Origin: a candidate division WOR-3 bacterium
Lineage (GTDB): Bacteria > Hydrothermota > UBA3073
Length of the DNA stretch: 51,508 nucleotides
Direction of reading: 5' to 3'
Assembly: GCA_034722095.1 (NCBI GenBank)
Contig: JAYENM010000169.1
Location: forward strand, 1-51,508
The notes under the pieces are model-generated. The model was not told the origin of the DNA. It worked only from the letters and a program-made list of their open reading frames with translations, and did not search any database. Both the position numbers and the translations under genes were made by a program. Shown here piece by piece: positions 1-51,508 of this stretch. The number at the start of each line of letters is the position of its first letter. Positions within the stretch are counted from its first letter, which is position 1.

Positions 1-570
1 TGGGAGACACTTGCATCATATATTCTCTCTGCAAACAATAATATCCCAAATATTAAAAGGATGGTGGAAAATCTCTCACAGAGGCTTGGCGAGAGAAGAG
101 AGATTGAGGGGTATTCAGGATTTACATTTCCATCTCCCTCTGCCATATTAAAGAATAAGGATATTGTGAACAAATGCAGGCTCGGATTCAGATGTGATTA
201 TCTCATTAAAGCGGCAGAAATGATAAGAGAAGAAAGGATAGAATTAGTAAAAATTAGCAGGCTTTCCTATGAAGAATGCAGAGAAGAACTTATGAAGATC
301 AAGGGGGTTGGAGGAAAGATTGCAGATTGTGTTGCACTCTTTTCTTTCGGTATGTATGAGGCATTTCCTGTGGATGTATGGATAAGGAGAATAATAAGAA
401 ATCTTTACTTTTCTAATAACAAGGTAAGTAATAGGGAAATACGACATTTTGCAATGAGATACTTTGGAAGATACTGCGGGTACGCCCAAGAATATCTTTA
501 CTGCCTTTACAGACTAAATCAGCCAAAGGGGATTACCTCACAAACAGCGGAGCAAGCACAAGGGATATAA
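1..570 (+). CDS. ogg: 8-oxoguanine DNA glycosylase/AP lyase, OGG1-type HhH-GPD family; 5' end lies outside the window
   Basis: The frame is open from base 1 (WETLASYILSANNNIPNIKR precedes the track's first ATG at 61). A helix-hairpin-helix with the catalytic Lys (GVGGKIADCVALF) is followed by FPVDVW, colinear with OGG1 GVGTKVADCICL...VPVDVH. Stop is at 568-570. Confidence 0.8.
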   Translation, partial: WETLASYILSANNNIPNIKRMVENLSQRLGERREIEGYSGFTFPSPSAILKNKDIVNKCRLGFRCDYLIKAAEMIREERIELVKISRLSYEECREELMKIKGVGGKIADCVALFSFGMYEAFPVDVWIRRIIRNLYFSNNKVSNREIRHFAMRYFGRYCGYAQEYLYCLYRLNQPKGITSQTAEQAQGI

Positions 571-2557
571 CGGTCATCAGTTTTATAAGGATGTTTATTG
601 AGGGACCTATTGTATCCTTTAAGGGGTCACCAACAGTATCACCGATTACTGCTGCCTTATGCGCCTCTGTTCCTTTTCCTCCGAGCGCACCATTCTCTAT
701 ATATTTTTTGGCATTATCAAGTGCCGCACCCGTGTTTGCACACTGAATTGCCAGCACAAGCCCCGTGACAAGTGCGCCCATAAGAACCCCTGCAAGCACC
801 ACAGGACCAAGAAATACCCCAACAAGCACCGGTATCACAATGACAAGTATCCCCGGCAGCATCATACTCTTGATAGCTCCCTTTGTAGCAATGTCCACAC
901 ATCTTGATACATCAGGTGTTGCCTTGCCTTCTATGAGTCCTCTTATCTCCTTGAACTGCCTCCTTACCTCATCTATAATTTTCTCCGCAACCCTTCCAAC
1001 ACCCCCTGCCAGAAGAGAGCCAAAAAGATAGGGTATCATTCCGCCAACCAAGAGTCCCACAACAAGCCAGGGGTCTGTCAATGAAAGCCGTACAGGCGCT
1101 TGTGCAAATCTATTTATAGTGGCAAGATATGCAACAAATAATCCAACCGCTGCAAACGCAGCACTCCCTATTGCAAATCCTTTACCTATCGCAGCTGTGG
1201 TATTACCGACAGCATCGAGCGAGTCTGTAATCTTCCTCACCTCTTCTGGTAACTCTGCCATCTGTGCTATACCTCCTGCATTATCCGCAACAGGTCCATA
1301 CGAATCAACTGCAAGGGTTATCCCGAGTATTGAGAGCATACCAAAGGATGCAAGTGCAATACCATAAATACCGCCAGATTTGTAGCCCACCAGTATACTT
1401 ATGCCTATAATCACAACAGGAATAAGGGTGCTTCCCATACCAAGTCCTAATCCGTTTACCACCATTACCGCAGGACCCCTAACAGCCGATTTCGCAAGCT
1501 CCTTTGTTGGTTTATACTTGTAGGATGTGTAGAACTCTGACACAAGTCCAATTATAATCCCTGATATCACACCTGCTATTATACACCATAGAAGACCCAT
1601 TGCAGAGAATCTCTGCGCACTGTCTATATATTCAATGCCGGATGCCCGAAGTATAAAGAAACCACCCAGAATCATAAGCACAGCAGACAAGTATACACCA
1701 GAATTTAGCGCGTTCTGTGGGTCCCTTACTCTTCCGCTCTTCACCCATAATGCTCCGATAATACTTGACACAATGCCCCAGGATGCAAGGGAAAGGGGAA
1801 GCCTAACGAGACTGCCTCTTACAACCAGGAGGCTTGTTCCTATTGCAATCGCTGCAATTATTGATTCAACGTAGGATTCAAGCAGGTCTGCTCCAAGTCC
1901 TGCAGTATCCCCTACATTATCTCCAACATTGTCCGCTATCACGGCAGGATTTCTCGGGTCATCCTCCGGTATATTCTGTTCAACTTTTCCTACCAGATCA
2001 GCCCCCATATCTGCACCTTTCGTATATATACCACCACCCGCACGGGCAAATAGTGCAAAGAGAGATGCTCCCATCGCGTAACCATTTATTGCAGTGGGAT
2101 CGCCACCAAAGAGGACAAACACTCCTGAAAGGCCAAGAAGTCCTATACCAACCACCACAAGACCAGTGGTCGCACCACCTGTAAATGAAACAGATAATGC
2201 CTCTTTTAAACCCGTTCGTGCAGCCTCTGCGGTTCTACAGTTCGCCTTTGTGCCGATAGACATAGCAAGATAACCTGATAAAGCAGATGCAATAGTTCCG
2301 ATTACAAAGCACACAGCAGTCCGCCAGTTTACATCAAGCCCCCTCCTGCCCAGAAGAACAAGAAATAATGCAACTATACCAACCACTATGAATACATACG
2401 AATACTCCCTTTTAAGAAATGTTTGCGCACCGTCCTGAATTAAAGAGGAAATCTCTCTCATCTTCTCATTCCCCTGCGGCTTTTTGAGAAGCGATATAGC
2501 AAACACAAGAATTACAAAAAGGGCAAGTCCAGATGCAACGAACGGGACCCAAATCAT
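533..2557 (-). CDS. hppA: membrane-bound pyrophosphate-energised cation pump (H+/Na+-PPase), K+-dependent subfamily
   Basis: A 674-aa polytopic membrane protein with diagnostic motifs GGIYTKGADMGADLVGKVE, DNVGDNVGD, AVGNTTAAIGKGFAIGSAA and GDTVGDPLKD. Ala rather than Lys in GNTTAA is the known K+-dependent signature. SD GGAGGG lies upstream of the ATG at 2557. Confidence 0.95.
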   Translation of the reverse strand: MIWVPFVASGLALFVILVFAISLLKKPQGNEKMREISSLIQDGAQTFLKREYSYVFIVVGIVALFLVLLGRRGLDVNWRTAVCFVIGTIASALSGYLAMSIGTKANCRTAEAARTGLKEALSVSFTGGATTGLVVVGIGLLGLSGVFVLFGGDPTAINGYAMGASLFALFARAGGGIYTKGADMGADLVGKVEQNIPEDDPRNPAVIADNVGDNVGDTAGLGADLLESYVESIIAAIAIGTSLLVVRGSLVRLPLSLASWGIVSSIIGALWVKSGRVRDPQNALNSGVYLSAVLMILGGFFILRASGIEYIDSAQRFSAMGLLWCIIAGVISGIIIGLVSEFYTSYKYKPTKELAKSAVRGPAVMVVNGLGLGMGSTLIPVVIIGISILVGYKSGGIYGIALASFGMLSILGITLAVDSYGPVADNAGGIAQMAELPEEVRKITDSLDAVGNTTAAIGKGFAIGSAAFAAVGLFVAYLATINRFAQAPVRLSLTDPWLVVGLLVGGMIPYLFGSLLAGGVGRVAEKIIDEVRRQFKEIRGLIEGKATPDVSRCVDIATKGAIKSMMLPGILVIVIPVLVGVFLGPVVLAGVLMGALVTGLVLAIQCANTGAALDNAKKYIENGALGGKGTEAHKAAVIGDTVGDPLKDTIGPSINILIKLMTVISLVLAPLFVR

Positions 2558-2593
2558 ATTTCCCTCCTATACTGGATTACGAATTACGGTGGA

Positions 2594-2622
2594 AGTATAC
2601 CATAAACTCCACAAAAAGTCAA
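2594..2622 (-). promoter_or_regulatory. sigma70-type promoter for hppA (TTGACT-N17-TATACT read on the minus strand)
   Basis: The reverse complement of 2594-2622 reads TTGACT, a 17-nt spacer, then TATACT. It lies about 35 nt upstream of the hppA start codon. Confidence 0.5.
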
Positions 2623-2632
2623 GAAAAAAATC

Positions 2633-2661
2633 TTGACTTTTCTCTGTTTATATGCTATAAT
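2633..2661 (+). promoter_or_regulatory. sigma70-type promoter (TTGACT-N17-TATAAT) facing prs
   Basis: TTGACT is at 2633-2638, the spacer is exactly 17 nt, and TATAAT is at 2656-2661. The -35 box is the mirror arm of the hppA -35 box. Confidence 0.55.
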
Positions 2662-2667
2662 ATAGAT

Positions 2668-2768
2668 GGTAATTGGGTTATTGAGTAACTAAGTTATTAG
2701 GTCATTAGGTAATTAAGTTATTAGGTCACTTGGTTATCAGGTAATTGGGTAATTAAGTTATTGAGTAC
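2668..2768. repeat. degenerate tandem array of GTTATTAGG-like 9-mers (about 40-nt super-period, 2.5 copies)
   Basis: GTTATTGAG, GTTATTAGG, GTTATTAGG, GTTATCAGG and GTTATTGAG start at 2677, 2693, 2717, 2733 and 2757. Spacing alternates 16/24/16/24 nt, with TAATTAA/TAATTGG linkers. Confidence 0.8.
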
Positions 2769-2780
2769 TTTATCCTTTTA

Positions 2781-2867
2781 CTGTAATCTATAATATGTAA
2801 TCTAAAATCTGATCTTAGTATTCTTTGTGTCCTTTCTACCTATCGGCAGACAGGTGTGGTAAAAAAA
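2781..2867. repeat. interspersed intergenic repeat R1, copy a
   Basis: TAATCTAAAATCTGA...TTCTTTGTGTCCTTTCTACCTATCGGCAGACAGGTGTGGTAAAAA recurs with few changes at 4217-4302. It contains a CCTxTC-N4-GAxAGG hairpin. Confidence 0.8.
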
Positions 2868-2878
2868 GATTGTAGGCA

Positions 2879-2911
2879 CGCCTGCCTGACGCCTGCCTGC
2901 CGGTAGGCAGG
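2879..2911. repeat. interspersed intergenic repeat R2, copy a
   Basis: The 33-nt CGCCTGCCTGACGCCTGCCTGCCGGTAGGCAGG is identical at 5659-5691. It contains a CCTGCC/GGCAGG hairpin. Confidence 0.9.
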
Positions 2912-3069
2912 GCAGTCAGGGTTTCAAACCGAGGATACAAATTGAATTTCCCGCCCATGACGGGTCGTATGACCTGTGACGGGACAGGTGTGCCTACAAC
3001 TGTGCAATTTGTGGCTATAATTTTGATATTTGCATTTTAATTTTTGATTTGACTTTTTAGGGGGGTTTT

Positions 3070-4002
3070 ATGCCTGAGGGACTCAAGGTATTTGGCGGTA
3101 GGTCAAATCCATCACTTACAAAAAAAATATGTGAATACCTTGGTATAGAGGGAGAAGGCATCACCTGTAAGAGATTCTCTGATGGAGAAATATATGTAAA
3201 GATAAATGAGAATGTGAGAGGGGTAGATGTATTTCTTGTCCAGTCAACCCATCCACCAGGAGACAATCTTTTTGAGCTTCTTCTTATGATAGATGCGGCA
3301 AAGAGAGCGTCTGCAGAGAGGATTACAGCAGTTATTCCCTACTTCGGTTATGCAAGACAGGATAAGAAGGATGAACCAAGGGTCCCAATATCTGCAAAAC
3401 TTGTCGCAGATCTCCTTGAAGTAGCAGGAGCAGACAGGATTCTTACCTGCGATCTCCATGCGGAGCAGATTCAAGGGTTCTTCGATGTTCCAGTTGACCA
3501 CCTCTATGCCCTTCCAGCCTTCTTAGAATATGCGGAAGGTATGGAGTTGTCTAACGTTACTGTAGTGTCGCCTGATGCAGGTAGGGTAAAAAGGGCGTGG
3601 GGATTTGCTAAGAGAATGGGTGGATTACCAATAGCTATCGTTGACAAGAGGAGACCAGCGCCAAATCAGTCTTATGTCACTAACATAGTAGGAAATGTAG
3701 TGGGTAGAAATGCCCTCATCGTGGACGACATCATTGACACAGGAGGGACCATATTGGGTGCAGTAGAGGCTTTAAAGTCTGCTGGAGTACTTGATGTATA
3801 TTGCTTCTGTACACATCCAATACTATCGGGAAACGCAAAAAAGAATATAGATTCATCGGAGATTATAAAATTTATAACGACTGATACAATCCCTGTTCAG
3901 TGGGATTCTCCCAAACTTATGGTTCTTTCCGTCTCAAAACTCCTTGGAGAGGCTATAAAGAGAATTCATAACCGTGAATCCGTAAGTTCATTGTTTGTTT
4001 AG
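3070..4002 (+). CDS. prs: ribose-phosphate pyrophosphokinase (PRPP synthetase)
   Basis: 310 aa with FSDGEIYVKI, PYFGYARQDKK, DLHAEQIQGFF and the PRPP-binding loop ALIVDDIIDTGGT. A GGGGGG SD lies before the ATG. Confidence 0.95.
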   Translation: MPEGLKVFGGRSNPSLTKKICEYLGIEGEGITCKRFSDGEIYVKINENVRGVDVFLVQSTHPPGDNLFELLLMIDAAKRASAERITAVIPYFGYARQDKKDEPRVPISAKLVADLLEVAGADRILTCDLHAEQIQGFFDVPVDHLYALPAFLEYAEGMELSNVTVVSPDAGRVKRAWGFAKRMGGLPIAIVDKRRPAPNQSYVTNIVGNVVGRNALIVDDIIDTGGTILGAVEALKSAGVLDVYCFCTHPILSGNAKKNIDSSEIIKFITTDTIPVQWDSPKLMVLSVSKLLGEAIKRIHNRESVSSLFV

Positions 4003-4216
4003 CTGTAGGGACAGGGCTCGTCCCTGTCCGAAACGCGGACAACCTGGACGCAGATACACGCAGATGTTCACAGATACAGATTGGCAGGCGTGCCGTCGGG
4101 AGTTACCTCTCATATCCATACGGATCCTGTGGACGAGTCTGTGACCCGATGGCAATTCAAGCTATGTCAGGAGGGATACCAAAGGTCGCCGTAAGGCAAC
4201 TCCTGACACCACGATT

Positions 4217-4302
4217 CTAACTACAATCTAAAGTCTGTAATCTGAAATCTCCTGGTGTTCTTTGTGCCTTTCTACCTGTCGGTAGACAGGTGTGGTGAAA
4301 AA
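4217..4302. repeat. interspersed intergenic repeat R1, copy b
   Basis: It aligns by eye with 2781-2867 (TAATCTGAAATCTCC...TTCTTTGTGCCTTTCTACCTGTCGGTAGACAGGTGTGGTGAAAAA). The track's N-terminal extension of the L25 ORF is just this repeat translated. Confidence 0.8.
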
Positions 4303-4332
4303 TCTTTAATCTTTCAATCTTGGGGGGTAATA

Positions 4333-4977
4333 ATGAAGACTCTTAAAATTGAAAAAAGAGATAAGACAGGTAAGAGTGAGACAAAACGGCTTAGAAAGGA
4401 TGGCAAAATCCCTGTAATAATTTATGGTCATGGAGAGAAAACCGATCACGCAATGGTTTCAAAAAAGGACCTGAAATCCTATCTGCATGAGCATAAGGAA
4501 GAGATCATAAAACTGGGAGTGGGTAAGGGGAAGAATGTGGTTGTAAAAGAGATACAGTATGACCCCATTACAGGGAAACCTATTCATATAGATTTTATGC
4601 ACATCCATAAAGGCGAAAAGTTAAAGATATCCATCCCCCTTATACTGGATGGCACTCCCGTTGGTGTAAAGGAAGGCGGTATATTGGAGCAATGGGTCAG
4701 AGAGGTTGCGATAGAATCTCTCCCGAAGGACATCCCGGATGAAATAAGGATTGATGTAGGCAGGCTAAAAATTGGCGAGTCACTCCATATAAAAGACCTC
4801 TCTGTAGGCGAAGGTGTGAATATCCTTCTCCCTCCTGAAGAGGCATTTGTCAGTGTAATGCCTCCGAGGAGAGAAGAGAAGAGGGTAGTAGTTGAGGAAG
4901 AGGAAGTAGAAGAAGAGGAAGTAGAGAGGGCAGCAGAAGAGGCAAAGGAAAAGGTGGAAGAGGAGACTGAGAAATGA
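4333..4977 (+). CDS. rplY: 50S ribosomal protein L25 / general stress protein Ctc
   Basis: The N-terminus MKTLKIEKRDKTGKSETKRLRKDGKIPVIIYGHGE is typical of L25/Ctc. The start is moved from 4255 to the ATG at 4333, behind a GGGGGG SD. The C-terminal tail is Glu-rich. The prs-rplY-pth order is a widely conserved cluster. Confidence 0.9.
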   Translation: MKTLKIEKRDKTGKSETKRLRKDGKIPVIIYGHGEKTDHAMVSKKDLKSYLHEHKEEIIKLGVGKGKNVVVKEIQYDPITGKPIHIDFMHIHKGEKLKISIPLILDGTPVGVKEGGILEQWVREVAIESLPKDIPDEIRIDVGRLKIGESLHIKDLSVGEGVNILLPPEEAFVSVMPPRREEKRVVVEEEEVEEEEVERAAEEAKEKVEEETEK

Positions 4978-5525
4978 ATATCCTTCTCGGTATAGGGAAT
5001 CCCTGCAGAGATCATGAATCTACACGACATAATATTGGATACCTCCTTATAAATGAACTCTCAAATAAATATAATATCCCTCTCAAGCCCGCAAAAGGCG
5101 ATTATCTTGAGGCAAATATTGAAATAGAAGGAGAAAGAGTAAAGATTGTAAGATCTCTTGTATTTATGAATAATTCGGGCGTGGTGGCAAAACAACTATC
5201 TGCTCTGCCCGATTTTTTACTGAAAAAGTTTATTGTGGTTCTGGACGACTTTGCTCTCCCGCTCGGAAGGATAAGAATAAGAAGAGGAGGGAGCTCTGGT
5301 GGGCATAGAGGACTTGAATCTATAATATATGCTCTTGGAAGTGCCAGATTCCCGAGACTACGCATCGGTATAGGTCCAGTTGAAGATGATGCGGTAGATT
5401 TTGTGCTTTCGGGGTTTACCGCAGAAGAAATAGACACCATCACAGAATCAATCAAAAGGGCAATAGTAGCAGTAGAGATTTTTGTGAAAGAGGGTATAGA
5501 GAAAGCAATGAACTACGCAAATTAG
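4974..5525 (+). CDS. pth: peptidyl-tRNA hydrolase
   Basis: GIGNPCRDHESTRHNIGYLL matches the GLGNPG..Y..TRHN motif, with FMNNSG and GGSSGGHRGLES also present. An ATGA start/stop overlap couples it to rplY. Confidence 0.9.
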   Translation: MNILLGIGNPCRDHESTRHNIGYLLINELSNKYNIPLKPAKGDYLEANIEIEGERVKIVRSLVFMNNSGVVAKQLSALPDFLLKKFIVVLDDFALPLGRIRIRRGGSSGGHRGLESIIYALGSARFPRLRIGIGPVEDDAVDFVLSGFTAEEIDTITESIKRAIVAVEIFVKEGIEKAMNYAN

Positions 5526-5658
5526 AGTAAGAGTTACAATAGGGCTTTATAAAACTAAGGAGTTCGAAACGGGGTTGACCCCGTTAAATAGAAGCATTTA
5601 CCGTAGCGCTCTGGCATTTATTGTTAAGTTATTTAACGGGGTAAACGGTGAGGAAACT

Positions 5659-5691
5659 CGCCTGCCTGACGCCTGCCTGCCGGTAGGCAGG
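5659..5691. repeat. interspersed intergenic repeat R2, copy b
   Basis: Identical 33-mer to 2879-2911. Confidence 0.9.
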
Positions 5692-5891
5692 TAACGATAC
5701 TCGAAACTGGAGGCTTGAGACTTGAAAAATACAGTTCATAGGTCACAGACTCGTATGAGATCCCTATGGAGGCGAGCATCGAGCATCAAAAAATCGAGCC
5801 TCGTTATGAGCATCTATACCGATAAACAAGGAATTTAAGGGATTACGAATTTTGTGAAAGGCACCGAGTTATAATTTAAGGAGGTGAACTA

Positions 5892-6734
5892 ATGGGTAGA
5901 AAAAAAGTATATATCATCGTAGGTGCTATCCTATTTCTTTTTCTTCTAACCATTGTCTCCATATCAATTGCATCAAGGCTTACTGCACGCCGGAGCATTG
6001 CACTGGTTGAGGTGAAGGGAGAGATTAGTGAATCAAAGGATGTGATCAAAAACCTTGAAAAGGTAAGGAAAAATCGTCTGATAAAAGGGGTTGTCATCTA
6101 TCTTAACACACCAGGTGGGGCGGTTGTTCCCTGTCAGGAGATAGTGGACGAGATAGATAGGCTGCAGGATGAAGAGAAGATTGTTGTGGCATCACTTGGA
6201 ACTGTTGCAGCATCTGGAGGATACTATATAGCATCTACAGCAGACAGGATAGTGGCAAATCCTGGAACCATCACGGGTTCAATAGGTGTGATAATGCAAT
6301 TGCCTTCTGTGGAAGAGCTCACAAAGAAGATCGGCATTGAGATGAGGGTGATAAAGTCAAGAAAATATAAGGACATAGCTTCCCCATTCAGGAAGATGGA
6401 AAAAGACGAGAGGGAACTATTACAGGATGTTGTGAATGATGTATATGACCAGTTTGTGGATGAGGTTGTAAAGAGTAGGGGGATTGAGAGAGATAGTGTG
6501 ATGAAGATTGCGGATGGGAGAATCTTCTCTGGGAAAAAGGCAAAAGAACTGGGGCTTGTTGATACACTCGGTAGCCTGGAAGATGCAATCATGATTGCAG
6601 GGGAACTTGCCGGGATAAAAGGCAAACCCACGGTAATCGAATTAAAGGAGCGAAAGATACCACGGATATTCAGGCTGTTCTCGTCTATTGAGAAGAGGAA
6701 AACTGTAAAACTCGAATATATCTTTAAACCGTAA
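5892..6734 (+). CDS. sppA: signal peptide peptidase SppA, 36K type (S49 family)
   Basis: It has a single N-terminal TM segment, then LNTPGGAV, AASGGYYIAS (Ser nucleophile region) and GSIGVIM. A strong AAGGAGGTG SD is present. Confidence 0.85.
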   Translation: MGRKKVYIIVGAILFLFLLTIVSISIASRLTARRSIALVEVKGEISESKDVIKNLEKVRKNRLIKGVVIYLNTPGGAVVPCQEIVDEIDRLQDEEKIVVASLGTVAASGGYYIASTADRIVANPGTITGSIGVIMQLPSVEELTKKIGIEMRVIKSRKYKDIASPFRKMEKDERELLQDVVNDVYDQFVDEVVKSRGIERDSVMKIADGRIFSGKKAKELGLVDTLGSLEDAIMIAGELAGIKGKPTVIELKERKIPRIFRLFSSIEKRKTVKLEYIFKP

Positions 6735-7064
6735 CTGTTCCCATTGAAGTTTAGTACTACTATCCGTTATAGACAGTGCAAAAAATACGATTTGAGCTGG
6801 TAGCCGCAGACTTCAGTCTGCGAATAGAAGATGCTATTCTGGATCGAATTTGCGCAACTTATCCTCAGGATCCGCACGGATCCCCAGGATCCGCACGGAA
6901 AAGTTGCGACTACCATGTTAAAATTTGACTTTTTGCACAGCCTGTGAATCTTGCGACTACCATTTTTTGACTTTCTGTGTAACCTGATTGGTCTTGCTCC
7001 TCCCGTGAATCTTCGGTAAGTAACTGTTATCCCAAAATATGCATTAGACGCAGATAAGAATATA

Positions 7065-7157
7065 GTAATTAAGTTATTAGGTAATTAGGTTATTGACTAT
7101 CTATCCATCACTGGGCAACCAATCCTTTAATAACTTAACGACTTAATAACTCAATGG
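7065..7157. repeat. inverted pair of GTTATTAGG-type 9-mer doublets flanking a 26-nt core
   Basis: The left arm is GTAATTAAGTTATTAGGTAATTAGGTTATTGAC (7065-7097). The right arm 7124-7157 is the reverse complement of CCATTGAGTTATTAAGTCGTTAAGTTATTAAAGG. The word family is the same as in the 2668-2768 array. Confidence 0.7.
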
Positions 7158-7195
7158 TTTGTATCTTGTGGTTTATTAAAGCATAATCTGAGATT

Positions 7196-8092
7196 ATGAA
7201 ACCTATCACCTGCATAGATGTCGGAGGGACATTCATAAAGGCGGGGAATGTTGTGAATGGTAAGGTAAGGCACGAGATAAAGATAGAGACGGGCGAGACA
7301 GGCATGCTTACAAGAACCCTCTTACAGATTATCGTTGAACTGGGTGGCGAGGCAGTTGGTATCGGCATGGCAGGGCTGGTGGATGCAGACGGTACAATCT
7401 CATCCCCACCCAATTTCCCCGGGATAGAATCGCTTCCTTTAAAAGAAATCCTTCAAGAGGAACTCAATATTCCTGTGTTTGTTGATAATGATGCAAACAT
7501 GGCAGCCCTCGGCGAGCATAGATATGGAGCAGGAAGAGGGGTAAAGAATCTTATTATGCTTACACTTGGCACAGGTGTTGGCGGCGGAATCATCATAAAT
7601 GACAAGGTCTATCATGGCAGGGGATATGCAGGGGAGGTTGGGCACATCACGATAGACCCCAACGGTCCCCTCTGTCTATGTGGGAATTATGGCTGCCTTG
7701 AGAGTTACATAGGTGCTGACAGAATAACAGAGAGGGCGAGGGAATATGTGAGAATGGGGGTGGAAACCAGGCTAAGGAGTTATGCGGGTAACATCACACC
7801 AGAGATTATAGAGGATGAAGCCTACAAGGGTGACCATGTTGCAATGGATATTGTGGCGGAGATGGCAAAATTTCTTGGAATCGCTATTTCAAATTACTGT
7901 GCTATTCTTGATCCTGATAGGGTGATAATAGGTGGCGGATTGTCAAAAATGGGGGATATTTTGCTCTCAGGTGTCAAGCGAGAAGTTGGAAGGAGACTGT
8001 ATTCAAGGAAAGATATAGATATCGTGTTTAGTGAACTTGGCGACAGGGCGGGTATACTCGGATGCTACGAAATGGTAATCCACTCGATATAG
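7196..8092 (+). CDS. ROK-family sugar kinase (glucokinase-like)
   Basis: It has the N-terminal ATP-binding CIDVGGTFIKAG and the ROK signature with Zn-Cys motif GYAGEVGHITIDPNGPLCLCGNYGCLESY. Confidence 0.85.
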   Translation: MKPITCIDVGGTFIKAGNVVNGKVRHEIKIETGETGMLTRTLLQIIVELGGEAVGIGMAGLVDADGTISSPPNFPGIESLPLKEILQEELNIPVFVDNDANMAALGEHRYGAGRGVKNLIMLTLGTGVGGGIIINDKVYHGRGYAGEVGHITIDPNGPLCLCGNYGCLESYIGADRITERAREYVRMGVETRLRSYAGNITPEIIEDEAYKGDHVAMDIVAEMAKFLGIAISNYCAILDPDRVIIGGGLSKMGDILLSGVKREVGRRLYSRKDIDIVFSELGDRAGILGCYEMVIHSI

Positions 8093-8099
8093 TCCAATT

Positions 8100-8120
8100 G
8101 GCACAAATTGAATTTGTGCC
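8100..8120 (+). terminator. perfect 10-bp palindrome hairpin downstream of the ROK kinase gene (possible terminator; member of the repeat vocabulary)
   Basis: GGCACAAATT-g-AATTTGTGCC starts 8 nt after the stop codon. There is no clear T-tract, so terminator function is uncertain. Confidence 0.4.
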
Positions 8121-8153
8121 TACATTCTCCCTTTCTCCTTATGAATTTTTCAC

Positions 8154-10588
8154 ATGGACCTAATCAGAAAGATGAAAAGGTTATTACTTGTATTTGTCGT
8201 GACACTTGCCGCACGGGCATCTCCTCAGATGATTGCAGATATCACTGAAGATGTGGAAACCGAGTTCGGCACATACCATCCATATACAGTGAATGTCCAG
8301 CCGAGTATCCCCCCGTATTCGATAGAACCGGATTTCTCCAATGTTGTGAACTACAGTGACTTTGAGTTTACAGAAGATGACGAGTTGTATCTTCTCCAGA
8401 ACGCATTCTGCGTAGCCCCTTCAATCTATATGGAGATGTACGACATATACAACGAGGCAAGAGAGAATAATATACCAATATTCATAACTACTGACTGCGT
8501 GCTGCATACATACCATCTTCTCTATGACAAGATACTGAAGACTGCTGAAGAAGAGAGATTTACACAAGATTTGATCAATCTCACCGACGCCGTGCTCAAT
8601 CAACTTGAAACTGCCTACGATGGGGCTTTTGATACACTGGTAAGGGAGGCACTACTTCTCGATATCGCCTATGTGAGTGTGGGTTACTCCCTAATCGATA
8701 CTACTTTTATTCCGTGTCCCCTCGTTGACTCGCTCGTGGAGGCAGAACTATCTCTCATCTATGCCCACGAGGGATACACCCTCTCTCCAATCTTTGGATA
8801 TAGTGAGGACTACTCACAGTATGTCCCGAGAGGTCACTATACGGATTCAGAGGCACTTGAGAGGTTCTTCAGGGCGATGATGTGGTATGGAAGGATGACA
8901 TTTATGGTAGAACCTCCTTATTCGATGCCAGAATACGATGTCAGAAAATCCACCCGTATGGCAATAGTCTTTGTGTATGCTGTGGCAAATACAACGGTTG
9001 GAGATGAGTCCTGCATCTCTGTATGGGAGAGGATATATGTCCCCACCGTCTTCTTCGTTGGGAGAACGGACGATATTAATATCTACCAGTATATTGACAT
9101 TATGGAAGATGTCTATGGAGAGGACTTCGCATCGCAAACCCCAGACTACTTCGCAGACGAGTATCTACTGGATGAATTCGTAACAGAAGCCAGTTCGCTT
9201 CCGGGTCCCGAGATAACTACCTGGACGGTTGGGAAGGGATTCAGATTTATGGGGCAGAGGTTCATACCCGATTCGTACGTGTTGGATCAACTTGTATTCG
9301 ACAATATTCCTGATTTAAGAAGGAATTTTCCCAAAGGGCTGGATGTGATGTCTGTATTAGGCTCTAATAGAGCTTTCTGGATTCTCGATGAGATATACAA
9401 CGAGACTCAATACTATGGGTATGAGGACAAGATAGACTCTCTTAAGGTTATGTTTGCCGCACTTCCCGATGCCACCTGGGCTCAAAATCTTTACTGGAAC
9501 TGGTTATATTGTCTTATGCCCCTTCTTTTCCCAAAGGGAGAGGATACCCGCTGTTCATGCAGAATGAAGGGTGACGGGACAGGGAAATCTTTGCATCACT
9601 CGGCTCCTGGGCAGAACTTCGGCACGACACCGTACTGTATGCAAAACAGAGTACTACAGAAGTGGGCTCTCCACCCCCACCACCGCAGACACCGGGCTAT
9701 GTCGAACCCAATCCGTATCTGTATGCACGCCTTGCGTCTCTTGCAGAATATATGAAAGAAGGACTCGCTAGCCTTGACCTCCTCTTTTACGACCACGGGG
9801 AAAGACTAACAGCACTGAGGAATCTTCTTCTGTGTCTCAAGGTTTTGAGTGAGATGGAACTTCAAAACATACCACTCTCAGATGAGGACTACGAGTTAAT
9901 AAACTCCATCGGTGGCATTCTCCAGAATCTTGTGTACTTTGAGGATGAATACTCCGACGACCAATCAGAGGCTCCCTCTTTCGATTCTGACGACCAGATG
10001 CCGGTTGTGGCAGATGTGCATACCGATATGAATACACTGTGCTGTCTTGAGGAGGGTGTCGGTTATCCATTTTATATCTATACGATAGCCCCCATAGAGG
10101 GAGAATTACATATCACGAGGGGCGCCTGTTTTTCATACTTCGAGTTCATACAACCCATCTGTGACAGGCTGACGGACGAGGCGTGGCAGGAGATAATCCA
10201 GACAGATGCACCATCACTTCCCGTATGGGTCCAGAGTTTTATGGACTCATCGCAGGATTGTACCGTCCCTTATTCTGACCACTACTGGGGATCTGGGGGT
10301 CTCCTTACCGAAGTTCAGGAATCCGTTATTCAATTGCGACCCGAAATCGTTGTCCCGAACCCGACGAAACTACCCTTGGAGATCTCATATTTTCTTCCAA
10401 AAGGCTGTTTTGTGACTCTTGAGCTTTACGATGTAATGGGAAGGAGGATAAAAACGCTCTTCCGGGGATGGCAGGATGAGGGTTCACATCCAGCCACATT
10501 TAACGGAGACTGCCCTGAGGGTGTCTATTTCCTGAGACTTACAGCAGGCAGGAGACAGACTACAAAGAAGATAATTATCCTGAAATAG
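8154..10588 (+). pseudogene. DUF3160-family secreted protein with T9SS C-terminal sorting domain, disrupted by a frameshift plus an in-frame TGA
   Basis: Track ORFs 8154-9755 and 9662-10588 are one gene. Frame 0 is protein-like up to PLLFPKGE (about 9542) and then turns into R/H/C-rich nonsense. The -1 frame continues GYPLFMQNEG, TGA (9572-9574), RDREIFASLGSWAELRHDTVLYAKQS. DUF3160-like motifs are YVPRGHYT, FFRAMMWYGR and FRFMGQRFIPDSY. The C-terminus LELYDVMGRRIKTLF...GVYFLRLTAG...KKIIILK is a T9SS tail. Confidence 0.7.
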
Positions 10589-10676
10589 GATGAGGCTAAA
10601 GGTATCAACCTTTGGAATTAAGGCGTAAGCCTTTTATTTATATAAAATCCTTACGGATGAATTCCTTACGAACTGG

Positions 10677-12008
10677 TCAAAAGAACTCCTCCACAGAGAT
10701 GAGTTCTTCTATACCTTTGCCTATCGGGTCCTGATGGAATCTCTCCCTTATTATTCCATTGTTCAGATAATTGTTCAATGATATGAGTATCAGCGCCTGA
10801 TCAAGGCAGAGATATATCTTTGCTACATTACCAGTTTTGGGGTCAACGGAATCATAGAAGCCATATTCACCATAGATGTCGTAACATAGCAGTCTTTTTA
10901 TGTTCTGTATCACCTCCTCTGGTAGAAACTCAATCGCAAGAAATGTAGCATATGGTGTAACTATTTCATCTGGGTAGCCATCCTTCTTCTCTCCAATCAA
11001 AGGGACTCCATACTCCCTATAATTGTAGTCGGGAGCACAACAGGGTGACATACCCCATACTGAATAGCCCTTCTCATTCAGACAGTAATCAATGTGAACT
11101 ACCACAGCAAAGGAGTCATTTGCGCCGAGACTTTTTTGAGCAAGTTCCTTCTCATTTACAAACAGTGCGGGCATCAGGAATTCAAACAGACTACCTCCCC
11201 AACTCGGCACAATTTTTATATCCTTATATAAGTAATACCCTTCAAATACATCAACACCGACATACCTTTTCATCTTTCCTTGTACATCCTTATCCGGTAG
11301 AACCCGGTATATCTTGAAGTAGTGCTCCTTTGGAACATCTCCCTTTCCTATAGCAAGTAGACTCACAGCTCTTGATTCTGTGCACAGTAACCCATAGTGA
11401 TAGGGAGAGTACTCTCTACTCTTTGCATCATATCCATGCCACATCTGTCCTGTACTATCATCGTAGAAGAAAGACAAATTCTGGCTTTCTATTATACCGC
11501 TGCATAATTCGGAGATTTCAGGAAATGTCTGGCGGGCAATTATAAGCCCCATACTGAACCAACCACTGTCTACTGAAGATATGAAATCGGTTGTACGTTT
11601 AAGTGGACACAAGTCATACCAGTTGAATAGCCATCCTTCAAATTTCTCCATCCCTTCAATTGTAAAAAGCACCTGCCTTATCCTTGAGATTGCCTCCTCT
11701 CTTTCTATAAATCCAAGGTCGTATGCAGATATCACAGATACCATATAAAGTCCTATGTTTGTTGGGGATGTGTAACCTCCAATCTCAACTTGAGGTGAAA
11801 GTCTTATGTGGTCAACCGGTAGGCCCATCTTCTTGTCCACCATATCCCTGAAATATCCCCAGGTATCTCTTGCTATCCTTCTCAGGAGTTGAATAGAATC
11901 GCAAGGTATGTCTACCCGAATTACGGTATCCCTTGGGTATCCAAGGAGGTCATCTGGAGCAAGAGCGCTTATAGTCAAAAATAGCAATATCCCATACATA
12001 AGTTTCAT
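10677..12008 (-). CDS. DUF3131/glucoamylase-like (alpha/alpha)6-barrel protein, related to GH144-type beta-1,2-glucanases (tentative)
   Basis: It has a signal peptide, then GGYTSPTNIGLYMVSVISAY, FEGWLFNWYD and a C-terminal GEYGFYDSVDPKTG...YLCLDQALILISLNNYL resembling the Glycoamylase/DUF3131 families. A 4-nt overlap couples it to the upstream GH144-like gene. Confidence 0.55.
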   Translation of the reverse strand: MKLMYGILLFLTISALAPDDLLGYPRDTVIRVDIPCDSIQLLRRIARDTWGYFRDMVDKKMGLPVDHIRLSPQVEIGGYTSPTNIGLYMVSVISAYDLGFIEREEAISRIRQVLFTIEGMEKFEGWLFNWYDLCPLKRTTDFISSVDSGWFSMGLIIARQTFPEISELCSGIIESQNLSFFYDDSTGQMWHGYDAKSREYSPYHYGLLCTESRAVSLLAIGKGDVPKEHYFKIYRVLPDKDVQGKMKRYVGVDVFEGYYLYKDIKIVPSWGGSLFEFLMPALFVNEKELAQKSLGANDSFAVVVHIDYCLNEKGYSVWGMSPCCAPDYNYREYGVPLIGEKKDGYPDEIVTPYATFLAIEFLPEEVIQNIKRLLCYDIYGEYGFYDSVDPKTGNVAKIYLCLDQALILISLNNYLNNGIIRERFHQDPIGKGIEELISVEEFF

Positions 12009-14722
12009 CTTATCAACACGAGCTTGACAGTCTCATCTTCCTCCCCACTCTCCACCCGGCAGAAGTAAATACCCTTTCCTACCTTTCTACCGTTTCTGTC
12101 TTTTCCATCCCATTCTGCTGTCTGAACGCCCCTCTCCATCATCCCATTCGTAAGGGTTTTTACCAGCCTACCACAAACATCGTATACAGAAACTGTAATA
12201 TGACCGTCCTTCGGTAGACCGAAACTTACGGTTGTCTTATTCTGGAAAGGATTCGGATAGCATTTAAGTGATGTAACAATCGTAGTAGGAGATTCTTCTA
12301 CCCCCGTAAATCCCGCCATATCCATAGCCTTTGTAATCTCATTGTTCTGCATAAACCTATCCCATACAAGTCCGCTTAAATAGTTTTCTATCATAATAAC
12401 AATAGGTCCCTGATCTATCCCTATATAATCATTGTCAAACCAGTCGGGTTCTATACTGATATTGAAAGCATCCTTGAACCCATAAGTTCCAAAAAAATCA
12501 CTTCTGTAGTTGTCATACATATACCTGAGTGTCTGATATGAGTAATCCGGAGTGAATGGTGTCGAACCCGCAGCAGCAGTAGGTGCAATTGTACCATCGT
12601 CAAACTGGAAAGGTCCCCTCGCCTGATAGAAATAAGGAGGAGGTCCATCACAGGCAGTGAGCCCCCAGAGATTCTCGCCGTAACCATCAAAACTGTTGGG
12701 ATTGTCAATACAGTATTCCCTGTTTATAAGTGTTGCATTTACAGAGTTATTAAAGTAGTCGGTGTGTAAATCCACCCGATCTCTGAAATCGACCCAGCAA
12801 TGGGTGTATTGATAAGTGAAGAGCGAGGCAGATGCACTCACCACATCCAGAGTAATACCGTAATAGGTAGCGGGTCCCTGATATGTGCTTGCCCATCCAA
12901 GTTCATAACACTCAGGGGGTATAGGATGTGTGGGAGATCCAATAGCCAGAATGTATGCTATCATTGCCTCATTATAACCAGTCAGTCTCATCCCTATACC
13001 ACTGAAACCATAGTTTGGGGACCAGTGCCAGCTCATTGTACGGAGTGTATCACCTGTTTCATTTTGCAGCATCCAATCCCACTCAGCATTCTCATATAAC
13101 TGAGTTGCAAGCTCCCTTATCGCTGTCTCAATGGAATCTCCACCGTCGAAGTACTGTCTGCAGGTGAGTGCACCAGCAATAAGATAAGAAGTTTCCACGA
13201 CATCTGCCCCATCATCCCGCGGGCTAAATGGGCTTACCTCCCCAGTTTCCATGTTGATCCAGTGACTGTACAAACCATGAAAATTTGGAACGACATCATT
13301 ATAAAACCTAAGTATTTTCAATACCCTCTGCGCACCCTCCTCTCTCTCTATCCATCCTCTCTCACAGGCAACGCATATCGAGGTTAACCCAAATCCTGTT
13401 GCCCCTGTAGCGCCTGTTACTGTACCAGTCATCCTCTCCTGAACGACCCCAGTATTTGGGTCTGCACAATTCCAGAAGTAGAGGAACGCCTTCCGTGCTA
13501 CCATCTCCAAAAATTCATCCTGATTTAAGGCGATGGGAATTGCCTTCAGCGTATCTGAACTCTCGCTCTCATGTTCAGATTCGTCAATGGCTGTAGCAAA
13601 ATACCAGTAGGTGTTACCGTTGGAAACGCTATCGTCAACATAGTAAGGTGTTGATAAAAGAGAGGTGTTAATTATTGAATACCCTCCTCCTGGAGTTTCC
13701 TCCCTATAGAGATTATAACCAAGAATATCCCATTCCTGATTATCATCCCAACCAATGATTAATCTACTATCCAACTCTTCCACCCACATCCCCGTTGGGG
13801 GCGATGGCGCGGTTGTATCTACCTCAGGTATTGTCCATACTTCATTCGAGTTTTCGCTTTCGTTGCCTCTCGTATCTATTGCTCTAACTACATAATAGTA
13901 TGTATTTCCATTTACGAGACCCCTGTCTATGTATCTCGATTCCATTGCAATACTGGCATTTACTCTATGGTAAGTTCCTCCTTGGAGGGAAGAACGGTAG
14001 ACTATATATCCCATAAGGTCTTCCTCCGTATTGTCATCCCAGTCAAGATAAACACACTCGTTACCATGGTCTGCAACCAGACCAGCAGGGGCATCAGGTG
14101 GAATTGTGTCCACCTCACCCCACACCACCCTTATTTCATCTACCCAGATAGTATGCAGGCTATCGTCATCCATCCCCTGGTTGAATCTAATGGTCTTCAG
14201 CTTATTCAGGTCGAAATCACCGTAGGGCTTAAAAGCAGTAAGTGGAATAATCACCCTCTGCCAGGTAAGTGTATCCCCATCTATACCATTAAGGTAGTCG
14301 GACATATTCGCAAGAGGCGAGCTCTGGTTATCAAGGTCCTCCAATCCTATCTTTGGAAGCAATGCACCATTTAGTTCCAAGGGGCCATTGATGAAGAGGA
14401 GTAAGTTACTATACCCATCAGCATTGTGGGGTGTCCACCCAGGAGAAGCGATAAAAATCCTCCAGTGACCTCCTGGTGCAGATAGCCACTCAATTATACC
14501 AGAATGTCTACCAACATAACTGTGTATACTATCTATTGGAAGTTTGTCATTACCGGGTCCTGCAAGCAGCAGATAACTACCATCCTGGCAGATCCCCCAG
14601 GATGCATCATAATATCCCCAATCTGCATAGTCATCCTCAGTGAATATCACAATGTCTGGTTGAGTTCCTGCAAGAACTATTGGGTATATCAATATCGAAA
14701 AGATAAAAACTCGCCTTAACAT
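12005..14722 (-). CDS. secreted multidomain glycoside hydrolase: N-terminal module, 2 FN3 domains, GH144-like (putative endo-beta-1,2-glucanase) domain, T9SS sorting domain
   Basis: There are two FN3-like repeats (YLDWDDNTEEDLMGYIVYRS...NGNTYYYVVRAID and IGWDDNQEWDILGYNLYRE...NGNTYWYFATAID). The catalytic region carries FWNCADPNTGVVQER, GATGFGLTSICVACERGWI, FHGLYSHWINMETGEV, VETSYLIAGALTCRQYF, WHWSPNYGF, GYNEAMIAYILAIGSPTHPI and GIDQGPIVIMIENY. The tail is YPNPFQNKTTVSF...VYDVCGRLVKTL...GIYFCRVESG...LVLIR. Confidence 0.7.
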   Translation of the reverse strand: MLRRVFIFSILIYPIVLAGTQPDIVIFTEDDYADWGYYDASWGICQDGSYLLLAGPGNDKLPIDSIHSYVGRHSGIIEWLSAPGGHWRIFIASPGWTPHNADGYSNLLLFINGPLELNGALLPKIGLEDLDNQSSPLANMSDYLNGIDGDTLTWQRVIIPLTAFKPYGDFDLNKLKTIRFNQGMDDDSLHTIWVDEIRVVWGEVDTIPPDAPAGLVADHGNECVYLDWDDNTEEDLMGYIVYRSSLQGGTYHRVNASIAMESRYIDRGLVNGNTYYYVVRAIDTRGNESENSNEVWTIPEVDTTAPSPPTGMWVEELDSRLIIGWDDNQEWDILGYNLYREETPGGGYSIINTSLLSTPYYVDDSVSNGNTYWYFATAIDESEHESESSDTLKAIPIALNQDEFLEMVARKAFLYFWNCADPNTGVVQERMTGTVTGATGATGFGLTSICVACERGWIEREEGAQRVLKILRFYNDVVPNFHGLYSHWINMETGEVSPFSPRDDGADVVETSYLIAGALTCRQYFDGGDSIETAIRELATQLYENAEWDWMLQNETGDTLRTMSWHWSPNYGFSGIGMRLTGYNEAMIAYILAIGSPTHPIPPECYELGWASTYQGPATYYGITLDVVSASASLFTYQYTHCWVDFRDRVDLHTDYFNNSVNATLINREYCIDNPNSFDGYGENLWGLTACDGPPPYFYQARGPFQFDDGTIAPTAAAGSTPFTPDYSYQTLRYMYDNYRSDFFGTYGFKDAFNISIEPDWFDNDYIGIDQGPIVIMIENYLSGLVWDRFMQNNEITKAMDMAGFTGVEESPTTIVTSLKCYPNPFQNKTTVSFGLPKDGHITVSVYDVCGRLVKTLTNGMMERGVQTAEWDGKDRNGRKVGKGIYFCRVESGEEDETVKLVLIR

Positions 14723-14734
14723 AATACCTCCCTA

Positions 14735-17101
14735 TTATCCCATCAATACATAAACCTTATGCTCTTTCCCATCACCGAAGGCTGAAATTATATTCGTCGC
14801 TACCTTTTTGCCATCCACAGAAATCTCTTTTATTCCCCTGTTTAAATGAGCTGGATTTCTGACCTCTATATCATACATATCTCCTCTGAATCGTCTCCTT
14901 ATTCTGAATCTACGCCATTTTCTTGGTATGCAGGGGTCGATAGTAAGGCCTTCGTAAGTCGGACGAATTCCAAGTATCCATTCAGTTATAACCCTAAAGA
15001 GCCAGGCTGCTGAACCTGTATACCAAGCCCAACTTCCTCTTCCAAAGTGAGGGGAGTCTGGTCCATAAACATCCCCTGCGATAACATAAGGTTCACATAG
15101 GTAGAGGTCAGGATTACTTGCACAGTTTATAGGAGAGATTTTTCTATACATCTCAAAGGCTTTGTCTCCTCTGTCAAGTATACATTCTGCCATTATCGCC
15201 CAGGTTGCAGCATGTGTATACCTTCCACCATTCTCTCTGACACCTGGCGGATACCTTGTAAGATACCCTATATGCTTATCTGGGGTCGAATAAGCCGGGT
15301 AGAAGAGAAGAGGCCCATATTCCCTATCAAGTATCTCCTCCACCGAACGCATCGCCTCCTCAGCCCTATCCTCTTCGGCAACTTCATTTATCACCGCCCA
15401 TGTCTGGGCATTCAGGAATATCTTTCCCTCATTGCAGGCCCTGCTTCCCACAGGTGTTCCGTCGTCTTTTGTACCCCTTATATACCATTTGCCATCCCAC
15501 GCATATTTGTTTACGGCCTCTTTTAACTCCTCCGCCTTTTTCCTGTAATGTTCGGCGAGGGCTCTATCACCTCTCTCCACCATTCTTGCAAATCCTTTCA
15601 AGATACCATACAGAAAATGTGCCAACCATACAGACTCACCCTTCACAGCCTTTCCCATAGCATTCAAACCATCGTTCCAGTCTCCATCCCCAATAAGAGG
15701 TAGACCCCTGGGACTCATTCTCTTAAGCGCTCTATCTATTGCCCTGCAGCAATGGTTATAGAGTGATTCTTTTATCTCATTATCCACATACCTTTCTCTC
15801 TCTTCTAGTATACTGAAGTCAGACGTCTCCTTTAGATAGTTGATAACAACATACGGAAGCCACAAGAGGTCATCTGTCATATTTGTTCTCATACCAAATT
15901 CTGATATATCATGCCACCAGTGATATACAGTTCCATCAAAAAATTGACGGCGTGAGTGGAGAAGTATCTGTCTTTTTATCAGGTCTGGTTTAATTGGGAG
16001 AAATACTTGACCATCCTGAAGTTGGTCCCTGAATCCAAATCCACCTGCCTGCTGATAGTAACCTGCCCTTGCCCAAAGCCTCCCCGAGATTGCCTGATAT
16101 TTAAGCCAGATATTCGCCAGCATGTTCATTGAATCATCGGGCGTCTCTATCCATACCGTATCAAGATATGACCTCCAGAACTTATCTAAATCATAAAATG
16201 CGCCCTGGACACTTTTCTCGTCTTTATATTTATTTATCAAAAGGGCTGCCTCTTCTCTTTTCTTTGCTACTCCCAATGTGAATATGATTGTCTTCTCCTC
16301 ACCAGGTGAAAGTTCAATATCAATTTTTAAACTTGCAATTGGGTCAATCTCTTTGCCTTCTCTATTCCCTATTTTATTTTTCTCAACGGCTATGGGATTT
16401 TTTTCCGAACGGTGGAGACCAAGGAATGACTCCCTGTCACAGTCAAAACTGCTCACCCGCCTGCTTGCAGAGTGAAACGCAATGTAATCCAAAGAAGCAT
16501 TTCTATCTCTACCAGGGACATCCCATAGCCTTGAGGTGGCAAATATGCCATTAAGGGTTGGGTCAAACGATGTCTCAATAAAAAGTTTGTGAAACTCTTT
16601 ATGGGTATCCTGCGGAACTCCCAATCTCCATTCCATATAGGTAAATATAGAAAGTGACCGTGCCCTTGTTGAAATATTTTTTATTTTTAGTCTCCATAAC
16701 TCTAAGGTCTCATCAGGTGGGATAAAGAGAAGAAGTTCGGTATCTATCCCGTAGTTTCTGGAATTTATAATCGTGTACCCTATACCATGTTTACATTCGT
16801 ATTTTTGCGGTTTCATGCAAATTGGCTTATAGGTTACAGACCAGTACTTGCCAGATTCATTGTCCATTATATATACAAACTTTCCAAATTCGTCTTTTAA
16901 TAGATCCTCTTGCCAAGCTGTAAGCGCGCTCAAGTTCGAGTCCTTATACCAGCTGTAACCCCCCCCTGCCTGTGATATCATAAGCGAGTATTCTCCGTTG
17001 GATATCACATTTATCCATGGTTTTGGGGTATCGGGTCTTGTTATTATATATTCTCTCCCGTCGTCTGAGAAATATCCGTATTTGTTCTTGAATCTTGCCA
17101 T
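14735..17101 (-). CDS. GH94-family glycan phosphorylase (cellobiose/chitobiose/beta-1,2-oligoglucan phosphorylase family; specificity not assignable)
   Basis: The N-terminus YGYFSDDGREYIITRPDTPKPWINVI is colinear with the cellobiose phosphorylase MxFGxFDDxxREYVITxPxTPxPWINY. GFGFRDQLQD, the catalytic-Asp region GLPLIGDGDWNDGLN, YPPGVRENGGRYTHAATW and WYTGSAAWLF are also present. Confidence 0.85.
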   Translation of the reverse strand: MARFKNKYGYFSDDGREYIITRPDTPKPWINVISNGEYSLMISQAGGGYSWYKDSNLSALTAWQEDLLKDEFGKFVYIMDNESGKYWSVTYKPICMKPQKYECKHGIGYTIINSRNYGIDTELLLFIPPDETLELWRLKIKNISTRARSLSIFTYMEWRLGVPQDTHKEFHKLFIETSFDPTLNGIFATSRLWDVPGRDRNASLDYIAFHSASRRVSSFDCDRESFLGLHRSEKNPIAVEKNKIGNREGKEIDPIASLKIDIELSPGEEKTIIFTLGVAKKREEAALLINKYKDEKSVQGAFYDLDKFWRSYLDTVWIETPDDSMNMLANIWLKYQAISGRLWARAGYYQQAGGFGFRDQLQDGQVFLPIKPDLIKRQILLHSRRQFFDGTVYHWWHDISEFGMRTNMTDDLLWLPYVVINYLKETSDFSILEERERYVDNEIKESLYNHCCRAIDRALKRMSPRGLPLIGDGDWNDGLNAMGKAVKGESVWLAHFLYGILKGFARMVERGDRALAEHYRKKAEELKEAVNKYAWDGKWYIRGTKDDGTPVGSRACNEGKIFLNAQTWAVINEVAEEDRAEEAMRSVEEILDREYGPLLFYPAYSTPDKHIGYLTRYPPGVRENGGRYTHAATWAIMAECILDRGDKAFEMYRKISPINCASNPDLYLCEPYVIAGDVYGPDSPHFGRGSWAWYTGSAAWLFRVITEWILGIRPTYEGLTIDPCIPRKWRRFRIRRRFRGDMYDIEVRNPAHLNRGIKEISVDGKKVATNIISAFGDGKEHKVYVLMG

Positions 17102-17102
17102 A

Positions 17103-17924
17103 TTAACTCCTCATTCCAGTCAAGGCAACCCCCTGTATGAAATATCTCTGCATAAATACAAAAAGAAGGATAATCGGTGAGGTCACAACAACCGAACCTG
17201 CCATCAGTAGATTGTATTTAGTGGCATACGGTCCTGCATTAAGATTTGCAAGCGCAACAGGAAGTGTATACATAGATTCTTGTGTCATAATGATAAGCGG
17301 CCAGAAGAAGTCATTCCATGTTCCCATAAAGGTAAAAATTGCCAGCGTAGCAATTGCAGGTTTACATAGTGGTAGGATTATACTTCTGTATATCCTGAAC
17401 TCTGAACACCCATCCATCCTTGCGGCGTCAAGGAGTGAATTCGGTATGGTTTGCATGTACTGACGCAAAAGAAATATTCCAAAGGCGCTTGCCCCTGCAG
17501 GCAGAATCAATCCAAGATAGTTATTCAAAAGCCCAAGTCTCTTTAACAATAAGAAAACTGGTATAGTCGTCACCTGAGCAGGAACCATCATAGTCACCAA
17601 GAGTAGCACAAATATCTTATCTCTACCCCTGAAACGAAGTTTGACAAAGGCATAAGCTGAGAGAGAAGATAGGAGTAGCACGAGTGTTGTGACGGATATA
17701 GTAACTATAATACTGTTCCTGAGATGTACCGGGAATGCCATTCTCCTGAATAATTGTATATAAGCCTCAAAAGTTGGATTTTCTGGAATCCATTTGGGCG
17801 GAAAGGTGAATATGCCCTCCTGCGTCTTAAGAGATGAGACCACCATCCATGCAAATGGAGTAATCGTTGCGATGAAGACGACTATCAAAATGGCATAAAT
17901 AATAACCCTCATGAAATTTCTCAT
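17103..17924 (-). CDS. carbohydrate ABC transporter permease (MalG-like)
   Basis: 273 aa and polytopic, with the EAA-type loop LDAARMDGCSEFRIYRSIILPL. It lies 1 nt from the neighbouring genes on each side. Confidence 0.85.
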   Translation of the reverse strand: MRNFMRVIIYAILIVVFIATITPFAWMVVSSLKTQEGIFTFPPKWIPENPTFEAYIQLFRRMAFPVHLRNSIIVTISVTTLVLLLSSLSAYAFVKLRFRGRDKIFVLLLVTMMVPAQVTTIPVFLLLKRLGLLNNYLGLILPAGASAFGIFLLRQYMQTIPNSLLDAARMDGCSEFRIYRSIILPLCKPAIATLAIFTFMGTWNDFFWPLIIMTQESMYTLPVALANLNAGPYATKYNLLMAGSVVVTSPIILLFVFMQRYFIQGVALTGMRS

Positions 17925-17925
17925 A

Positions 17926-18795
17926 CTAATACTCCACCCCGTGTCTTATAAACCTCAACTGAAGAAGACTGAATATGAAGATTATAAAAAATAAAATGTA
18001 GGCTATGGCAGATGCATAGCCAAATCGGAAGAACTTGAATCCATTCTTATACAAATATAAAACAACAGAAAGGGTGCTGTTTACAGGACCTCCCTGGTTT
18101 GTCATAATATATGGTTCAGCAAATAGTTGAAAATAACCAATAGTAGTAATTATACACACAAAAACTGTAGTGGGTTTTAACAGTGGCAATGTTATATGGA
18201 GAAAACTTTTGAATGAATTTGCACCATCTATAACAGCAGCCTCATAGAAGCGTTTTGGTATCGCTTGTAACCCAGCGAGAAATATTACCATACTGTATCC
18301 AAAGTTCCTCCATATTGCCATTAGTATTATTGCAGGCATCGCCCACTTAGGGTCACCAAGCCAGTTTGGAGAAGTTATGTGAAAAATTTCAAGAAACCAC
18401 TTTATTATCCCATATTGTGGATTGTAAAGCCACCGCCATACTACTCCACAAGCAACGAGATTCGTTACCACGGGCAAGAAGAAACCCGTTCTGAATAAGG
18501 TTTTAACCCTCACGAGGCTGCTATTTAAGAGAATTGCCGTCGCAAGGCCGGAAAGAACAGAAAGCGGCACACCAACAAAAGTAAAATAAAAGGTGTTCTT
18601 CAGAGAACGCAAGAAGAGGGGGTCTCTTGCAAGTTCCACATAATTTCTGAATCCCACAAAGGATGCGCCCCTAAGTCCCCAATCAGTAAGGCTGACAAAA
18701 AAAGCCGCAATTATGGGTATAAAGCAGAATACGAAGAAGAGCACCAGACTGGGTGCTATAAAAAGGAAAGGAATGCTATATCTCTTTATACTCAT
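17926..18795 (-). CDS. carbohydrate ABC transporter permease (MalF-like)
   Basis: 289 aa and polytopic, with the EAA-type loop FYEAAVIDGANSFKSFLHITLPLL. Confidence 0.85.
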   Translation of the reverse strand: MSIKRYSIPFLFIAPSLVLFFVFCFIPIIAAFFVSLTDWGLRGASFVGFRNYVELARDPLFLRSLKNTFYFTFVGVPLSVLSGLATAILLNSSLVRVKTLFRTGFFLPVVTNLVACGVVWRWLYNPQYGIIKWFLEIFHITSPNWLGDPKWAMPAIILMAIWRNFGYSMVIFLAGLQAIPKRFYEAAVIDGANSFKSFLHITLPLLKPTTVFVCIITTIGYFQLFAEPYIMTNQGGPVNSTLSVVLYLYKNGFKFFRFGYASAIAYILFFIIFIFSLLQLRFIRHGVEY

Positions 18796-20027
18796 CTCCT
18801 TGAGAGGATCTCCTCTACCTCTCTCTGTAATAACTCTAATGCCTCATCCATACTCCTCTTTTTGTATACAACCTCTTCAAGATAGACCTCTATCTTATCT
18901 CTGATCTCTTCCCATTTAGGGATTGGAGGAGATGGCCTTGCATCCTCAAGTTGCTTTCCAAAGGTGGCGATTATGGGCACATTCAAGACACCTTGATCCC
19001 ATGCCGTCTTCACAGCAGGGAGGTCGCCTGTAAGTTCAAACCATCTTATCTGGTTCTCTACCTCTGACATATACTCAATAAATCTCCATGCTGCATCTTT
19101 ATTCTTAGAGTTTTTAAATATTGAGAGGTTGCACCCACCTATAAAGGATATGCCGGTCTCTTTCTTTGGCAGAGTCGCAACTGCCCATCTTCCATCAATT
19201 TCTGGGACCTGCTCATGTAATAATTCAATCATCCAGGGGCCACTTATAAACATTGGCAGGAAACCAGTCTTGAAGGCATGAAAAAGATCTATGTCAGCAG
19301 TCCCTCCAATAGGAGCAAGTCCCTCGTCAAAAAAACTGCAGTAAAACTCAAATGCTTCTCTTGCCTTCGGATTGTTAAAGGTAGCGGCATTAAAGTCGGA
19401 GGAAAATATATCTCCACCTGCCTGCCAGACGAACATAAGGATAATGAATGCATCACTTGTAGGTAGATTTATAGCATATCTTTCAGGAATTCCATCCTGA
19501 TCAACATCCTTTACAAGAGCACGGCATACAGACTTGAGCTCCTCCCAAGAAGTTGGTGGATGATCATACCCTACTTCATTTAGTATATCCCTTCTGTAGA
19601 AGAGAACCCTTGTATCTACATACCAAGGTATACCGTAGACCCTGTTACCTATCGCGTTTGCTTTCCAAGAGCCTTCAAAGAAGTTCTCTTCCTTTACTAC
19701 ATCTGATCTCTTTAAATATCCGTCGAGGCAGGCGAGTGCGTCCATAGAAGCAAATTCGGGAACCCAGGTTGTGCCTAGTTGGCAGATATCCGGCGTTGTG
19801 CCCCCTATAACAGAGGTCAAAAGTTTCATGTGGGCATCAGACCATGGTATAGACTGGACTTTAATGGATATATCAGAATTTTCTTTTTCAAACGATATAA
19901 TCATATCTTTTATCTTCTCTCCCTCTGCACCCATCACCCACACCGTTAATTCCATCTCATCTTTCCCTTTGCCCTTGCAACCAAACAGGACAGCAAGTAG
20001 TATTACAAACCACACCATATACCTCAT
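18792..20027 (-). CDS. ABC transporter sugar-binding lipoprotein (solute-binding family 1)
   Basis: It has the lipobox LLAVLFGC, a length of 411 aa, and sits directly upstream of two sugar permeases with a 4-nt overlap. Confidence 0.8.
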   Translation of the reverse strand: MRYMVWFVILLAVLFGCKGKGKDEMELTVWVMGAEGEKIKDMIISFEKENSDISIKVQSIPWSDAHMKLLTSVIGGTTPDICQLGTTWVPEFASMDALACLDGYLKRSDVVKEENFFEGSWKANAIGNRVYGIPWYVDTRVLFYRRDILNEVGYDHPPTSWEELKSVCRALVKDVDQDGIPERYAINLPTSDAFIILMFVWQAGGDIFSSDFNAATFNNPKAREAFEFYCSFFDEGLAPIGGTADIDLFHAFKTGFLPMFISGPWMIELLHEQVPEIDGRWAVATLPKKETGISFIGGCNLSIFKNSKNKDAAWRFIEYMSEVENQIRWFELTGDLPAVKTAWDQGVLNVPIIATFGKQLEDARPSPPIPKWEEIRDKIEVYLEEVVYKKRSMDEALELLQREVEEILSRR

Positions 20028-20036
20028 ATTCTGCTC

Positions 20037-21047
20037 TTAAAATACAAATGGCAAGGATAATCTCTTTGCATTCTGTAACCTGCCGAAATCTGCATAAGCA
20101 CAATCAAGCTTGGCCATAGAACTTCCAAAATGATGTCTTACACCGCATCCAAGAGTGAGTCCCTCTTCGCTATCCTTCAGAAAAAGAGACGAGTAGCCTG
20201 CCCGAAGCGAGAGCCATTTGAATACATACTCAATCCCAATGTCTACGCTCTCTGTATTATCATTTGGGTGTTTTGCATCAATCGCCACCGTGAGATTATT
20301 GTTTCCATATTTTATCACATCCATAGACACTCCCACCTTGAATAAAAGAGGGAGGGGCCATCTGTCGGTATGGAGCATAGCGATTATTCTATCATTATCA
20401 CCCCATAAGTCAGGATTAAAATCGTAGTATACCAGAATATCCCTTCCATTATACCCTATCTTACCACCGAAATTTGATATACTCATACCAATCTTCATAC
20501 CGTTGAATTCAGTCCTGAAGAGTGTTCCCACATCTACAGCAAAAGTTGATGCGCTCATATGCCATATCCTTTGATTTATATACTTCAGGTTAAATCCTAC
20601 AGAGAACCTATCGGTCAGACCCCTTGCATAGGACAACCCAAGAGCAAGGTCTCCTGCACCAAACATCTCTCCTGTTCCCTCTGGTTCCTCTACTGTTCTT
20701 ACCTTCATCTCTGGCATTGAAAGGGAGGTGAGACTCACACCAAAATTGCCCCAGTGTGGGTTATAGATGACTACCCCTGCAAAGTCAAAATTCATTCCTC
20801 CCAGCCAACCTGTATGAATGGCAACTGCCTCATTTTTATACAGCCTTGATATACCCGCTGGATTCCAGTATATGGCAGTTGCATCGTCTGCTACAGCCAC
20901 AAATGCACCACCCATACCAATTGCTCTGGCACCCACACCTATCTTCAAGAATTGTGCAGCAGTTGTACCAACCTTTGAAACACCAAACTGTGAGTATAGA
21001 AGGCTTGGCACAAGAAAGAGCATGAAATATAGAAAACGCTTCTTCAT
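20037..21047 (-). CDS. PorV/PorQ-family outer-membrane beta-barrel protein (T9SS-associated)
   Basis: A signal peptide is followed by the family hallmark GTTAAQFLKIGVGARAIGMGGAFVAVADDATAIYWNPAGISRL. The C-terminus ends in an aromatic residue (LPFVF). Confidence 0.7.
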   Translation of the reverse strand: MKKRFLYFMLFLVPSLLYSQFGVSKVGTTAAQFLKIGVGARAIGMGGAFVAVADDATAIYWNPAGISRLYKNEAVAIHTGWLGGMNFDFAGVVIYNPHWGNFGVSLTSLSMPEMKVRTVEEPEGTGEMFGAGDLALGLSYARGLTDRFSVGFNLKYINQRIWHMSASTFAVDVGTLFRTEFNGMKIGMSISNFGGKIGYNGRDILVYYDFNPDLWGDNDRIIAMLHTDRWPLPLLFKVGVSMDVIKYGNNNLTVAIDAKHPNDNTESVDIGIEYVFKWLSLRAGYSSLFLKDSEEGLTLGCGVRHHFGSSMAKLDCAYADFGRLQNAKRLSLPFVF

Positions 21048-24000
21048 TTTATGATTGCAAACCTACCCAGCTTTTCACCTATTCCCGGGGCATCGACATG
21101 ATATATGTATATACCTGGTGCTATCCCTATACCATCCTTTGAGATAAGGTCCCATGGCTCCTCTCCATCATCTACAGTAGATATATGTTCTATTACCCTG
21201 ATAAGTTCACCGGATGTTGTATAGATTCTTATGGTCGCCTTTTGAGGCAGGTGAATGAAATATATTCTTCGCTCACCCCTTCCGGAGGCAAGTAACCTTC
21301 GTGGTTCCCATTCTGCGGCAGCACAGTAGGGATTTGGCACTACGGCAATTCTATCCATCTCATTCTTCGCAAGCACCTCATCAATATGCGCCGTCCTTGT
21401 CTCGATATCAAATACATCACCACTCCGAAATGGTGTATTGACTGCTATATATGCCCTATCACCCTGGATCGGGTTTATAGTCGTATCTATCCCCGGTTCG
21501 TAGAATTTTATCCTCCATACCCTCTGCCAGTAGTCATCAACCCAAAGCCATGTATCTATATAATCCCCAGCATTGAGCATACTATCTGCCTCGCCCTGTG
21601 GCTCCCAGAGATAGTATCTCACCTTTTGACTATCTACCACATCCCATATCTCAAAGTTCGTTGCATGACGCGGATTAGAGTAGAGGTAGGATGTATCAAC
21701 CCCGAAGGTATCAATCCTTATCTCGTAACTGGCAGGATAACCGGAACGTCTTCTTGGAAAACTTGATAACTGCTCAACTATTATTATTAAGTTACATTCT
21801 CCTTCAATCCAACCGGTGAGGGAGTCGTTCCAGGATACTGTATCATCTCTTACATATAATCTTATACCATCAAATACAGGGTTGAAGTCCTCTCCATTTA
21901 CACAGGTAGAGGTGAAAAGCATCGAATCAGATGCCAGGTCATAGAGTGAATATCTTGTCATGTCATCCGTCGTGTCATCAAAAACAATCCTGTATCCATT
22001 ATCTCTCACCTTGAGGGGATCAAGTATATCTATCCATATATTTCCTGTCCCGGGTCCCCCTGTATGCACTATATCTACATTGGCAGCCTTATATCCTGCT
22101 GCAGAGGACCGGGGAGTTACAACAACTGTATTCTTATCAAGGGCGACATTCCCTGCTACATCCATCTTTATAACCTTTGTGCACTCCGAAGGAAGTATAC
22201 CAGCCTCTGCCCACCCCCTATCATAGGATACAACTGCATAATAGTAGGTTTGACCATTTTTCACATCATAGTCGGTATACGAGTGTCGGATTCCTGTATT
22301 ATCTCCCATATAGTAGTGAACCCCGTTTACTGCTATAGGGAAATACCCCGACACATTGTTCTTAATGTCAAACTGGGCGAGCGGCTGATAGAGGATGGGG
22401 TTCCCCTGCCCGTCTGTGATGGTATAGCAGTCATTAAAGGCAGGGTCTGTGCTTCTGTAGATTCTATAACCCTCAAAGTCCTTCCATCCATATATACCCT
22501 GTTCGCAGTTTATAGAATCGGCAAACGGGTCCTCTGATTGCTCCGCTAAATCGTCCCAATAAAGGGTAACCTTTCCGTCCCCTGCAACTGCCCAAACCTT
22601 TGGCTTGTCTGGCGGTCTTGCAAAATTATAATTTGCGTTGTATATCTTCTGGACTACCTCCACATTTCTCCTCAAGTCCTCAAGGTCGTTCCCGAATACA
22701 AGTGCGAGTGAGAATCTCTCTGTCTTACCAGGAGGCAGCGGGAATGGCCCAGAACCGTAAAGGAATGCAATATTGCCATTCTGGGCTCCCGTGTCAAAGT
22801 GATAGTTTGCAATCCTCTCCCATATAACCTCGTCATACTGATACTCAACACCCTGTCCAATATAGAAACAGTCAAAGGCTGTAAGGCCAATCTGGTCGGA
22901 TTCGTCCTTATCAGTCTCATCAAAGTGTGGTTCCCCAGATGTTGGTATTCCATCGCCCTCTCCCCGATCGCCTGTCCCAGGGACCCCATCTGCACCCAGA
23001 TCATCCGTCTCTGGGTTCCAGTCCCCGTCATTGTCTATCCCGTCGTCCCTTGCCTCGTCTATCAGAAGATTGTCCAGTCCTTCCCCAGTAACCCAATCCT
23101 TGTATTTGAGACCCATATGCATCTCTCTGTTTTCATCTATAAGCCCATTTAGATTGTCATCCATACCATTCCAATCAATCTCAACCAATATCTCCCCCGG
23201 CATTATCCTCCTCGCTTCGCCTCGGCAGGAAACGACCACACCTGTGTCGGACATAGATACAACTTTCCGTTCATATGTATTGTAATCTATGACTACACAC
23301 TGCTCCCCAACGGAGTAACTCCTTGGGAGAAAGACATCAGGAGTAATTACAGGGCCTGGTCCATCCCTTCCATCACCATCATCGTCTATCCCATTGTATG
23401 GATTACCGGGGCTCTCAAGAAATGCATATCCTGCATATCCTGTTGGTCCCCAACCGCCCTCACCTAGACCATTTGCATCCCAGGAGTATGTTATATCCAT
23501 CTCGGTGTCGTAGAAGGCATTATCATCGTTTGAATCAAACTGACCACCGATTCCACAGTCTACATACATACCAAATACTGTCTTGTCATAGTGCGTTGTT
23601 GATACATTCGTTATATCATAGTGCCAGAATATAAGGTCTTCCGCCAGGACATTTGACCACTGAAAACCTCTCACCTCAACCCTCATTCCAAGTCCACCTC
23701 TTGAGGAGTCATATCTATCACAGTAGAATCTACCACGAAATGCGGCCCCATGGTCACAATAGTCATCCATAACAAAATAACTCTCCTGATCCGCATTTGT
23801 TCTCTTGCCGAAATAGCCATTCCAACATCCCGACCAGCCAGGGTCGTTGGGGTCGTCCATTTTATCAGGCCAAAAAGGGGGCCATGAATCCGGGTCATCA
23901 CTCATTGCAATCTTGTCCTCATATGGATTTGAATAACCAGGGATGGGCTGCCAGCCATATTCAACACCTGTAATGGGGTCAACCTCATAGTGTTCTCTGT

Positions 24001-24283
24001 ACCCTGCCTCTACTATATGTATTGTGTCCCCATCTGATAACACAACCTCTGCAGCAACTATTGGTGTTATACCGTCCATATATGAATGACCTGTTCCCCT
24101 TGGCCATACCCCCGATGGCTGCTTGCCCCACCAAGCAACCTCCCCAAAATTCCAGAATAACGTCTCTACAAGATTACCATTGTGAAGTCCCTGCTTTCTA
24201 TATTTCCTGTCGCCGTGCTCTTCAAAGGAGGATGCCTCGATCGCCATTAAAATACCTATTATGACAAGTATTAGCCTATTCAT
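21044..24283 (-). CDS. large secreted/surface protein with Asp-rich Ca-binding-like repeats and a T9SS-like C-terminal tail
   Basis: The start is moved to the internal Met (MNRLILVIIGILMAIEASS signal peptide), because the track's 19-codon extension runs through intergenic hairpins. Thrombospondin-3/dockerin-like repeats are NGIDDDGDGRDGPG, NGMDDNLNGLIDEN and DDGIDNDGDWNPETDDLGADGVPGTGDRGEGDG. The tail is VVPNPYCAA...ATIRIYTTSGELIRVI...GIYIYHVDA...GRFAIIK. Confidence 0.6.
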   Translation of the reverse strand: MNRLILVIIGILMAIEASSFEEHGDRKYRKQGLHNGNLVETLFWNFGEVAWWGKQPSGVWPRGTGHSYMDGITPIVAAEVVLSDGDTIHIVEAGYREHYEVDPITGVEYGWQPIPGYSNPYEDKIAMSDDPDSWPPFWPDKMDDPNDPGWSGCWNGYFGKRTNADQESYFVMDDYCDHGAAFRGRFYCDRYDSSRGGLGMRVEVRGFQWSNVLAEDLIFWHYDITNVSTTHYDKTVFGMYVDCGIGGQFDSNDDNAFYDTEMDITYSWDANGLGEGGWGPTGYAGYAFLESPGNPYNGIDDDGDGRDGPGPVITPDVFLPRSYSVGEQCVVIDYNTYERKVVSMSDTGVVVSCRGEARRIMPGEILVEIDWNGMDDNLNGLIDENREMHMGLKYKDWVTGEGLDNLLIDEARDDGIDNDGDWNPETDDLGADGVPGTGDRGEGDGIPTSGEPHFDETDKDESDQIGLTAFDCFYIGQGVEYQYDEVIWERIANYHFDTGAQNGNIAFLYGSGPFPLPPGKTERFSLALVFGNDLEDLRRNVEVVQKIYNANYNFARPPDKPKVWAVAGDGKVTLYWDDLAEQSEDPFADSINCEQGIYGWKDFEGYRIYRSTDPAFNDCYTITDGQGNPILYQPLAQFDIKNNVSGYFPIAVNGVHYYMGDNTGIRHSYTDYDVKNGQTYYYAVVSYDRGWAEAGILPSECTKVIKMDVAGNVALDKNTVVVTPRSSAAGYKAANVDIVHTGGPGTGNIWIDILDPLKVRDNGYRIVFDDTTDDMTRYSLYDLASDSMLFTSTCVNGEDFNPVFDGIRLYVRDDTVSWNDSLTGWIEGECNLIIIVEQLSSFPRRRSGYPASYEIRIDTFGVDTSYLYSNPRHATNFEIWDVVDSQKVRYYLWEPQGEADSMLNAGDYIDTWLWVDDYWQRVWRIKFYEPGIDTTINPIQGDRAYIAVNTPFRSGDVFDIETRTAHIDEVLAKNEMDRIAVVPNPYCAAAEWEPRRLLASGRGERRIYFIHLPQKATIRIYTTSGELIRVIEHISTVDDGEEPWDLISKDGIGIAPGIYIYHVDAPGIGEKLGRFAIIK

Positions 24284-24336
24284 AAAAGAGACTTCAACAT
24301 CTGTAGGTACGAATTCAATTCGTGCTAAATATATCT

Positions 24337-24358
24337 GCATCCCGCCAAAACGGGATGC
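24337..24358 (-). other. 8-bp GC-rich hairpin between the TonB receptor and the next gene (possible intra-operon attenuator/processing site)
   Basis: GCATCCCG-ccaaaa-CGGGATGC is followed by a second imperfect palindrome, GTACGAATT-c-AATTCGTGC, at 24308-24326. Confidence 0.35.
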
Positions 24359-24367
24359 CTACAAAAT

Positions 24368-27028
24368 TTAAAAACTGCACGAAAGACCTATTTGAATCTT
24401 TCTTGGTTCAGAATAGAAGTCTGGTCTATTTAGAAAATCCTCAAGCGTGTTTGCGCCTTTAACCTCGCTTGTGTAGTGAGGAATAAGGGAATAACCTGCT
24501 CTCCCCGTATCCAGATAAACATCCTTTTCATTCTTCCTGTCAAAGAGGTTGCTAACCAGAATGAATATTGAAAACCTCGTCTTTAGCAATAAGAATTCTT
24601 TATGTGCTTTCAAGTCAACTGAATAAGTCTCCGGTTTCTTCTCGCAGTTTTCAAATCCAAGCCGTATGTTTTGGTATTCAGGTGTGTAAGGTAATCCACT
24701 TCCGTACCTTCCTATAATGGAAAAGCCCCATTTATCAGGTTCACCAGCTACCACTGTGAAATTTATGGTGTGGGTCTGGTCCCAATCTAAAGGAACAACC
24801 TGTATCTCGCTCTCTCTTGGTGGTTCACTCTGCTGGTCATAAAATACAGCATTCGGGTCAGAGGCATTTCCTTCCGCTACCTGATAGGTATAATCTGCAA
24901 ATACCGATAAGAGACCTATTGGACGAGTCTTCAGTGAAAATGTAATACCTTTGACATTACCATAATCACGATTTACATATCCCGCATATCTGTCACCCAT
25001 TATATAAAGTTCATATATTGCAGTTGCTACGAGGTTTCTTATATCTTTATAATAAGCAGTCACATCAATTCCAATCAATTCTCCAAATTGTTGTTGTGTA
25101 CCAACCTCATATATAGTTGTCTTTTGAGGCTGTAGGTTAGCATTTCCCATAAGCGATCTCAGCTCTCCTCCTACGACCTCAAAATCAGGGTTATGGTAGA
25201 GATATTGGAAGGGTGGAATTTGAAAAAAATGACCATAAGAGAAGTGAAGAACACCCCTTTCCGTTATAGGGAAAGCTATTCCGAGTCTTGGACTTATCTG
25301 ATATTTTGCACTTGCCCATTTATACCATACATCCCTCTGCCAGTAAGAGTTGTTCGGGTCCCTTGGGTCGAGTGGAACTATGCCATCAGGATAAAAATAG
25401 TCGTATCTCACCCCCATATTCACAATCATATTAGTAAACTCCATCTTATCCTGAATAAAGAATGCGCCTTCCAGTGGGTAGTGTACGTACTTATTGTGCC
25501 TCGTAGATGAAATAGGATAGGGTCTGGGCTTCCAATCGGTAGTTGCGTCAAGTTGCAATTCAAACTCGTCTAGCGAGAGGGTATACCTTTTTGCTTCAAG
25601 ACCACATTTAACTTGATGAGTTTCCGTTATCTGGGATGTGATATCAAAATTCCCCAATATACTTTCAGAGCTTCGGTCATAGTGGCTCATATCGCAACCG
25701 CCAGTGTGAAATGCATATGCATTTCGATTCAACCTCCCGGGGTTAACATATCTTGAGTCGAGTGTATCCTCATACACATAGGATCTGTAGTTCTTTGAGG
25801 AGTAGGCTGCCCTCATATTAAAAAAGGTTTTTGCACCAACAGCCTGTGTGAATATGAGAGAATGCATTAGGGATTTCTCATATTCTGTAGGAACTCCATC
25901 AGGATCATATTTGAATAGATGTCTGTATGTCTTTTTTTTAAAGTTATCCCACATAAAACCGTACTTGAGTTTTGACTGGGGAAAGATTTGATATGAAAGA
26001 TTGCCGTAAACAAATTTCTTCTCTTTCGGATTCATCGAGATAAAACTACTATCCCCAATGCTTTCAATATACCACTCTGATGGATCCCCTGACTCAAAAT
26101 TTGAAGAGTCAGATGGGTTAAATATCCTCCTGCCATATAACCACCCTTCATTTTTAAATAGTCTCGTAGATAAAAAGAAATTTATTCCTTTACCTATCGG
26201 TCCACCCAGGTTTGCCTCTACATTGTAGCTGCTCAAAGGATCAAAATGGTAAATATATGGGAATATCTCCCTGCGAGTTGAGAAATAATCCCCCAACCAC
26301 ATTGTTATTCCAGCAGAGGGATTTCTCCCTCCCTCTTTTGTCACAATGCTGACCACCCCCGACATAGCCTTACCATACTCCGCATTGAATGTTCCGCTAA
26401 CTACCTTCATCTCCTGCACAAGGTTATTTTCTACCTCCATCATCATCCCTCCAGAAAATGGATCGCTAACAGGTATGCCATCTATCATATATACAATCTC
26501 ATCAGACCTACCACCTCTTATGTGGATTTCACCCCCGCTCCCTACGGTCACTCCTGCCTGTAGTTGAAGTAGCTCTCGGAAGTCACTGACTGGCATCTCC
26601 TTTATATTTTCCGAAATCAGCGTAGCTTCAGATGACGTGAGATCAGGTTGTATCAAAGGCCTTTCTGCAATCACCGTAACGCCCTTTCCTTCAATCACTG
26701 TCTGTTTCAATGCGAAATCAAGTCCTGTGGTAAGATCTAAAGAGACCTTGACATCCCTCACCATTATCGCCTCGTAGCCTATCATAGATGCCCTGATGGA
26801 GTAACTACCGGGGGGAACATTTAGTATTATATAATATCCATCGACATCAGTTGCGGCCCCGAGCCTTGTATTTTCTACAACAATATTTACCCCCGGCAGG
26901 GGTTCATGTGACTCAGAATCTATCACTCTACCAATTATCTTTCCTGTGACCCCCGCCCATAGGGAGCTGTATAAAGCCATATACAATAGGAATACACTCT
27001 TTAATATGGATGTACACTTCATAAGCAA
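24368..27028 (-). CDS. TonB-dependent outer-membrane receptor with N-terminal carboxypeptidase-regulatory-like domain
   Basis: It has a signal peptide and a CarboxypepD_reg-like domain (GKIIGRVIDSESHEPLPGVNIVVENTRLGAATDVDGYYIILNVPPGSY). The plug region carries EIHIRGGRSDEIVYMIDGIPV, and a long beta-barrel ends in GLSCSF. Confidence 0.85.
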   Translation of the reverse strand: MLMKCTSILKSVFLLYMALYSSLWAGVTGKIIGRVIDSESHEPLPGVNIVVENTRLGAATDVDGYYIILNVPPGSYSIRASMIGYEAIMVRDVKVSLDLTTGLDFALKQTVIEGKGVTVIAERPLIQPDLTSSEATLISENIKEMPVSDFRELLQLQAGVTVGSGGEIHIRGGRSDEIVYMIDGIPVSDPFSGGMMMEVENNLVQEMKVVSGTFNAEYGKAMSGVVSIVTKEGGRNPSAGITMWLGDYFSTRREIFPYIYHFDPLSSYNVEANLGGPIGKGINFFLSTRLFKNEGWLYGRRIFNPSDSSNFESGDPSEWYIESIGDSSFISMNPKEKKFVYGNLSYQIFPQSKLKYGFMWDNFKKKTYRHLFKYDPDGVPTEYEKSLMHSLIFTQAVGAKTFFNMRAAYSSKNYRSYVYEDTLDSRYVNPGRLNRNAYAFHTGGCDMSHYDRSSESILGNFDITSQITETHQVKCGLEAKRYTLSLDEFELQLDATTDWKPRPYPISSTRHNKYVHYPLEGAFFIQDKMEFTNMIVNMGVRYDYFYPDGIVPLDPRDPNNSYWQRDVWYKWASAKYQISPRLGIAFPITERGVLHFSYGHFFQIPPFQYLYHNPDFEVVGGELRSLMGNANLQPQKTTIYEVGTQQQFGELIGIDVTAYYKDIRNLVATAIYELYIMGDRYAGYVNRDYGNVKGITFSLKTRPIGLLSVFADYTYQVAEGNASDPNAVFYDQQSEPPRESEIQVVPLDWDQTHTINFTVVAGEPDKWGFSIIGRYGSGLPYTPEYQNIRLGFENCEKKPETYSVDLKAHKEFLLLKTRFSIFILVSNLFDRKNEKDVYLDTGRAGYSLIPHYTSEVKGANTLEDFLNRPDFYSEPRKIQIGLSCSF

Positions 27029-27063
27029 TTTTAATTTTATGGCGGGTTCTCCTTTCCTCTAAA

Positions 27064-28887
27064 TTATCTTACTACTATCATCCTGCGTGTCTGGCTATAC
27101 TTTCGTGTTTCTATACGGTAAAAGTAGACACCATTAGCAACTTCCCTCTCATCATCAGATTTTCCGTCCCAGTATACTGTATGAACCCCAGCCTCCATAT
27201 TGCCATTCGCTAGTGTCTTAATCGCCTGTCCTGTTAGGTTATAGACTTTAAGGGAGATATCTGTCTTTCCAGGTAGTTCATATCTTATGGTAGTCATCCT
27301 GCTGAATGGATTGGGATAGTTTTGGTGGAGCATACTTACCTCATGTCCAGATTCAGCTTCCAATATACCCAGTTCTGGAGAGAGATATACCTGCCTATAC
27401 ATATAGTATTTATCAAAGTTTATATCAGCCCATTCGCATCCCCACCAGGATTTTGCATAGTCTGAGGTATGCTCATCGTAGACATCCGCAGAGGAATGGT
27501 CCACATCCCATATCACAGGTGCTAACCATACTGAATCGCCATCAGTATACCCCCACATATCTGTATGCAGAACCAGCTCAAGCGAGTAGCCATGATCTGG
27601 CCCACATCCACCTGTATCGGCATGTGTTACCGTTCCAGGAGGCTCATACGACGTTCCCTCTACTGCACCGGATGGCACATTGGTGTTCGTCTCAAGTACA
27701 GCAGAAGCACCAACTTCTGAGCCGAAGTACATAAGTTTTACCTCTTGCCTCTCTCCGGGCATTGGTATATGCCAGGGGTCCCTCATCCACAGGAAGAGAC
27801 CATCTGCCTCCCAGCCCGGTGCCCACTCGCATATAGAAGAGTCGTTCGATAAAATTCCGAGATACAAGTCTGTTCCATTGTGCAAGAACTTAATCTCTGC
27901 AGTACTTGGGTCATCCCAGGAGTTCAATGTGTCACCCCACTGCATCCACCACCAACCGGTCGCGTCGGGACTTCCTTTACCTATAACAACCGAAGTAGCA
28001 CCTTCCCAGACATCTTCGTTTAGTTGCCCATCTATTATAATAGATTTGTCTCCTGGTAACTGGTAGGCAACAATAGATGTAGGGTCGCCAAGTATGAGAT
28101 ATCTGAGTTCAGTCCCCCACTCACTTCCCCACCAGCTCTTGACATAGTCACAGAGAGAGTCATCTGGATTTGATGCATGCTCTGGAACATAATAGTCCAT
28201 ATCAAATATCATCATAGAAACCCAAACAGTATCGTAAGGTTCGAAAGTAGGGTCAAGCACATCAAGGTGAATTACCATCTCAAGTGAGTATCCTGAATCT
28301 GGTGCCGAGTTATCGTTTGTTATAGTGCCCGGAAATTCATAGGATGCCCCTTCACCAGAACCCTCGGGTCCGTTTGTCTCAAATAGAGCGGAAGAACCGA
28401 CCTCTTCGTTTACATAGAGGAGTTTATACTCCTTTGCTATTGCACTGCCTTTCATCTTCACTTTCATAAACAAACCGTCGCCTTCCCACCCGGGGAAACG
28501 CTTACAGACTGATTTATCGTCCGATTGGAGTGCAATATACAAGTCTGTCCCATGATGGAGAAATTTTACTATAGCTGTAGATGTGTCGGTATAACCATCA
28601 TTTCCAGCACCGTTTGCATCAGGCACCCACTCATTTGAGGTATATTCCCAGGCTGTGACTCCAAAGCCAGCATCACTCGGGGCGAAGCCGGGACCAAAAC
28701 CGAGATAGAAGAAATGCCTATCCCAGTGGAGCGTATCCCCGAGGTCCAGTCTTCCATCTATCGTAAGTTCGCATGCAGGATCTCTGCTCATAACAGGCAT
28801 AGAGGGAGGGTCCATGTGCCCTGTACTCGCAACCATCTGTCCTATTAGAAGAACAGAACACCCTACAAGTACCAATATCTTCTTCAT
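27064..28887 (-). CDS. secreted tandem-domain carbohydrate-binding-like protein (CBM9/DOMON-like, tentative) with T9SS sorting domain
   Basis: The start is moved to the ATG at 28887, 6 nt behind GGAGGTG; the track start at 28914 is a TTG. An internally duplicated unit of about 240 aa is visible (KFLHHGTDLYIALQSDDKSVCKRFPGWEGDGLFM versus KFLHNGTDLYLGILSNDSSICEWAPGWEADGLFL, and YVKSWWGSEWG versus YAKSWWGCEWA). IDGQLNEDVWEGA resembles CBM9. The tail is YPNPFSRMTTIRY...VYNLTGQAIKTL...GVYFYRIET...RMIVVR. Confidence 0.6.
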   Translation of the reverse strand: MKKILVLVGCSVLLIGQMVASTGHMDPPSMPVMSRDPACELTIDGRLDLGDTLHWDRHFFYLGFGPGFAPSDAGFGVTAWEYTSNEWVPDANGAGNDGYTDTSTAIVKFLHHGTDLYIALQSDDKSVCKRFPGWEGDGLFMKVKMKGSAIAKEYKLLYVNEEVGSSALFETNGPEGSGEGASYEFPGTITNDNSAPDSGYSLEMVIHLDVLDPTFEPYDTVWVSMMIFDMDYYVPEHASNPDDSLCDYVKSWWGSEWGTELRYLILGDPTSIVAYQLPGDKSIIIDGQLNEDVWEGATSVVIGKGSPDATGWWWMQWGDTLNSWDDPSTAEIKFLHNGTDLYLGILSNDSSICEWAPGWEADGLFLWMRDPWHIPMPGERQEVKLMYFGSEVGASAVLETNTNVPSGAVEGTSYEPPGTVTHADTGGCGPDHGYSLELVLHTDMWGYTDGDSVWLAPVIWDVDHSSADVYDEHTSDYAKSWWGCEWADINFDKYYMYRQVYLSPELGILEAESGHEVSMLHQNYPNPFSRMTTIRYELPGKTDISLKVYNLTGQAIKTLANGNMEAGVHTVYWDGKSDDEREVANGVYFYRIETRKYSQTRRMIVVR

Positions 28888-28955
28888 GTTTCTCACCTCC
28901 TTTCGTTGCTTCAATCTCCCTCAGATAGAGGGGTCTTAAGGAGGACCCGCCATTA

Positions 28956-29951
28956 TTAACAACCACAGGACTTTCTTACAACTAGTCCTGTCTTAAGTAT
29001 ATTTCTTCTTCTTACATTCCTACCTTCCAGTATCCGTATAACACTCTTTACCGCCGTAGTACCAAGTTCATACATTGGCAGATGAACAGTCGTCAAAGGA
29101 GGAGTGACAAGCCTTGAAAGTTCTATATCGTCAAATCCGACTATCGCTATATCCTTCGGAACAATAAGCTTTCTCTTTTTAACTGCCTCCATAGCACCAA
29201 TGGCCATAGGATCGTTGGCAGCAAACACAGCATCCGGGGGATTAGCAAGATCAAGAAGTATATGCATAGCACTTTCACCCCCTTCCCATCTGAAGTTACC
29301 ATCTACTATATAGCCTGGATTTAGTTTTATGTTATAATCCTTAAGTGCAGATGTGTATCCGGCAAGTCTTTGAGATGCATCATAATTGTCAGAGGGACCC
29401 CCTATAATTGCAATTCTTTTATATCCATGCTTTATAAGATGTATTACCGCCTGATATGCACCCTGAAAGTCATCTATTACTATATAATTACAATTTATAT
29501 ATTTAATTTTTTTACATAATACAATAATAGGAAAACTATTCCACTGAAATTCTGTCAAAAAGTCATCACTGAGGGTAGGATCCATCAGGATTAGACCATC
29601 CACCCTCCTCTCGCTCATAAGTCTAAAGGACAACTCTTCGTCACTTCGATGACTATGAAATGTGGACACAAGGAGATGGAAATTGTTCTTTACAGCCGCT
29701 TCATCGGCACCCTTGATTACCTGAGAAAAGAAACCATCCGCGATTTCAGGAAGTATAAGCCCAATAGTACGGGTCTTGCCAAGAGTTAATCCTCGCGCCA
29801 TGACGTTCGGCACATACTCCAACTCCTTTATCACCTTATCTACTCTCTCCCTTGTGTCTTGTCTTACCCTTGGATACTCATTTATTACACGAGAAACAGT
29901 GGTTACAGATACTCCTGCTTTCTCTGCTACCTCTTTTATCGTTCCAGGCAT
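28956..29951 (-). CDS. LacI-family transcriptional repressor
   Basis: It has the N-terminal HTH IKEVAEKAGVSVTTVSRVINEYPRV followed by a periplasmic-binding-protein-like sugar-binding fold of 331 aa. Confidence 0.9.
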   Translation of the reverse strand: MPGTIKEVAEKAGVSVTTVSRVINEYPRVRQDTRERVDKVIKELEYVPNVMARGLTLGKTRTIGLILPEIADGFFSQVIKGADEAAVKNNFHLLVSTFHSHRSDEELSFRLMSERRVDGLILMDPTLSDDFLTEFQWNSFPIIVLCKKIKYINCNYIVIDDFQGAYQAVIHLIKHGYKRIAIIGGPSDNYDASQRLAGYTSALKDYNIKLNPGYIVDGNFRWEGGESAMHILLDLANPPDAVFAANDPMAIGAMEAVKKRKLIVPKDIAIVGFDDIELSRLVTPPLTTVHLPMYELGTTAVKSVIRILEGRNVRRRNILKTGLVVRKSCGC

Positions 29952-29963
29952 TTTCTCTCCTTA

Positions 29964-29977
29964 TGTAATCGGTTTCA
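29964..29977. promoter_or_regulatory. LacI-type operator O1 (TGTAATCGGTTTCA)
   Basis: It matches the LacI/CcpA-family operator pattern TGNAANCGNTTNCA. It lies 13 nt upstream of the repressor start codon on the minus strand. Confidence 0.6.
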
Positions 29978-30008
29978 TAAAATGCAACGATATCAAAATT
30001 ATATTAGA

Positions 30009-30022
30009 TGAAATCGGTTTCA
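30009..30022. promoter_or_regulatory. LacI-type operator O2 (TGAAATCGGTTTCA)
   Basis: It is a near-perfect palindrome matching TGAAANCGNTTTCA. It sits 5-18 nt downstream of the predicted minus-strand -10 box and so covers the expected TSS. Confidence 0.65.
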
Positions 30023-30026
30023 TCAC

Positions 30027-30055
30027 ATTATAATATAAAAATGGAATTTTGTTAA
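30027..30055 (-). promoter_or_regulatory. sigma70-type promoter of the 11-gene glycan locus (TTAACA-N17-TATAAT on the minus strand)
   Basis: The reverse complement reads TTAACA (30050-30055), a 17-nt spacer, then TATAAT (30027-30032). Confidence 0.5.
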
Positions 30056-30105
30056 GAAAAAAATAATTTTTTTTGGTCTTCAATTATATTTTTATATTTT
30101 TCCCC

Positions 30106-30134
30106 TTGACTTTTAACCTATTTAGTGCTATAAT
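30106..30134 (+). promoter_or_regulatory. sigma70-type promoter of the kinase-EBP gene (TTGACT-N17-TATAAT)
   Basis: TTGACT is at 30106-30111, the spacer is exactly 17 nt, and TATAAT is at 30129-30134. The pattern is the same as at 2633-2661. Confidence 0.55.
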
Positions 30135-30286
30135 GATAGAAGAAGTGTAATTAAATTGTCTCGGTATTCGGTATTATGGTTGGACAATAAAAGAAATCTA
30201 CGGGGAAAGTCGGTTGAAAAGCATTTTTAGAACCGATTAAAGAGTTGGATATATTTTGCAGTAAATGACCAGACAGACAACACTTA

Positions 30287-33200
30287 ATGAGCAATAATCG
30301 TTATAAAATACTTAAGAAAGTCGGTTCAGGTGGAATGGGCATTGTCTACAAAGTTCTCGATACACAAACCAACACACACCTCGCCCTCAAAACTTCCTCC
30401 AGCAAGCATATCAAAAATGAATTTCTGACACTCTCAAAACTTCACCATCCAAATATTGTAAAAGTCTACGACTTCGGAGTTATGGAGTGCAATCCGCCTC
30501 AGGCGGATGTTGTTGCAGATACGACCTTATCACAGCATTCCAAACAATACTTCTTCACTATGGAGTACATTGAGGGTAAAAATTTGTATGACCTGTTTAG
30601 AGATAATCTACCCAAGACCAGAGCTGAGTATCAACTTCTTTACTCCATAATACTCCAGATCTGTGATGCACTCAGGCTCATTCATTTTCACAAACTTATC
30701 CATTGTGATATCAAACCCAGCAATATACTGATACAATTCTCCGAAACTCAGGAACCCAGAACTGTTATAACAGACTTCGGACTTATAGAGAAAGAGGCAG
30801 CCCAAAAACTCAAGGGCACTCTCCAATACATCGCCCCTGAAGTTCTCAAGGGCGAGAAAATCGATCAAGGTGCAGACCTCTTCTCCCTGGGTGTGACCAT
30901 CTATCAGGTACTAACACATCATCTTCCCTTTGCGGGTGGTAATGCTCTCACTCTTATCAAGCAACATACAAAAGATAAAATAAAACCACCAAAGGAATTC
31001 AACCCTGCAGTACCGGGAAGGTTAAACGATTGTACCTTGGATCTTTTGCAACCCAAACCTCGAAGAAAAACTAAGTCCATAGATGAACTTAAAAAATTTA
31101 TCCATCAAATCTCAGGAAAATCTCAGTTAGCCACTGTCTTTACATCCCTACTGATAGGCAGGCAAAAGGAACTTTCCATCCTTAAAACTACCTGGCAGGA
31201 AGTTAAAACTAACAAGGGTAGGGCTATCTTACTATACGGTGAAAATGGAATAGGAAAGACGAGACTCTTGCAGGAGTTTAAGCCCTACGCCCAAACCGAA
31301 GGAGCACTGATAAAGGAATTCGATTCGAGAAGAAACATTCTAAAAACTTTTACTGATATTATTGAGCAAAAACCCCTTGGCGGAAAGGAGCTAAGCCTGT
31401 TTGAGAAAATAACAAACAAACTCCTGAACGAAGCAAAACAATCCCCACTCCTTCTCGTAGTCGAAGACCTTCAGTCCCAGGGAGAGACTGCCCTTAACTT
31501 GATGGAGTATCTTATAAGGTCTATTGGATCTGCTCCAATTCTTTTAATCATCACTTCTTCGGATACAAAACTCATTAGCAAAGATGTGCAATCCATAAAT
31601 TACCTTAACCACATCAATCTTATACCCCTCAACCCACATGATACTACCACACTGGTCAAGTCTATGCTCTTAACAGATAACAAGGTGAAAGACATCGGGA
31701 CTCTAATTCATACCCATACCGAAGGAAATCCCTTCCTCATCACGACATTTACACGAAGCCTGGTAGAAAACAAAATTCTTGAAAGAACCAAAGGAAAGTG
31801 GACTCTATCGGGCGATAAGCTAAAAACCTATCAGGCTCCAAAAGACATCAAAGACTTCATAGCCCCTGCCTTAAGAGGATTAAGTGAGGATGAATTTAAT
31901 CTGTTAAAAATAGGGACTCTCCTCAAAAATTACTTTATCCTTCCTGTTCTAAAGGACATAATCAGCGTAAAAATCCATACTCTCTACAGTCTCCAGAAAA
32001 AAGGCCTTATCATAGAAAAACCTGCTGAAAACTACTCTTTTACCCATCAAATGGTCTCCAATGTGATTGAAAAGAATATACCTGTCAGCGAAAGAGTTTC
32101 ACTTCATAGAAAAATAGCCAGCATACTGGAACATCGGTTTCAGCAAAACCTTGAGAGAATAGCCCCTGACCTCACTTATCACTATTCACAGGCAAATGAA
32201 ACTACCAAAGTATACAAATTTGCTCTCCTGTCTGGAGAAAGGGCAAAAAACACATCGGCAAATACGGAAGCAGCGGAATACTTTGAACTTGCACTATCTC
32301 TTGCCGACAAATTGGGTAGAAAAAGAAAGAAATTCACCCTTTATGAAACCCTCGGTGATCTCTATCGCACTATGAGCAAATATCAGGACGCCCTCATAAA
32401 ATATGAATCCGCTCTTCCTCTTGTAACCGATGATTCCTGTACAAGAATTTACAGAAAAATAGGAATGATATACAGAGACCAGCAAAATTATGACAAGGCA
32501 CTGAATTACTTTCAGAAAGGATTTAAGGTGCCCTCCAAAGATGCATCTCAAAAGGTGCTCCTCCTCAGTGACATTGGATGGGTTCATATGTGCCTCGGAG
32601 ACCTTAACAAATCCCTGTCTTACTCTCAAAAAGCAATCAAAATGGCAGAAGAATACAATGACCAATTTGGCTTGAGTTATACCTATAGCACTCTCGGTAC
32701 ACTCTGCTTCCAGAAAAGCAACTACGAAAAAGCAATGCAATATTACAGAAAAACACTAAAGGTCGCTAAGAAAATTAAGAATCAAGACATCATTGAGTCT
32801 ACCTCATACAACCTTGGACAAATCTCGTGGAAAACAGGAAAACCGAAGGAGGCAGAGAACTTCTACAAAAAGGGCCTAAAAATCCAAGAAAAAAAAGGCA
32901 ATCCTCATATTCTTGCCCGATATTATAACGCCCTTGGAATCCTCGCGCAAGAACAGGGAGATTTTGATAACGCCCTGACACATTATACATCAGCCCTTGA
33001 TATATTCAAAAGAATAGGAAACAAACAAAGAATAGCCACAGTCCACATGGCACTGGGTACTATGTACCAGGAGAGAGGCGACTTAGACAATGCAATTGAT
33101 AACTATAAAGCAGCCCTTTTGATATCTCAGGAGACAAAAGACACGCCTCTAATTGCACGGATATACAATAACCTTGGTAATCTCTACAAGGATACAGGGA

Positions 33201-35365
33201 ATTTAACAAAGGCAATCAAAAACCTTGAAAAAGCCCTCAAAATTGAGAAGCAAGGCTCGGATTGGAGAGATACAGCATCTACCCTGCACAATATAGGAAT
33301 AGTCCGTATGCTCCAGGGCAAGATGGAGGATGCTTCCAAATTCCTTCACCAGAGCTTCCATCTTCACCAGGAACAGAAATCAAAGAAAGGAATGGCAGAG
33401 GTATGTCCAACTTTGGCTGAATATTATTTGCTTACAGGCAACATCACTACTGCCGAAGACTACTGCCTGAAAGGGATTAAACTGTGTGAAGAAATCAATG
33501 ACTACCTATATCTCGGTATTACCCAAAGGGTCCTTGGCACTGTATACTCCCGGAAAGCAGAAATGGATAAGGCGCTCATCTCTTACTCCAAATCCATAGA
33601 GACTCTAAAAAAGTTGAAGACAGAACACGAACTCGCCAAAACCCTCCTTATTGCCGGAGAAGAGGTCTTTTCTAATAGAGGAAAAATAGGTAGAAAATTC
33701 TGGCGAGAAGGGCTTCTTGACCAGACCTTAACAAGACTAAAACAAGCAAAGCAAATATTCAAAAACCTGAATGCAAGTGCAGATTTAAAGAGAGTGAATT
33801 CTCTGATTTCGAAACTTGAAAAATATTCCCCCCTCATCCTTGAACCCATTCCTGGAGAAGACAAAAAACTTAAGACCCTTTACAGAATGAGCCAAATAGT
33901 AAACTCAACAATGGAGATAAATGAGCTGCTTGAAAAAATACTGGACCTCACCATTGAAACTATGGAAGCAGAAAGAGGCTTCATACTACTGAGAGAAGGA
34001 AAAGAACTTATGGTAAAAACCGCCAGAAATATGGATAAACAATCAATTGCTGATATGTCAGACTTTTCAAAAACCATAGTGGAGAATGTAGAAAAGAAAG
34101 GCGAGCTGATAATCACTTCCAATGCCCAGACAGAGCCAAGATTTAAAGATAGGAAGAGTATAGCCAAATTCAAACTCCTTTCAATTCTGTGCGTTCCCTT
34201 TAGAATTAAGGACCATGTCGTTGGTGCCATCTATATTGATGACAGAAGAAAAAGAGATGCCTTTACCTCAGAAGACCTTGCATTCCTTCGAGCCTTTTGT
34301 GATCAGGCTGCCATAGCTCTCGAAAACGCCAAGTTAATAGAAGAACTAAGGACCGCCAACAAACTACTTGAACTCGAAAATATTGATATGCAAGACCAGA
34401 TTACTCATCTAAGAACCGCCGTGGAAGAAAGATATAGCTTTGGTAACCTGATAGGAAAAAGTGAACCAATGCAAAAGGTATACGATGCCCTTGAAAAAAT
34501 CATCAAATATGACTCCTCTGTAATAATTGAGGGTGAAACAGGGACAGGTAAGGAGATTGTTGCCAATATCATCCATTATAACGGACCCAGAAAGGACAGG
34601 AATTTTATCGTTGTAAATTCAAGTGCTATACCAGAGGAACTCCTTGAATCAGAACTATTCGGCTATGTAAAAGGAGCATTCACTGGGGCCACCCACGATA
34701 AGCAGGGACTCTTTGAAATAGCAGACGGTGGAACTATCTTCTTCGACGAAATTGCAGAATTAAACCCAAATCTCCAAGTCAAACTACTAAGGGTTCTTCA
34801 GGATGGTGAACTGCGAAGGGTTGGAGCCACAAAAAGTAAAAAGGTTGATGTAAGAGTGATAGCAGCAACCAACAGAGACTTACAAAGGCAAGTAAAACAG
34901 GGAAAATTCAGAGACGACCTCTACTACAGGTTAAATGTAGTGTCAATCAAGATGCCCCCTCTAAGAGAAAGAAAAGAAGATATCCCAGTTCTTGCAGCTT
35001 ATATCCTTCGCAAATTCAGAAAGAAACTCCACAAGAATGTAACCGGGTTTACACCAGAAGCCCTTTATCTCCTTCAGAACTACCAATGGCCAGGTAATGT
35101 AAGAGAACTCGAGAATGTCATAGAAAGGGCTATTGTTATGGCAGAAGGTAAAAAAATCACCGAGAAAGATTTGCCAAAATCATTAACTCAAGGAGAACCT
35201 GGCGAAGAAAAAGAAACCACCCTTCTCTGTTCCCTTGTCGATATAGAAAAGAGATGTATCAAGACAGCTCTTAAAGCCTCAGGAGGTAACAAGAGAGAGG
35301 CAGTAAAGTTACTTGGTATATCAAGACCAACCCTCGATAGAAAGATGAAAAGATACGGTTTATGA
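30287..35365 (+). CDS. 1692-aa fusion: Ser/Thr protein kinase + STAND/AAA_16 P-loop NTPase + long TPR array + GAF + sigma54-interaction AAA+ domain + Fis-type HTH (bacterial enhancer-binding protein)
   Basis: Kinase motifs are GSGGMGIVYKV, LALKT, HCDIKPSNIL (30701-30724), ITDFG and YIAPEVL. The P-loop is LLYGENGIGKTRLL (Walker A at 31238-31261). TPR_12-like repeats span roughly 32.2-33.7 kb (for example YNNLGNLYKDTGNLTKAIKNLEKALKI). GAF covers about 33.9-34.3 kb. The EBP core has GETGTGKE (34532-34555), ESELFG and an intact GAFTGA (34673-34690). The C-terminal HTH is REAVKLLGISRPTLDRKMKRYGL. Confidence 0.85.
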   Translation: MSNNRYKILKKVGSGGMGIVYKVLDTQTNTHLALKTSSSKHIKNEFLTLSKLHHPNIVKVYDFGVMECNPPQADVVADTTLSQHSKQYFFTMEYIEGKNLYDLFRDNLPKTRAEYQLLYSIILQICDALRLIHFHKLIHCDIKPSNILIQFSETQEPRTVITDFGLIEKEAAQKLKGTLQYIAPEVLKGEKIDQGADLFSLGVTIYQVLTHHLPFAGGNALTLIKQHTKDKIKPPKEFNPAVPGRLNDCTLDLLQPKPRRKTKSIDELKKFIHQISGKSQLATVFTSLLIGRQKELSILKTTWQEVKTNKGRAILLYGENGIGKTRLLQEFKPYAQTEGALIKEFDSRRNILKTFTDIIEQKPLGGKELSLFEKITNKLLNEAKQSPLLLVVEDLQSQGETALNLMEYLIRSIGSAPILLIITSSDTKLISKDVQSINYLNHINLIPLNPHDTTTLVKSMLLTDNKVKDIGTLIHTHTEGNPFLITTFTRSLVENKILERTKGKWTLSGDKLKTYQAPKDIKDFIAPALRGLSEDEFNLLKIGTLLKNYFILPVLKDIISVKIHTLYSLQKKGLIIEKPAENYSFTHQMVSNVIEKNIPVSERVSLHRKIASILEHRFQQNLERIAPDLTYHYSQANETTKVYKFALLSGERAKNTSANTEAAEYFELALSLADKLGRKRKKFTLYETLGDLYRTMSKYQDALIKYESALPLVTDDSCTRIYRKIGMIYRDQQNYDKALNYFQKGFKVPSKDASQKVLLLSDIGWVHMCLGDLNKSLSYSQKAIKMAEEYNDQFGLSYTYSTLGTLCFQKSNYEKAMQYYRKTLKVAKKIKNQDIIESTSYNLGQISWKTGKPKEAENFYKKGLKIQEKKGNPHILARYYNALGILAQEQGDFDNALTHYTSALDIFKRIGNKQRIATVHMALGTMYQERGDLDNAIDNYKAALLISQETKDTPLIARIYNNLGNLYKDTGNLTKAIKNLEKALKIEKQGSDWRDTASTLHNIGIVRMLQGKMEDASKFLHQSFHLHQEQKSKKGMAEVCPTLAEYYLLTGNITTAEDYCLKGIKLCEEINDYLYLGITQRVLGTVYSRKAEMDKALISYSKSIETLKKLKTEHELAKTLLIAGEEVFSNRGKIGRKFWREGLLDQTLTRLKQAKQIFKNLNASADLKRVNSLISKLEKYSPLILEPIPGEDKKLKTLYRMSQIVNSTMEINELLEKILDLTIETMEAERGFILLREGKELMVKTARNMDKQSIADMSDFSKTIVENVEKKGELIITSNAQTEPRFKDRKSIAKFKLLSILCVPFRIKDHVVGAIYIDDRRKRDAFTSEDLAFLRAFCDQAAIALENAKLIEELRTANKLLELENIDMQDQITHLRTAVEERYSFGNLIGKSEPMQKVYDALEKIIKYDSSVIIEGETGTGKEIVANIIHYNGPRKDRNFIVVNSSAIPEELLESELFGYVKGAFTGATHDKQGLFEIADGGTIFFDEIAELNPNLQVKLLRVLQDGELRRVGATKSKKVDVRVIAATNRDLQRQVKQGKFRDDLYYRLNVVSIKMPPLRERKEDIPVLAAYILRKFRKKLHKNVTGFTPEALYLLQNYQWPGNVRELENVIERAIVMAEGKKITEKDLPKSLTQGEPGEEKETTLLCSLVDIEKRCIKTALKASGGNKREAVKLLGISRPTLDRKMKRYGL

Positions 35366-35370
35366 TAAAG

Positions 35371-35387
35371 TGTAACGTTTTGTTACA
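35371..35387. promoter_or_regulatory. candidate enhancer (UAS) palindrome A: TGTAAC-gtttt-GTTACA
   Basis: The extended perfect 9-bp arms are AAGTGTAAC/GTTACACTT (35368-35390), 3 nt after the EBP stop codon. It could double as a weak terminator hairpin because TTTTT follows. Confidence 0.55.
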
Positions 35388-35490
35388 CTTTTTAGAGAGT
35401 TAAGACTAATCCTCCCTTCAGGGAAATTTCTCCCAACTCCTTAAAAAGGCATAACTTGTGAAAATTCGACAAAACTGACGACAAGAGAAA

Positions 35491-35507
35491 TGTAACAAAA
35501 TGTTACA
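35491..35507. promoter_or_regulatory. candidate enhancer (UAS) palindrome B: TGTAAC-aaaat-GTTACA
   Basis: It belongs to a 32-nt unit (GAAATGTAACAAAATGTTACACTTTTTTGAT) that is repeated in tandem. Confidence 0.6.
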
Positions 35508-35522
35508 CTTTTTTGATGGAAA

Positions 35523-35539
35523 TGTAACAAAATGTTACA
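35523..35539. promoter_or_regulatory. candidate enhancer (UAS) palindrome C: TGTAAC-aaaat-GTTACA
   Basis: It is identical to site B and 32 nt (about 3 helical turns) downstream. It lies 103 nt upstream of the sigma54-type promoter. Confidence 0.6.
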
Positions 35540-35625
35540 CTTTTTTGATAACAAAGAATAACACTCTTCTAAAGGGATTTTGTAAGTCCTTACAAATGCA
35601 GCCATTACGCAAGTTCTCGTTCAAT

Positions 35626-35642
35626 CTGACACGCTTTTTGCT
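35626..35642 (+). promoter_or_regulatory. sigma54-type (-24/-12) promoter, CTGACACGCTTTTTGCT
   Basis: It matches TGGCACG-N4-TTGCW at every conserved position and in spacing, except that the second G of the -24 GG is A. The identical 17-mer recurs at 42311-42327. It lies the right distance downstream of palindromes next to an EBP gene. Confidence 0.55.
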
Positions 35643-35684
35643 CCTTATAAATAATGAGTAAATAAACTAAAGGAGGTGAGTAGA

Positions 35685-35834
35685 ATGAGTAAATTTCTAA
35701 AAAAGTTGTGCTTGATGGCAATAGCACTCATCCTTGTCCTATTAACAGCCACTATGGCATTTGGAGGTAACATCCACCCACCAATTGACCCTCGACCACC
35801 CACAGTTTATGGTATTGGCGGTAGTGGCAGATAA
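35685..35834 (+). CDS. 49-aa secreted pre-peptide (not in the ORF track): MSKFLKKLCLMAIALILVLLTATMAFGGNIHPPIDPRPPTVYGIGGSGR
   Basis: I translated it by hand. A consensus SD AGGAGGTG (35671-35678) lies 6 nt before the ATG. The peptide has a Lys-rich n-region, a 15-residue hydrophobic core and an A-x-A-like TMA|FG site, then a Pro/Gly-rich tail of about 23 residues. TAA is at 35832-35834 and a strong hairpin follows immediately. Confidence 0.65.
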   Translation: MSKFLKKLCLMAIALILVLLTATMAFGGNIHPPIDPRPPTVYGIGGSGR

Positions 35835-35839
35835 ATCAT

Positions 35840-35875
35840 AAGGGAGGGTGCAGAACCCCTTCTTTACCCTCCCTT
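35840..35875 (+). terminator. intrinsic-terminator-like hairpin after the peptide gene
   Basis: The perfect 10-bp stem AAGGGAGGGT (35840-35849) pairs with ACCCTCCCTT (35866-35875) around a 16-nt loop. TGTATCTTT follows, which is a modest T-tract. Confidence 0.55.
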
Positions 35876-36207
35876 TGTATCTTTGCGTTATACGACACAG
35901 ACAGGCAATTTTTGACAGTTAAGCCAGTGCTATCTTGGGGTATATACGATTTGCCCGATTCATATTTGAAATTGTCTTTTGTGGTCAAAGTGATATTTTT
36001 TATCATTTGTGGTAGTGTCAAATAGAATATGAAAGAATATGACAAACCACAGTCATACGACCCGTCCTTACGGATCCGTATGGATATGGGAGGTCACAGA
36101 GTAAATTTAATTCTCTGTGCTCTCCAAAAGAGTTTCCTCTGAAAGATAAAACGGAAAAGATAATTGCCTGTGCTATTGAAGTCCATTCAACTTTAGGTCC
36201 AGGTCTG

Positions 36208-36597
36208 TTGGAGAGTGTTTATGAGGAAGCGTTGGCGTATGAATTTGAGTTGAGGGGAATAAATTTTGAAAGGCAAAAAGAGATTATGCTTGAGTATAAA
36301 GGGAAAAGCATAGGTCCGCATCGGATAGATTTTTTAATAGAAGAACAGGTGATATTAGAGATAAAGGCAACAGAGGGAATGAAGAAGATATTTGAGGCAC
36401 AGGTTTTAACATATATGAAAGCAATAAAGAAAAAAGTGGGACTACTTATAAATTTCAATGTAGAAAGGTTGAAAGACGGGATAAAAAGATTGGTCTTATC
36501 CGTGCGGATCCGTATGAATAAGAGGTCACAGAGGGGAGGGAAAAGAATCTTTTGTAATTCCTTAATACTGAACATTCTCTGTGTTCTCTGTGGTTAA
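36208..36597 (+). CDS. GxxExxY-family protein (PD-(D/E)XK-like), lacking a canonical start and with a repeat-encoded tail
   Basis: The family hallmark GPGLLESVYEEALAYEFELRGINFERQKEI...HRIDFLIEEQVILEIKA is present. Homology (KTEKIIACAIEVHSTL) extends upstream of the track's TTG start to about 36139. There is no ATG, GTG or TTG in frame after the stop at 36040-36042, only CTG. The last 30 or so codons are translated from the flanking repeat. Confidence 0.6.
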   Translation: MESVYEEALAYEFELRGINFERQKEIMLEYKGKSIGPHRIDFLIEEQVILEIKATEGMKKIFEAQVLTYMKAIKKKVGLLINFNVERLKDGIKRLVLSVRIRMNKRSQRGGKRIFCNSLILNILCVLCG

Positions 36598-36634
36598 ATT
36601 TTTGACAATACTTCATTTGTAACTGGGGGATATT

Positions 36635-36988
36635 ATGTATCAGGAAAATAAAATAGAAGCACTCCTCGCCCTTAAAGAAAGTGGAAGAATTGTGAAAATG
36701 CTGAAGTTCTATCTGAGGCCAAAGGCGGTTGAGGTCGGGAGCCGTTCAACAACATTTGAGCAAACCTTTGACAAAAGTAGTTATATGCTTACCCTGATGA
36801 CTGGGAAAGAAACACTTACCTTTGAACGACAGTTAGGACAAGGCACTCCATGGATATCCATAAGTTCACCCAAAGAAATGGCCCTTTCAGACAGAAAACT
36901 ACCCAATTTTCTGAATTCCATTATCTCTGAAGACGACATGAGAAAGCAGATACAAGAACACATAAACTCCTTTATGAAAGGGAGGTAA
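36635..36988 (+). CDS. hypothetical protein (117 aa), no recognisable motifs
   Basis: It is an intact ORF with a GGGGGA SD, in the same orientation as the downstream sensor gene. No family is recognised. Confidence 0.45.
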   Translation: MYQENKIEALLALKESGRIVKMLKFYLRPKAVEVGSRSTTFEQTFDKSSYMLTLMTGKETLTFERQLGQGTPWISISSPKEMALSDRKLPNFLNSIISEDDMRKQIQEHINSFMKGR

Positions 36989-37041
36989 CCAAGTCTATAC
37001 GGTATTGCTTTTATAAACTTATATATAACGAATGGGGTGAA

Positions 37042-38256
37042 ATGGAGAAAAATTTAAACATATCGGTTTCTTCCTTTTGTGAAGGAAAATCCGCAAAGAT
37101 ATTGACCAACATCAACGAGAGTAAGCACACAGAGGACGAGTTACATAAAGTTAACCGTGCACTTAAGCTCCTCAGTGAATGCACCCAGGCCGTGTTGCGT
37201 GCTGTGGAGGAATTGGAAGTGCTGGATGAGATATGCCATATCCCCGGTGAATGCAATCAGGCAGTGCTGTGTGCCGTGGAGGAATCGGAGCTACTGCATG
37301 AGGTATGCCGAACCATCGTGGAAGTCGGCGGATATCGAGTGGCATGGGTTAGTTCAACCGAAGAGGATAAAGATAAGACCGTGCGACCTGTGCTGTTGGC
37401 GGGATACGGGAAGGATTACCTTGACATAATAGACATCTCAAGGGTAGATACTGAAAGTGGTAGTGGTCCCACCCGCAGAGTTGCACTTCCTTTGATTGCT
37501 CACGGTCAGACCTTAGGTGTACTTAATATCTATGCCGCCGAGCCAGATGCCTTTGACCCACAAGAAGTGAGTCTGCTGACAGAACTGGCAAATTACCTGG
37601 CGTATGGCATCTCTTCCCTTAGAGATTGCTCTGAACTTAAGCAGGCTGAGGAGACACTGATAAAATCCCACCAGGTATACGAAAAACTCGTTAATACCAT
37701 TGATGGTATCGTATGGGAAGCAGATGCACAAACCCTCCAATTTTATTTTGTCAGCAAGCAAGCTGAACGACTTCTCGGCTATAGTACCCGATGTTGGCTT
37801 AAAGAAGCTGCATTCTTCGAGAACCATCTCCACCCGGATGATCGGGAACGGGTCATTGCCCTTTTGAAGAAAACAGCCGCAGAAAAGAAAACTCACGAGT
37901 TTGAATTCCGAATGTTAGCAGATGATGGACGCCCTGTGTGGCTAAGAAATACTTTCACCGTGTTTGTTAAGGACGATAAACCCATTAGGCTATGCGGAGT
38001 GATGATGAACATCACGGAACGCAAAAGGTTGAAAGAGATCATAAGAAAAGCCTATGAGCAGATAGAGCAACATATTGAGCAGTTTGCTATTTTAGTTGAG
38101 GGAACAAAAAATCCTCTGGCGGTAATAGATGGCTTAGCCAGATTAAAAGGCGATGAAACATCAAAAAAGATAAACAAGCAGGTTGAAAGGATCGAGAAAA
38201 TATTAAAACGGATTGATAGTGAATGCCTCGACACGAGAAGGTTAGAGATTTTTTGA
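37042..38256 (+). CDS. GAF-PAS sensor protein without a recognisable catalytic output domain
   Basis: GAF is marked by LLHEVCRTIVEVGGYRVAWVS...LPLIAHGQTLGVLNIYAAEPDAFDPQEVSLLTELANYLAYGI. PAS is marked by VNTIDGIVWEADAQTLQFYFVSKQAERLLGY...HPDDRERV...WLRNTFTVF...GVMMNITERKR. The C-terminal coiled coil has ILVEGTKNPLAVI where a HisKA H-box would sit, with no His, and there is no HATPase domain. Confidence 0.7.
   Translation: MEKNLNISVSSFCEGKSAKILTNINESKHTEDELHKVNRALKLLSECTQAVLRAVEELEVLDEICHIPGECNQAVLCAVEESELLHEVCRTIVEVGGYRVAWVSSTEEDKDKTVRPVLLAGYGKDYLDIIDISRVDTESGSGPTRRVALPLIAHGQTLGVLNIYAAEPDAFDPQEVSLLTELANYLAYGISSLRDCSELKQAEETLIKSHQVYEKLVNTIDGIVWEADAQTLQFYFVSKQAERLLGYSTRCWLKEAAFFENHLHPDDRERVIALLKKTAAEKKTHEFEFRMLADDGRPVWLRNTFTVFVKDDKPIRLCGVMMNITERKRLKEIIRKAYEQIEQHIEQFAILVEGTKNPLAVIDGLARLKGDETSKKINKQVERIEKILKRIDSECLDTRRLEIF
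37175..37309 (+). repeat. in-frame 72-nt tandem duplication inside the sensor gene
   Basis: GTGAATGCACCCAGGCCGTGTTGCGTGCTGTGGAGGAATTGGAAGTGCTGGATGAGATATGCC (from 37175) aligns with GTGAATGCAATCAGGCAGTGCTGTGTGCCGTGGAGGAATCGGAGCTACTGCATGAGGTATGCC (from 37247). In protein terms this is ECTQAVLRAVEELEVLDEIC / ECNQAVLCAVEESELLHEVC. Confidence 0.85.
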
Positions 38257-38281
38257 AGAAGCATCGGGAACGATAAATTAC

Positions 38282-38310
38282 TTGACAAGATGGGATTTTT
38301 GTATTACAAT
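38282..38310 (+). promoter_or_regulatory. consensus sigma70 promoter (TTGACA-N17-TACAAT)
   Basis: TTGACA is at 38282-38287, the spacer is 17 nt, and TACAAT is at 38305-38310. A duplicated copy lies at 48435-48463. Confidence 0.6.
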
Positions 38311-38376
38311 AATAGTAGTGATTTTTAAAATAGAAAACTTGCTTCTGATTTCGGGGTTAAAAGTCCGGAGAGGTAT

Positions 38377-38529
38377 ATGAAGGTTACCTTTTACCTTTCA
38401 AATATAAACAGGGAGTGTAATCTTTCCATACCCTCAATCTTTTTAATAGATAAGGTTGGGGGTATTTTTATTTTCTTTTCCACAGGATTCTTTGGATATA
38501 CGAGGTTTGTTTTACAATGCACGAAGTAA
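38377..38529 (+). CDS. candidate 50-codon micro-ORF in the conserved leader (MKVTFYLSNINRECNLSIPSIFLIDKVGGIFIFFSTGFFGYTRFVLQCTK)
   Basis: It is hand-translated and not in the track. GGAGAGG lies just upstream. A homologous 41-codon ORF sits in the same frame at 42392-42517, and the indels between the two are multiples of 3. Coding status is unproven. Confidence 0.3.
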   Translation: MKVTFYLSNINRECNLSIPSIFLIDKVGGIFIFFSTGFFGYTRFVLQCTK

Positions 38530-38711
38530 TAATTCCCAAACTTTTGGTAGTGTGAAAAAGATGTTAGACTTTTTTTCATATTTCCGTCCGAATAAGGATT
38601 TAGATCGTTTATTGGGGAAACTTTCAGAGGAGGTATAATTTGAAATGCGTTGAGGCGGTAGGAAATCGGCTATTTTTTATATTATCTTCAATTAAATAAA
38701 AAGGAGGCTGT

Positions 38712-39311
38712 ATGTCTGGAAAACCCCTTAAATTGATCGCCATATTTTTGTGTCTTTCGTCTCTTTCTTCTGTCCTTTCGGGATTCCCTCGGGTTGCTTT
38801 CGGGGGTCATTATGGAAATGTCTTCTTTAAGAATGGACTAGCAAATAAGGGAGACATTTTTCTTAAGCATTCGTTAAATAACAAATGGTCATGGTGTATC
38901 ACTCTTTTTGACTTCCATTCATATCAAACTTCACGAAGGAATAGCGATTACTATGAAGGAAATATCCTGGAGCCTGAAGAGCTTACCCTTTCTGTAGAGG
39001 AGGTGAGTCTTTATGTTGCTCCCATTTATACTTTTTGGGGAAGGCAAAATATTGAACTGTGTGTAGGTATTAATGGGGGGGTGCTTGTTATGCAAGAGAG
39101 GGGAGCATTGGGAGTATGTTATAATACAGCTGATCTTTACCCTACCGATATTTTTTTGCATACGGCGCCTTTTTTGGGAGCCAATATACGTGTTCCTAAC
39201 ACAACTCTTACCTTATCACTTTGTTATAAATTTCACCATAGCTTTGGATACTATAATCTAAATAATAATTATCTTTCCTTGGTTGGAGGAGTATCATTTG
39301 ATATATTTTAA
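38712..39311 (+). CDS. small outer-membrane beta-barrel-like protein (199 aa)
   Basis: It has a signal peptide (LIAIFLCLSSLSSVLSG), alternating hydrophobic strands and a C-terminal GGVSFDIF ending in Phe. An AAGGAGG SD is present. Confidence 0.45.
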   Translation: MSGKPLKLIAIFLCLSSLSSVLSGFPRVAFGGHYGNVFFKNGLANKGDIFLKHSLNNKWSWCITLFDFHSYQTSRRNSDYYEGNILEPEELTLSVEEVSLYVAPIYTFWGRQNIELCVGINGGVLVMQERGALGVCYNTADLYPTDIFLHTAPFLGANIRVPNTTLTLSLCYKFHHSFGYYNLNNNYLSLVGGVSFDIF

Positions 39312-39330
39312 ATTTTGATGGGAGGGTAAA

Positions 39331-40350
39331 ATGCGTAAGATGTCACACTGTCTTGGGATACTGGTTCTACTAGGAATTCTTGGGTGTCAGTACGAAGATA
39401 ATAAAGAACTCTCATTCTCACCCTATGGAATTGAGACTAACCTAAAAGACTTTTCAGAAAATAGGTGTTACGAAAATGTTAAAATGATTGCCAAGGGTAT
39501 AGCCCAATCTTTCTCCCAAATAGAAATGGCAATAGAAAGTGCTATAGAAAACTCTAGGGATAAGAGAGAGCATAAAGTAGAATTATCGGTTTTACTAAGC
39601 GAGTATGAAGACTCAGAAGGAAGGGCTATTACCATGATTCTGAGCGAGACAATGAGTGTAAAAGAATCTGATCTTTTTAGCTTGTTAGGGTCTATATATC
39701 CTGTGCCTTATATTTTCATACCCCAGGGGTGTAAGAAGTGGAGTAACGACGAACCTCCTGTGATAGCAGTTACTCCACCCTGCGACGATGAGGAAGTAGA
39801 AGGTATAATCGCTTATAGCACTGATGGTGTAGAATTGATACTTCCCAAAGAATCCTCTCCTGAATTTCCAGTCTTGGTTATCACAGCCGAACCACCTTTT
39901 GAAGAAAATGAAGATGAAGAAGAAAAAAGAGACGAAGTCAAGGGGGGTCCTTATAATACTTACTGTCATAAATTCATTCTTTATAAATTTGGGGATCCTT
40001 GGTGGGATTCAAAGCCAGAGATATATACTTTACTTCATTCGTATCATGGATCAGGCTACAGTGAGAAGAGAACCGATTTTCCAGGAGTGGACGAGAAGGG
40101 GAAGACCTATGTATTTGCATGGCCAGGAGAGTATATAGGATACTCTTCTACAGCCTCGGGATTTGTTGATTTGCAAGTATGGGATGATGACTCCTGGTGG
40201 GGAGAACCTTTTGGCAGAGACGATCTTATTCAACATATATACGGTAGTAGTATTAGGGACTTAATAAATTATCAAGGTCCTACAGGGCCTGCAGAAGGAT
40301 GGGTAGGGAGTACTTCGGGGGCGCGGTTATATTTAGTGATAGCCTATTGA
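39331..40350 (+). CDS. lipoprotein of unknown function (339 aa)
   Basis: It has the lipobox LLGILGC, an acidic linker EENEDEEEKRDE and a Trp-rich C-terminal domain (GDPWWDSKPEIY, WDDDSWWGEPFGRDD). No family is recognised. Confidence 0.55.
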   Translation: MRKMSHCLGILVLLGILGCQYEDNKELSFSPYGIETNLKDFSENRCYENVKMIAKGIAQSFSQIEMAIESAIENSRDKREHKVELSVLLSEYEDSEGRAITMILSETMSVKESDLFSLLGSIYPVPYIFIPQGCKKWSNDEPPVIAVTPPCDDEEVEGIIAYSTDGVELILPKESSPEFPVLVITAEPPFEENEDEEEKRDEVKGGPYNTYCHKFILYKFGDPWWDSKPEIYTLLHSYHGSGYSEKRTDFPGVDEKGKTYVFAWPGEYIGYSSTASGFVDLQVWDDDSWWGEPFGRDDLIQHIYGSSIRDLINYQGPTGPAEGWVGSTSGARLYLVIAY

Positions 40351-40493
40351 CCAAAGAACAGGATTTATCTATAGTTTTGGCGGGAGATTTGGGAAGGTCT
40401 TTTATTAACCCGGAAGGTTAAACCGGGGTATCCACTCTGGAATACCACGTCTCGCTTTTAATAAGCGCTAAATATTTTCCAAATTTGTTTTGA

Positions 40494-40643
40494 AAAAGGT
40501 TTAAAAAACTCGTAGATGGTGAAGTTAAGGCAGGTTATTATGATGTGAGGCTGGATGGCAGAAGTCTCCCATCAGGCATCTATTTCGCAAGGCTTAAAAC
40601 TGATAGTTATGAGGAGACGAAGAAGATAGTATTGATAAAATGA
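40494..40643 (+). pseudogene. orphan relic of a T9SS C-terminal sorting domain
   Basis: The open frame has no start codon: KRFKKLVDGEVKAGYYDVRLDGRSLPSGIYFARLKTDSYEETKKIVLIK*. It is colinear with the C25 gene tail KMLVDDRLEAGYHIIKLDSENLPSGIYFARLVTNNYEATKKLVLMK. Its stop overlaps the ATG of the next gene. Confidence 0.75.
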
Positions 40644-41608
40644 AGAGAATTCTTATAGGTCTCATAGTTATACTGCCCTGTGTGGTCTACTCATCCGATG
40701 ATGCGAGTTTTTTGATAGTAACCCCGGGGGGAAGAGCTGCGGGGCTATCATCGGCATTTATGGCAATCTCGGACGATATCTACGCATCTTACTACAATGA
40801 CGCCGGATTAGGATTCCAGAACGGCTTGTCTTTTGGTGGTACTGGTGGATGGTGCCCATATTCCCTTATTTTTGATGGAGAGGAAAGGTATGATTTCTGG
40901 GGAGTCTCCTTCCCTCTCACAATAATCGGCGGAAGAATAGGCATTAGCGCTATTTATAACCATAAAGATGGCGGCACAGATATCTCGCACAAGCTCTCCT
41001 ATGGGAGAAGGATTGGCAGAGACCTTTCCATTGGCCTTGGGGTGAGACTGCTTTCTATCAGTCCTATGTTCCCTATGTGGGATATAAGGATGGATAATTA
41101 CTATTCTGCGGTTGATATTTCAATGCTATATAGGAAAGAAAACTTAAGTATCGGTTGCGCCATCCAAAATATAGGACCTTCTATCACATACAGTTATACC
41201 TTATTTGAAGATACTACATTTGAAGGAAGATTTGAAGCACCTTTGCCCTCTCTTTTACGAATGGGTCTCGGTTATAAATCCCCAAATCTTGGAGACCACA
41301 GCATTCTGGGGACAGCGGACATCGTTAGAAATTTTACAGAGTCGATCAATGATGAGAATTTCTTCTATTTTTCTTTGGGGATTGAATACTCCTATAAAGA
41401 TTTCCTATTTCTTCGTGGTGGCTGCCTATTGGATATAAATAAAAATACAGAAAGGACTGGTTTTAGCTATGGTATAGGGATCAAATTGGAAGAAGGATTT
41501 TACATCGACTTAGGGGTTGAGCCAGAATATCCGCTCCAAACTAATAGGGTTAAACTCTCCTTCAGGGGGCAATATCCACCAAACTCATGGACACATACGA
41601 AAAGATAA
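40640..41608 (+). CDS. second, divergent PorV/PorQ-like outer-membrane beta-barrel protein
   Basis: After the signal peptide comes FLIVTPGGRAAGLSSAFMAISDDIYASYYNDAGLGF. This parallels the PorV/PorQ N-terminal motif seen in the 20037-21047 product. Confidence 0.5.
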   Translation: MKRILIGLIVILPCVVYSSDDASFLIVTPGGRAAGLSSAFMAISDDIYASYYNDAGLGFQNGLSFGGTGGWCPYSLIFDGEERYDFWGVSFPLTIIGGRIGISAIYNHKDGGTDISHKLSYGRRIGRDLSIGLGVRLLSISPMFPMWDIRMDNYYSAVDISMLYRKENLSIGCAIQNIGPSITYSYTLFEDTTFEGRFEAPLPSLLRMGLGYKSPNLGDHSILGTADIVRNFTESINDENFFYFSLGIEYSYKDFLFLRGGCLLDINKNTERTGFSYGIGIKLEEGFYIDLGVEPEYPLQTNRVKLSFRGQYPPNSWTHTKR

Positions 41609-42055
41609 AGAAATTGCCAATAATGAGGTAGAACTGAAATAAAATATTACCTCGCCTAGCTATCAGGATGTCTGTTGAATATGGGGACGGTTCTTTTTTT
41701 CTTGACACCTTGCATTTATGGTAGCACTATTGCATAGTGCTCCATTTATTGATAACATTTTGTTCTTATCTATGGATCTGATAGATTTATAGCTGATATG
41801 GAGAGAAAATACGAAGTCAAGAAATTCCCTGCCCCGTGGAGTTAGTTTTGCTACTCCACAGGGCAGGCCAAAGAAGATATGAAAAACAGTCCGAAAAAGA
41901 GAACCGTTCCCATTACAGTCCACACCCATTACCCATTACATTCAAAATAGGGGTAACTCCCCCAAGTGGAGCCTCTAAAACCTTTATGGACATTGGGCTT
42001 AGAAATATTAAACAGTCATAACTTGCGAAAATTTGATAAACCAGTAGTTTAAAAG

Positions 42056-42072
42056 TGTAAAATTTCTTTACA
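42056..42072. promoter_or_regulatory. variant enhancer palindrome A': TGTAAA-atttc-TTTACA
   Basis: The extended arms are AAGTGTAAA/TTTACACTT (42053-42075). Its relative position is the same as site A of the first module. Confidence 0.5.
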
Positions 42073-42175
42073 CTTTTCGGGGTGTTATGGCTAACCTTTC
42101 CTTCAAGGGGATTTCTCCCAAGTCCTTAAAAAATCAAAACTTGTAGAAATTCGACAAAATTGGCAGTCGGAGGAG

Positions 42176-42192
42176 TGTAAAGTTTCTTTACA
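42176..42192. promoter_or_regulatory. variant enhancer palindrome B': TGTAAA-gtttc-TTTACA
   Basis: It lies 120 nt after A', exactly as B lies after A in the first module. Confidence 0.55.
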
Positions 42193-42207
42193 CTTCCATC
42201 AAGAAAA

Positions 42208-42224
42208 TGTAAAGATTCTTTACC
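42208..42224. promoter_or_regulatory. variant enhancer palindrome C': TGTAAA-gattc-TTTACC
   Basis: It lies 32 nt after B' and 103 nt before the promoter. These are the same spacings as in the first module. Confidence 0.5.
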
Positions 42225-42310
42225 ATTTTTAGGTCGCCATGACTGCCCCCTTTAGAGGAATTTTTTTCAAATCCCTGTCAGTTCACGCATTACGTAGATT
42301 CTCATTCTTT

Positions 42311-42327
42311 CTGACACGCTTTTTGCT
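42311..42327 (+). promoter_or_regulatory. second sigma54-type promoter, CTGACACGCTTTTTGCT
   Basis: The 17-mer is identical to 35626-35642. Confidence 0.55.
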
Positions 42328-42391
42328 TTTATAATATAGTGAAAGGTTGATTTCTGATTATGGGAATAAGGGTCCGAGGGAAGTGTTTTAT

Positions 42392-42517
42392 ATGAAATGT
42401 GTCCCTTACTTCCAACACAGCGAAGAAGATAATACCTTTACGCCCTCAATCCTGTTAATACATATGACTGGGAGTATTTTTATTTTCTTCTATGCGGGGT
42501 TTACAAGGTACGTCTAG
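42392..42517 (+). CDS. candidate 41-codon micro-ORF in the conserved leader (MKCVPYFQHSEEDNTFTPSILLIHMTGSIFIFFYAGFTRYV)
   Basis: It is hand-translated and not in the track. It is homologous to 38377-38529, sharing PSI(F/L)LI...G(G/S)IFIFF. Coding status is unproven. Confidence 0.3.
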   Translation: MKCVPYFQHSEEDNTFTPSILLIHMTGSIFIFFYAGFTRYV

Positions 42518-42520
42518 AAT

Positions 42521-42550
42521 TGCCCTGCGTGTCTGGTGATGCGCAGGGCA
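42521..42550 (+). other. 9-bp GC-rich hairpin between the micro-ORF and the BNR gene (possible attenuator/terminator)
   Basis: TGCCCTGCG (42521-42529) pairs with CGCAGGGCA (42542-42550). It starts 4 nt after the micro-ORF stop and is followed by TGATGGGTTGTTTAT. Confidence 0.4.
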
Positions 42551-42589
42551 TGATGGGTTGTTTATGAAGTAGGCATCCTGGAGGTTTTT

Positions 42590-44869
42590 ATGTATCTTTT
42601 TATTATAATTCAGTTATTCCTTTCACCAGTCTGGGAGACACACGGACCCTATGGAGGAGAGACTATATGCATTGCCATAGACCCAAATAAAACTCTCTGT
42701 ATGTATGCGGGGACAGGGAATCCTGAATTAATAACAACGAATGGAGACGGTGTTTATGTAAGCACAGACGGTGGAGAAAACTGGAACCATACCTCACTCG
42801 GCTCTACTTTTGTTTGGGATATTGCAGTTGATTCTCATGGAGAAGTGTATGCTGCTACTCGTGGGTATGGAATTTTCAAGAGCACAGACAGAGGCACCAC
42901 CTGGAATTCAATAAATAACGGACTGTCATGTCTATATATATCTGATATTGCTATTGAGCCTCTCAATGACAGCGTTGTCTATGTAGGGACCGGAGACAAG
43001 TTTTATGGTAGTGTGTGGGATTGGTCAATGGATGGTATATACAAATCTACAGATAGAGGAGAAACCTGGAGTAGACTGGGACTGGACGGCACGACTGTAT
43101 CTTCCATTGTGGTGCATCCTGTGGCGCCAGAAACTCTCTATGCAGCGGTATATGATGTACCATGGGATAATACATCAAGTGAAGTAGGGATTTACAAGTC
43201 CTGCGATTACGGGGTTACCTGGATGTACAAAGCAGATATAGCTGCGAATGATTTAGTTATAGATCTGGTAAATCCCAATACAATTTACGCTGCCCCCAAG
43301 TGGGATTGGGATCACTTCTGGAAAAGCACGGATGGTGGAGAAACCTGGACATACTGTTATATGGGTATTTTTACGAATGAAATACGGACAATAGCGATTG
43401 AGCCATTCAACGACAGCATTATCTATATGGGTTGTGCCTCATATCCCACAATGGATGAAAAATTCGGTGGTATTTATAAATCTATAGATGCAGGGGATAC
43501 ATGGAGCGAAGTGATGGTAGGTATGCCAGACGAGCCTGTACATTCTATTGTTATTGGTATTGACAATCCCGATAAGGTCTATGCTACATGCAGTGGTCCT
43601 GGGGTGTATAAAAGTGTTGACAAGGGAGAAACCTGGGCATGGTCGTCTAATGGTATGAGGCTGCAGATAGTGACAGATTTGAGTTCGGCAAACGAAGACA
43701 TCTTTGCTGCGACAAGGTCCGGCGTATATAAAAGAGAGAGCTCAAGTGAAGTGTGGCATAATCGGAGCTCTGGGATAAGACAGGTTAGGACTATGTGCAT
43801 CGCTGCCGCGCCGTCTGCACCTGATACTATTTACCTCGGCACATTTGTCGGTGCGGGACCAACGCCATCTTATAGAAGTTTTGATGGTGGGGAGACTTGG
43901 ACCGGGTGTGCAGGAGGAGGAATTTGTCATATCCAGGTTAATCCTCTCAATCCCAGTGTATACTATGCTGTAGAGAAATTCAATTTTAGAAAAGTTTACA
44001 AATCAACTGATGCAGGCTCCACTGTGACCACTACCTTGGATACCACTAGTCCCGGATGTGTAGCAATAGATCCTGTTGATACAAACATAGTCTATGTAGG
44101 TGGCGGTTCTGGCAGCGCATGGGTTCTCAAAACTGTTGAGGGGGGCACAAGTTGGATAAGTATCTCCCAAGGGTTGGATTCAGGATTTGTCTGCGATATA
44201 GAGTTAGATAATTTCAACGAGGACATCCTCTATGCCGTTGTGAATGCCGATCTCTTTGGATGGGAAGGTAATGGAAAACTCTTCAGGTATAACGGAGATT
44301 TATGGGAAAGAGTAGGGGTTGATCTCCCAGAATTGCCATTCTCCTCCCTTAAGGTGGATCCAGTACTTCAGAGTGTTCTGTATATTGGCACCTATGGAGG
44401 AGGTGTATACAGAAGCATTGATGGAGGGATAGTGTGGAATGAGTTGAACGAGGGCCTCGGGAACCTCTTTGTAAACTGTATCATGTTAGACCCTCTCGAC
44501 CACACGAAGATATATGCAGGAACTAATGCCGGTGTATATTCAATCACCTCTCCCCCCGGTATTGAGGAAGAGAGTGCTATTACTCTCTCTCTTCTCACGG
44601 TCTCTCCAAATCCCTTCAGCACAACTACCGCTATCACGCTATCAGACTATCAGGCTAACGCTTCACGCTTTACGCCTTACACCTTACGCATCTACGACCT
44701 CACAGGCCGCCTCGTCAAACGATTTACGATTTTCGATTCACGGCTTACGAGTATAGTCTGGAATGGAAGAGATGACTCTGGCAATTCTTTACCTCCAGGG
44801 GTCTATTTCGCAAGACTTGAATCTGGAAAGACTGAATATAAAGCTGAGAAGATTGTAAAATTGAGGTAA
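42590..44869 (+). CDS. BNR/Asp-box (sortilin/Ycf48-like) beta-propeller protein with T9SS sorting domain
   Basis: At least 11 Asp-boxes are present: STDGGENW, STDRGTTW, STDRGETW, SCDYGVTW, STDGGETW, SIDAGDTW, SVDKGETW, SFDGGETW, STDAGSTV, TVEGGTSW and SIDGGIVW. The tail is VSPNPFSTTTAI...IYDLTGRLVKRF...GVYFARLESG...KIVKLR. The N-terminus MYLFIIIQLFLSP lacks a basic n-region. Confidence 0.8.
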   Translation: MYLFIIIQLFLSPVWETHGPYGGETICIAIDPNKTLCMYAGTGNPELITTNGDGVYVSTDGGENWNHTSLGSTFVWDIAVDSHGEVYAATRGYGIFKSTDRGTTWNSINNGLSCLYISDIAIEPLNDSVVYVGTGDKFYGSVWDWSMDGIYKSTDRGETWSRLGLDGTTVSSIVVHPVAPETLYAAVYDVPWDNTSSEVGIYKSCDYGVTWMYKADIAANDLVIDLVNPNTIYAAPKWDWDHFWKSTDGGETWTYCYMGIFTNEIRTIAIEPFNDSIIYMGCASYPTMDEKFGGIYKSIDAGDTWSEVMVGMPDEPVHSIVIGIDNPDKVYATCSGPGVYKSVDKGETWAWSSNGMRLQIVTDLSSANEDIFAATRSGVYKRESSSEVWHNRSSGIRQVRTMCIAAAPSAPDTIYLGTFVGAGPTPSYRSFDGGETWTGCAGGGICHIQVNPLNPSVYYAVEKFNFRKVYKSTDAGSTVTTTLDTTSPGCVAIDPVDTNIVYVGGGSGSAWVLKTVEGGTSWISISQGLDSGFVCDIELDNFNEDILYAVVNADLFGWEGNGKLFRYNGDLWERVGVDLPELPFSSLKVDPVLQSVLYIGTYGGGVYRSIDGGIVWNELNEGLGNLFVNCIMLDPLDHTKIYAGTNAGVYSITSPPGIEEESAITLSLLTVSPNPFSTTTAITLSDYQANASRFTPYTLRIYDLTGRLVKRFTIFDSRLTSIVWNGRDDSGNSLPPGVYFARLESGKTEYKAEKIVKLR

Positions 44870-44890
44870 ACAAAATCAGAGGAGGTTTAT

Positions 44891-47800
44891 ATGCTTAAGA
44901 AAATAGCAAGTATTATACTGGCGATAGGTTTTGCTCATATCGTCTTTGCCGATGTAACTCATAATGTCTATTTCTCATCATCGGATTTGACCTTCAGACA
45001 GGAGAAGGGATACGACATCGTGGAGTTAAAGGGATGCAACCTGATGGATGTGGTTGGCGAGCCCATGCTTTCTGTAAGATATATGAACCTCATTATCCCA
45101 GCGGGAAATAAGGTATCCAGAATAGAGTTTCCATTAGCCAATTCACAAAACATAGGAACCTACAACATCTATCCAGCGCAGCCACCAATCCCTGTAAGTA
45201 GTAGTGAACCGCCTGAATGGGTGGAACCAGACCCTCTTGTGTATAGTTCTGACGAACCCTATCCAGGCAAACTCGCAGAGGTTGTCCATGAGGGATATTT
45301 TAACGGGAATAAGATTGTGATGCTTGCGGTCTATCCACTCCAATGGATGCCAAGCACTGGAGAGCTCGTGTTGTATGACCACATACAGTTAAGACTCGTG
45401 TTGGAATCATCATCCGAAACTCCAGTCTATCCACAGATTATGACCGAGCAGAGTTACAAACTCTATAAATCTGCGTTGAGTTCGTTGATTGCAAATGACA
45501 AAGACAAGAGTGCCTATGGATATGAACCTACTGTTGTGACTCCACAGTCTGCTCCTGCTGAGTTTATACTACCTGCATCTTCTACAGAGATAATAGAGTA
45601 TATGATAATTACCCCCAATGCACTCACCTCATCTTTTAACTCTTTTGTGGAATGGTTATGGAAGAAGGGGATAAGAGCAGGGATTATCACTGTAGAGGAT
45701 ATACTTGCTTCATATCCTGGGGTTGACGATGCCCAGAAGGTGAAGAGATGCATCTGGAAGTGGTGGCAATTTAACTCTCTCACTTATGTGCTTCTCGCTG
45801 GAGATGATGGTATTGTACCTTTTAGATACGGTTGGGCCAGGAATAATCTAAATTTTCCACCACAGACTCGCGTAGATTCATTTTATATCATTCCTACTGA
45901 TCTTTACTTCTCGGATCTTTCTGGCAACTGGGATGTTGATGGAGACAATCGCTGGGGTGAGCCAGAAGATAGTATTGATATATATCCTGAGGTATATGTA
46001 GGGAGAGTGTTGGTACGGAACATGGAAGAAGTTAACAACTGGTTACAGCGGGTGTTGAATTACGAGCGAAATCCAGGAAATGCGTCTCTTATGAAAGATG
46101 TTATGTGGAGTTATCAAGAATATGACCCAGATACATCACATATGGGAGGAAATTTCATCAACTTTCAATTTCTTGTTAATCAGGCTATAGCGCATTTTCC
46201 TGAAGACTATACCCATTATCATTATTATGCTATGAGCTCCACTGAGAATCTATCTGGTCTGAATGAGGGATACGGGCAGGTATGTCTTTACGCCCACGGT
46301 TGGCCAGATAGATGGACAACGAGAACCTGGCCTGTTAGTTGGGTGTTTTCTTGGCCATCCGCTGGTGGCGGAGACCTGTACCATCTCTCTAATCCAAACA
46401 AGTATGGTGTTGTGTATTCAATTAGTTGTATGAATGCAATGTTTGATAAGATCTTGGAGGATGTTTGGCATTGCGAGGATACTACAATTGCAGATGGATT
46501 TACAGATGCTTATACAAATGGAGGCGAAGCCGCCTTTCTTGGAAACAGCAGATACGGATGGTCCCATACCTCTCCTTCTCTTCACCGGTGTTTTCTGGAT
46601 GTTCTATTCAATTCAAGCGACCTGTCTTCCAAGGTTGGATATGCTGAGGGAATATCCAAAACTCTTGGTGGGTCTAGGTATGTTTGGTATTCTCACAACC
46701 TGTTTGGCTCTCCGGAGACTCCTGTCTGGACTGATGTGCCACCACCTTTGACAGCAAGCCATCCATCCCGATTATATGTGGATCCAGAGATTACTCTGCT
46801 CCTCACTGTAACGGTTACATCTAATGGAAGTCCTGTAGAGGATGCTCTTGTTTGCCTATACAAGCCTTCAGATGATCCAGTAATTTACAAAAGAGGCTAT
46901 ACCGATGCAAATGGTGAGGTCACTTTTGATCTCCGTATTCGAAACACGGGATATCTATATGTTACTGCGACCAAACACAATTTCAAACCTTACGAAGGTA
47001 GAATTCTGTGCACCTACCCTCCCTGTCCCTTTCTCTATACCTATAATGGTTCAGAATTCATAGAGGATAACAATATCCTTTCAGGTTCTGGAACTGTAGA
47101 AGATTGGTATAAGCTGAGGGAGAAACCCCTTAAAGATGAAAATAGATATAGGTTACAGATAAAGGAGAATAACGATGAGCATTCATTCTTTGACAGGGTG
47201 AGACTTTATGCTATTGACCATCCAGACTCTGTTGAAGTATTCGTGACACAGGATGGAGAGATTGTCTCCGTTTCTATGATGTCCGCTTCTCAATCAGTTA
47301 TTGGGGAGGATGGAGTTGATTATACTACAGTGCTTCTTGACAGAGATAGTGTATGGGTTGAGGCAAATGAGGTTGAAAAGATCACCGCTGAATTTGGAGG
47401 AACTAATGGAGGAGACTACGTCATACTCGCACCACCAGGGCCGAAGCCAAGACTTATGGTTGAAGAAGCAAATGGTTCAAGTTTTGAAACTGTCGGTTCC
47501 ATTCGTGGAAGAGAGAACCCATCCTATGAGGTGCTTCCTCTTACAGTTTCATCTCCCGAGGAGGTGAGCCTGAGATTCACATTCACTGATGTCTCCCAGA
47601 GACTTGACTATATACGGTTTGGGAAGAGAAACAATGCTCCATATCATATAAAACCCTGTCCACTTGTGGCTGCTACCCACTCTGACATTGGTTCTGTCAA
47701 GCAGAAACTACTTATTGATGATGAGAACTATGCAGAACTTCTTCCCTGTGATACGATAACACTTGAGTTTGCAGTTGTTGATATAGAACCTGGATGGGTG

Positions 47801-48142
47801 AGAGATTTTGTGTTTGTATCAAATGGATATTATGTAACAGAAGGCAAAGGCGGTTCACAGACTGCATATAGCAGTATTCCTTTGGTTCATTCTCTATCAC
47901 TATATCCAAATCCAGCAAAGAATGATATGAATATCAGATTTGGTATACCGAGAGAAGAGAAGGTCTCTCTTAAAATTTATGATGTATCAGGCAGAGAGGT
48001 AAAGATGCTTGTAGATGACAGACTTGAAGCAGGTTATCATATTATAAAATTGGATAGTGAGAATCTTCCCTCTGGCATCTACTTCGCAAGGCTTGTGACC
48101 AATAACTATGAGGCGACAAAGAAGCTCGTGCTGATGAAGTAG
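44891..48142 (+). CDS. peptidase C25 (gingipain-like cysteine protease) with propeptide, unknown C-terminal module and T9SS sorting domain
   Basis: It has a signal peptide and a C25 propeptide-like N-terminus (FRQEKGYDIVELKGC...GEPMLSVRYMNLIIP). Other markers are YMIITPNALTSSFNSFVEWLWKKGIRAGIITVEDI, YVLLAGDDGIVPFRY, FSDLSGNWDVDGDNRWGE, the His region VCLYAHGWPDRW and the Cys region VVYSISCMNAMFD. The tail is YPNPAKNDMNIRF...IYDVSGREVKML...GIYFARLVTN...KLVLMK. Confidence 0.8.
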   Translation: MLKKIASIILAIGFAHIVFADVTHNVYFSSSDLTFRQEKGYDIVELKGCNLMDVVGEPMLSVRYMNLIIPAGNKVSRIEFPLANSQNIGTYNIYPAQPPIPVSSSEPPEWVEPDPLVYSSDEPYPGKLAEVVHEGYFNGNKIVMLAVYPLQWMPSTGELVLYDHIQLRLVLESSSETPVYPQIMTEQSYKLYKSALSSLIANDKDKSAYGYEPTVVTPQSAPAEFILPASSTEIIEYMIITPNALTSSFNSFVEWLWKKGIRAGIITVEDILASYPGVDDAQKVKRCIWKWWQFNSLTYVLLAGDDGIVPFRYGWARNNLNFPPQTRVDSFYIIPTDLYFSDLSGNWDVDGDNRWGEPEDSIDIYPEVYVGRVLVRNMEEVNNWLQRVLNYERNPGNASLMKDVMWSYQEYDPDTSHMGGNFINFQFLVNQAIAHFPEDYTHYHYYAMSSTENLSGLNEGYGQVCLYAHGWPDRWTTRTWPVSWVFSWPSAGGGDLYHLSNPNKYGVVYSISCMNAMFDKILEDVWHCEDTTIADGFTDAYTNGGEAAFLGNSRYGWSHTSPSLHRCFLDVLFNSSDLSSKVGYAEGISKTLGGSRYVWYSHNLFGSPETPVWTDVPPPLTASHPSRLYVDPEITLLLTVTVTSNGSPVEDALVCLYKPSDDPVIYKRGYTDANGEVTFDLRIRNTGYLYVTATKHNFKPYEGRILCTYPPCPFLYTYNGSEFIEDNNILSGSGTVEDWYKLREKPLKDENRYRLQIKENNDEHSFFDRVRLYAIDHPDSVEVFVTQDGEIVSVSMMSASQSVIGEDGVDYTTVLLDRDSVWVEANEVEKITAEFGGTNGGDYVILAPPGPKPRLMVEEANGSSFETVGSIRGRENPSYEVLPLTVSSPEEVSLRFTFTDVSQRLDYIRFGKRNNAPYHIKPCPLVAATHSDIGSVKQKLLIDDENYAELLPCDTITLEFAVVDIEPGWVRDFVFVSNGYYVTEGKGGSQTAYSSIPLVHSLSLYPNPAKNDMNIRFGIPREEKVSLKIYDVSGREVKMLVDDRLEAGYHIIKLDSENLPSGIYFARLVTNNYEATKKLVLMK

Positions 48143-48392
48143 ACTCATATAGTCGCGTGGGGTCGTGTAGTAAAAAATCGGGTTAAATGACCTTGTATAC
48201 GAGAATGTTCGGGAGAAAGAGATATTATGAACCCGTGAGGGAGACTTCTAATGTAAGTCTCCGAAGGTGATGAAACATCAAAAAAGATAAATAAGCAGGT
48301 TGAAAGGATCGAGAAAATATTAAAACGGATTGATAGTGAATGCCTTGACATCGAGAAGGTTAGAGATTTTTTGAAGAAGCATCGGGAATGAT

Positions 48393-48424
48393 AGAGGTCT
48401 CTGAAAAAATACCCAGAGACCTCT
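48393..48424. repeat. 11-bp perfect hairpin inserted in copy 2 of the cassette
   Basis: AGAGGTCTCTG-aaaaaatacc-CAGAGACCTCT is absent from the otherwise colinear copy at 38272. The insertion is bracketed by TGATA / TGATG. Confidence 0.8.
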
Positions 48425-48434
48425 GATGAATTAC

Positions 48435-48463
48435 TTGACAAGAGGGGATTTTTGTATTATGAT
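48435..48463 (+). promoter_or_regulatory. sigma70 promoter, duplicated copy (TTGACA-N17-TATGAT)
   Basis: TTGACA is at 48435-48440, the spacer is 17 nt, and TATGAT is at 48458-48463. Confidence 0.55.
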
Positions 48464-48637
48464 ATTAATAGTGATTTTTTAAATAGAAAACTTGCTTCCA
48501 ATTTCGGGAGTTAAAAGTCCTTTTCTTTTGTGCGAGGTTTGTAAGGTTCGTTTAGGATAGCCTTACGTATCAATTTACACGCAGGGTAAATGGGTTTTTT
48601 AAAACAACAATGAGTAAGCTCTATAAGGAGGGAAAAA

Positions 48638-49453
48638 ATGAATAAAAAGGCTTTGAGATGGTTGGTGTTGGTCCCCTTTGTTTTAGGGATAGGTTCCAAC
48701 ACCCAAGCAATAGGACAAAGAGTAGAAGAACACAAAACTCAAGCGGATACTACGAAAAAATTTGTATCTGTTGAGGAAACAATGAAAGAACTCGTTGAAA
48801 AGGGTATAAGAAATGAAAAGCTACATGTTCCTGAACTCATCGAAGAATTAAGAATAGCGATTCCAGATACATCCGCGAAGGGCTCTGGGATAATATGGCG
48901 GCTAGAGAAGTCAAGAGATCTACGAGCCTTACCAGTACTTTGTGAGGCTCTGTTAAATGCCAATCGAGCAATTCTAAGAACCGAGGCAGCGAGTGCTATA
49001 GCCTATATTGAAGACTATAATAAGGATACTACCGCATTGCCAATCCTTCGAGAAGCACTAAGGGACTCAGTCACAGATGTAAAACTTCACGCTGCACTTA
49101 GCTTAGTTTTCCTTGGCGATAAGATATACCCTTTGGAAGTCCTAACAGCTCTTGCCAGGGGTGAAAATATGGAAAATTGGACTGTGGATTGGGGAGGGTA
49201 TATGGGGTTAGAGAATGCGACGGATGAGGAGATTAAAAAGCAAAAAGAATATTTTAAAGAAACTATGCGCAGAAGAGCAATAGAAACACTTGGCATAATT
49301 GGAACAGAAGCATCCTACAAAGTTTTGAAAGAGATAATTTCCAAATGCAGCGACGAGAGTATCCACTACGGAGACAAGATACTTAATGTAAGCGAATATG
49401 CCAAAGAAGTATTTGAAAAGGCGCAAAAGGGAGATCTGCCATGCAAACCGTAA
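48638..49453 (+). CDS. exported HEAT-repeat (PBS-lyase-type) protein
   Basis: It has a signal peptide (LVLVPFVLGIGSNTQA) and HEAT-like helix pairs (ALPVLCEALLNANRAILRTEAASAIAYI, ALPILREALRDSVTDVKLHAALSLVFLGD, RRRAIETLGIIGTEASYKVLKEII). A GGAGGGA SD is present. Confidence 0.65.
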   Translation: MNKKALRWLVLVPFVLGIGSNTQAIGQRVEEHKTQADTTKKFVSVEETMKELVEKGIRNEKLHVPELIEELRIAIPDTSAKGSGIIWRLEKSRDLRALPVLCEALLNANRAILRTEAASAIAYIEDYNKDTTALPILREALRDSVTDVKLHAALSLVFLGDKIYPLEVLTALARGENMENWTVDWGGYMGLENATDEEIKKQKEYFKETMRRRAIETLGIIGTEASYKVLKEIISKCSDESIHYGDKILNVSEYAKEVFEKAQKGDLPCKP

Positions 49454-51508
49454 TACTAAAAGTTATAAAAAGGATATTTGTTCTGTTATTGATTACTTTT
49501 ATTGCTCCAACCTTCTTATTTTCAATTCCATATGATCGAGATGCAGTCGCTACTTATGCTGACACTTGGTGGGATGATAGGAATCCTAATTATAATAATT
49601 ATAGTCCTAACGATTGTGCAAATTTTGTATCACAATGTCTTATTGCAGGCAGAGTTAACCTATCTGAGGGTCCTGGAGTTGATGACAAGGGATGCATCCC
49701 CAATTGTGATAACTTAGATTATAACTTATACTGGTACCAGAATGCGGAATGGAACACCATTACTTATCCTTCTACTAATGTTCCCAGCAATCTTACTAAA
49801 GGAGATGTCATTATTTTTGGTGATGTAAGTGGTGACCGGTATAAACACAGTGTTATTGTGGTGGGTGGGACTGGTAGCAATGTTTATTGTGATGCTCATG
49901 ATAATGATAGATGGCACAAATCTATAACGTGGTGGTATGGTGATGGGGAGGATCAATTTGGAAGAGCAAATTTCTATCACATGCCTAATGAACTCGGCAT
50001 TGAGGAGTATTACATTCAGGTCAATTCTCCAAATGGAGGGGAGGTCTGGTATTATGATGAGACACATAATATCACATGGAATACAGGAACTCTTGCGGAG
50101 ACTCCCGCCGATAGTGTTATTATCCACTATTCTACAGATGGAGGTTCTACTTATCCCTACAGGATAGCAAAGGTTGTAAATAGTTCTGGAGATTTTCCAT
50201 GGTATGGAAGTTACTCATGGACTATACCGAGAAACCCATCTACCAGCTGCAAGGTCAGGGTGAGAGGTTACTTCCAATCAGATCCCTATTACCACGGTGA
50301 TGCAAGCGATGATAACTTCACTATAAAAAATCCTTTGTATCTTTCTGGATGGATGGAATGGATAAATCCTCCTAAATCTCCTAAATCAGGAGTTGAGCCA
50401 ATGGATGTCAATCATTATCGTGCCCATCTCTACTGGACTTTTAACGCCTCTTACACTCCCTCCCTTTATGGGCTCTATCGCAAACTTAAATATCCCCTAC
50501 CCGGGGATCCTACCGGCTGGGTGAGAATATACTATGGTAGCAACAAATCTTATGTCGACCCTTACGATTTTCAGCTGGGTAGTGGTGCCTGGTATTATGT
50601 TAGAGCCTACATTACAGGGGTCCCCTATATCCAATCGAATACTATCTACCTTGCTCCTGGTATTCAAACTTCTTCATTTATCTATGTCTGGGATGGAAAG
50701 GAATTTATTGAGGACAGCAATATCCTTGCAGGATCCGGGAATGAAGAAATCGAGGAAGACTGGTGTAAACTGAGGGAAGGGCCTGTTGAAGAGGGCAATA
50801 GATACAGATTGCAGATAAGAGAAGAGGGTAATGAATATTCATTCTTTGATAAGGTGAGGTTTATGGCAATCGACCATCCTGACAGCATTGAGATATTTGT
50901 TACACCAGATGGTGATATTGTCCCTGTTTCTTCTATGATCGCTTCTCAATCGGTTATGGGGGAGAATGAAGTGGATTATACAAGTCATCTTCTTAATAAT
51001 GATAATATTTATGTTGAAGCAAATGAGGTTGATAAGATTACCGGGGTACTTCCTCTTACAGTCTCCTCTGAGGATGAGAGTCTGAGATTTATATTCACTG
51101 ACGGCTCTCGGATACTTGACCATATACGATTTGTAAAGAGAAACAATGCTCCATATCACATAAAACCCTGTCCTCTTGTATCCGCTACCCACTCTGACAT
51201 TGGTTCTGTTAAGCAGAAGCTATTAAACGATGATGAAAACTATGCAGAGCTGCTTCCCGGTGATACGATAACACTTGAGTTTACCGCAGTTGATATAGAA
51301 CCTGAATGGGTGCGGGATTTTGTGTTTGTCTCAAATGGGTACTACATCACAGAAACTGAAGGCGGTGGAGCCCAGACTGGGTATAGCAGTATTCCTTTGG
51401 TTCATTCTCTATCACTATATCCAAATCCAGCAAAGAATGATATGAATATCAGATTTGGTATACCGAGAGAAGAGAAGGTCTCTCTTAAAATTTATGATGT
51501 ATCAGGCA
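49441..51508 (+). CDS. secreted Amidase_5/NlpC-P60-like putative peptidoglycan amidase + Ig-like domain + shared C-terminal module + T9SS sorting domain; 3' end outside the window (not in the ORF track)
   Basis: I hand-translated it and the frame is open from the ATG at 49441 to the last base with no stop. It overlaps the HEAT gene by 13 nt, and AAGGGAG lies upstream. After the signal peptide come YDRDAVATYADTWWDDRNPNYNNYSPNDCANFVSQCLIAG (Cys nucleophile motif), GDVIIFGD, YKHSVIVVG and VYCDAHDNDRWHK. From 50677 it is colinear with 47030-48142 of the C25 gene. It ends in YPNPAKNDMNIRFGIPREEKVSLKIYDVSG. Confidence 0.8.
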   Translation, partial: MQTVILKVIKRIFVLLLITFIAPTFLFSIPYDRDAVATYADTWWDDRNPNYNNYSPNDCANFVSQCLIAGRVNLSEGPGVDDKGCIPNCDNLDYNLYWYQNAEWNTITYPSTNVPSNLTKGDVIIFGDVSGDRYKHSVIVVGGTGSNVYCDAHDNDRWHKSITWWYGDGEDQFGRANFYHMPNELGIEEYYIQVNSPNGGEVWYYDETHNITWNTGTLAETPADSVIIHYSTDGGSTYPYRIAKVVNSSGDFPWYGSYSWTIPRNPSTSCKVRVRGYFQSDPYYHGDASDDNFTIKNPLYLSGWMEWINPPKSPKSGVEPMDVNHYRAHLYWTFNASYTPSLYGLYRKLKYPLPGDPTGWVRIYYGSNKSYVDPYDFQLGSGAWYYVRAYITGVPYIQSNTIYLAPGIQTSSFIYVWDGKEFIEDSNILAGSGNEEIEEDWCKLREGPVEEGNRYRLQIREEGNEYSFFDKVRFMAIDHPDSIEIFVTPDGDIVPVSSMIASQSVMGENEVDYTSHLLNNDNIYVEANEVDKITGVLPLTVSSEDESLRFIFTDGSRILDHIRFVKRNNAPYHIKPCPLVSATHSDIGSVKQKLLNDDENYAELLPGDTITLEFTAVDIEPEWVRDFVFVSNGYYITETEGGGAQTGYSSIPLVHSLSLYPNPAKNDMNIRFGIPREEKVSLKIYDVSG

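Follow-up and report, generated by a model that had tools for sequence, protein, structure and literature searches.

A probable conserved sigma54-dependent cassette pairing a 1692-aa STAND-TPR activator with a small, predicted exported peptide in WOR-3/Stahlbacteria and some related lineages

The interval 30287-35875 probably holds a conserved, five-element regulatory cassette of the sigma54-dependent type, shared, as judged from sequence, by WOR-3/Stahlbacteria and some related lineages of the FCB group. The elements follow one another on one strand of the window, the whole 51,508-nt stretch of DNA that was analysed:

30287-35365, plus strand: gene of a 1692-aa enhancer-binding protein (EBP), kinase-STAND(AAA_16)-TPR-GAF-sigma54 AAA+-Fis-type HTH, assigned from Pfam, motifs and orthologues
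35371-35387, plus strand: distal activator site, palindrome TGTAACGTTTTGTTACA, centred about -274 from the predicted start
35491-35507, plus strand: activator site 2, TGTAACAAAATGTTACA, centred about -154 (palindrome scan, conserved)
35523-35539, plus strand: activator site 3, TGTAACAAAATGTTACA, centred about -122, 32 bp (three helical turns) from site 2
35627-35642, plus strand: sigma54-type -24/-12 promoter TGACACGCTTTTTGCT, TGACAC-N5-TTGCT, predicted start near 35653
35671-35676, plus strand: Shine-Dalgarno sequence AGGAGG, 8 nt before the ATG
35685-35834, plus strand: ATG open reading frame of 49 codons for a predicted exported proline-rich peptide (NCBI 'hypothetical protein U9R01_04860')
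35840-35875, plus strand: hairpin resembling an intrinsic terminator (-24.7 kcal/mol, z = -4.8), then UUUGUAUCUUUG

All five elements that a preliminary description had mapped here were recovered in the same places, far above chance expectation. The predicted transcriptional wiring, from the activator through its sites and the promoter to the peptide gene, is well supported, and sensing of the peptide by the activator would be plausible. The host had been described as a T9SS bacterium, in agreement with the Por_Secre_tail cargo and PorV-like genes present. A literature search returned no description of the activator architecture or of the cassette, in agreement with the preliminary description. 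The neighbouring genes serve housekeeping or glycan use. No matches came from scanning the window for Rfam families and tRNAs, and in the annotation of this single 51.5-kb contig no rpoN gene is present.

Firmicutes are regarded as the specialists in peptide quorum sensing by cytoplasmic receptors, and for the uncultured candidate phyla of the FCB group (WOR-3/Stahlbacteria, Edwardsbacteria, Zixibacteria) essentially no regulation has been characterised. The cassette is a compact, testable unit that comprises a single activator with defined DNA sites, a single promoter and a peptide of 22 residues, and in which an unusually elaborate sensor appears to be coupled to a tiny exported product and to genes of T9SS cargo.

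Architecture of the activator

Pfam searches assigned residues 6-242 of the activator to Pkinase, 289-421 to AAA_16, about 650-1150 to TPR_12/TPR_MalT and 1211-1345 to GAF, and the C-terminal part to Sigma54_activat (1388-1554), AAA_lid_14 and HTH_8 (1650-1690). The sigma54 AAA+ domain matches PF00158 at 5e-72, with GETGTGKE at 1416 and GAFTGA at 1463. The STAND part is composed of an AAA_16 domain with GENGIGKT and VVED, followed by a TPR sensor arm (TPR_MalT at 3e-29; TPR_1 also matched). K/HxD/DFG in the kinase, Walker A in the STAND part and GAFTGA are all intact, and the predicted Ser/Thr kinase is active-looking. The protein is predicted to be cytoplasmic and soluble; no identical database record was found. 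Upstream of its gene lies one candidate promoter and no GTAA-N7-TTAC palindrome:

30106-30134, plus strand: sigma70-like promoter, TTGACT-17-TATAAT with an extended TG (consensus scan, 11/12 matches), a pattern match only

Sequence comparisons of the separate parts place the activator near several families. Among its relatives the kinase-STAND-TPR(-GAF) input module also occurs with GGDEF, histidine-kinase and cyclase outputs. The best 60 of 96 PDB sequence matches are consensus TPR proteins, LGN/Pins, KLC, OGT and PH0952, and no RRNPP receptor is found among these 60. The best NCBIfam match of the GAF-AAA+-Fis HTH half is NifA. The N-terminal module weakly matches TIGR03903 ('TOMM system kinase/cyclase fusion protein'), at 165 bits against a cut-off of 706, and the activator also matches NF038230, a sigma54 regulator of a peptide system, far below the cut-off. 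TIGR03903 proteins are encoded beside TOMM peptide-precursor genes. PADLOC models matched nothing beyond the kinase, sigma54 AAA+ and generic TPR portions, and no defence STAND model of PADLOC matched. Orthologue comparisons showed that the HTH is the most variable domain, varying in step with the sites, and that divergence in the TPR region does not markedly exceed that in the NTPase domain.

Activator sites and promoters

All three predicted sites are perfect TGTAAC-N5-GTTACA palindromes of the GTAA-N7-TTAC type. Allowing up to two mismatches, the window contains eight such palindromes (1.57 expected), a count reached in none of 100 shuffles. In 7 of the 13 distinct regulatory blocks that were scored, the distance from the start of the distal GTAA core to the promoter is 255 nt. 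The first palindrome was also considered as the terminator of the activator gene, which was ruled out because a second block has the same -255 site in a location remote from stop codons. The recognition helix of the HTH covaries with the site sequence across lineages, suggesting that the palindromes fit the activator HTH, as had been proposed. Enhancer and promoter occupy the 319-bp intergenic gap between the activator and the peptide gene.

The candidate promoter has one mismatch to TGGCAC-N5-TTGC, at the second G of the -24 GG; the -24 element reads TGACAC (GA), and both the spacing and TTGCT at -12 match exactly. GG at -24 is almost universal among sigma54 promoters, and the GA or GT found here is conserved: TG[A/T]CA[CT]-N5-TTGCT is kept in all WOR-3-clade orthologous loci, and distant homologues use GG. 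A Shine-Dalgarno sequence AAGGAGG is conserved in the blocks that precede a peptide gene and is lost in those of a second type, one of which lies further downstream in the window:

42056-42224, plus strand: three activator sites of the TGTAAA-N5-TTTACA type, at 42056, 42176 and 42208, spaced 120/32 bp like the first set
42312-42327, plus strand: second, identical sigma54-type promoter TGACACGCTTTTTGCT, with no peptide ORF after it
42590-48142, plus strand: cargo genes past the second promoter, for a 759-aa BNR/Sortilin-repeat protein and a 1083-aa Peptidase_C25 (gingipain-family) protein, both T9SS cargo

Neither a second peptide copy nor a remnant of one was found past this promoter. Because the regulatory block is duplicated (42.0-42.3 kb) ahead of T9SS cargo, the peptide appears to be one member of a regulon. 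Thus, of the earlier claim that the receptor activates the mini-gene, the wiring is well supported, but the mini-gene is not the sole target, and the window holds at least one further candidate target promoter of the activator.

The predicted exported peptide

The product of the 49-codon frame is MSKFLKKLCLMAIALILVLLTATMAFGGNIHPPIDPRPPTVYGIGGSGR, with a predicted signal peptide of about residues 1-27/28 and a mature part of about 22 aa, GNIHPPIDPRPPTVYGIGGSGR, that has the core PP-x-DP-R-PPT and a GG-rich C-terminus. Inspection of the signal peptide showed an n-region MSKFLKK, a hydrophobic core of 13-15 residues and small residues at -3/-1. The family comprises 17 distinct members of 43-61 aa, with predicted mature lengths of 18-35 residues, the core P-x-P-x(1-3)-P-x-PP-[TGS] and a C-terminal GG(G). 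All 17 keep this pattern of n-region, hydrophobic core and small residues at -3/-1, where A/T/V-x-G/A predominates (A-F-G, T-F-A, V-F-A; also I-Y-A), and the peptide would accordingly carry a conserved Sec-type signal peptide, with cleavage judged by rule of thumb. A T9SS C-terminal domain is absent, so that the peptide has no evident route across the outer membrane.

Comparison of the peptide gene with that of the L001 locus, the activator of which is 91% identical, showed 10 nonsynonymous and 5 synonymous codon changes. Internal duplications of the core also occur: L012/P0140 has PRPPGV three times, and the L031 precursor is made of tandem repeats. When 173 sequences (1.84 Mb) were scanned blind on both strands for signal-like, Pro/Gly-rich small ORFs led by a Shine-Dalgarno sequence, only cassette peptide genes were retrieved. 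Such small proline-rich exported ORFs were found only beside members of the activator family with a sigma54 output, and the peptide family is tiny and lineage-restricted.

Three other classes were considered for the peptide and rejected. A type IV pilin under PilR control would have a prepilin motif, and neither G|FxxxE nor G|F(T/S)LxE occurs in any of the 17 members. The sole Cys lies within the hydrophobic core and is not conserved, which excludes a lipoprotein. The leader is hydrophobic and not of the LSxxELxxIxGG type of double-glycine leaders.

Conservation of the locus

Downstream of the hairpin, the window contains an insertion and a third gene:

36011-36612, plus strand: insertion of 602 bp flanked by TCATTTGT, with a PDDEXK_3 nuclease-family ORF at 36208-36597
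36635-36988, plus strand: gene of a 117-aa cytoplasmic protein, the conserved third gene of the cassette (orthologue comparison)

Activator orthologues are 51-91% identical, and across this range the locus is syntenic and vertically inherited. Ten distinct orthologues have readable downstream DNA. In eight of them the activator gene is followed by palindromes at fixed positions, TG[A/T]CA[CT]-N5-TTGCT, a Shine-Dalgarno sequence and the peptide ORF. The check suggested earlier, that a short frame of this kind with its sites and promoter should accompany every orthologue, therefore gave a positive result for these eight but not for the other two. In the ninth (L007/L016), the same control region precedes a 261-aa T9SS protein, the mature N-terminus of which, ADEPFDPEPRP, is similar to the peptide core. 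In the tenth (L004/L014, assembly GCA_030592575.1) the activator is intact, with a TPR region as conserved as the kinase (66 vs 67%), and the promoter, the peptide gene and the 117-aa gene are gone. The retention of palindromes, promoter, Shine-Dalgarno sequence and ORF beside orthologous activators, together with the covarying recognition helix, makes the earlier proposal that the activator drives the mini-gene well founded at the level of sequence.

Related arrangements occur in more distant loci. At the locus of the Edwardsbacteria homologue (L017), which is 29% identical in the STAND-TPR region, the promoter is canonical (TGGCAT-N5-TTGCT), the sites are of the GTAAC type and the peptide, MKRLILLGLFVVGLFLGLTSTIYAATDPQPWPPPPSPSISGGG, has 43 aa. 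Downstream of an activator of the same architecture in the distant L031 locus come three TGCAC..GTGCA palindromes, then TGGTAT-N5-TTGCA and a signal-peptide protein built of GIAQGPRDIPVG repeats. A metagenome scan with the STAND-TPR alignment yielded only relatives of at most 24% identity; a single one (L145) has a sigma54 domain, and at that locus the small ORF is absent. The distant L091 locus adjoins AbiEii, HsdS and M78-HTH genes. Signalling genes are frequent downstream of the cassette, encoding GAF-PAS proteins and, in L007 and L008, HisKA kinases; the GAF-PAS neighbour in the window lacks membrane segments. Analogous GC hairpins lie 3' of the peptide gene in L001, L003, L006 and L008.

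Comparison with known regulatory systems

The preliminary description had recognised the layout of RRNPP systems, among them Rap-Phr, NprR-NprX, PlcR-PapR and AimR-AimP; PrgX belongs to the same group. The likeness consists in a cytoplasmic TPR regulator beside a gene of 40-60 codons for a predicted Sec-type propeptide, a propeptide that diverges fast and is internally duplicated, and a regulon with secreted proteins. Published criteria for such systems are a receptor of 250-500 aa with peptide-binding TPRs related to those of Rap, NprR, PlcR, PrgX and AimR, and a Sec/SignalP-positive propeptide of 10-100 aa, encoded by neighbours at -50 to 191 bp, whose mature form returns through Opp and binds the receptor (PMC10075063). 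The propeptide of the cassette (49 aa, family 43-61 aa) lies within this range. However, the receptor, at 1692 aa, is three to seven times too large, and its TPRs are of the consensus/STAND type without detectable similarity to RRNPP receptors among the best 60 of 96 PDB matches. The gap of 319 bp is also beyond the reference range, although the two genes directly adjoin each other on one strand. In place of the sigma70-type HTH or phosphatase output of RRNPP systems, the cassette receptor has a sigma54 AAA+ activator, and it occurs in a diderm FCB-group host, whereas RRNPP systems are from Firmicutes, their phages and plasmids. With receptor length, receptor homology and gene gap all off, the cassette does not belong to RRNPP, and the RRNPP reading holds as an analogy only. 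Neither the window nor the conserved neighbourhoods yielded a peptide importer.

The C-terminal half of the activator, GAF-AAA+(GAFTGA)-Fis HTH, is NifA-like and resembles that of classical EBPs (NtrC-glnAp2, NifA-nifH, PspF-pspA, PilR-pilA), as do the paired palindromes about 32 bp apart, 100-150 bp upstream of a -24/-12 promoter, and the short target gene adjoining the activator gene. The NtrC sites at glnAp2 are 32 bp apart, and pilA is a short, highly expressed sigma54 target next to its activator gene. In contrast to classical EBPs, the cassette activator has about 1200 extra N-terminal residues (kinase, STAND and TPR), the -24 element is GA or GT instead of GG, and the target encodes a predicted 49-codon exported proline-rich peptide. 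The order of AAA_16 and MalT-like TPR is shared with the STAND proteins MalT, M. tuberculosis PknK and archaeal PH0952 (PDB 6mfv match), and PknK also has an N-terminal Ser/Thr kinase; the output of these regulators is a LuxR-type HTH or a cyclase, whereas that of the cassette is a sigma54 activator. The hallmarks of RiPP systems (radical SAM, YcaO, LanM, PCAT) are absent from the window and the orthologous loci, and the 117-aa protein is the sole conserved partner of the peptide gene besides the activator.

Possible functions of the peptide

In the proposed mechanism, the activator would oligomerise on the pair of sites 2 and 3, with their 32-bp spacing, once its sensor modules are satisfied. 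It would then open the sigma54 promoter and give a burst of short, terminator-stabilised peptide mRNA, with part of the transcription reading through to the 117-aa gene and the secreted-protein regulon being induced in parallel. Our best guess is that the peptide is exported to act as a signal in the periplasm or outside the cell, and is made along with secreted 'public goods'. Autoinduction of the RRNPP kind, in which the exported peptide matures, re-enters the cell, binds the concave TPR face and activates the STAND and AAA+ domains, with positive feedback and secreted enzymes as the result, is possible but doubtful. Extended peptides are ligands of related TPRs of the consensus type (LGN, KLC, OGT), which counts in its favour. 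So do the direct neighbourhood of a TPR protein and a predicted Sec-type propeptide, conserved over phylum-level lineages, the secreted proteins encoded by the co-regulated genes, and the propeptides themselves, which have a length of 43-61 aa in the RRNPP range, flanks that diverge fast around a conserved core, and core duplications that are also known in RRNPP propeptides (PMC10075063). However, the receptor departs from RRNPP in size, homology and taxon, and for this diderm host neither an importer nor an outer-membrane route was found in the window or the neighbourhoods. The kinase-STAND-TPR module occurs with many other outputs, and no such peptide was found beside about 150 non-EBP relatives; since the peptide occurs only by sigma54-output members, its adjacency follows from the promoter and cis-regulatory link alone. 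Retention of an intact activator in L004/L014 after loss of the promoter, the peptide and the 117-aa gene, and a TPR region not markedly more divergent than the NTPase, also argue against it. Only tentatively, then, may the cassette be viewed as a convergent but mechanistically distinct counterpart of RRNPP outside Firmicutes, in which an exported proline-rich peptide (core PxPPT) of FCB diderms would be sensed by the activator, either directly via the TPR arm or indirectly, and would be autoinduced through sigma54 while T9SS-secreted enzymes are switched on.

The very strong Shine-Dalgarno sequence, the dedicated promoter and the terminator suggest bulk production, as would suit an effector or structural output without signalling (envelope, matrix, adhesive or antimicrobial) with the 117-aa protein as a helper or immunity factor. 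The repeats (PRPPGV, GIAQGPRDIPVG) resemble structural low-complexity proteins, the control region of L007 serves a T9SS surface or secreted protein in place of the peptide, and co-regulation with secreted enzymes is consistent with such a role. This role is nevertheless unlikely: about 20 mature residues are short for a structural function, the family is tiny and restricted to its lineage, and the conserved cassette has no exporter or immunity ABC system. Known proline-rich antimicrobial peptides are cationic, whereas the net charge of the cassette peptide is near neutral. An n-region with 2-3 Lys and a hydrophobic core of 13-15 residues would also be compatible with a signal anchor, which would make the product a small single-pass inner-membrane protein whose proline-rich periplasmic tail modulates a membrane sensor or transporter in MgrB-like feedback. 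Signalling genes downstream (GAF-PAS; HisKA in L007 and L008) fit this arrangement, but the conserved small residues at -3/-1 are the pattern expected for a signal peptidase I site, and both the activator, being soluble, and the neighbouring GAF-PAS protein lack a membrane location; we consider it very unlikely. Least probable is a RiPP precursor or a conflict/defence module, with a modified peptide, or a STAND sensor inducing a toxic membrane peptide, and the 117-aa protein as modifier or antidote. STAND-TPR proteins are common in defence, the L091 locus has defence-type neighbours, and the TIGR03903 and NF038230 matches, both far below cut-off, point in the same direction. Against this, no modifying enzyme, PCAT or ABC exporter occurs in any orthologous cassette, PADLOC matches are limited to the kinase, AAA+ and generic TPR, the locus is syntenic and vertically inherited, and the co-regulated genes encode secreted enzymes.

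If signalling is the true function, receptor-plus-propeptide logic would be extended to diderm bacteria and to sigma54. If the peptide is not a signal, the cassette would provide a candidate recognition sequence for a widespread, unstudied class of EBPs of about 1700 aa, a natural sigma54 promoter family without the canonical -24 GG and a new, predicted family of very small secreted peptides.

The third cassette gene

The 602-bp insertion lies outside the system and separates the peptide gene from the 117-aa gene in this genome only. The 117-aa gene follows the first target gene in every orthologous locus but L004/L014, and its gain and loss track those of the peptide gene. Its product forms only 13 clusters in 5.8 billion proteins, and the named ones are all from WOR-3. 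Searches of Pfam, NCBIfam, PADLOC, PHROG and PDB sequences gave no matches to it. The AlphaFold model (pLDDT 74.6), which gave no Foldseek match at E <= 0.001, predicts a four-strand meander plus two helices.

Organization of the cassette

The 51,508-bp window spans an entire contig of a WOR-3 MAG (related to 'Candidatus Stahlbacteria') and carries a cassette of three genes and a second promoter, which confirms and extends the preliminary description. All the elements that it had placed within 30287-35875 are present at their positions. The features are as follows.

30287-35365, + strand, activator gene (1692 aa)
35371, 35491 and 35523, three perfect TGTAAC-N5-GTTACA palindromes in the intergenic region
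35627-35642, sigma54-type promoter TGACACGCTTTTTGCT
35671-35676, Shine-Dalgarno (SD) sequence AGGAGG
35685-35834, + strand, peptide ORF with ATG start, product MSKFLKKLCLMAIALILVLLTATMAFGGNIHPPIDPRPPTVYGIGGSGR
35840-35875, hairpin followed by a U-rich stretch (-24.7 kcal/mol, z = -4.8)
36011-36612, 602-bp insertion with a PDDEXK_3 (Cas4-like nuclease fold) ORF at 36208-36597
36635-36988, gene of a 117-aa cytoplasmic protein, the third gene of the cassette
42025-42340, duplicate of the whole ~310-bp control region
42312-42327, second promoter, identical TGACACGCTTTTTGCT

The activator contains the Pfam domains Pkinase (residues 6-242), AAA_16 (289-421), a long TPR_12/TPR_MalT array (about 650-1150), GAF (1211-1345), the Sigma54 interaction domain (1388-1554), AAA_lid_14 and HTH_8 (1650-1690). 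The catalytic residues of the kinase are present, as are Walker A/B of the STAND NTPase, Walker A of the AAA+ domain and GAFTGA, and all are kept in the relatives. Full-length relatives have identities of 91, 90, 83, 75, 72, 68, 55, 54 and 51%. Below these come many proteins of the same architecture at ~30% identity, from WOR-3, Zixibacteria, TA06 and other groups. The 320-bp intergenic region after the activator gene starts 5 nt past the stop codon. The palindromes at 35491 and 35523, spaced 32 bp, both lie within a perfect 31-nt direct repeat. With up to two mismatches allowed, the window holds 8 palindromes, a count that compares with 1.6 expected and that none of the shuffled sequences attained.

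Conservation of the control region

DNA was fetched around activator relatives (loci labelled L001 onwards) and GTDB species representatives, and the downstream regions were scored by script, giving ten distinct orthologues with readable downstream sequence. Palindromes, promoter, SD and short ORF are common to eight of them (the window, L001, L003, L006, L008, L010, L011 and L012). In these loci, the starts of GTAA-N7-TTAC palindromes precede the promoter by 135-137 and 103-105 nt, often with a third at 255, and TG[A/T]CA[CT]-N5-TTGCT, AAGGAGG and a 45-60-codon ORF follow. A GC hairpin follows the peptide ORF in all five loci with downstream sequence read (the window, L001, L003, L006 and L008). 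The other two orthologues depart from this layout. In L007/L016 (51% identity), an identical control region appears to drive a 261-aa T9SS-tailed protein instead of the peptide, with a mature N terminus (ADEPFDPEPRP...) similar to the peptide core. In L004/L014 (68%), a 7-bp deletion removes the -24 element and the -12 GC is changed to GT (TTCAATC-CTTTTTGTTAC, L004 10300-10360). The peptide gene and the 117-aa gene are both missing from this orthologue, although its activator ORF is intact. The next gene downstream encodes a 326-aa signal-peptide protein.

The WOR-3-clade promoter copies have an exact -12 element and spacing, with GA/GT at -24 in place of the near-universal GG (both window copies, L001, L003, L006-L008 and L010-L012), whereas GG is used by the distant homologues L017, L031, L091 and L092. 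We read the WOR-3-clade promoter as a putative lineage-specific variant of the sigma54 promoter. The missing GG could mean that RpoN recognition has changed in this lineage or that the promoters of this regulon are weak.

The Edwardsbacteria homologue (L017) has the complete same architecture, with a STAND-TPR part only 29% identical. Its downstream region contains GTAAC-type palindromes, a canonical TGGCAT-N5-TTGCT and an ORF for MKRLILLGLFVVGLFLGLTSTIYAATDPQPWPPPPSPSISGGG; a transposase-like ORF, recognized by eye only, is inserted between the palindromes and the promoter. L031, a Deferribacteres-labelled MAG, has a distant activator of this architecture. Downstream of it (8090-8800) lie three TGCAC-N7/8-GTGCA palindromes, TGGTAT-N5-TTGCA and the gene of a signal-peptide protein composed of tandem GIAQGPRDIPVG units, in a record that is partly N-masked. 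L089 and L090, also distant, have T9SS cargo genes after the activator. The distant, Zixibacteria-type loci L091 (9387-10973) and L092 (9375-11153) have canonical sigma54 promoters, then, as the first downstream gene, a 68/74-aa ORF that starts with a signal peptide, is Gly/Pro-rich in the middle and has a hydrophobic C-terminal tail with FVL at its end. The next genes there encode a ~250-aa Sigma54_activat/AAA_lid protein without HTH and an HTH_11-WYL/WCX protein. This gene set is a distinct cassette that recurs.

Probable link between the activator and the promoters

Action of the activator at these promoters, proposed for the peptide gene in the preliminary description, is well supported at the sequence level by adjacency, fixed site geometry, joint variation of HTH and sites, and recognition-helix covariation. 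The sites are centred near -154 and -122, a separation of three helical turns. The NtrC sites at glnAp2 have a similar geometry. The HTH is the most variable activator domain, in step with the sites (GTAAC-N5-GTTAC vs. GTAAAG-N3-CTTTAC), and across lineages the recognition helix covaries with the site type (ISRPTLDRK with GTAA..TTAC, VHRNTLHRK with TGCAC..GTGCA).

The sites of the second block (42056, 42176 and 42208) keep the 120/32-bp spacing of the first. Its SD is degenerate, and a search after the second promoter found no peptide ORF or remnant. The next genes encode a BNR/Sortilin-repeat T9SS cargo and then a Peptidase_C25 (gingipain-family) T9SS cargo. Further second blocks occur in L011 and in L006 (divergent, ahead of response-regulator genes). 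Because the control region is duplicated ahead of further genes, the activator probably controls a small regulon, of which the peptide gene would be the most constantly linked member. From the second promoter, a 260-nt untranslated leader (42328-42589) extends to the BNR gene; it contains a GC-rich inverted repeat, GCCCTGCG...CGCAGGGC, at about 42521-42549 and has no Rfam match.

The peptide family and the 117-aa gene

The 17 distinct peptide sequences share one plan: M-[SN]-K-[LF]-L-K-K, a 13-15-residue hydrophobic core and S-T-A-T-x-A-F-[GA], then 3-6 variable residues, P-P-[IVT]-[DGI]-P-[RKEQD]-P-P-[TG], 2-5 residues, GG(G) and an optional R, K or H. The peptide is probably exported, given its conserved n/h/c-regions and agreement with the -3/-1 rule. 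PRPPGV is triplicated in L012 and in another family member, P0140. Between the window and L001, the activators are 91% identical and the peptides have 10 nonsynonymous and 5 synonymous codon differences, clustered just past the predicted cleavage site. The family comprises 10 clusters among 5.8 billion proteins; a search of 1.84 billion representatives gave nine matches (E-value ≤0.001), one being an unrelated low-complexity protein. A blind scan of 173 sequences (1.84 Mb, both strands) for Pro/Gly-rich ORFs of 30-130 aa with an SD and a signal-like region returned only the peptide genes, which shows specificity. It found none beside ~150 kinase-STAND-TPR relatives without a sigma54 output.

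The 117-aa gene lies downstream of the first target gene in all readable orthologous loci except L004/L014, following the 261-aa protein gene in L007/L016. Its family has 13 clusters, with named sources all WOR-3, and no family, PDB or fold match was found for the protein. In this genome, the 602-bp insertion, with TCATTTGT on both flanks, parts it from the peptide gene; L001, L010 and L012, collinear in other respects, lack this insertion. The flanks look like a target-site duplication, and the insertion resembles a small mobile element. The 404-aa GAF-PAS protein encoded at 37042-38256 is cytoplasmic and is also kept after the cassette in L001 and L003; its C terminus resembles a HisKA dimerisation helix without the phospho-accepting His (FAILVEGTKNPL).

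Comparison with known systems

The preliminary description took a TPR receptor gene followed by a propeptide gene as the defining RRNPP layout. The published RRNPP signature has five points (PMC10075063): the propeptide is small and exported by Sec, the receptor measures 250-500 aa and carries TPRs, and the two genes are directly adjacent. The cassette agrees in propeptide size and adjacency, and export is predicted by inspection. However, the activator exceeds the receptor length, and its TPR region matches consensus TPR, LGN/Pins, KLC, OGT and the STAND sensor PH0952, with no RRNPP receptor among the best 60 of 96 PDB matches; membership was thus rejected. An RRNPP-like function is a minority hypothesis and unlikely. 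Peptide sensing would fit with the binding of extended peptides by consensus TPR grooves and with the pheromone-like diversification and core duplication of the propeptide. However, kinase-STAND-TPR(-GAF) is a general input module, joined in relatives to GGDEF, HisKA/HATPase or cyclase outputs, and the L004/L014 TPR region is as conserved as the kinase (66 vs. 67%) despite the loss of the peptide gene. The adjacency is thus already explained by the promoter link, leaving a peptide-receptor role of the TPRs purely conjectural.

PADLOC gave domain-level matches only on the locus, so a defence reading is not supported. The cassette loci contain no modifying enzymes, which argues against a RiPP. 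In agreement with the preliminary description, which knew of no system of this composition, no description of the cassette was found in the literature. We class it with the known enhancer-binding proteins that lie next to their sigma54 target, among which its sensor architecture, -24 element and product are unusual.

Genomic neighbourhood

A 22-kb glycan-utilisation island (8100-30092) separates the ROK gene from the activator gene; in L001/L002 the distance from the end of the ROK gene to the activator gene is ~600 bp. The island encodes DUF3160, two glucoamylase-like T9SS proteins, a GH94 phosphorylase, a sugar ABC transporter, a PorV-like protein, a TonB-dependent receptor and LacI. The coding sequence of the DUF3160/T9SS-tailed protein is broken up into two ORFs that overlap in different frames (8154-9755 and 9662-10588; profile positions 5-398 and 443-632); it could be frameshifted, a pseudogene or misassembled. 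Two PorV/PorQ-family outer-membrane genes are present, one in the island (20037-21047, - strand) and one between the regulatory blocks (40640-41608, + strand).

Follow-up and report, generated by a model that had tools for sequence, protein, structure and literature searches.

A candidate sigma-54 activator carrying a Ser/Thr kinase, STAND, TPR and GAF domains on one chain, and the conserved palindromes and promoter-like element behind its gene, in candidate division WOR-3

The regulator described here is a protein of 1692 aa encoded in the window, which is the whole stretch of 51,508 nucleotides of WOR-3 DNA that was analysed. Judging by its domains, motifs and relatives, it is probably a soluble cytoplasmic sigma-54 enhancer-binding protein (EBP), in which a PknK/MalT-like STAND module (kinase, NOD, TPR) is joined to an output resembling that of NifA (GAF, AAA+, HTH_8). 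The family to which it belongs is large and varied and occurs in poorly known phyla, and no earlier description of it was found. A cis module of palindromes and a promoter-like element lies directly behind its gene.

Domain architecture and family of the regulator

The regulator gene and its parts are as follows.

30106..30134, + strand: candidate sigma-70-type promoter of the regulator gene (TTGACT-17-TATAAT, TG before the -10)
30287..35365, + strand: regulator gene, kinase-STAND-TPR-GAF-EBP-HTH, 1692 aa (ATG start, ORF translation)
30287..31111, + strand: Hanks-type Ser/Thr kinase domain, residues 1-275, non-RD (HCD) (Pfam, motifs)
31151..31549, + strand: STAND nucleotide-binding domain (AAA_16), residues 289-421 (Pfam, motifs)
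32207..33691, + strand: TPR sensor region, residues ~641-1135, TPR_12 x5 and TPR_MalT (Pfam)
33911..34324, + strand: GAF domain, residues 1209-1346 (Pfam)
34448..35218, + strand: sigma-54 AAA+ core and lid, residues 1388-1644 (Pfam, motifs)
35234..35356, + strand: Fis-type HTH_8 DNA-binding domain, residues 1650-1690 (Pfam)

A Pfam search of the translation gave the order Pkinase, AAA_16 (STAND), TPR, GAF, Sigma54_activat, AAA lid and HTH_8, which bears out the order predicted by the sequence-only reading. Pkinase covered residues 6-242 (8.7e-42) and AAA_16 residues 289-421 (1.7e-17; 64.8 bits against a cut-off of 32.6). Five TPR_12 stretches (5.9e-67) and TPR_MalT (3.4e-29; 102.6 bits against 45) occupied residues ~650-1135, followed by GAF at 1211-1345 (6.4e-16), Sigma54_activat at 1388-1554 (5.2e-72; 241 bits against 20.2), AAA_lid_14 at 1560-1644 (5e-30) and HTH_8 at 1650-1690 (6.4e-14). 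All domain scores far exceeded the curated cut-offs. Among the best 25 of 47 Pfam families, no LuxR/GerE match to the regulator was present. No TM-like segment was seen in the protein, whose 19-residue Kyte-Doolittle means peak at 1.46. The candidate promoter, a consensus match at 11/12 positions, lies ~150 nt upstream of the ATG.

Each catalytic motif that had been named as intact was confirmed in the translation. The kinase contains GSGGMGIV (13-20), LALK with K35, HCDIKPSN (139-146), DFG (163-165) and APE (183-185). It thereby shows the Gly loop, VAIK Lys, alpha-C Glu, catalytic-loop Asp and Asn, DFG and APE of Hanks-type kinases, and falls outside the RD subclass, with HCD in place of Arg before the catalytic Asp. 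In 69 family sequences the conserved residues are K35 (67/69), E45 (68/69), D141 (68/69), N146 (64/69), the DFG Asp (69/69) and the Pro and Glu of APE (69/69). The position of the HRD Arg is held by G in 22 of these members, C in 19, Y in 7, R in 7 and S in 6; among 78 representatives, R was found in 15. The conserved GT Thr, Thr178, is the sole Ser/Thr between DFG and APE. The nearest PDB relatives are S. aureus PknB/Stk1, StkP and PknB. Taken by its sequence, the N-terminal non-RD kinase is apparently catalytically competent. No gene for a PP2C or FHA partner was found within the window.

The STAND part has Walker A GENGIGKT (318-325) and, as read from the translation, Walker B LLLVVED, and its GK[ST] is kept in ~64/69 family sequences. 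A NOD with both Walker motifs is here followed by a TPR sensor, as in MalT/PknK-like STAND NTPases. In the EBP part, Walker A GETGTGKE (1416-1423), ESELFG (1454-1459), GAFTGA (1463-1468) and Walker B IFFDEI (1484-1489) are present, and both Walker motifs are invariant in all 69 family sequences. The arginine-finger and sensor II regions, FRDDLYYRL and PPLRERKEDI, were recognized by eye against the PspF/NtrC1 pattern, and alignments with the PspF and NtrC1 chains span this region. The NifA chain 9qq6_C (528 residues) aligns over its residues 14-504 with residues 1187-1679 of the regulator (E 3.9e-92); ZraR and NtrC1 also align with the output region. Pfam, the motifs and the structural relatives together support the initial reading of a PknK/MalT-like protein with an EBP output. 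GAFTGA is canonical in all WOR-3 orthologs, while 17 of the 69 family members, more distant ones, have the variant E[EK][KR][TV]ATGV instead. The intact GAFTGA of the WOR-3 orthologs points to the use of sigma-54, in the absence of which decay of the loop would be expected.

Full-length colinear orthologs with 51-91% identity were found in about nine independent Candidatus Stahlbacteria/WOR-3 assemblies. They cover 100% of the query, on assemblies that come independently from NCBI, ENA, JGI and Logan. In 68 homologs the domain order is identical, and GC is even along the regulator ORF (0.39-0.40). The earlier concern about a chimeric assembly is thereby excluded, and any artefact in which a chimeric join or a frameshift fused two or three neighbouring genes has a negligible probability. 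The architecture occurs in 68 of the best 120 clusters at 90% identity and in at least 68 clusters overall. One apparent full-length match in Planctomycetota (L063) was a composite of separate matches and was dropped. At another locus (L090) the protein is split into a kinase-STAND-TPR gene and then a separate GAF-containing gene, which supports a functional link between the two halves of the regulator.

The fusion had been called unusual. This holds in that it departs from the textbook inputs of EBPs and no curated family model for a kinase-EBP architecture was found; it does not hold as regards rarity. An exhaustive search found the architecture in at least 71 of the 150 best representatives at 50% identity, the true figure being probably near 105. 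It can be called common, but not already characterised: the literature search found no description of a kinase-EBP fusion and no binding, ATPase or kinase data for any family member. The myxobacterial kinome of Perez et al. 2008 may include kinases that carry sigma-54-activator domains.

An antiviral STAND/kinase defence function was also considered and rejected. PADLOC gave no full-length defence-system match for the regulator, and its domain-level matches were to a generic kinase (PD-T4-6, mad6) and to the RtcR/PspF AAA+ domain.

Putative enhancer, promoter element and genes after the regulator

The cis module just 3' of the regulator stop codon has two or three 23-bp palindromes, AAGTGTAAC-N5-GTTACACTT, and a related module lies at 42.05-42.33 kb.

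35368..35390, unstranded: putative enhancer site 1 (distal), AAGTGTAAC-GTTTT-GTTACACTT, 6 nt past the stop codon
35488..35510, unstranded: putative enhancer site 2, palindrome AAATGTAAC-AAAAT-GTTACACTT
35520..35542, unstranded: third palindrome (putative enhancer site 3); site 2 lies 32 bp away and the -24 element 103 bp downstream
35626..35642, + strand: -24/-12-type element CTGACACGCTTTTTGCT, GA replacing the canonical GG (pattern scan, kept in orthologous loci)
35685..35834, + strand: 49-aa ORF MSKFLKKLCLMAIALILVLLTATMAFGGNIHPPIDPRPPTVYGIGGSGR with a signal peptide and a Pro-rich tail, RBS AAGGAGGTG upstream
35840..35883, + strand: GC-rich hairpin AAGGGAGGG...CCCTCCCTT with a T-rich tail, conserved in L001 and L003
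36635..36988, + strand: conserved 117-aa protein with no family assignment, in synteny with the peptide gene
37042..38256, + strand: GAF-PAS protein, 404 aa, which follows the 117-aa gene in Stahlbacteria loci
42053..42227, unstranded: paralogous putative enhancer, three A/T-type palindromes TGTAAA-N5-TTTACA, spacing 120 and 32 bp as in the first module
42311..42327, + strand: second copy of CTGACACGCTTTTTGCT, 103 bp from the proximal palindrome
42590..48142, + strand: genes 3' of the second module, encoding a 759-aa BNR/sortilin-like protein and a 1083-aa Peptidase_C25 protein that carries a T9SS sorting tail

Six palindromes were found in the window against 0.48 expected, all within two intergenic regions. 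Their half-sites vary symmetrically (C/G in 15 sites, A/T in 7 and T/G in 3). The module was found 3' of the stop codon in orthologs at 90, 83, 75, 55, 54 and 51% identity and was absent from a 68% ortholog (L083). In ten modules the distance from the proximal palindrome to the promoter is 103-105 bp, and the intervening sequence diverges. The recognition helix ISRPTLD[RK]K of HTH_8 is kept in the WOR-3 orthologs; it is constant where the GTAA core of the palindromes is constant and differs in paralogs with different palindromes. The palindromes are read here as putative HTH_8 binding sites. Two palindrome types coexist in one genome beside a single visible EBP, which, like the missing module of L083, counts against the scheme proposed below.

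A hairpin-terminator reading of the palindromes was rejected: the A-run before each mirrors the T-run after it to give a 23-bp symmetric site, and phased groups 5' of a promoter element suit operator sites better. The first palindrome may nevertheless help to terminate the regulator transcript. Rfam and tRNA scans of the window gave no match, so no known RNA gene accounts for the intergenic modules.

The promoter pattern matched twice in the window against 0.03 expected. In the first copy TTGC occupies 35638-35641. TTGCT stands exactly N5 from CA[CT] in 11/11 promoter instances, with no -10 hexamer at a fixed spacing. GG at -24 is close to invariant in characterised sigma-54 promoters; in every WOR-3/Stahlbacteria example this dinucleotide is GA or GT and never GG. 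Homologs in other phyla have the canonical GG at the same position (AGGCAT-N5-TTGCA in L088 and CGGCAC-N5-TTGCA in L091), and these GG promoters precede genes for small secreted Pro/Gly-rich peptides. A scan of the window for the canonical TGGCAC-N5-TTGCW with up to two mismatches gave 17 matches, against 18.9 expected by chance; only the two identical intergenic matches with one mismatch are informative. TG[A/T]CA[C/T]-N5-TTGCT is common to three palindrome classes in the clade (including a second promoter in L081, and L087), which suggests a property of the sigma factor and not of one activator.

The peptide ORF is retained in seven loci, where the adjacent signal-peptide ORFs span 45-60 aa; in L003 it contains a PRPPGV expansion that keeps the reading frame. 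No other part of the locus diverges as fast: its nucleotide identity is 82.7%, against 92-97% in every neighbouring segment. The 26 differences in 150 positions are distributed 9/7/10 by codon position (binomial P = 1.8e-5). A putative form of the mature peptide is, e.g., GNIHPPIDPRPPTVYGIGGSGR. The GC-rich hairpin behind the ORF is likely a terminator or an attenuator. For the 117-aa protein, a word-indexed search found four close homologs, and more distant syntenic copies in L002, L081, L084 and L085 were found by position only; its AF2 model, built on five sequences, was too poor for a fold search (pLDDT 44.7, pTM 0.39). Other neighbours in the window are polysaccharide-utilisation, T9SS and housekeeping genes.

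Proposed mechanism and rival readings

In silico, the sites, the distances between them and the target genes were seen to be conserved; the domains were identified, and their motifs were found intact and conserved. For the DNA binding, the sigma-54 dependence, the gating by STAND and GAF and the role of the kinase we infer the following scheme. HTH_8 dimers would bind the 23-bp palindromes that start 6 nt past the regulator stop. A signal sensed by the TPR region would open the closed STAND NOD and let it oligomerise, and the open NOD would gather the C-terminal AAA+ domains; this gating is modelled on the mechanism of MalT (PMC4381067). The GAF domain would act as a second, intramolecular brake on the AAA+ ATPase. 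The assembled AAA+ ring would then touch sigma-54 via GAFTGA and open the promoter at 35626-35642, turning on the secreted Pro-rich peptide together with the 117-aa protein and, probably, also the GAF-PAS protein. A further probable target is the paralogous promoter at 42311-42327, in front of the BNR protein and the C25/T9SS protease. The non-RD kinase would be activated by the same oligomerisation, through induced proximity, and would serve a second output by phosphorylation, or autoregulation. All four inputs (kinase, STAND, TPR and GAF) would in this scheme act on the sigma-54 output.

The downstream element could instead lie outside the sigma-54 system, the regulator acting at a sigma-70-type promoter with CTGACA/TTGTCA as the -35, or repressing from the palindromes. 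TyrR-like or sigma-54-independent NtrC-family proteins are precedents for such action. The missing -24 GG in all WOR-3 examples would fit this, as would the window copy of the element, itself a weak sigma-70 candidate (CTGACA-18-AATAAT, 10/12). A regex for the RpoN box matched nowhere in the window or in nine loci, WOR-3 ones among them, when these were translated in all six frames. The literature search found nothing relevant on rpoN or sigma-54 in WOR-3, and sigma factors are unmentioned in the isolate paper (PMC12285271). We nevertheless regard this reading as unlikely. GAFTGA, dispensable in sigma-54-independent relatives, is strictly retained in the orthologs, and the fixed CA[CT]-N5-TTGCT recurs in all eleven promoters with no fixed -10 hexamer and across three palindrome classes. 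Distant homologs have GGCAC/GGCAT-N5-TTGCA at the same position, and the putative enhancer stays ~100 bp upstream at a fixed distance. More doubtful still is that the kinase is a non-catalytic, pseudokinase-like scaffold, or else the main output with the EBP part secondary. Its HCD motif, the lack of the HRD Arg in most family members, an activation segment with no phospho-acceptor besides the GT Thr and the absence of a cognate phosphatase or FHA gene in the vicinity all point that way. However, the Lys, alpha-C Glu, catalytic Asp, Asn and DFG Asp are each kept in 64-69 of 69 homologs, and such conservation of all catalytic residues is unexpected for a pseudokinase; the EBP part is conserved to the same degree and comes with a conserved cis target.

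A rival of a different kind, rather improbable but the strongest of those considered, makes the secreted peptide both the output and the TPR ligand: after export, processing and re-entry it would close a positive feedback loop of the PlcR/PapR type. In seven loci the TPR receptor adjoins a signal-peptide ORF behind the regulator's own palindromic boxes, distant Zixibacteria-type homologs show the same pairing, and the ORF evolves rapidly, as would be expected if it diversified in a pherotype-like manner. Such evolution would suit a secreted peptide with a bacteriocin-like or structural role equally well, and the window contains no oligopeptide importer, its sole ABC system being of the sugar type. 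The source organism belongs to a diderm phylum (PMC12285271), in which the peptide would have to pass further steps both on export and on re-entry. No small peptide gene was seen next to the genes of relatives that share the N-terminal scaffold but have other outputs (L089, L090). It is likewise unlikely, though conceivable, that such regulators and fast-diversifying secreted peptides form an RRNPP-like cell-cell signalling circuit in diderm uncultivated phyla (WOR-3/Stahlbacteria, Zixibacteria), acting via a clade-specific sigma-54 that accepts GA/GT at -24. The sigma-54 activator scheme set out above is the reading we prefer.

Significance and comparison with known systems

Inputs normally described for EBPs are receiver, PAS, GAF, V4R, PRD and FHA domains. 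Judging by sequence, the present family combines on an EBP chain a STAND switch with a Ser/Thr kinase that is conserved and apparently active, in at least some 70-100 clusters at 50% identity. The likely sites, promoter and first target adjoin the regulator and are kept down to 51% identity, which makes the family directly testable, with a defined 23-bp putative operator, a fixed enhancer-promoter distance and a defined peptide as handles. If the STAND module truly drives assembly of the AAA+ ring, two oligomerisation-based signalling mechanisms would be linked. If the GA/GT promoters are sigma-54-dependent, they would mark a clade-wide exception at a promoter position that is among the least variable known, and these regulons would escape the standard predictors of sigma-54 promoters.

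The closest known output is that of NifA. The top NCBIfam match of the regulator is nifA TIGR01817 (421.4 bits, below the equivalog cut-off of 528.85), and the likeness extends to the alignment with a near-whole NifA chain, GAFTGA, ESELFG, Walker A and B and the Fis-type HTH. The NifA UAS is TGT-N10-ACA, and the upstream sites here have the close core TGT-N11-ACA. The regulator differs from NifA by its N-terminal kinase-STAND-TPR extension of 1180 residues, by the absence of nif genes nearby in the window and by a -24 without GG. As in NtrC at glnAp2, two putative dimer sites lie 30-33 bp apart, or about three helical turns. They are centred ~120 and ~150 bp 5' of the inferred start, at a strictly kept distance from the -24/-12 element; the classical NtrC sites are at about -108 and -140. 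In contrast to NtrC, there is no receiver input, a distal third site is added and -24 reads GA/GT.

In M. tuberculosis PknK, which is treated as a STAND protein (PMC9045387), Pkinase, AAA_16 and MalT-like TPR are ordered as in the regulator. For MalT, opening of the NOD and multimerisation are driven by the inducer (PMC4381067). STAND regulators of the MalT/PknK/AfsR kind consist of an N-terminal effector, an AAA_16 NOD and a TPR-like sensor. Where such proteins end in a LuxR-type HTH or in nothing, the regulator has a complete GAF-EBP-HTH module, and for its output sigma-54 and ring formation by the AAA+ domain would be required.

In gene arrangement the regulator resembles PlcR-PapR and other RRNPP systems: the gene of a cytoplasmic TPR protein is followed by one for a putative secreted propeptide of ~48 aa behind a palindromic box. 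PlcR-PapR likewise pairs a TPR regulator gene with a secreted propeptide gene and a palindromic box. RRNPP proteins, however, have an N-terminal XRE-type HTH, work with sigma-70 and are known from Firmicutes and their mobile elements, whereas the N-terminus here is a kinase, the sole HTH is C-terminal and Fis-type, and the phylum is diderm.

Finally, kinase-STAND-GAF proteins with other outputs have this N-terminal scaffold too, aligning over 59-84% of the query with 23-28% identity. They end in HisKA/HATPase (P0071-73, P0078, P0080-82), GGDEF (P0077) or SpoIIE/PP2C (P0079), and GGDEF also occurs together with the EBP (P0018, P0043, P0045, P0049). Cyanobacterial HstK-like dual kinases and the TOMM kinase/cyclase TIGR03903, which the regulator partly matches, are grouped here as well. 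Among all these kinase-STAND-GAF proteins, the adjacent module of putative enhancer and promoter accompanies the EBP-ended branch only.

Domain organization and conservation of the regulator

The fusion described in the sequence-only reading is real: the ORF 30287..35365 (+ strand, ATG start) encodes a regulator of 1692 residues, Pfam recovered the predicted domain order from Pkinase through HTH_8, and every catalytic motif that had been named as intact was located.

Pfam domains of the regulator (residues, domain, E-value)
6-242, Pkinase, 8.7e-42
289-421, AAA_16, 1.7e-17
about 650-1135, TPR_12 (five stretches) and TPR_MalT, 5.9e-67 and 3.4e-29
1211-1345, GAF, 6.4e-16
1388-1554, Sigma54_activat, 5.2e-72
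1560-1644, AAA_lid_14, 5e-30
1650-1690, HTH_8, 6.4e-14

The kinase carries GSGGMGIV, LALK (K35), HCDIKPSN, DFG and APE, the STAND domain GENGIGKT and, in the translation, Walker B LLLVVED. The core of the sigma-54 enhancer-binding part (EBP) includes GETGTGKE, ESELFG, GAFTGA and IFFDEI, with FRDDLYYRL and PPLRERKEDI as arginine-finger and sensor II regions (translation). The earlier description can be refined, as the kinase is of the HCD, non-RD type; the structural GT threonine is the sole Ser/Thr of its activation segment. No membrane-spanning segment was found in the regulator. A role in phage defence was rejected, since the PADLOC matches were at the domain level only.

The closest relatives are full-length and colinear at 100% coverage (91, 90, 83, 75, 72, 68, 55, 54 and 51% identity) and come from independent assemblies (NCBI, ENA, JGI, Logan) named Candidatus Stahlbacteria or candidate division WOR-3. 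The GC content is even throughout the ORF. Thus, a chimeric join, the assembly artefact considered earlier, was excluded.

Kinase and EBP occurred together in 68 of the 120 best clusters at 90% identity, named as WOR-3, Zixibacteria, 'Deltaproteobacteria' and 'Pseudomonadota' MAGs. In an exhaustive HMMER search (query, residues 560-1692; database, 1.84 billion representatives at 50% identity), all of the best 150 matches had E <= 2e-126; 105 were at least 1500 residues long with a C-terminal EBP, and 71 passed a strict pattern (N-terminal Hanks kinase plus ESELFG). The kinase-EBP architecture is therefore a large, diverse family. Consequently, 'unusual', as the fusion had been called, does not hold in the sense of a one-off, but no NCBIfam model for the whole protein and no description of the fusion in the literature searched were found. 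The members carry generic names only ('sigma 54-interacting transcriptional regulator', 'Nif-specific regulatory protein'), and the regulator belongs to a widespread, unstudied branch of enhancer-binding proteins.

The same N-terminal scaffold can also end in a His-kinase, GGDEF or PP2C part. A split form was found in the locus L090 (3001-9852), where a gene for a 1283-aa kinase-AAA_16-TPR protein is directly followed by one for a separate 1211-aa protein starting with three GAF domains; this provides Rosetta-stone-type support for cooperation of the two halves. An Anaerolineae homolog with a His-kinase end (L089, 1-2855) adjoins ScmC, an ECF sigma factor and a PqqD-like (RiPP recognition) gene. 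Together with a partial TIGR03903 (TOMM kinase/cyclase) match, these neighbours hint at a link of the scaffold to peptide natural-product loci.

Residue conservation in the regulator and 68 full-architecture homologs (n=69)
Kinase Lys, 67/69
Alpha-C Glu, 68/69
Catalytic Asp, 68/69
Catalytic-loop Asn, 64/69
DFG Asp, 69/69
APE Pro and Glu, 69/69
STAND P-loop GK[ST], about 64/69
EBP Walker A and B, invariant

Conservation of the kinase catalytic residues in 64-69 of the 69 sequences speaks for a functional kinase, not a pseudokinase, and makes a purely scaffolding role less likely. The position before the catalytic Asp is mostly G, C, Y or S, and R in only seven sequences, which indicates that the non-RD character is a family trait. 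Canonical GAFTGA is present in 52/69, including all WOR-3 orthologs, and is replaced by E[EK][KR][TV]ATGV in a subgroup of 17/69. In two loci with an EBP without GAFTGA (L088, 9387-10973; L091, 8375-10153), a small secreted-peptide gene precedes a gene for a stand-alone AAA+ protein without HTH (247-256 aa, Sigma54_activat and lid, no obvious GAFTGA), and the next gene encodes an HTH_11-WYL/WCX protein. This arrangement may represent a two-protein activator or a sigma-54-independent variant.

The cis module and its promoter element

Downstream of the regulator gene, the first 23-bp palindrome starts 6 nt past the stop codon and two further ones lie at +120 and +152; the consensus of 25 sites from ten modules is AAGTGTAAC-N5-GTTACACTT. 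The element CTGACACGCTTTTTGCT sits 103 bp beyond the proximal palindrome and differs from the sigma-54 consensus TGGCACG-N4-TTGCW at the second G only. It is followed by a ribosome-binding site, AAGGAGGTG, a 49-codon ORF whose product has a signal peptide and a Pro-rich tail (MSKFLKKLCLMAIALILVLLTATMAFG/GNIHPPIDPRPPTVYGIGGSGR), and a GC-rich hairpin.

Promoter and module features
30106-30134 (+), sigma-70-like promoter candidate for the regulator, consensus match
35685-35834 (+), 49-codon peptide ORF
Window 35626-35642 and 42311-42327, -24/-12-like elements TG[A/T]CA[C/T]-N5-TTGCT
L081 11152-11168 and 14318-14334, same elements
L084 10255; L085 4794(-) and 10115; L087 9569, further such elements

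The palindrome pattern matched six times in the window (0.48 expected) and the promoter pattern twice (0.03 expected), all within two intergenic regions. A paralog of the first module, 77% identical to it, occupies the second region (42.05-42.33 kb); its spacing is unchanged, but both half-sites are symmetrically altered to TGTAAA/TTTACA. Downstream of it lie the genes for a BNR/sortilin-like protein and for a C25 peptidase that has a T9SS tail.

The same module follows the ortholog stop codon in L001 and L003 (both 90%), L092 (83%), L002 (75%), L084 (55%), L085 (54%) and L081 (51%), with two tandem modules in L002 and a second, divergent one upstream in L085. The distance from the proximal site to the promoter element is 103-105 bp in ten modules and that between the two proximal sites 30-33 bp, while the intervening sequence diverges; the spacing of the divergent L085 module is off by about one helical turn. 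Site position 9 and its mirror co-vary (C/G 15, A/T 7, T/G 3). The recognition helix is ISRPTLD[RK]K in all module-bearing orthologs and differs in paralogs with other downstream palindromes (L087, GTTAC-N5-GTAAC; L086, GTCAA-N4-TTGAC). Extra module copies precede single-domain CheY-like receiver genes in L085 (4794-4920, the divergent upstream copy) and L002 (7449-8310, the second tandem copy), so that receivers appear to belong to the regulon in these two lineages.

The downstream element is most likely a clade-specific sigma-54 promoter variant. The N5 spacing is exact, TTGCT is invariant, the putative enhancer keeps a constant upstream distance of about 100 bp, and GAFTGA is strictly conserved in the WOR-3 orthologs. 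In the clade, TG[A/T]CA[C/T]-N5-TTGCT accompanies three distinct classes of palindrome, which points to a sigma factor and not to one activator. Distant homologs have canonical elements at the same position (AGGCAT-N5-TTGCA in the Zixibacteria locus L088, CGGCAC-N5-TTGCA in L091), likewise ahead of small secreted Pro/Gly-rich peptides. On the other hand, the -24 element is GA or GT, never GG, in every WOR-3/Stahlbacteria example, and the copy in the window also scores as a weak sigma-70 candidate. No rpoN was found with an RpoN-box pattern in six-frame translations of the window and nine loci, nor in the literature searched for WOR-3. Reading of the module by sigma-70, or as a repressor site, is nevertheless less likely in view of the spacing, the fixed enhancer distance, GAFTGA and the canonical elements of the distant homologs. 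The value of the finding lies in a directly testable operator, promoter and peptide module beside the regulator, and in the deviation from GG at -24 across the whole clade.

The secreted peptide and neighbouring genes

The small ORF and its ribosome-binding site are retained in seven loci (45-60 codons); in L081, its place is taken by a secreted protein of 253 aa whose N-terminus is similar. In L003 (6952-7134), an in-frame triple repeat, PRPPGV-PRPPGV-PRPPGI, gives a peptide of 60 aa instead of 49. A 107-120-aa protein without family assignment is encoded downstream in all module-bearing ortholog loci, and a GAF-PAS protein in Stahlbacteria loci.

Nucleotide identity between the window and the orthologous locus L001
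Regulator gene, 92.4%
Non-coding module, 93.1%
Peptide ORF, 82.7%
117-aa gene, 36635..36988 (+), 97.5%
GAF-PAS gene, 37042..38256 (+), 94.1%

The peptide ORF differs from that of L001 at 26 of 150 positions (9/7/10 by codon position; P = 1.8e-5 against a local background of 7.0%) and is therefore a local divergence hot spot, the most divergent segment of an otherwise conserved locus. This fast divergence, like the gene arrangement, fits the most interesting alternative, a PlcR/PapR-like loop in which the peptide would also be a putative ligand of the TPR domain. However, an importer is absent from the window and the adjacent peptide gene was not seen in relatives with other outputs (L089, L090), and we consider such a loop unlikely.

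The peptide gene and the 117-aa gene are separated by an insertion of ~615 bp (36015-36625), which is missing from L001 and L003 and carries a PDDEXK_3 (GxxExxY-type) ORF (36208..36597). Internal direct repeats, GGATCCGTATGGATATGGGAGGTCACAGAG / GCGGATCCGTATGAATAAGAGGTCACAGAGG, flank it, and it resembles a small mobile insertion. Further downstream, three + strand ORFs in a row (199, 339 and 322 aa; 38712-41608), which separate the GAF-PAS gene from the second module, had no Pfam match. Divergent from the regulator gene, a polysaccharide-utilisation-like cluster on the minus strand (10677-29951) includes a LacI regulator, a T9SS-tailed protein, a TonB-dependent receptor, a 1098-aa protein without family, a PorV-like protein, ABC sugar transporter genes, a GH94 cellobiose/cellodextrin phosphorylase and two glucoamylase-like proteins. 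Neither palindromes nor -24/-12 elements are linked to this cluster. A DUF3160 protein (8154-10588) is spread over two overlapping ORFs (8154..9755, profile 5-398; 9662..10588, profile 443-632 and a T9SS tail), probably because of a frameshift or an error in sequencing.

Proposed mechanism and comparison with known systems

Based on the anatomy, its conservation and the cis module, all established in silico, we suggest the following mechanism. HTH dimers would occupy the phased palindromes, and the GAF domain would act as an additional brake within the molecule, similar to its role in EBPs of the NifA and NorR type. Signal perception by the TPR sensor would open the STAND NOD and drive multimerisation, for which MalT is the template (PMC4381067). 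The AAA+ ring would then remodel the sigma-54 holoenzyme at the adjacent promoter. The non-RD kinase, presumably independent of activation-loop phosphorylation, could be turned on by proximity in the same oligomer and provide a second output or feedback.

Among known proteins, PknB/Stk1/StkP-type bacterial kinases are nearest to the kinase. The C-terminal 500 residues align with nearly the whole NifA chain 9qq6_C (3.9e-92) and also with ZraR and NtrC1; however, the regulator scores below the NifA equivalog cut-off, and there are no nif genes near it in the window. The regulon is likely extracytoplasmic, comprising the secreted peptide and T9SS cargo, with single-domain receivers in L002 and L085, which agrees with the general link between sigma-54 and the cell exterior (PMC3162934).

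Follow-up and report, generated by a model that had tools for sequence, protein, structure and literature searches.

A sigma-54-type promoter module with GA in the -24 element in a candidate division WOR-3 bacterium whose sigma-54 carries threonine at position 456

Introduction

Promoter recognition by sigma-54 is the textbook example of a rigid code, in which the GG and GC dinucleotides of the promoter and the RpoN box of the sigma factor are treated as invariant. The classical consensus of the promoter is YTGGCACG-N4-TTGCW (PMC12316311). Recognition of the -24 element was addressed in E. coli by randomising R455 and R456 of sigma-54 as well as the -24 hexamer (PMC12096077, Nucleic Acids Res 2025). 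According to that study, substitutions of R456 retarget the second base of the GG dinucleotide, R456H leading to GA, R456L to GT and R456Y/M/W/F to GC. R456 is called 100% conserved there, no residue other than arginine having been found at this position in nature, and the question is raised why nature never explored other solutions. R456T is not among the seven substitutions chosen for lost GG recognition. A R455A/R456C double mutant abolishes activity in vivo (PMC2715252). On the side of the activator, three enhancer sites, all of them required, are described for NorR at the norVW promoter of E. coli (PMC2831303). Our literature search retrieved neither a description of residues other than arginine at R456 in natural proteins nor a study of sigma-54 in WOR-3.

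Here, a promoter module of a WOR-3 bacterium is described, in which the -24 element deviates from the consensus at exactly the second G, and is compared to related genomes and to the sigma-54 proteins encoded in them.

Results

Genomes and searches

The window (the whole stretch of DNA that was analyzed, 51,508 nucleotides) is contig C169 of the host genome, a metagenome-assembled genome of 2.0 Mb on 358 contigs with a completeness of 88% and a GC content of 40.6%. It was compared to 22 genomes of the WOR-3/Stahlbacteria class of the host and to 250 other genomes of the phylum. For the promoter counts, 19 genomes from other classes served as the arginine-type set. The search with a 15-mer covered 40 relatives, with one mismatch allowed and a reversed pattern as control.

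The module in the window

The module and the genes on either side of it comprise the following features (window coordinates).

30287..35365, forward strand: gene of an enhancer-binding protein of 1692 aa, with its stop codon one base before site A
35367..35391, no strand assigned: site A, a 25-nt perfect palindrome (AAAGTGTAAC-GTTTT-GTTACACTTT) with the core TGTAAC-N5-GTTACA at 35371-35387, a putative distal enhancer site
35487..35517, no strand assigned: first 31-nt unit with site B, core at 35491-35507
35519..35549, no strand assigned: second, identical 31-nt unit with site C, core at 35523-35539, 32 nt after site B
35626..35642, forward strand: sigma-54-type promoter CTGACACGCTTTTTGCT, with the -24 element TGACAC at 35627-35632 and the -12 element TTGC at 35638-35641
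35685..35834, forward strand: target ORF of 49 codons, led by a strong Shine-Dalgarno sequence (AAAGGAGGTGA) and encoding a signal peptide and a proline-rich tail
35840..35875, forward strand: GC-rich hairpin followed by a T-rich tail (TTTGTATCTTT), RNA fold -22.6 kcal/mol

The promoter agrees with the classical consensus at all conserved bases except for the second G of the -24 element, as the preliminary description had correctly stated. GA is found in place of the canonical GG in all four copies in the genome and also in the orthologous copies of relatives. Since GG is lacking at -24, the promoter is filed here as a variant of the sigma-54 class and not as a canonical member. The spacing between the -24 element and the GC of the -12 element is exactly the canonical one, TGACAC-N5-TTGC being present at 35627-35641 and again at 42312-42326. 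The latter is part of a second, identical copy of the 17-mer (42311-42327), the reuse of which had also been described before and was found again; 0.06 occurrences of the 17-mer are expected by chance.

The exchange of GG for GA turns YTGGCA into YTGACA, which resembles the -35 hexamer of sigma-70. The element might accordingly be a sigma-70-type promoter, or be used by both sigma factors, with CTGACA as -35, an AT-rich hexamer 17-18 nt downstream as -10, and the palindromes as operators of a conventional regulator. A consensus scan gave 10/12 matches for CTGACA-N18-AATAAT (35626-35655) and for CTGACA-N18-TATAGT (42311-42340), and a perfect TTGACA is present in some relatives. Sigma-70-like sites were, however, no more common than in shuffled sequences (3 versus 1.7 +/- 1.4 and 2 versus 1.5 +/- 1.2), and among 13 module copies the best -10-like hexamer wanders, with spacers of 15-19 nt and at most 4/6 matches in seven of the copies. 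Furthermore, CGCTTTTTGC is invariant, although it would be a mere spacer in a sigma-70 promoter; the homologous promoters of relatives with arginine-type sigma-54 contain TGGCAC and no -35 hexamer, and the neighboring regulator is a sigma-54 activator bearing the GAFTGA motif. A sigma-70-type promoter is considered improbable on these grounds, while weak dual use of the element by sigma-70 is possible.

Perfect matches to the palindrome TGTAACNNNNNGTTACA are located at 35371, 35491 and 35523 and, even with one mismatch allowed, nowhere else in the 51.5-kb window. Shuffled sequences contained 0.08 matches on average, and none of 100 shuffles reached three. The spacing given in the preliminary description was confirmed, with start-to-start distances of 120 and 32 nt and with site C starting 103 nt before the 17-mer; the corresponding values for sites A and B are 255 and 135 nt. 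Two details had to be amended. The arms of site A, reported as perfect and 9 bp long, are indeed perfect but comprise 10 bp, and they start one base after the activator stop codon TGA (35363-35365). The unit carrying sites B and C is an exact repeat as reported, but is 31 nt long with a period of 32 nt, rather than a 32-nt unit. The geometry agrees with an enhancer (UAS) of a bacterial enhancer-binding protein, for which inverted repeats 80-200 nt upstream of the promoter and phased by whole helical turns are characteristic.

Palindromes of this kind might also exert their main function in the RNA, as hairpins, site A then serving as the terminator of the activator transcript. Site A directly follows the stop codon, leads into a T tract and has an RNA fold of -10.6 kcal/mol (z-score -3.3), and sites B and C fold at -8.3 kcal/mol. 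The stems, however, are weak and rich in AU, the T run belongs to the palindrome, and none of the palindromes was called by the terminator scan on the forward strand. In addition, the three-site phasing of 120 and 32 nt and the fixed distance to the -24/-12 elements are also found in copies without an upstream gene, and the half-sites change symmetrically from TGTAAC to TGTAAA, as expected of a site for a dimeric protein. A main function as RNA hairpins is therefore regarded as very improbable, although site A could, as a hairpin, additionally provide the activator gene with a weak terminator.

Judged from the position of the -24/-12 elements, transcription would start near 35652-35654. The peptide encoded by the 49-codon ORF reads MSKFLKKLCLMAIALILVLLTATMAFG, GNIHPPIDPRPPTVYGIGGSGR; a Pfam search with it gave no match. 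The hairpin at 35840..35875 is probably the terminator of a one-gene transcript; it was not called by a simple terminator scan.

Copies of the module in the host genome and their activator

The module, approximately 280 nt in length, is present in four copies in the 2.0-Mb genome. The copies and the features belonging to the second one are located as follows.

C169, 35367-35642: module described above
C169, 42053-42327: second module of the window
C175, around 9580-9733: third module
C233, around 7426-7698: fourth module
42056..42224 of the window, no strand assigned: palindromes of the second module, TGTAAA-N5-TTTAC[AC] at 42056, 42176 and 42208
42311..42327 of the window, forward strand: the GA promoter for the second time, followed by a leader and two type IX secretion (T9SS) cargo genes
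42590-44869 of the window: first cargo gene, encoding a BNR/sortilin protein with a T9SS sorting tail
44891-48142 of the window: second cargo gene, encoding a C25 peptidase with a T9SS sorting tail

In copies 2 to 4, the palindromes are of the type TGTAAA-N5-TTTAC[AC] in place of TGTAAC-N5-GTTACA. The offsets between sites and promoter amount to 255/135/103 nt in both copies of the window and to 256/136/105 nt in the copy on C233; the copy on C175 is without the distal site and has offsets of 135/104 nt. The target of the C175 module is an operon of secreted proteins ending in a T9SS tail, and the stretch downstream of the C233 module is now REP-like and IS200-like sequence.

The 18-mer TCTGACACGCTTTTTGCT is 100% identical in all four copies, whereas the upstream flanks are 61-83% identical (17-39% divergent) and the 40 nt downstream of the promoter 30-72%. 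The combination of divergent flanks with an invariant 18-mer indicates constraint and not recent copying. For the identical 17-mer, the preliminary description had offered two explanations, a lineage-specific sigma-54 consensus or a recent duplication. The second of these was discarded in view of the flank identities. The first gained support, as the 15-mer is the same across genera and families.

Perfect non-coding matches to TGRCACGNNNNTTGCW in the genome were restricted to the four GA sites, and the sole perfect match with GG lies inside a coding ORF (C210). Two further kinds of candidates were rejected. TGGCAC-N5-TTGC at C31 has one mismatch; no gene follows it, and the surrounding sequence is rich in GC and probably encodes a structured RNA. 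The matches to TGACACCCTTTTTGC (C306, L012, L018) are inside the ribosomal protein L27 gene and represent coding coincidences.

The gene ending next to site A encodes, as stated in the preliminary description, an enhancer-binding protein; its GAFTGA loop is intact. The Pfam domains of the gene product are, in order, a Ser/Thr kinase, AAA_16 (STAND NTPase), a TPR array, GAF, the Sigma54_activat AAA+ domain and HTH_8. Both activator motifs are intact, the Walker A sequence GETGTGK being found at residue 1416 and GAFTGA at 1463. The protein is the sole strong match to PF00158 in the 88%-complete genome (240 bits), the next matches scoring 32 and 26 bits in proteins of roughly 800 aa. Because there is only one strong match to the sigma-54 activator domain, one activator probably serves all four modules. 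Its HTH domain is predicted to bind the palindromes, since the sites adjoin the activator stop codon in the host genome and in several relatives. Two paralogous activators, one for TGTAAC and one for TGTAAA half-sites, were considered and rejected: one true activator was found in the 88%-complete genome, and in relatives TGTAAA-type sites directly follow the orthologous activator gene.

The sigma-54 of the host and its relatives

A sigma-54 promoter implies an rpoN gene, the presence of which had been suggested as a check, and exactly one was found in the genome (C209). The gene product of 450 aa contains all three sigma-54 domains, i.e. the activator-interacting, the core-binding and the DNA-binding domain (PF00309, PF04963 and PF04552, all above cut-offs). 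The RpoN box reads ARTTVVKYRK compared to ARRTVAKYRE in the canonical protein, which corresponds to R456T and A459V in E. coli numbering. A canonical box has both R455 and R456; in the host box, the second of these is replaced. In a HMMER alignment, no gap separated the box from its counterparts in E. coli sigma-54 and in the RpoN domain of Aquifex, the structure of which was solved on -24 DNA (2O8K/2O9L, 5UI5).

The threonine is not confined to the host. Of the 22 class genomes, 19 yielded rpoN copies (21 in total, covering six families) with a box of the type ARTT[VI][VI]KYR; the box of 19 genomes belonging to other classes is of the type xRRT[VI]xK[YF]R. When A-R-T-T-[VI]-[VI]-K-Y-R was searched for as a degenerate DNA pattern, 18 of the 22 class genomes had exactly one match each and the 250 others had none; the controls gave zero matches. 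All four threonine codons (ACA, ACC, ACG and ACT) are used at position 456, so the threonine is conserved at the protein level. A maximum-likelihood tree groups the 13 threonine-type proteins in a single clade (support 98/95) with deep internal branches. In an alignment of 18 threonine-type and 30 arginine-type sequences, the two types are fully separated by only four columns, one of which is R456T. A word-seeded search of 5.8 billion proteins yielded ten threonine-type matches, all of which are close WOR-3-like sequences; the other matches retrieved were all RRT, including those with V at 459. At least one relative (G016) has a second, canonical rpoN beside the threonine-type one.

Promoters in related genomes

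Whether the GA form recurs upstream of genes had been proposed as a further check, and it was found at such positions across the genome as well as in relatives. In the search with TGRCACGCTTTTTGC, the GA form was present in all seven other genomes of the host family, mostly in more than one copy, and the GG form in none of them. Members of the phylum that are less closely related carry TGGCACGCTTTTTGC or close variants, and the reversed-pattern control gave 0-1 matches per genome. The relatives with arginine-type sigma-54 likewise have TGGCACGCTTTTTGC at the promoter.

The architecture of the module is also shared. In six relatives from two families (G001, G002, G005, G006, G007 and G016), three palindromes of the TGTAAC, TGTAAT or TGTAAA type are followed by TGACACGC[TA]TTTTGC, and in several of these genomes the activator stop codon is located just before the sites. 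A small signal-peptide gene follows the promoter in four of them; orthologous peptides are encoded behind this promoter in five relatives, and each of these peptides combines a signal peptide with the motif P-[PI]-[VI]-[DE]-P-x-P-P. In three arginine-type genomes (G022, G038 and G040), TGGCAC[GA]CTTTTTGC is found at equivalent intergenic positions behind other palindromes.

Site counts in relatives pool coding and intergenic sites and therefore include coding noise; they are as follows.

22 class genomes: TGACAC-N5-TTGC 148 (reversed control 43), TGGCAC-N5-TTGC 116 (reversed control 19)
19 arginine-type genomes: TGACAC-N5-TTGC 65 (reversed control 25), TGGCAC-N5-TTGC 171 (reversed control 16)

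Genuine sigma-54 promoters normally have G or A directly behind CAC. The base at this position was used as a proxy for genuine promoters, with the following proportions of sites having G or A.

GG sites in arginine-type genomes: 87%
GA sites in arginine-type genomes: 35%, which looks like noise
GA sites in threonine-type genomes: 69%
GG sites in threonine-type genomes: 64%

G after CAC was found in 54 of 131 GA sites of threonine-type genomes compared to 5 of 65 in arginine-type genomes (Fisher p = 4e-7, a value which is overstated, as the genomes are related and samples in statistics across them are not independent). By the proxy of the base following CAC, promoter-like TGACAC-N5-TTGC sites are essentially limited to threonine-type genomes.

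A second GA family, consisting of TGACACGGAAYTTGC and TGACACGAAATTTGC, recurs in families f1, f2 and f6 and has the CACGGAA flavor typical of canonical sites in arginine-type genomes. A metagenome scan for TGACACGGAAYTTGC listed at least 80 loci; among those listed, 73 were coding and none of the seven others looked like a WOR-3 promoter. Three threonine-type genomes (G017, G019 and G020) have mostly TGGCAC sites, of which those in G017 look genuine. One GG site (L017) is intergenic with a palindrome upstream.

That threonine-type genomes with mostly GG sites exist would also fit an explanation in which the sigma-54 promoters are real and GA has nothing to do with R456T. GA would then weaken the promoter but be tolerated, having been inherited together with the module and maintained by gene conversion among the copies, and the threonine would be neutral or serve another purpose. 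The identical CGCTTTTTGC in all copies could reflect common descent of one promoter family, and R456T is not among the E. coli mutants losing GG recognition in PMC12096077. The second GA family is, however, unrelated to the first, GA sites with a promoter signature are essentially absent from arginine-type genomes, and the 18-mer has remained unchanged across genera despite the divergence of its flanks. Moreover, the substituted residue is the very one shown experimentally to set the base at -24 in the same study. A coincidence of GA and R456T is thus rated as unlikely.

The preferred reading connects the two. Because some threonine-type genomes still use GG, the specificity of T456 is probably relaxed rather than switched, and the absence of R456T among the GG-losing E. 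coli mutants fits such a relaxed specificity. In the simplest reading of the sequences, T456 no longer discriminates between G and A at -24 and the families differ in how far their promoters have shifted, those of the host family having moved almost completely to GA. We infer a causal link from T456 to GA; the link may be permissive rather than instructive.

Discussion

The promoter and its surroundings suggest the following mechanism. Dimers of the activator would bind the three palindromes via the C-terminal HTH_8 domain, the centers of the palindromes being located approximately 274, 154 and 122 nt upstream of the predicted start. When the kinase, STAND, TPR and GAF sensor parts permit, the activator would assemble into an AAA+ ring. 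The DNA would then loop, bringing the GAFTGA loops into contact with a sigma-54 RNA polymerase parked at TGACAC-N5-TTGC, and ATP hydrolysis would open the promoter. The product would be a one-gene message for the 49-residue secreted proline-rich peptide. The same activator would drive the three further copies of the module, two of which are upstream of secreted or T9SS cargo genes. GA at -24 would not be a defect here, as the arginine reading the second G (R456) is replaced by threonine; a threonine-type sigma-54 would accept A at this position and probably still G, and the promoters of the host family would have drifted to, or settled on, GA.

What the comparison adds to the preliminary description is that the non-canonical -24 element is accompanied by a substitution in sigma-54 which extends over the whole clade and affects the residue reading the base in question. 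An enhancer-dependent sigma-54 module, whose GA at -24 suits the threonine-type sigma-54 found throughout the class, is a likely explanation of the locus as a whole. We lean, with less assurance, towards a change of the code across the class, i.e. in six of the seven families sampled. R456T would be ancestral in this case and the promoters would have come to use GA as well as, or instead of, GG, with the entire regulon of the host family on TGACAC; the two rpoN genes of G016 could then be a natural two-channel orthogonal system.

If this is true, nature did explore an alternative at R456, and a ready-made natural pair of sigma factor and promoter can be set beside the engineered ones. Predictors of sigma-54 promoters that are based on the consensus would miss whole regulons in such lineages. 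Furthermore, the co-change of sigma factor and promoter would be traceable, with one substitution at the base of the clade and mixtures of GA and GG that differ by family. It would also account for the control of a secreted mini-peptide and of T9SS cargo by a giant kinase-STAND-TPR activator in an uncultured bacterium. On the basis of comparative sequence and one published mutagenesis study, the natural variant is new within a very well-known system.

Among the systems described so far, NtrC/NifA-type promoters such as glnAp2 and nifH share with the module the exact -24/-12 spacing, inverted repeats 100-150 nt upstream at a mutual distance of about three helical turns, and an activator in which GAFTGA is combined with a Fis-type HTH. 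They differ in that the window has GA for the near-invariant GG, that its activator is a 1692-aa kinase-STAND-TPR-GAF fusion, and that its targets are a tiny secreted peptide and T9SS cargo instead of nitrogen or motility genes. The norVW promoter controlled by NorR (PMC2831303) is similar in having three activator sites before one sigma-54 promoter, which is consistent with three dimers seeding a hexamer. This is in contrast to the position of the sites in the window, where one of them is 120 nt away from the other two, and to the copy on C175, in which the distal site is missing.

The engineered sigma-54/promoter pairs come closest with regard to the code itself: in PMC12096077, too, it is R456 of the RpoN box that is exchanged and the second G of the -24 element that changes, with R456H as the partner of GA. 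The change in WOR-3, however, is natural, old and clade-wide, and threonine was not paired with a promoter in that study. Compared to the engineered pairs described there, the natural threonine variant looks relaxed rather than orthogonal, some of its lineages still using GG.

Sigma-54 variation within the class

The families of the WOR-3/Stahlbacteria class appear to differ in rpoN. In family f3 (L071 in genome G013, L072 in G009), the gene appears to terminate upstream of the RpoN domain. The L071 protein ends with ...FFTRRKKHVKSW, and its match to the Pfam DNA-binding domain is limited to positions 3-96 of 160. An rpoN lacking the RpoN domain in f3 would therefore mean two fates of sigma-54 in one class, with R456 (E. 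coli numbering) changed in six families or the reader of the -24 element lost in one. Two rpoN genes (L064 and L069) are encoded in G016 of family f2, one of them of the threonine type (RpoN box ARTTVVKYR, with T for R456) and the other one canonical (ARRTVAKYR). GA sites (TGACAC-N5-TTGC) and GG sites (TGGCAC-N5-TTGC) are near parity in this genome (10 versus 9). Together with these mixed sites, the rpoN pair could represent a natural pair of sigma-54 channels.

Contig C46 of the WOR-3 genome carrying the window (G000) encodes a 347-aa protein (L002:1225-2268) that combines a Sigma54_DBD-like domain with a region weakly matching the GIY-YIG nuclease, at a score under the Pfam cut-off. The RpoN box of this protein is degenerate (SLRSICNCRK). 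Comparable weak DNA-binding-domain matches were found in G003, G018 and G031.

Promoters and upstream elements

One of the two GG sites of G000, with one mismatch to the 16-mer consensus, is located on contig C31 (around 1500-1760). Its surroundings are GC-rich and outside any long ORF, and this stretch looks like a structured RNA. In family f4, L015 (G021) and L016 (G020) have the promoter TGACACGCTTTTTGC in common, but the repeats in front of it are quite unlike each other: one genome has GTGTGGCAAATCGCCACAC palindromes, and the other carries several AATGTTACA half-sites. By this comparison, the promoter is kept while the putative activator sites turn over. Most copies of the module (three palindromic putative activator sites, A to C, and a GA promoter) and their orthologues in the genus also share a conserved block, which ends up approximately 18-27 nt ahead of the -24 element:

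Window 35590-35612 and 42275-42297, and equivalent positions in other module copies: conserved block CATTACGCA or CATTACGTA

This block could be bound by a DNA-bending protein.

Module copies and their downstream genes

Downstream of the GA promoter at 35626-35642 are the following genes:

Window 35685-35834: small ORF, kept across the family (L026, L027, L028, L029), encoding a signal peptide and a short tail
Window 36208-36597: PD-(D/E)XK gene (PDDEXK_3), just after the peptide gene, within 36040-36600

The motif P-[PI]-[VI]-[DE]-P-x-P-P is conserved in the peptide tail across the family, the remaining tail being variable. The PDDEXK_3 gene is flanked by the near-repeats …CCGTATGGATATGGGAGGTCACAGAG… and …CCGTATGAATAAGAGGTCACAGAGG… and looks like an inserted element. 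Another module copy is found on a second contig of G000:

C175, around 9560-9600: AAATATGGTTTATGA, preceding the module copy

This sequence could be a remnant of the 3' end of an activator gene, whose final codons would be KYGL and stop. This putative relic is fused directly to a palindromic site 135 nt from the promoter, which suggests that the copy descends from an activator-proximal module through loss of the 120-nt A-B interval. The fourth copy (C233) is not followed by a cargo gene; the stretch downstream of it (7700-8250) contains REP-like palindromes, as well as a fragment similar to transposases of the IS200/RAYT type (…YYHFVWGTHNREPLI…).

Follow-up and report, generated by a model that had tools for sequence, protein, structure and literature searches.

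A conserved small gene for a putatively exported proline-rich peptide beside a sigma-54 activator gene in candidate division WOR-3 bacteria

The DNA analysed here, referred to below as the window, is a 51,508-nt stretch of a candidate division WOR-3 genome. On its + strand, a short ORF opens with an ATG at 35685-35687 and closes with a TAA at 35832-35834, giving 49 codons. An earlier note on this DNA had described it as an unlisted gene, and it was indeed absent from that reader's ORF track, but the NCBI annotation carries ORF 35685..35834 as the hypothetical protein U9R01_04860 (WOR-3). The gene and its neighbours are laid out as follows.

30287..35365, + strand: 1692-aa activator with Ser/Thr kinase, AAA_16 (STAND-like), approximately 550 aa of TPR, GAF, sigma-54 AAA+ and Fis-type HTH_8 domains
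35670..35679, + strand: Shine-Dalgarno (SD) sequence AAGGAGGTGA, a 10-nt anti-SD match whose GGAGG is kept in 13/13 loci
35685..35759, + strand: signal peptide, codons 1-25, MSKFLKKLCLMAIALILVLLTATMA, assigned from its n-, h- and c-region features and the family alignment
35760..35834, + strand: predicted 24-aa mature peptide FGGNIHPPIDPRPPTVYGIGGSGR with its stop codon, assigned from the family alignment
36635..36988, + strand: 117-aa orphan protein, the downstream partner of the peptide gene in 13/13 contexts
37042..38256, + strand: GAF-PAS signalling protein, the third gene of the cassette, assigned from family searches of the window

Translation of the ORF is suggested by the quality of its initiation region. 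The anti-SD match of AAGGAGGTGA is the joint best among the 31 genes of the window, and AGGAGGTG at 35671-35678 leaves a gap of exactly 6 nt before the ATG, in agreement with the strong SD and 6-nt spacing claimed earlier; across the loci compared, GGAGG lies 5-9 nt 5' of the ATG in all 13. A GTG start at 35676 was rejected, as it falls within the SD. Only the +1 frame is free of stop codons in 13/13 loci, the other five being interrupted in most of them, and every indel among the peptide alleles is in-frame, with ORF lengths ranging from 45 to 61 codons. Start, frame and SD are kept even where the neighbouring 117-aa gene is approximately 47-52% identical to that of the window (12 loci were compared with the window's 117-aa gene, with divergence to ~47% identity). 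The loss of frame in relatives that had been proposed as a refutation was hence seen at none of the 13 loci. These observations speak strongly against a chance ORF lying within a conserved regulatory region, and we regard that explanation as effectively refuted already, even though two findings are in its favor: substitutions in the peptide ORF among the closest genomes show no third-position bias, and the non-coding 3' flank is more conserved than the ORF itself. The dN/dS values were 0.25-0.73 for the whole peptide and 0.25-1.9 for the mature part, indicating weak constraint and relaxed selection; some of the mature-part values exceed 1, but the small number and short length of the sequences do not allow diversifying selection to be claimed. 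From the comparative sequence evidence, the 49-codon ORF is a real, conserved and translated small gene of Ca. Stahlbacteria/WOR-3.

The family to which the peptide belongs comprises approximately 18 distinct peptides of 45-61 aa, in 15 protein clusters and 13 sequenced loci, and it was found only in Ca. Stahlbacteria/WOR-3 MAGs and in metagenomes, with profile E-values down to 1e-20 in the protein searches. Records from source samples of these genomes include PEYP01000038, JAUSPB010000236 and ERZ27237536. A 471-aa repeat protein (P0010) recovered in the representative search was discarded as a spurious match confined to a hydrophobic stretch. Searches of Pfam, NCBIfam and PADLOC returned no family for the peptide; a CpxP match in NCBIfam (E = 0.0055) was restricted to the signal peptide and was likewise discarded.

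The N-terminal part of the peptide displays the features of a Sec-type signal, as the earlier note had proposed: (i) an n-region, MSKFLKK, with a charge of +3, in which Lys3 is found in 16/18 members (Arg or Asn in the other two) and position 6 is Lys or Arg in all, (ii) an h-region from L8 to L20 with a mean Kyte-Doolittle value of 3.35 over 12 residues, and (iii) a c-region, TATMA, in which -3 is Thr and -1 is Ala. All members share a signal length of 25 residues. Among the 17 tabulated members, Thr occupies -3 in every one and Ala or Ser occupies -1 in 15; since one member has Pro (P0006) and one has Thr (P0008) at -1, the predicted cleavage site is uncertain. Downstream of this site, the mature part measures 20-36 aa and its net charge ranges from -2 to +3; it has neither a conserved Cys nor an amphipathic segment. 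At least 80% of the members keep Phe or Tyr at +1 and the core P..P.PP, the conserved core reading P-[VI]-x-P-x-PP, and two alleles contain a (PRPPGV)x3 expansion. As Arg-Pro bonds resist trypsin, the 24-mer of the window would be expected to survive a digest whole. WOR-3 cells have both an inner and an outer membrane (PMC12285271). Judged by these sequence features, the peptide is probably exported with cleavage of its signal, and the earlier description of a gene for an exported Pro/Gly-rich peptide is supported to the extent that the gene is genuine and carries Sec-type signal features.

An uncleaved small membrane protein was weighed against this reading, with the N-terminal segment acting as a signal-anchor and the Pro-rich tail modulating an envelope protein or a sensor from the periplasm. 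MgrB, the 47-aa feedback inhibitor of PhoQ in the PhoQ/PhoP system, offers the model: it too is shorter than 50 aa, begins with a hydrophobic segment and ends in a short tail in the periplasm, and its gene is induced by the very signalling system beside which the product acts, as the peptide gene appears to be induced by the signalling system in which it lies. Residues L8-F26 form a run of 19 hydrophobic or small residues (mean Kyte-Doolittle 2.68), conservation of the first 25 residues equals or exceeds that of the tail (mean identity 61% vs 55%), and the Pro and Thr residues at -1 disfavor cleavage at the aligned site in two members. However, the strictly hydrophobic core spans no more than 12-13 residues, which is typical of cleaved signals, the invariant Thr at -3 and the prevalence of Ala or Ser at -1 are features of a cleavage site that suggest release over anchoring, and the conserved aromatic at +1 suggests a defined mature N-terminus. 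Moreover, there is no sequence relationship to MgrB, and the sensor at the present locus is cytoplasmic. We therefore consider a membrane anchor improbable.

Several other sorting routes were examined and rejected. A double-glycine leader (FGG, residues 26-28) does not fit a family in which the GG varies (FGA, FTG, FAK) and the leader is hydrophobic; a lipoprotein is contradicted by Cys9, which lacks a lipobox and is replaced by Trp or Leu in other members; and a sorting-signal protein of the PEP-CTERM or T9SS CTD type does not agree with a Gly-rich C-terminus devoid of a hydrophobic segment, in which Pfam finds no domain. The PRPP motif that had been compared with proline-rich antimicrobial peptides is present in the window allele, but its Arg is not kept across the family (R/K/D/E). 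The peptide resembles apidaecin, oncocin and Bac7 in being short, Pro-rich and Cys-free, with PRPP in the window allele and its threefold repeat in two others; unlike them, it lacks a conserved basic residue, many members are acidic with a charge down to -2, it is of bacterial origin with a Sec signal, and no antimicrobial or ribosome-targeting indication was found. The likeness is hence accidental. The suggestion of a RiPP precursor fares no better, as the leader is a classical Sec signal and a modification enzyme gene is present in 0/13 contexts, which extends to all of them the absence already reported for the window.

The hairpin reported directly after the gene was recovered with longer arms, and a conserved spacer follows it.

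35840..35875, + strand: hairpin 5 nt beyond the stop codon, interpreted as a terminator or attenuator and conserved in 7 loci
35876..36005, + strand: conserved spacer between the peptide gene and the 117-aa gene, 94% identical among 6 close loci

The hairpin has 16-nt arms and a 4-nt loop, with a folding energy of -24.7 kcal/mol (z = -4.8; 0/200 shuffles fold equally well), and two compensatory pairs are seen across the 7 loci. On these sequence properties we lean toward a partial terminator. Among the 6 close loci the spacer, at 94% identity, exceeds the peptide ORF (87%); no covariation in support of a structure was detected in 35876-36005, and an Rfam scan of 35300-36700 yielded no relevant match. 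The proximity of the stop codon to the hairpin raises the question of a cis-acting leader ORF, in which translation of the Pro codons, possibly dependent on EF-P, would gate the hairpin and the read-through while the peptide itself would be functionless. A ribosome terminating 5 nt before the hairpin would cover its 5' arm, and the PP-rich core is the most conserved feature of the mature part; but a leader has no need of a conserved full signal peptide with cleavage-site features, no alternative pairing that could serve as an anti-terminator was found at the hairpin, and the mid-operon copy L004_1 keeps the peptide while the hairpin is absent. A leader ORF is thus very improbable. Export-monitoring arrest of the SecM/VemP type was rejected on the grounds that with 49 codons the signal would still be inside the ribosome exit tunnel.

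The activator encoded upstream gave Pfam matches to Sigma54_activat (5e-72), Pkinase (9e-42), GAF (6e-16) and HTH_8 (6e-14), and its TPR region, aa 641-1190, matched TPR_12 (6e-67), TPR_1 (7e-42) and TPR_MalT (3e-29). A Walker A motif is located at aa 1416 and GAFTGA at aa 1463, and no transmembrane segment was predicted, which places the protein in the cytoplasm. The TPR region is the most variable of its large domains, at 80-86% identity vs 93-98% for the kinase and GAF domains in the five closest orthologues; the corresponding values for the L007 activator are 85% and 94%. In 9/13 loci, where the flank was captured, the peptide gene is immediately preceded by the activator gene; the two adjoin in the window, L001/2, L007/8, L009, L010, L011, L018 and L019, and are not adjacent in L004. 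In 13/13 contexts the neighbors are regulators, the 117-aa orphan and T9SS cargo. Wherever a locus is long enough to include a third gene, the order is peptide, 117-aa protein and then a GAF-PAS or REC-only protein, the REC-only response regulator taking the place of the GAF-PAS gene in distant lineages.

Between the activator gene and the peptide gene, and again farther downstream in the window, the following elements were identified.

35371..35387, no strand assigned: activator site 1, 17-bp palindrome TGTAACGTTTTGTTACA, preceding the -24 element by 256 nt
35491..35507, no strand assigned: activator site 2, 17-bp palindrome TGTAACAAAATGTTACA, 120 nt after site 1 and 136 nt upstream of the promoter
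35523..35539, no strand assigned: activator site 3, 17-bp palindrome TGTAACAAAATGTTACA, offset by 32 nt from site 2 and by 104 nt from the -24 element downstream
35627..35642, + strand: sigma-54-type -24/-12 element TGACAC-N5-TTGCT, TGACACGCTTTTTGCT, with an identical 16-mer at 42312
42056..42327, + strand: paralogous promoter module, with TGTAAA-N5-TTTACA at 42056, 42176 and 42208 and the -24/-12 16-mer at 42312
42590..44869, + strand: BNR-repeat T9SS cargo (Pfam), a co-regulated gene
44891..48142, + strand: C25-peptidase T9SS protein (Pfam), a co-regulated gene

The palindromes are strongly over-represented, with 6 matches vs 0.24 expected, and the second occurrence of the -24/-12 16-mer compares with 0.03 matches expected; the offsets of 120, 32 and 104 nt are the same in both promoters of the window. 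A PorV-like protein is also encoded in the window, at 40640..41608. The transcription start was inferred to lie near 35652. Ten of the 12 promoter-bearing copies have the 16-mer unchanged, including the divergent L018, L020 and L024 (L004_1, with no promoter, is left out of these counts), and two positions differ in L001/L002 (GCAATTTGCT) and in L019 (TGACACATTTTTTGCT); the element is kept even where its flanks have diverged. The -24 GG of sigma-54 promoters is near-universal. Here GA replaces GG at -24, while the spacing and the -12 TTGCT match the pattern TGGCAC-N5-TTGCW, and the locus would represent a natural case of -24 recognition via a variant RpoN box. An rpoN gene adjoins the cassette in the close relative L009 and is absent from the window. 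In one metagenome, a promoter of the same type stands ahead of the peptide operon, of a REC gene and of genes for exported proteins. From the sequence evidence, it is highly probable that the activator pairs with the peptide promoter. The arrangement recalls PspF/pspA and HrpRS/HrpV, with an activator gene, palindromic upstream sites, a -24/-12 promoter, small proteins of approximately 115 aa and potential feedback, but the 117-aa protein is not homologous to PspA or HrpV, the first gene here encodes a putatively exported peptide, and the -24 element has GA and not GG.

The 117-aa protein matched nothing in Pfam, NCBIfam or PADLOC, nor in a PDB sequence search with its profile, and no transmembrane segment was predicted. 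Its conservation greatly exceeds that of the peptide, with a dN/dS of 0.1-0.5 and 94-98% identity among close genomes. An AF2 model built from 5 sequences was unusable (pLDDT 44.7), and a Foldseek search with this low-confidence model, which gave no match with E <0.4, is uninformative. In one WOR-3 genome (L004, L014 and L015), tandem cassette duplications are accompanied by extra 'orphan' 117-aa genes, and at L004 the 117-aa genes outnumber the peptide genes.

Two explanations assign this partner a role of its own. In the first, the peptide would be a bacteriocin or toxin exported via Sec, and the 117-aa protein would confer immunity to it. As in class II Sec-dependent bacteriocins such as enterocin P, a small pre-peptide with a Sec signal precedes a gene of approximately 100-120 aa and the cassettes are duplicated with additional partner genes; the peptide also evolves faster than its neighbors, and the strong SD and terminator suggest high expression. 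Unlike these bacteriocins, however, the mature peptide is much shorter and is not cationic or amphipathic, neither protein matches a bacteriocin or immunity family in Pfam or NCBIfam, and an export route across the outer membrane is lacking. In addition, the partner is nearly invariant and the 'toxin' variable, the opposite of toxin-immunity co-diversification, so that a bacteriocin appears quite unlikely. The second explanation, drawn by analogy with HrpV/PspA, is export-coupled feedback: the pre-peptide would bind the 117-aa protein, which would itself regulate the activator, and Sec export would remove the pre-peptide, thereby reporting the secretion load. It is consistent with a soluble partner that is strongly constrained and paired with the peptide gene in 13/13 contexts, with a regulon whose remaining members are exported proteins, largely T9SS cargo, and with the unusually high conservation of the signal sequence. 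Nevertheless, the proposal is purely analogical, as the 117-aa protein is homologous neither to HrpV or PspA nor to any secretion chaperone and its structural model offers no help; it also leaves the conserved Pro core of the exported part unexplained and fits poorly with the surplus of 117-aa genes at L004. The probability of such feedback is low.

Sequence and comparison establish the gene, its conserved promoter, activator sites, SD and hairpin, the signal-peptide features, the pairing with the 117-aa gene and the common regulon. The cassette looks like one of the signalling type, and a signalling role is the best fit to its context. Our preferred reading is that of a pre-peptide which is induced by the upstream activator, exported, and acts as a ligand outside the cytoplasm; taken as a whole it is tentative, its chance falling a little short of even. 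Of the activator's targets, the peptide gene would lie nearest and would probably be expressed most strongly. Once activated, the regulator would bind the three 17-bp palindromes 104-256 nt upstream and open the TGACAC-N5-TTGCT promoter. A leader of approximately 32 nt with a perfect SD would then direct translation of the 49 codons, the hairpin 5 nt past the stop would halt most transcripts, and the rest would continue into the 117-aa and GAF-PAS genes. Post-translational export by Sec and a cut after Ala25 would release a 24-residue peptide into the diderm periplasm, co-induced with the secreted T9SS proteins. The polyproline core P-[VI]-x-P-x-PP may be the functional epitope, with flanks under loose constraint, and the extracytoplasmic ligand would most likely serve as a feedback or cell-cell signal for its own signalling module. 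That the peptide is itself a ligand or signal, possibly for feedback or between cells, we propose with reserve, as a possibility that is distinctly less than even.

Several points weigh against the ligand reading. Neither a receptor nor a processing protease was identified, no Opp importer is encoded in the window, and it is not evident how a 2.3-kDa peptide in a diderm periplasm would cross the outer membrane. The GA at -24, the exceptions at -1 of the cleavage site and the weak dN/dS constraint also sit uneasily with it, and an expansion of core repeats is unusual for a receptor-specific pheromone. The near-invariance of the partner alongside a variable peptide argues against the peptide and the 117-aa protein forming a specific recognition pair.

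Small exported peptides encoded beside their regulators are a hallmark of Gram-positive peptide signalling; to our knowledge, almost nothing is known of comparable systems in diderms or in uncultured phyla such as WOR-3/Stahlbacteria, and a literature search on small peptides of these bacteria and on kinase-fused sigma-54 activators found nothing on the present system. The nearest comparison is with the RRNPP systems of Firmicutes and their phages (Rap-Phr, NprR-NprX, PlcR-PapR and AimR-AimP), whose published signature has five criteria: a pro-peptide of 10-100 aa, Sec secretion, a receptor of 250-500 aa, TPRs, and neighboring genes (PMC10075063). Four of the five were found here, Sec secretion by sequence features. 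In both cases, a gene for a small pro-peptide (here 45-61 aa) adjoins that of a cytoplasmic TPR-containing transcription regulator and lies within the regulator's own neighborhood or regulon. The differences are that (i) the regulator here has 1692 aa against the criterion of 250-500 aa, (ii) it joins a Ser/Thr kinase, a STAND NTPase and a GAF domain to a sigma-54 AAA+ activator, whereas theirs are of the XRE-HTH/TPR type, (iii) the host is a diderm of the candidate phylum WOR-3 with no Opp importer nearby, (iv) a third conserved gene, that of the 117-aa protein, is always present, and (v) the conserved part is an internal polyproline core and not a C-terminal 5-10-mer.

The most far-reaching form of the ligand reading is a complete peptide circuit in a diderm candidate phylum, with sigma-54 activation by the kinase/STAND/TPR sensor, a peptide level that gates the T9SS regulon, and the 117-aa protein as a relay. 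We consider it unlikely; if true, it would mean communication built on parts unlike those of Firmicutes, with the 117-aa protein as a new relay component. The locus in any case defines a complete conserved module of a sensor/activator, three operator sites, an unusual sigma-54-type promoter with TGAC, the peptide, a putative terminator, the 117-aa orphan and secreted co-regulated proteins. Even if the peptide should turn out to serve simply as an envelope factor, the module would contribute two new protein families and the first defined sigma-54 regulon of the phylum. The sigma-54-type promoter, the three activator sites, the adjoining activator gene and the invariant 117-aa partner had all been missed in the earlier note.

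The earlier note had claimed an unlisted gene for an exported peptide, and its open reading frame, SD, Sec-type signal features and hairpin were all found where it had placed them. NCBI, however, already annotates the gene in a candidate division WOR-3 MAG (U9R01_04860, hypothetical protein). The features are:

35685 to 35834, forward strand: peptide open reading frame, ATG to TAA, product MSKFLKKLCLMAIALILVLLTATMAFGGNIHPPIDPRPPTVYGIGGSGR
35671 to 35678, forward strand: SD AGGAGGTG, 6 nt upstream of the ATG
35840 to 35875: hairpin with 16-nt arms and a 4-nt loop

The extended SD match, AAGGAGGTGA, is the joint best among the 31 window genes examined. The N-terminus of the product contains a basic n-region, a hydrophobic core of 12–13 residues and a T-x-A motif ahead of Phe26. 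Since the sole WOR-3 strain in culture has both an inner and an outer membrane (PMC12285271), Sec export would deliver the peptide into the periplasm. The same hydrophobic core could belong to a peptide that stays tethered in the membrane like MgrB, the feedback peptide of PhoQ, a reading we consider unlikely. The hairpin has a folding energy of -24.7 kcal/mol (z = -4.8) and is conserved among related loci with two compensatory pairs; that the ORF preceding it acts as a cis-acting leader is very improbable.

A word-indexed search identified two 49-aa homologues (80–82% identity) and a profile search against 1.84 billion representatives six more (E = 1e-20 to 1e-7); a second profile search extended the family to 15 clusters, formed at 90% identity, beyond which the fetched related loci yielded additional alleles. 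Members range from 45 to 61 aa. Across 13 nucleotide loci, +1 was the sole frame that lacked stops in all of them, GGAGG was located 5–9 nt upstream of each ATG, and all length differences were in-frame, as is the threefold repetition of PRPPGV in two alleles; the loss of frame in relatives that would have spoken against the earlier claim was therefore not observed. The frame is also kept where the adjoining gene, encoding a 117-aa protein, is only ~47–52% identical to that of the window, which excludes chance retention and leaves the absence of any gene at this position with a negligible probability.

Purifying selection, which the earlier note had proposed as a check, gave a weaker signal than frame conservation. 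Among the six closest genomes, dN/dS was 0.25–0.73 for the peptide versus 0.08–0.52 for the 117-aa gene, substitutions in the peptide ORF lacked third-position bias, and nucleotide identity increased from 87% in the ORF to 94% in the 3' spacer and 97% in the next gene. These values argue for a constraint on the peptide that is relaxed or, at some sites, diversifying, except within a fixed framework of M-x-K-x-L, IA, L-x-x-A-T-x-x-F, then P-x-x-P-x-P-P. The spacer (35876–36005, from the hairpin to the 117-aa gene) revealed no covariation in support of an RNA structure and could contain a promoter or operator for the downstream genes.

Of the earlier interpretation, the real exported-type peptide gene stands. 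The suggested resemblance to proline-rich antimicrobial peptides does not, since family members carry R, K, D or E at the basic position of "PRPP", and a number of them are acidic; the RiPP precursor was likewise rejected, as a modification enzyme is absent from all contexts examined. Nor does the peptide qualify as a class II bacteriocin or as PEP-CTERM or T9SS cargo. We rate it a regulator-adjacent small peptide with predicted export; two orphan families come with it, as does an unusual promoter. A scan of 185,579 species, each represented by a single genome, localized the cassette to only four MAGs, two of Ca. Stahlbacteria and two of WOR-3.

The upstream region displayed the following features:

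30287 to 35365, forward strand: activator, 1692 aa, directly upstream of the peptide gene
35371, 35491 and 35523: three 17-bp palindromes, TGTAAC-N5-GTTACA, in the spacer between activator and peptide genes
35627 to 35642: sigma-54-type element TGACACGCTTTTTGCT, in the same spacer
Upstream of a 16-mer at 42312: three TGTAAA-N5-TTTACA palindromes (second promoter)

The activator contains Pkinase, AAA_16, ~550 residues of TPR, GAF, a sigma-54 interaction domain with both Walker A and GAFTGA, AAA_lid_14 and HTH_8. Within the 319-nt spacer that follows it, TGACACGCTTTTTGCT agrees with the sigma-54 consensus, TGGCAC-N5-TTGCW, at all positions but one (the second G at -24 is A), and the 16-mer at 42312 is identical to TGACACGCTTTTTGCT. 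The palindrome pattern gave 6 matches versus 0.24 expected, and the palindrome/promoter offsets (120, 32 and 104 nt) are exactly equal in both promoters; the two ~300-nt regions are paralogous. Downstream of the second are a BNR-repeat protein and a C25-family peptidase, each with a T9SS sorting domain. In all related loci in which the peptide gene has an upstream region to itself, the element lies 25–58 nt 5' of the ATG, with one to three palindromes of either half-site type detected farther upstream; the 16-mer is identical in 10 of 12 such copies, with two changed positions in L001/L002 and L019. A metagenome pattern scan placed the module ahead of exported proteins and a gene for a REC-only response regulator as well as the peptide operon, and rpoN adjoins the cassette in one relative (L009). 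The peptide gene is probably a sigma-54 target of the adjacent activator, within a small regulon rich in secreted proteins.

The -24 element reads TGAC, not TGGC, in every promoter of the regulon. The canonical RpoN box is ARRTVAKYR; that of the close relative's RpoN (L009, 11040–12392, reverse strand) is ARTTVVKYR, and sigma-54 and its -24 element may co-vary. Half-sites differ among orthologous peptide promoters, being TGTAAC or TGTAAA (window 35371–35539, L001 7470–7777, L007, L009); the L001 region, compared also with window 42056–42223, is a mosaic of both. Together with the variability of HTH_8, the activator's most variable domain (67–84% amino-acid identity), these differences suggest operator/HTH turnover or recombination between paralogous promoters. 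In L005 (11456–13284), the three-palindrome/sigma-54 module precedes a 396-aa DUF7689 repeat protein rather than a second peptide/117-aa pair, and was evidently recombined onto different cargo. Upstream of the peptide/117-aa cassettes of WOR-3 genomes are ~60-nt tandem repeats (…AAGTCTCATACGAGTCTCGTNCAAGTCCCTGTTAA…; L004 9290–9530, L005 11130–11440). Behind the second promoter, a 260-nt leader (42328–42589) shows ~80% conservation in L021 and L023, both metagenome loci, and its conserved part includes an open frame, MKCVPYFQHSEEDN... (42392..42517), without SD; it may be either an RNA element of the 5' UTR or a further small ORF.

The 117-aa protein gene lies downstream of the peptide gene in 13/13 contexts (126 aa in one, cut by the contig end in L022), and the pairing holds in a WOR-3 genome without a nearby activator gene, in the order 117-47-117 ... 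47-117. The protein shows 94–98% identity among close genomes, no TM segment, and no match in Pfam, NCBIfam, PADLOC or PDB sequences. With a pLDDT of 44.7, the AF2 model is unreliable, making Foldseek on it uninformative. Such a pair could form an export-coupled partner switch, as unlikely as the MgrB-like reading, or a bacteriocin and its immunity protein, which is less likely still. The next gene encodes a GAF-PAS protein in Stahlbacteria-type loci; in more distant loci, a REC-only response regulator takes its place. Between the 3' spacer and the 117-aa gene, the window carries a ~610-nt insertion (36011–36620), absent in all other related loci examined, whose gene (36208..36597) is PDDEXK_3 (Cas4-like fold). 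Bordered by TCATTTGT at 36003–36010 and 36613–36620, it looks like a small mobile cassette that has duplicated its target site.

Sequence and comparison establish the promoter module, SD and signal-peptide features, and the conservation of the polyproline core, the hairpin and the gene order. From these we infer that the activator would bind the palindromes and sigma-54 transcription would start at ~35652. High translation of the ORF, with most transcripts ending at the hairpin, would yield more peptide than 117-aa or GAF-PAS protein. A 24-mer would be freed by Sec and SPase I; its P-[VI]-x-P-x-PP core, which probably forms a polyproline-II helix, would be the binding epitope.

That this whole chain ends in an exported ligand, serving as a feedback or cell-cell signal for the module, is ranked first among the readings, tentatively; the signalling step taken alone is slightly more doubtful. 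Arguing for signalling are the position of the cassette among signalling genes, co-regulation with secreted "public-good"-type proteins, and the TPR region, the fastest-evolving among the activator's large domains. The cassette also fits four of five generic criteria of RRNPP systems (PMC10075063), predicted Sec export counted among the four, a further argument. It was rejected as a member of that class, whose regulators are one third as long and of another class, the host here being diderm; by analogy, it may nonetheless work like one. Counted against signalling are the lack of a known receptor, importer or outer-membrane route, the odd -24 element, a core that tolerates repeat expansions, and no co-variation of the 117-aa partner with the peptide. 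That the module is a circuit for communication by peptide in a candidate phylum of diderms is rather unlikely. As judged comparatively, this is a real gene, restricted to its clade and part of a clearly delimited sigma-54 regulon; only its function is something we infer.

In L009 (3536–8612), gene calling splits the activator into two ORFs of 1602 aa and 108 aa, implying a frameshift through pseudogene formation or assembly error. The ROK gene is immediately 5' of the activator gene in L001, L002 and L009; in the window a ~22-kb block separates them:

8154 to 29951: DUF3160, GH94 phosphorylase, glucoamylase-like proteins, sugar ABC transporter, TonB-dependent receptor, PorV-like and T9SS-tail proteins, LacI

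Within it, overlapping ORFs 8154..9755 and 9662..10588 match the N-terminal (1–398) and C-terminal (443–632) parts of DUF3160, which probably reflects a frameshift in the gene or an error in sequencing.
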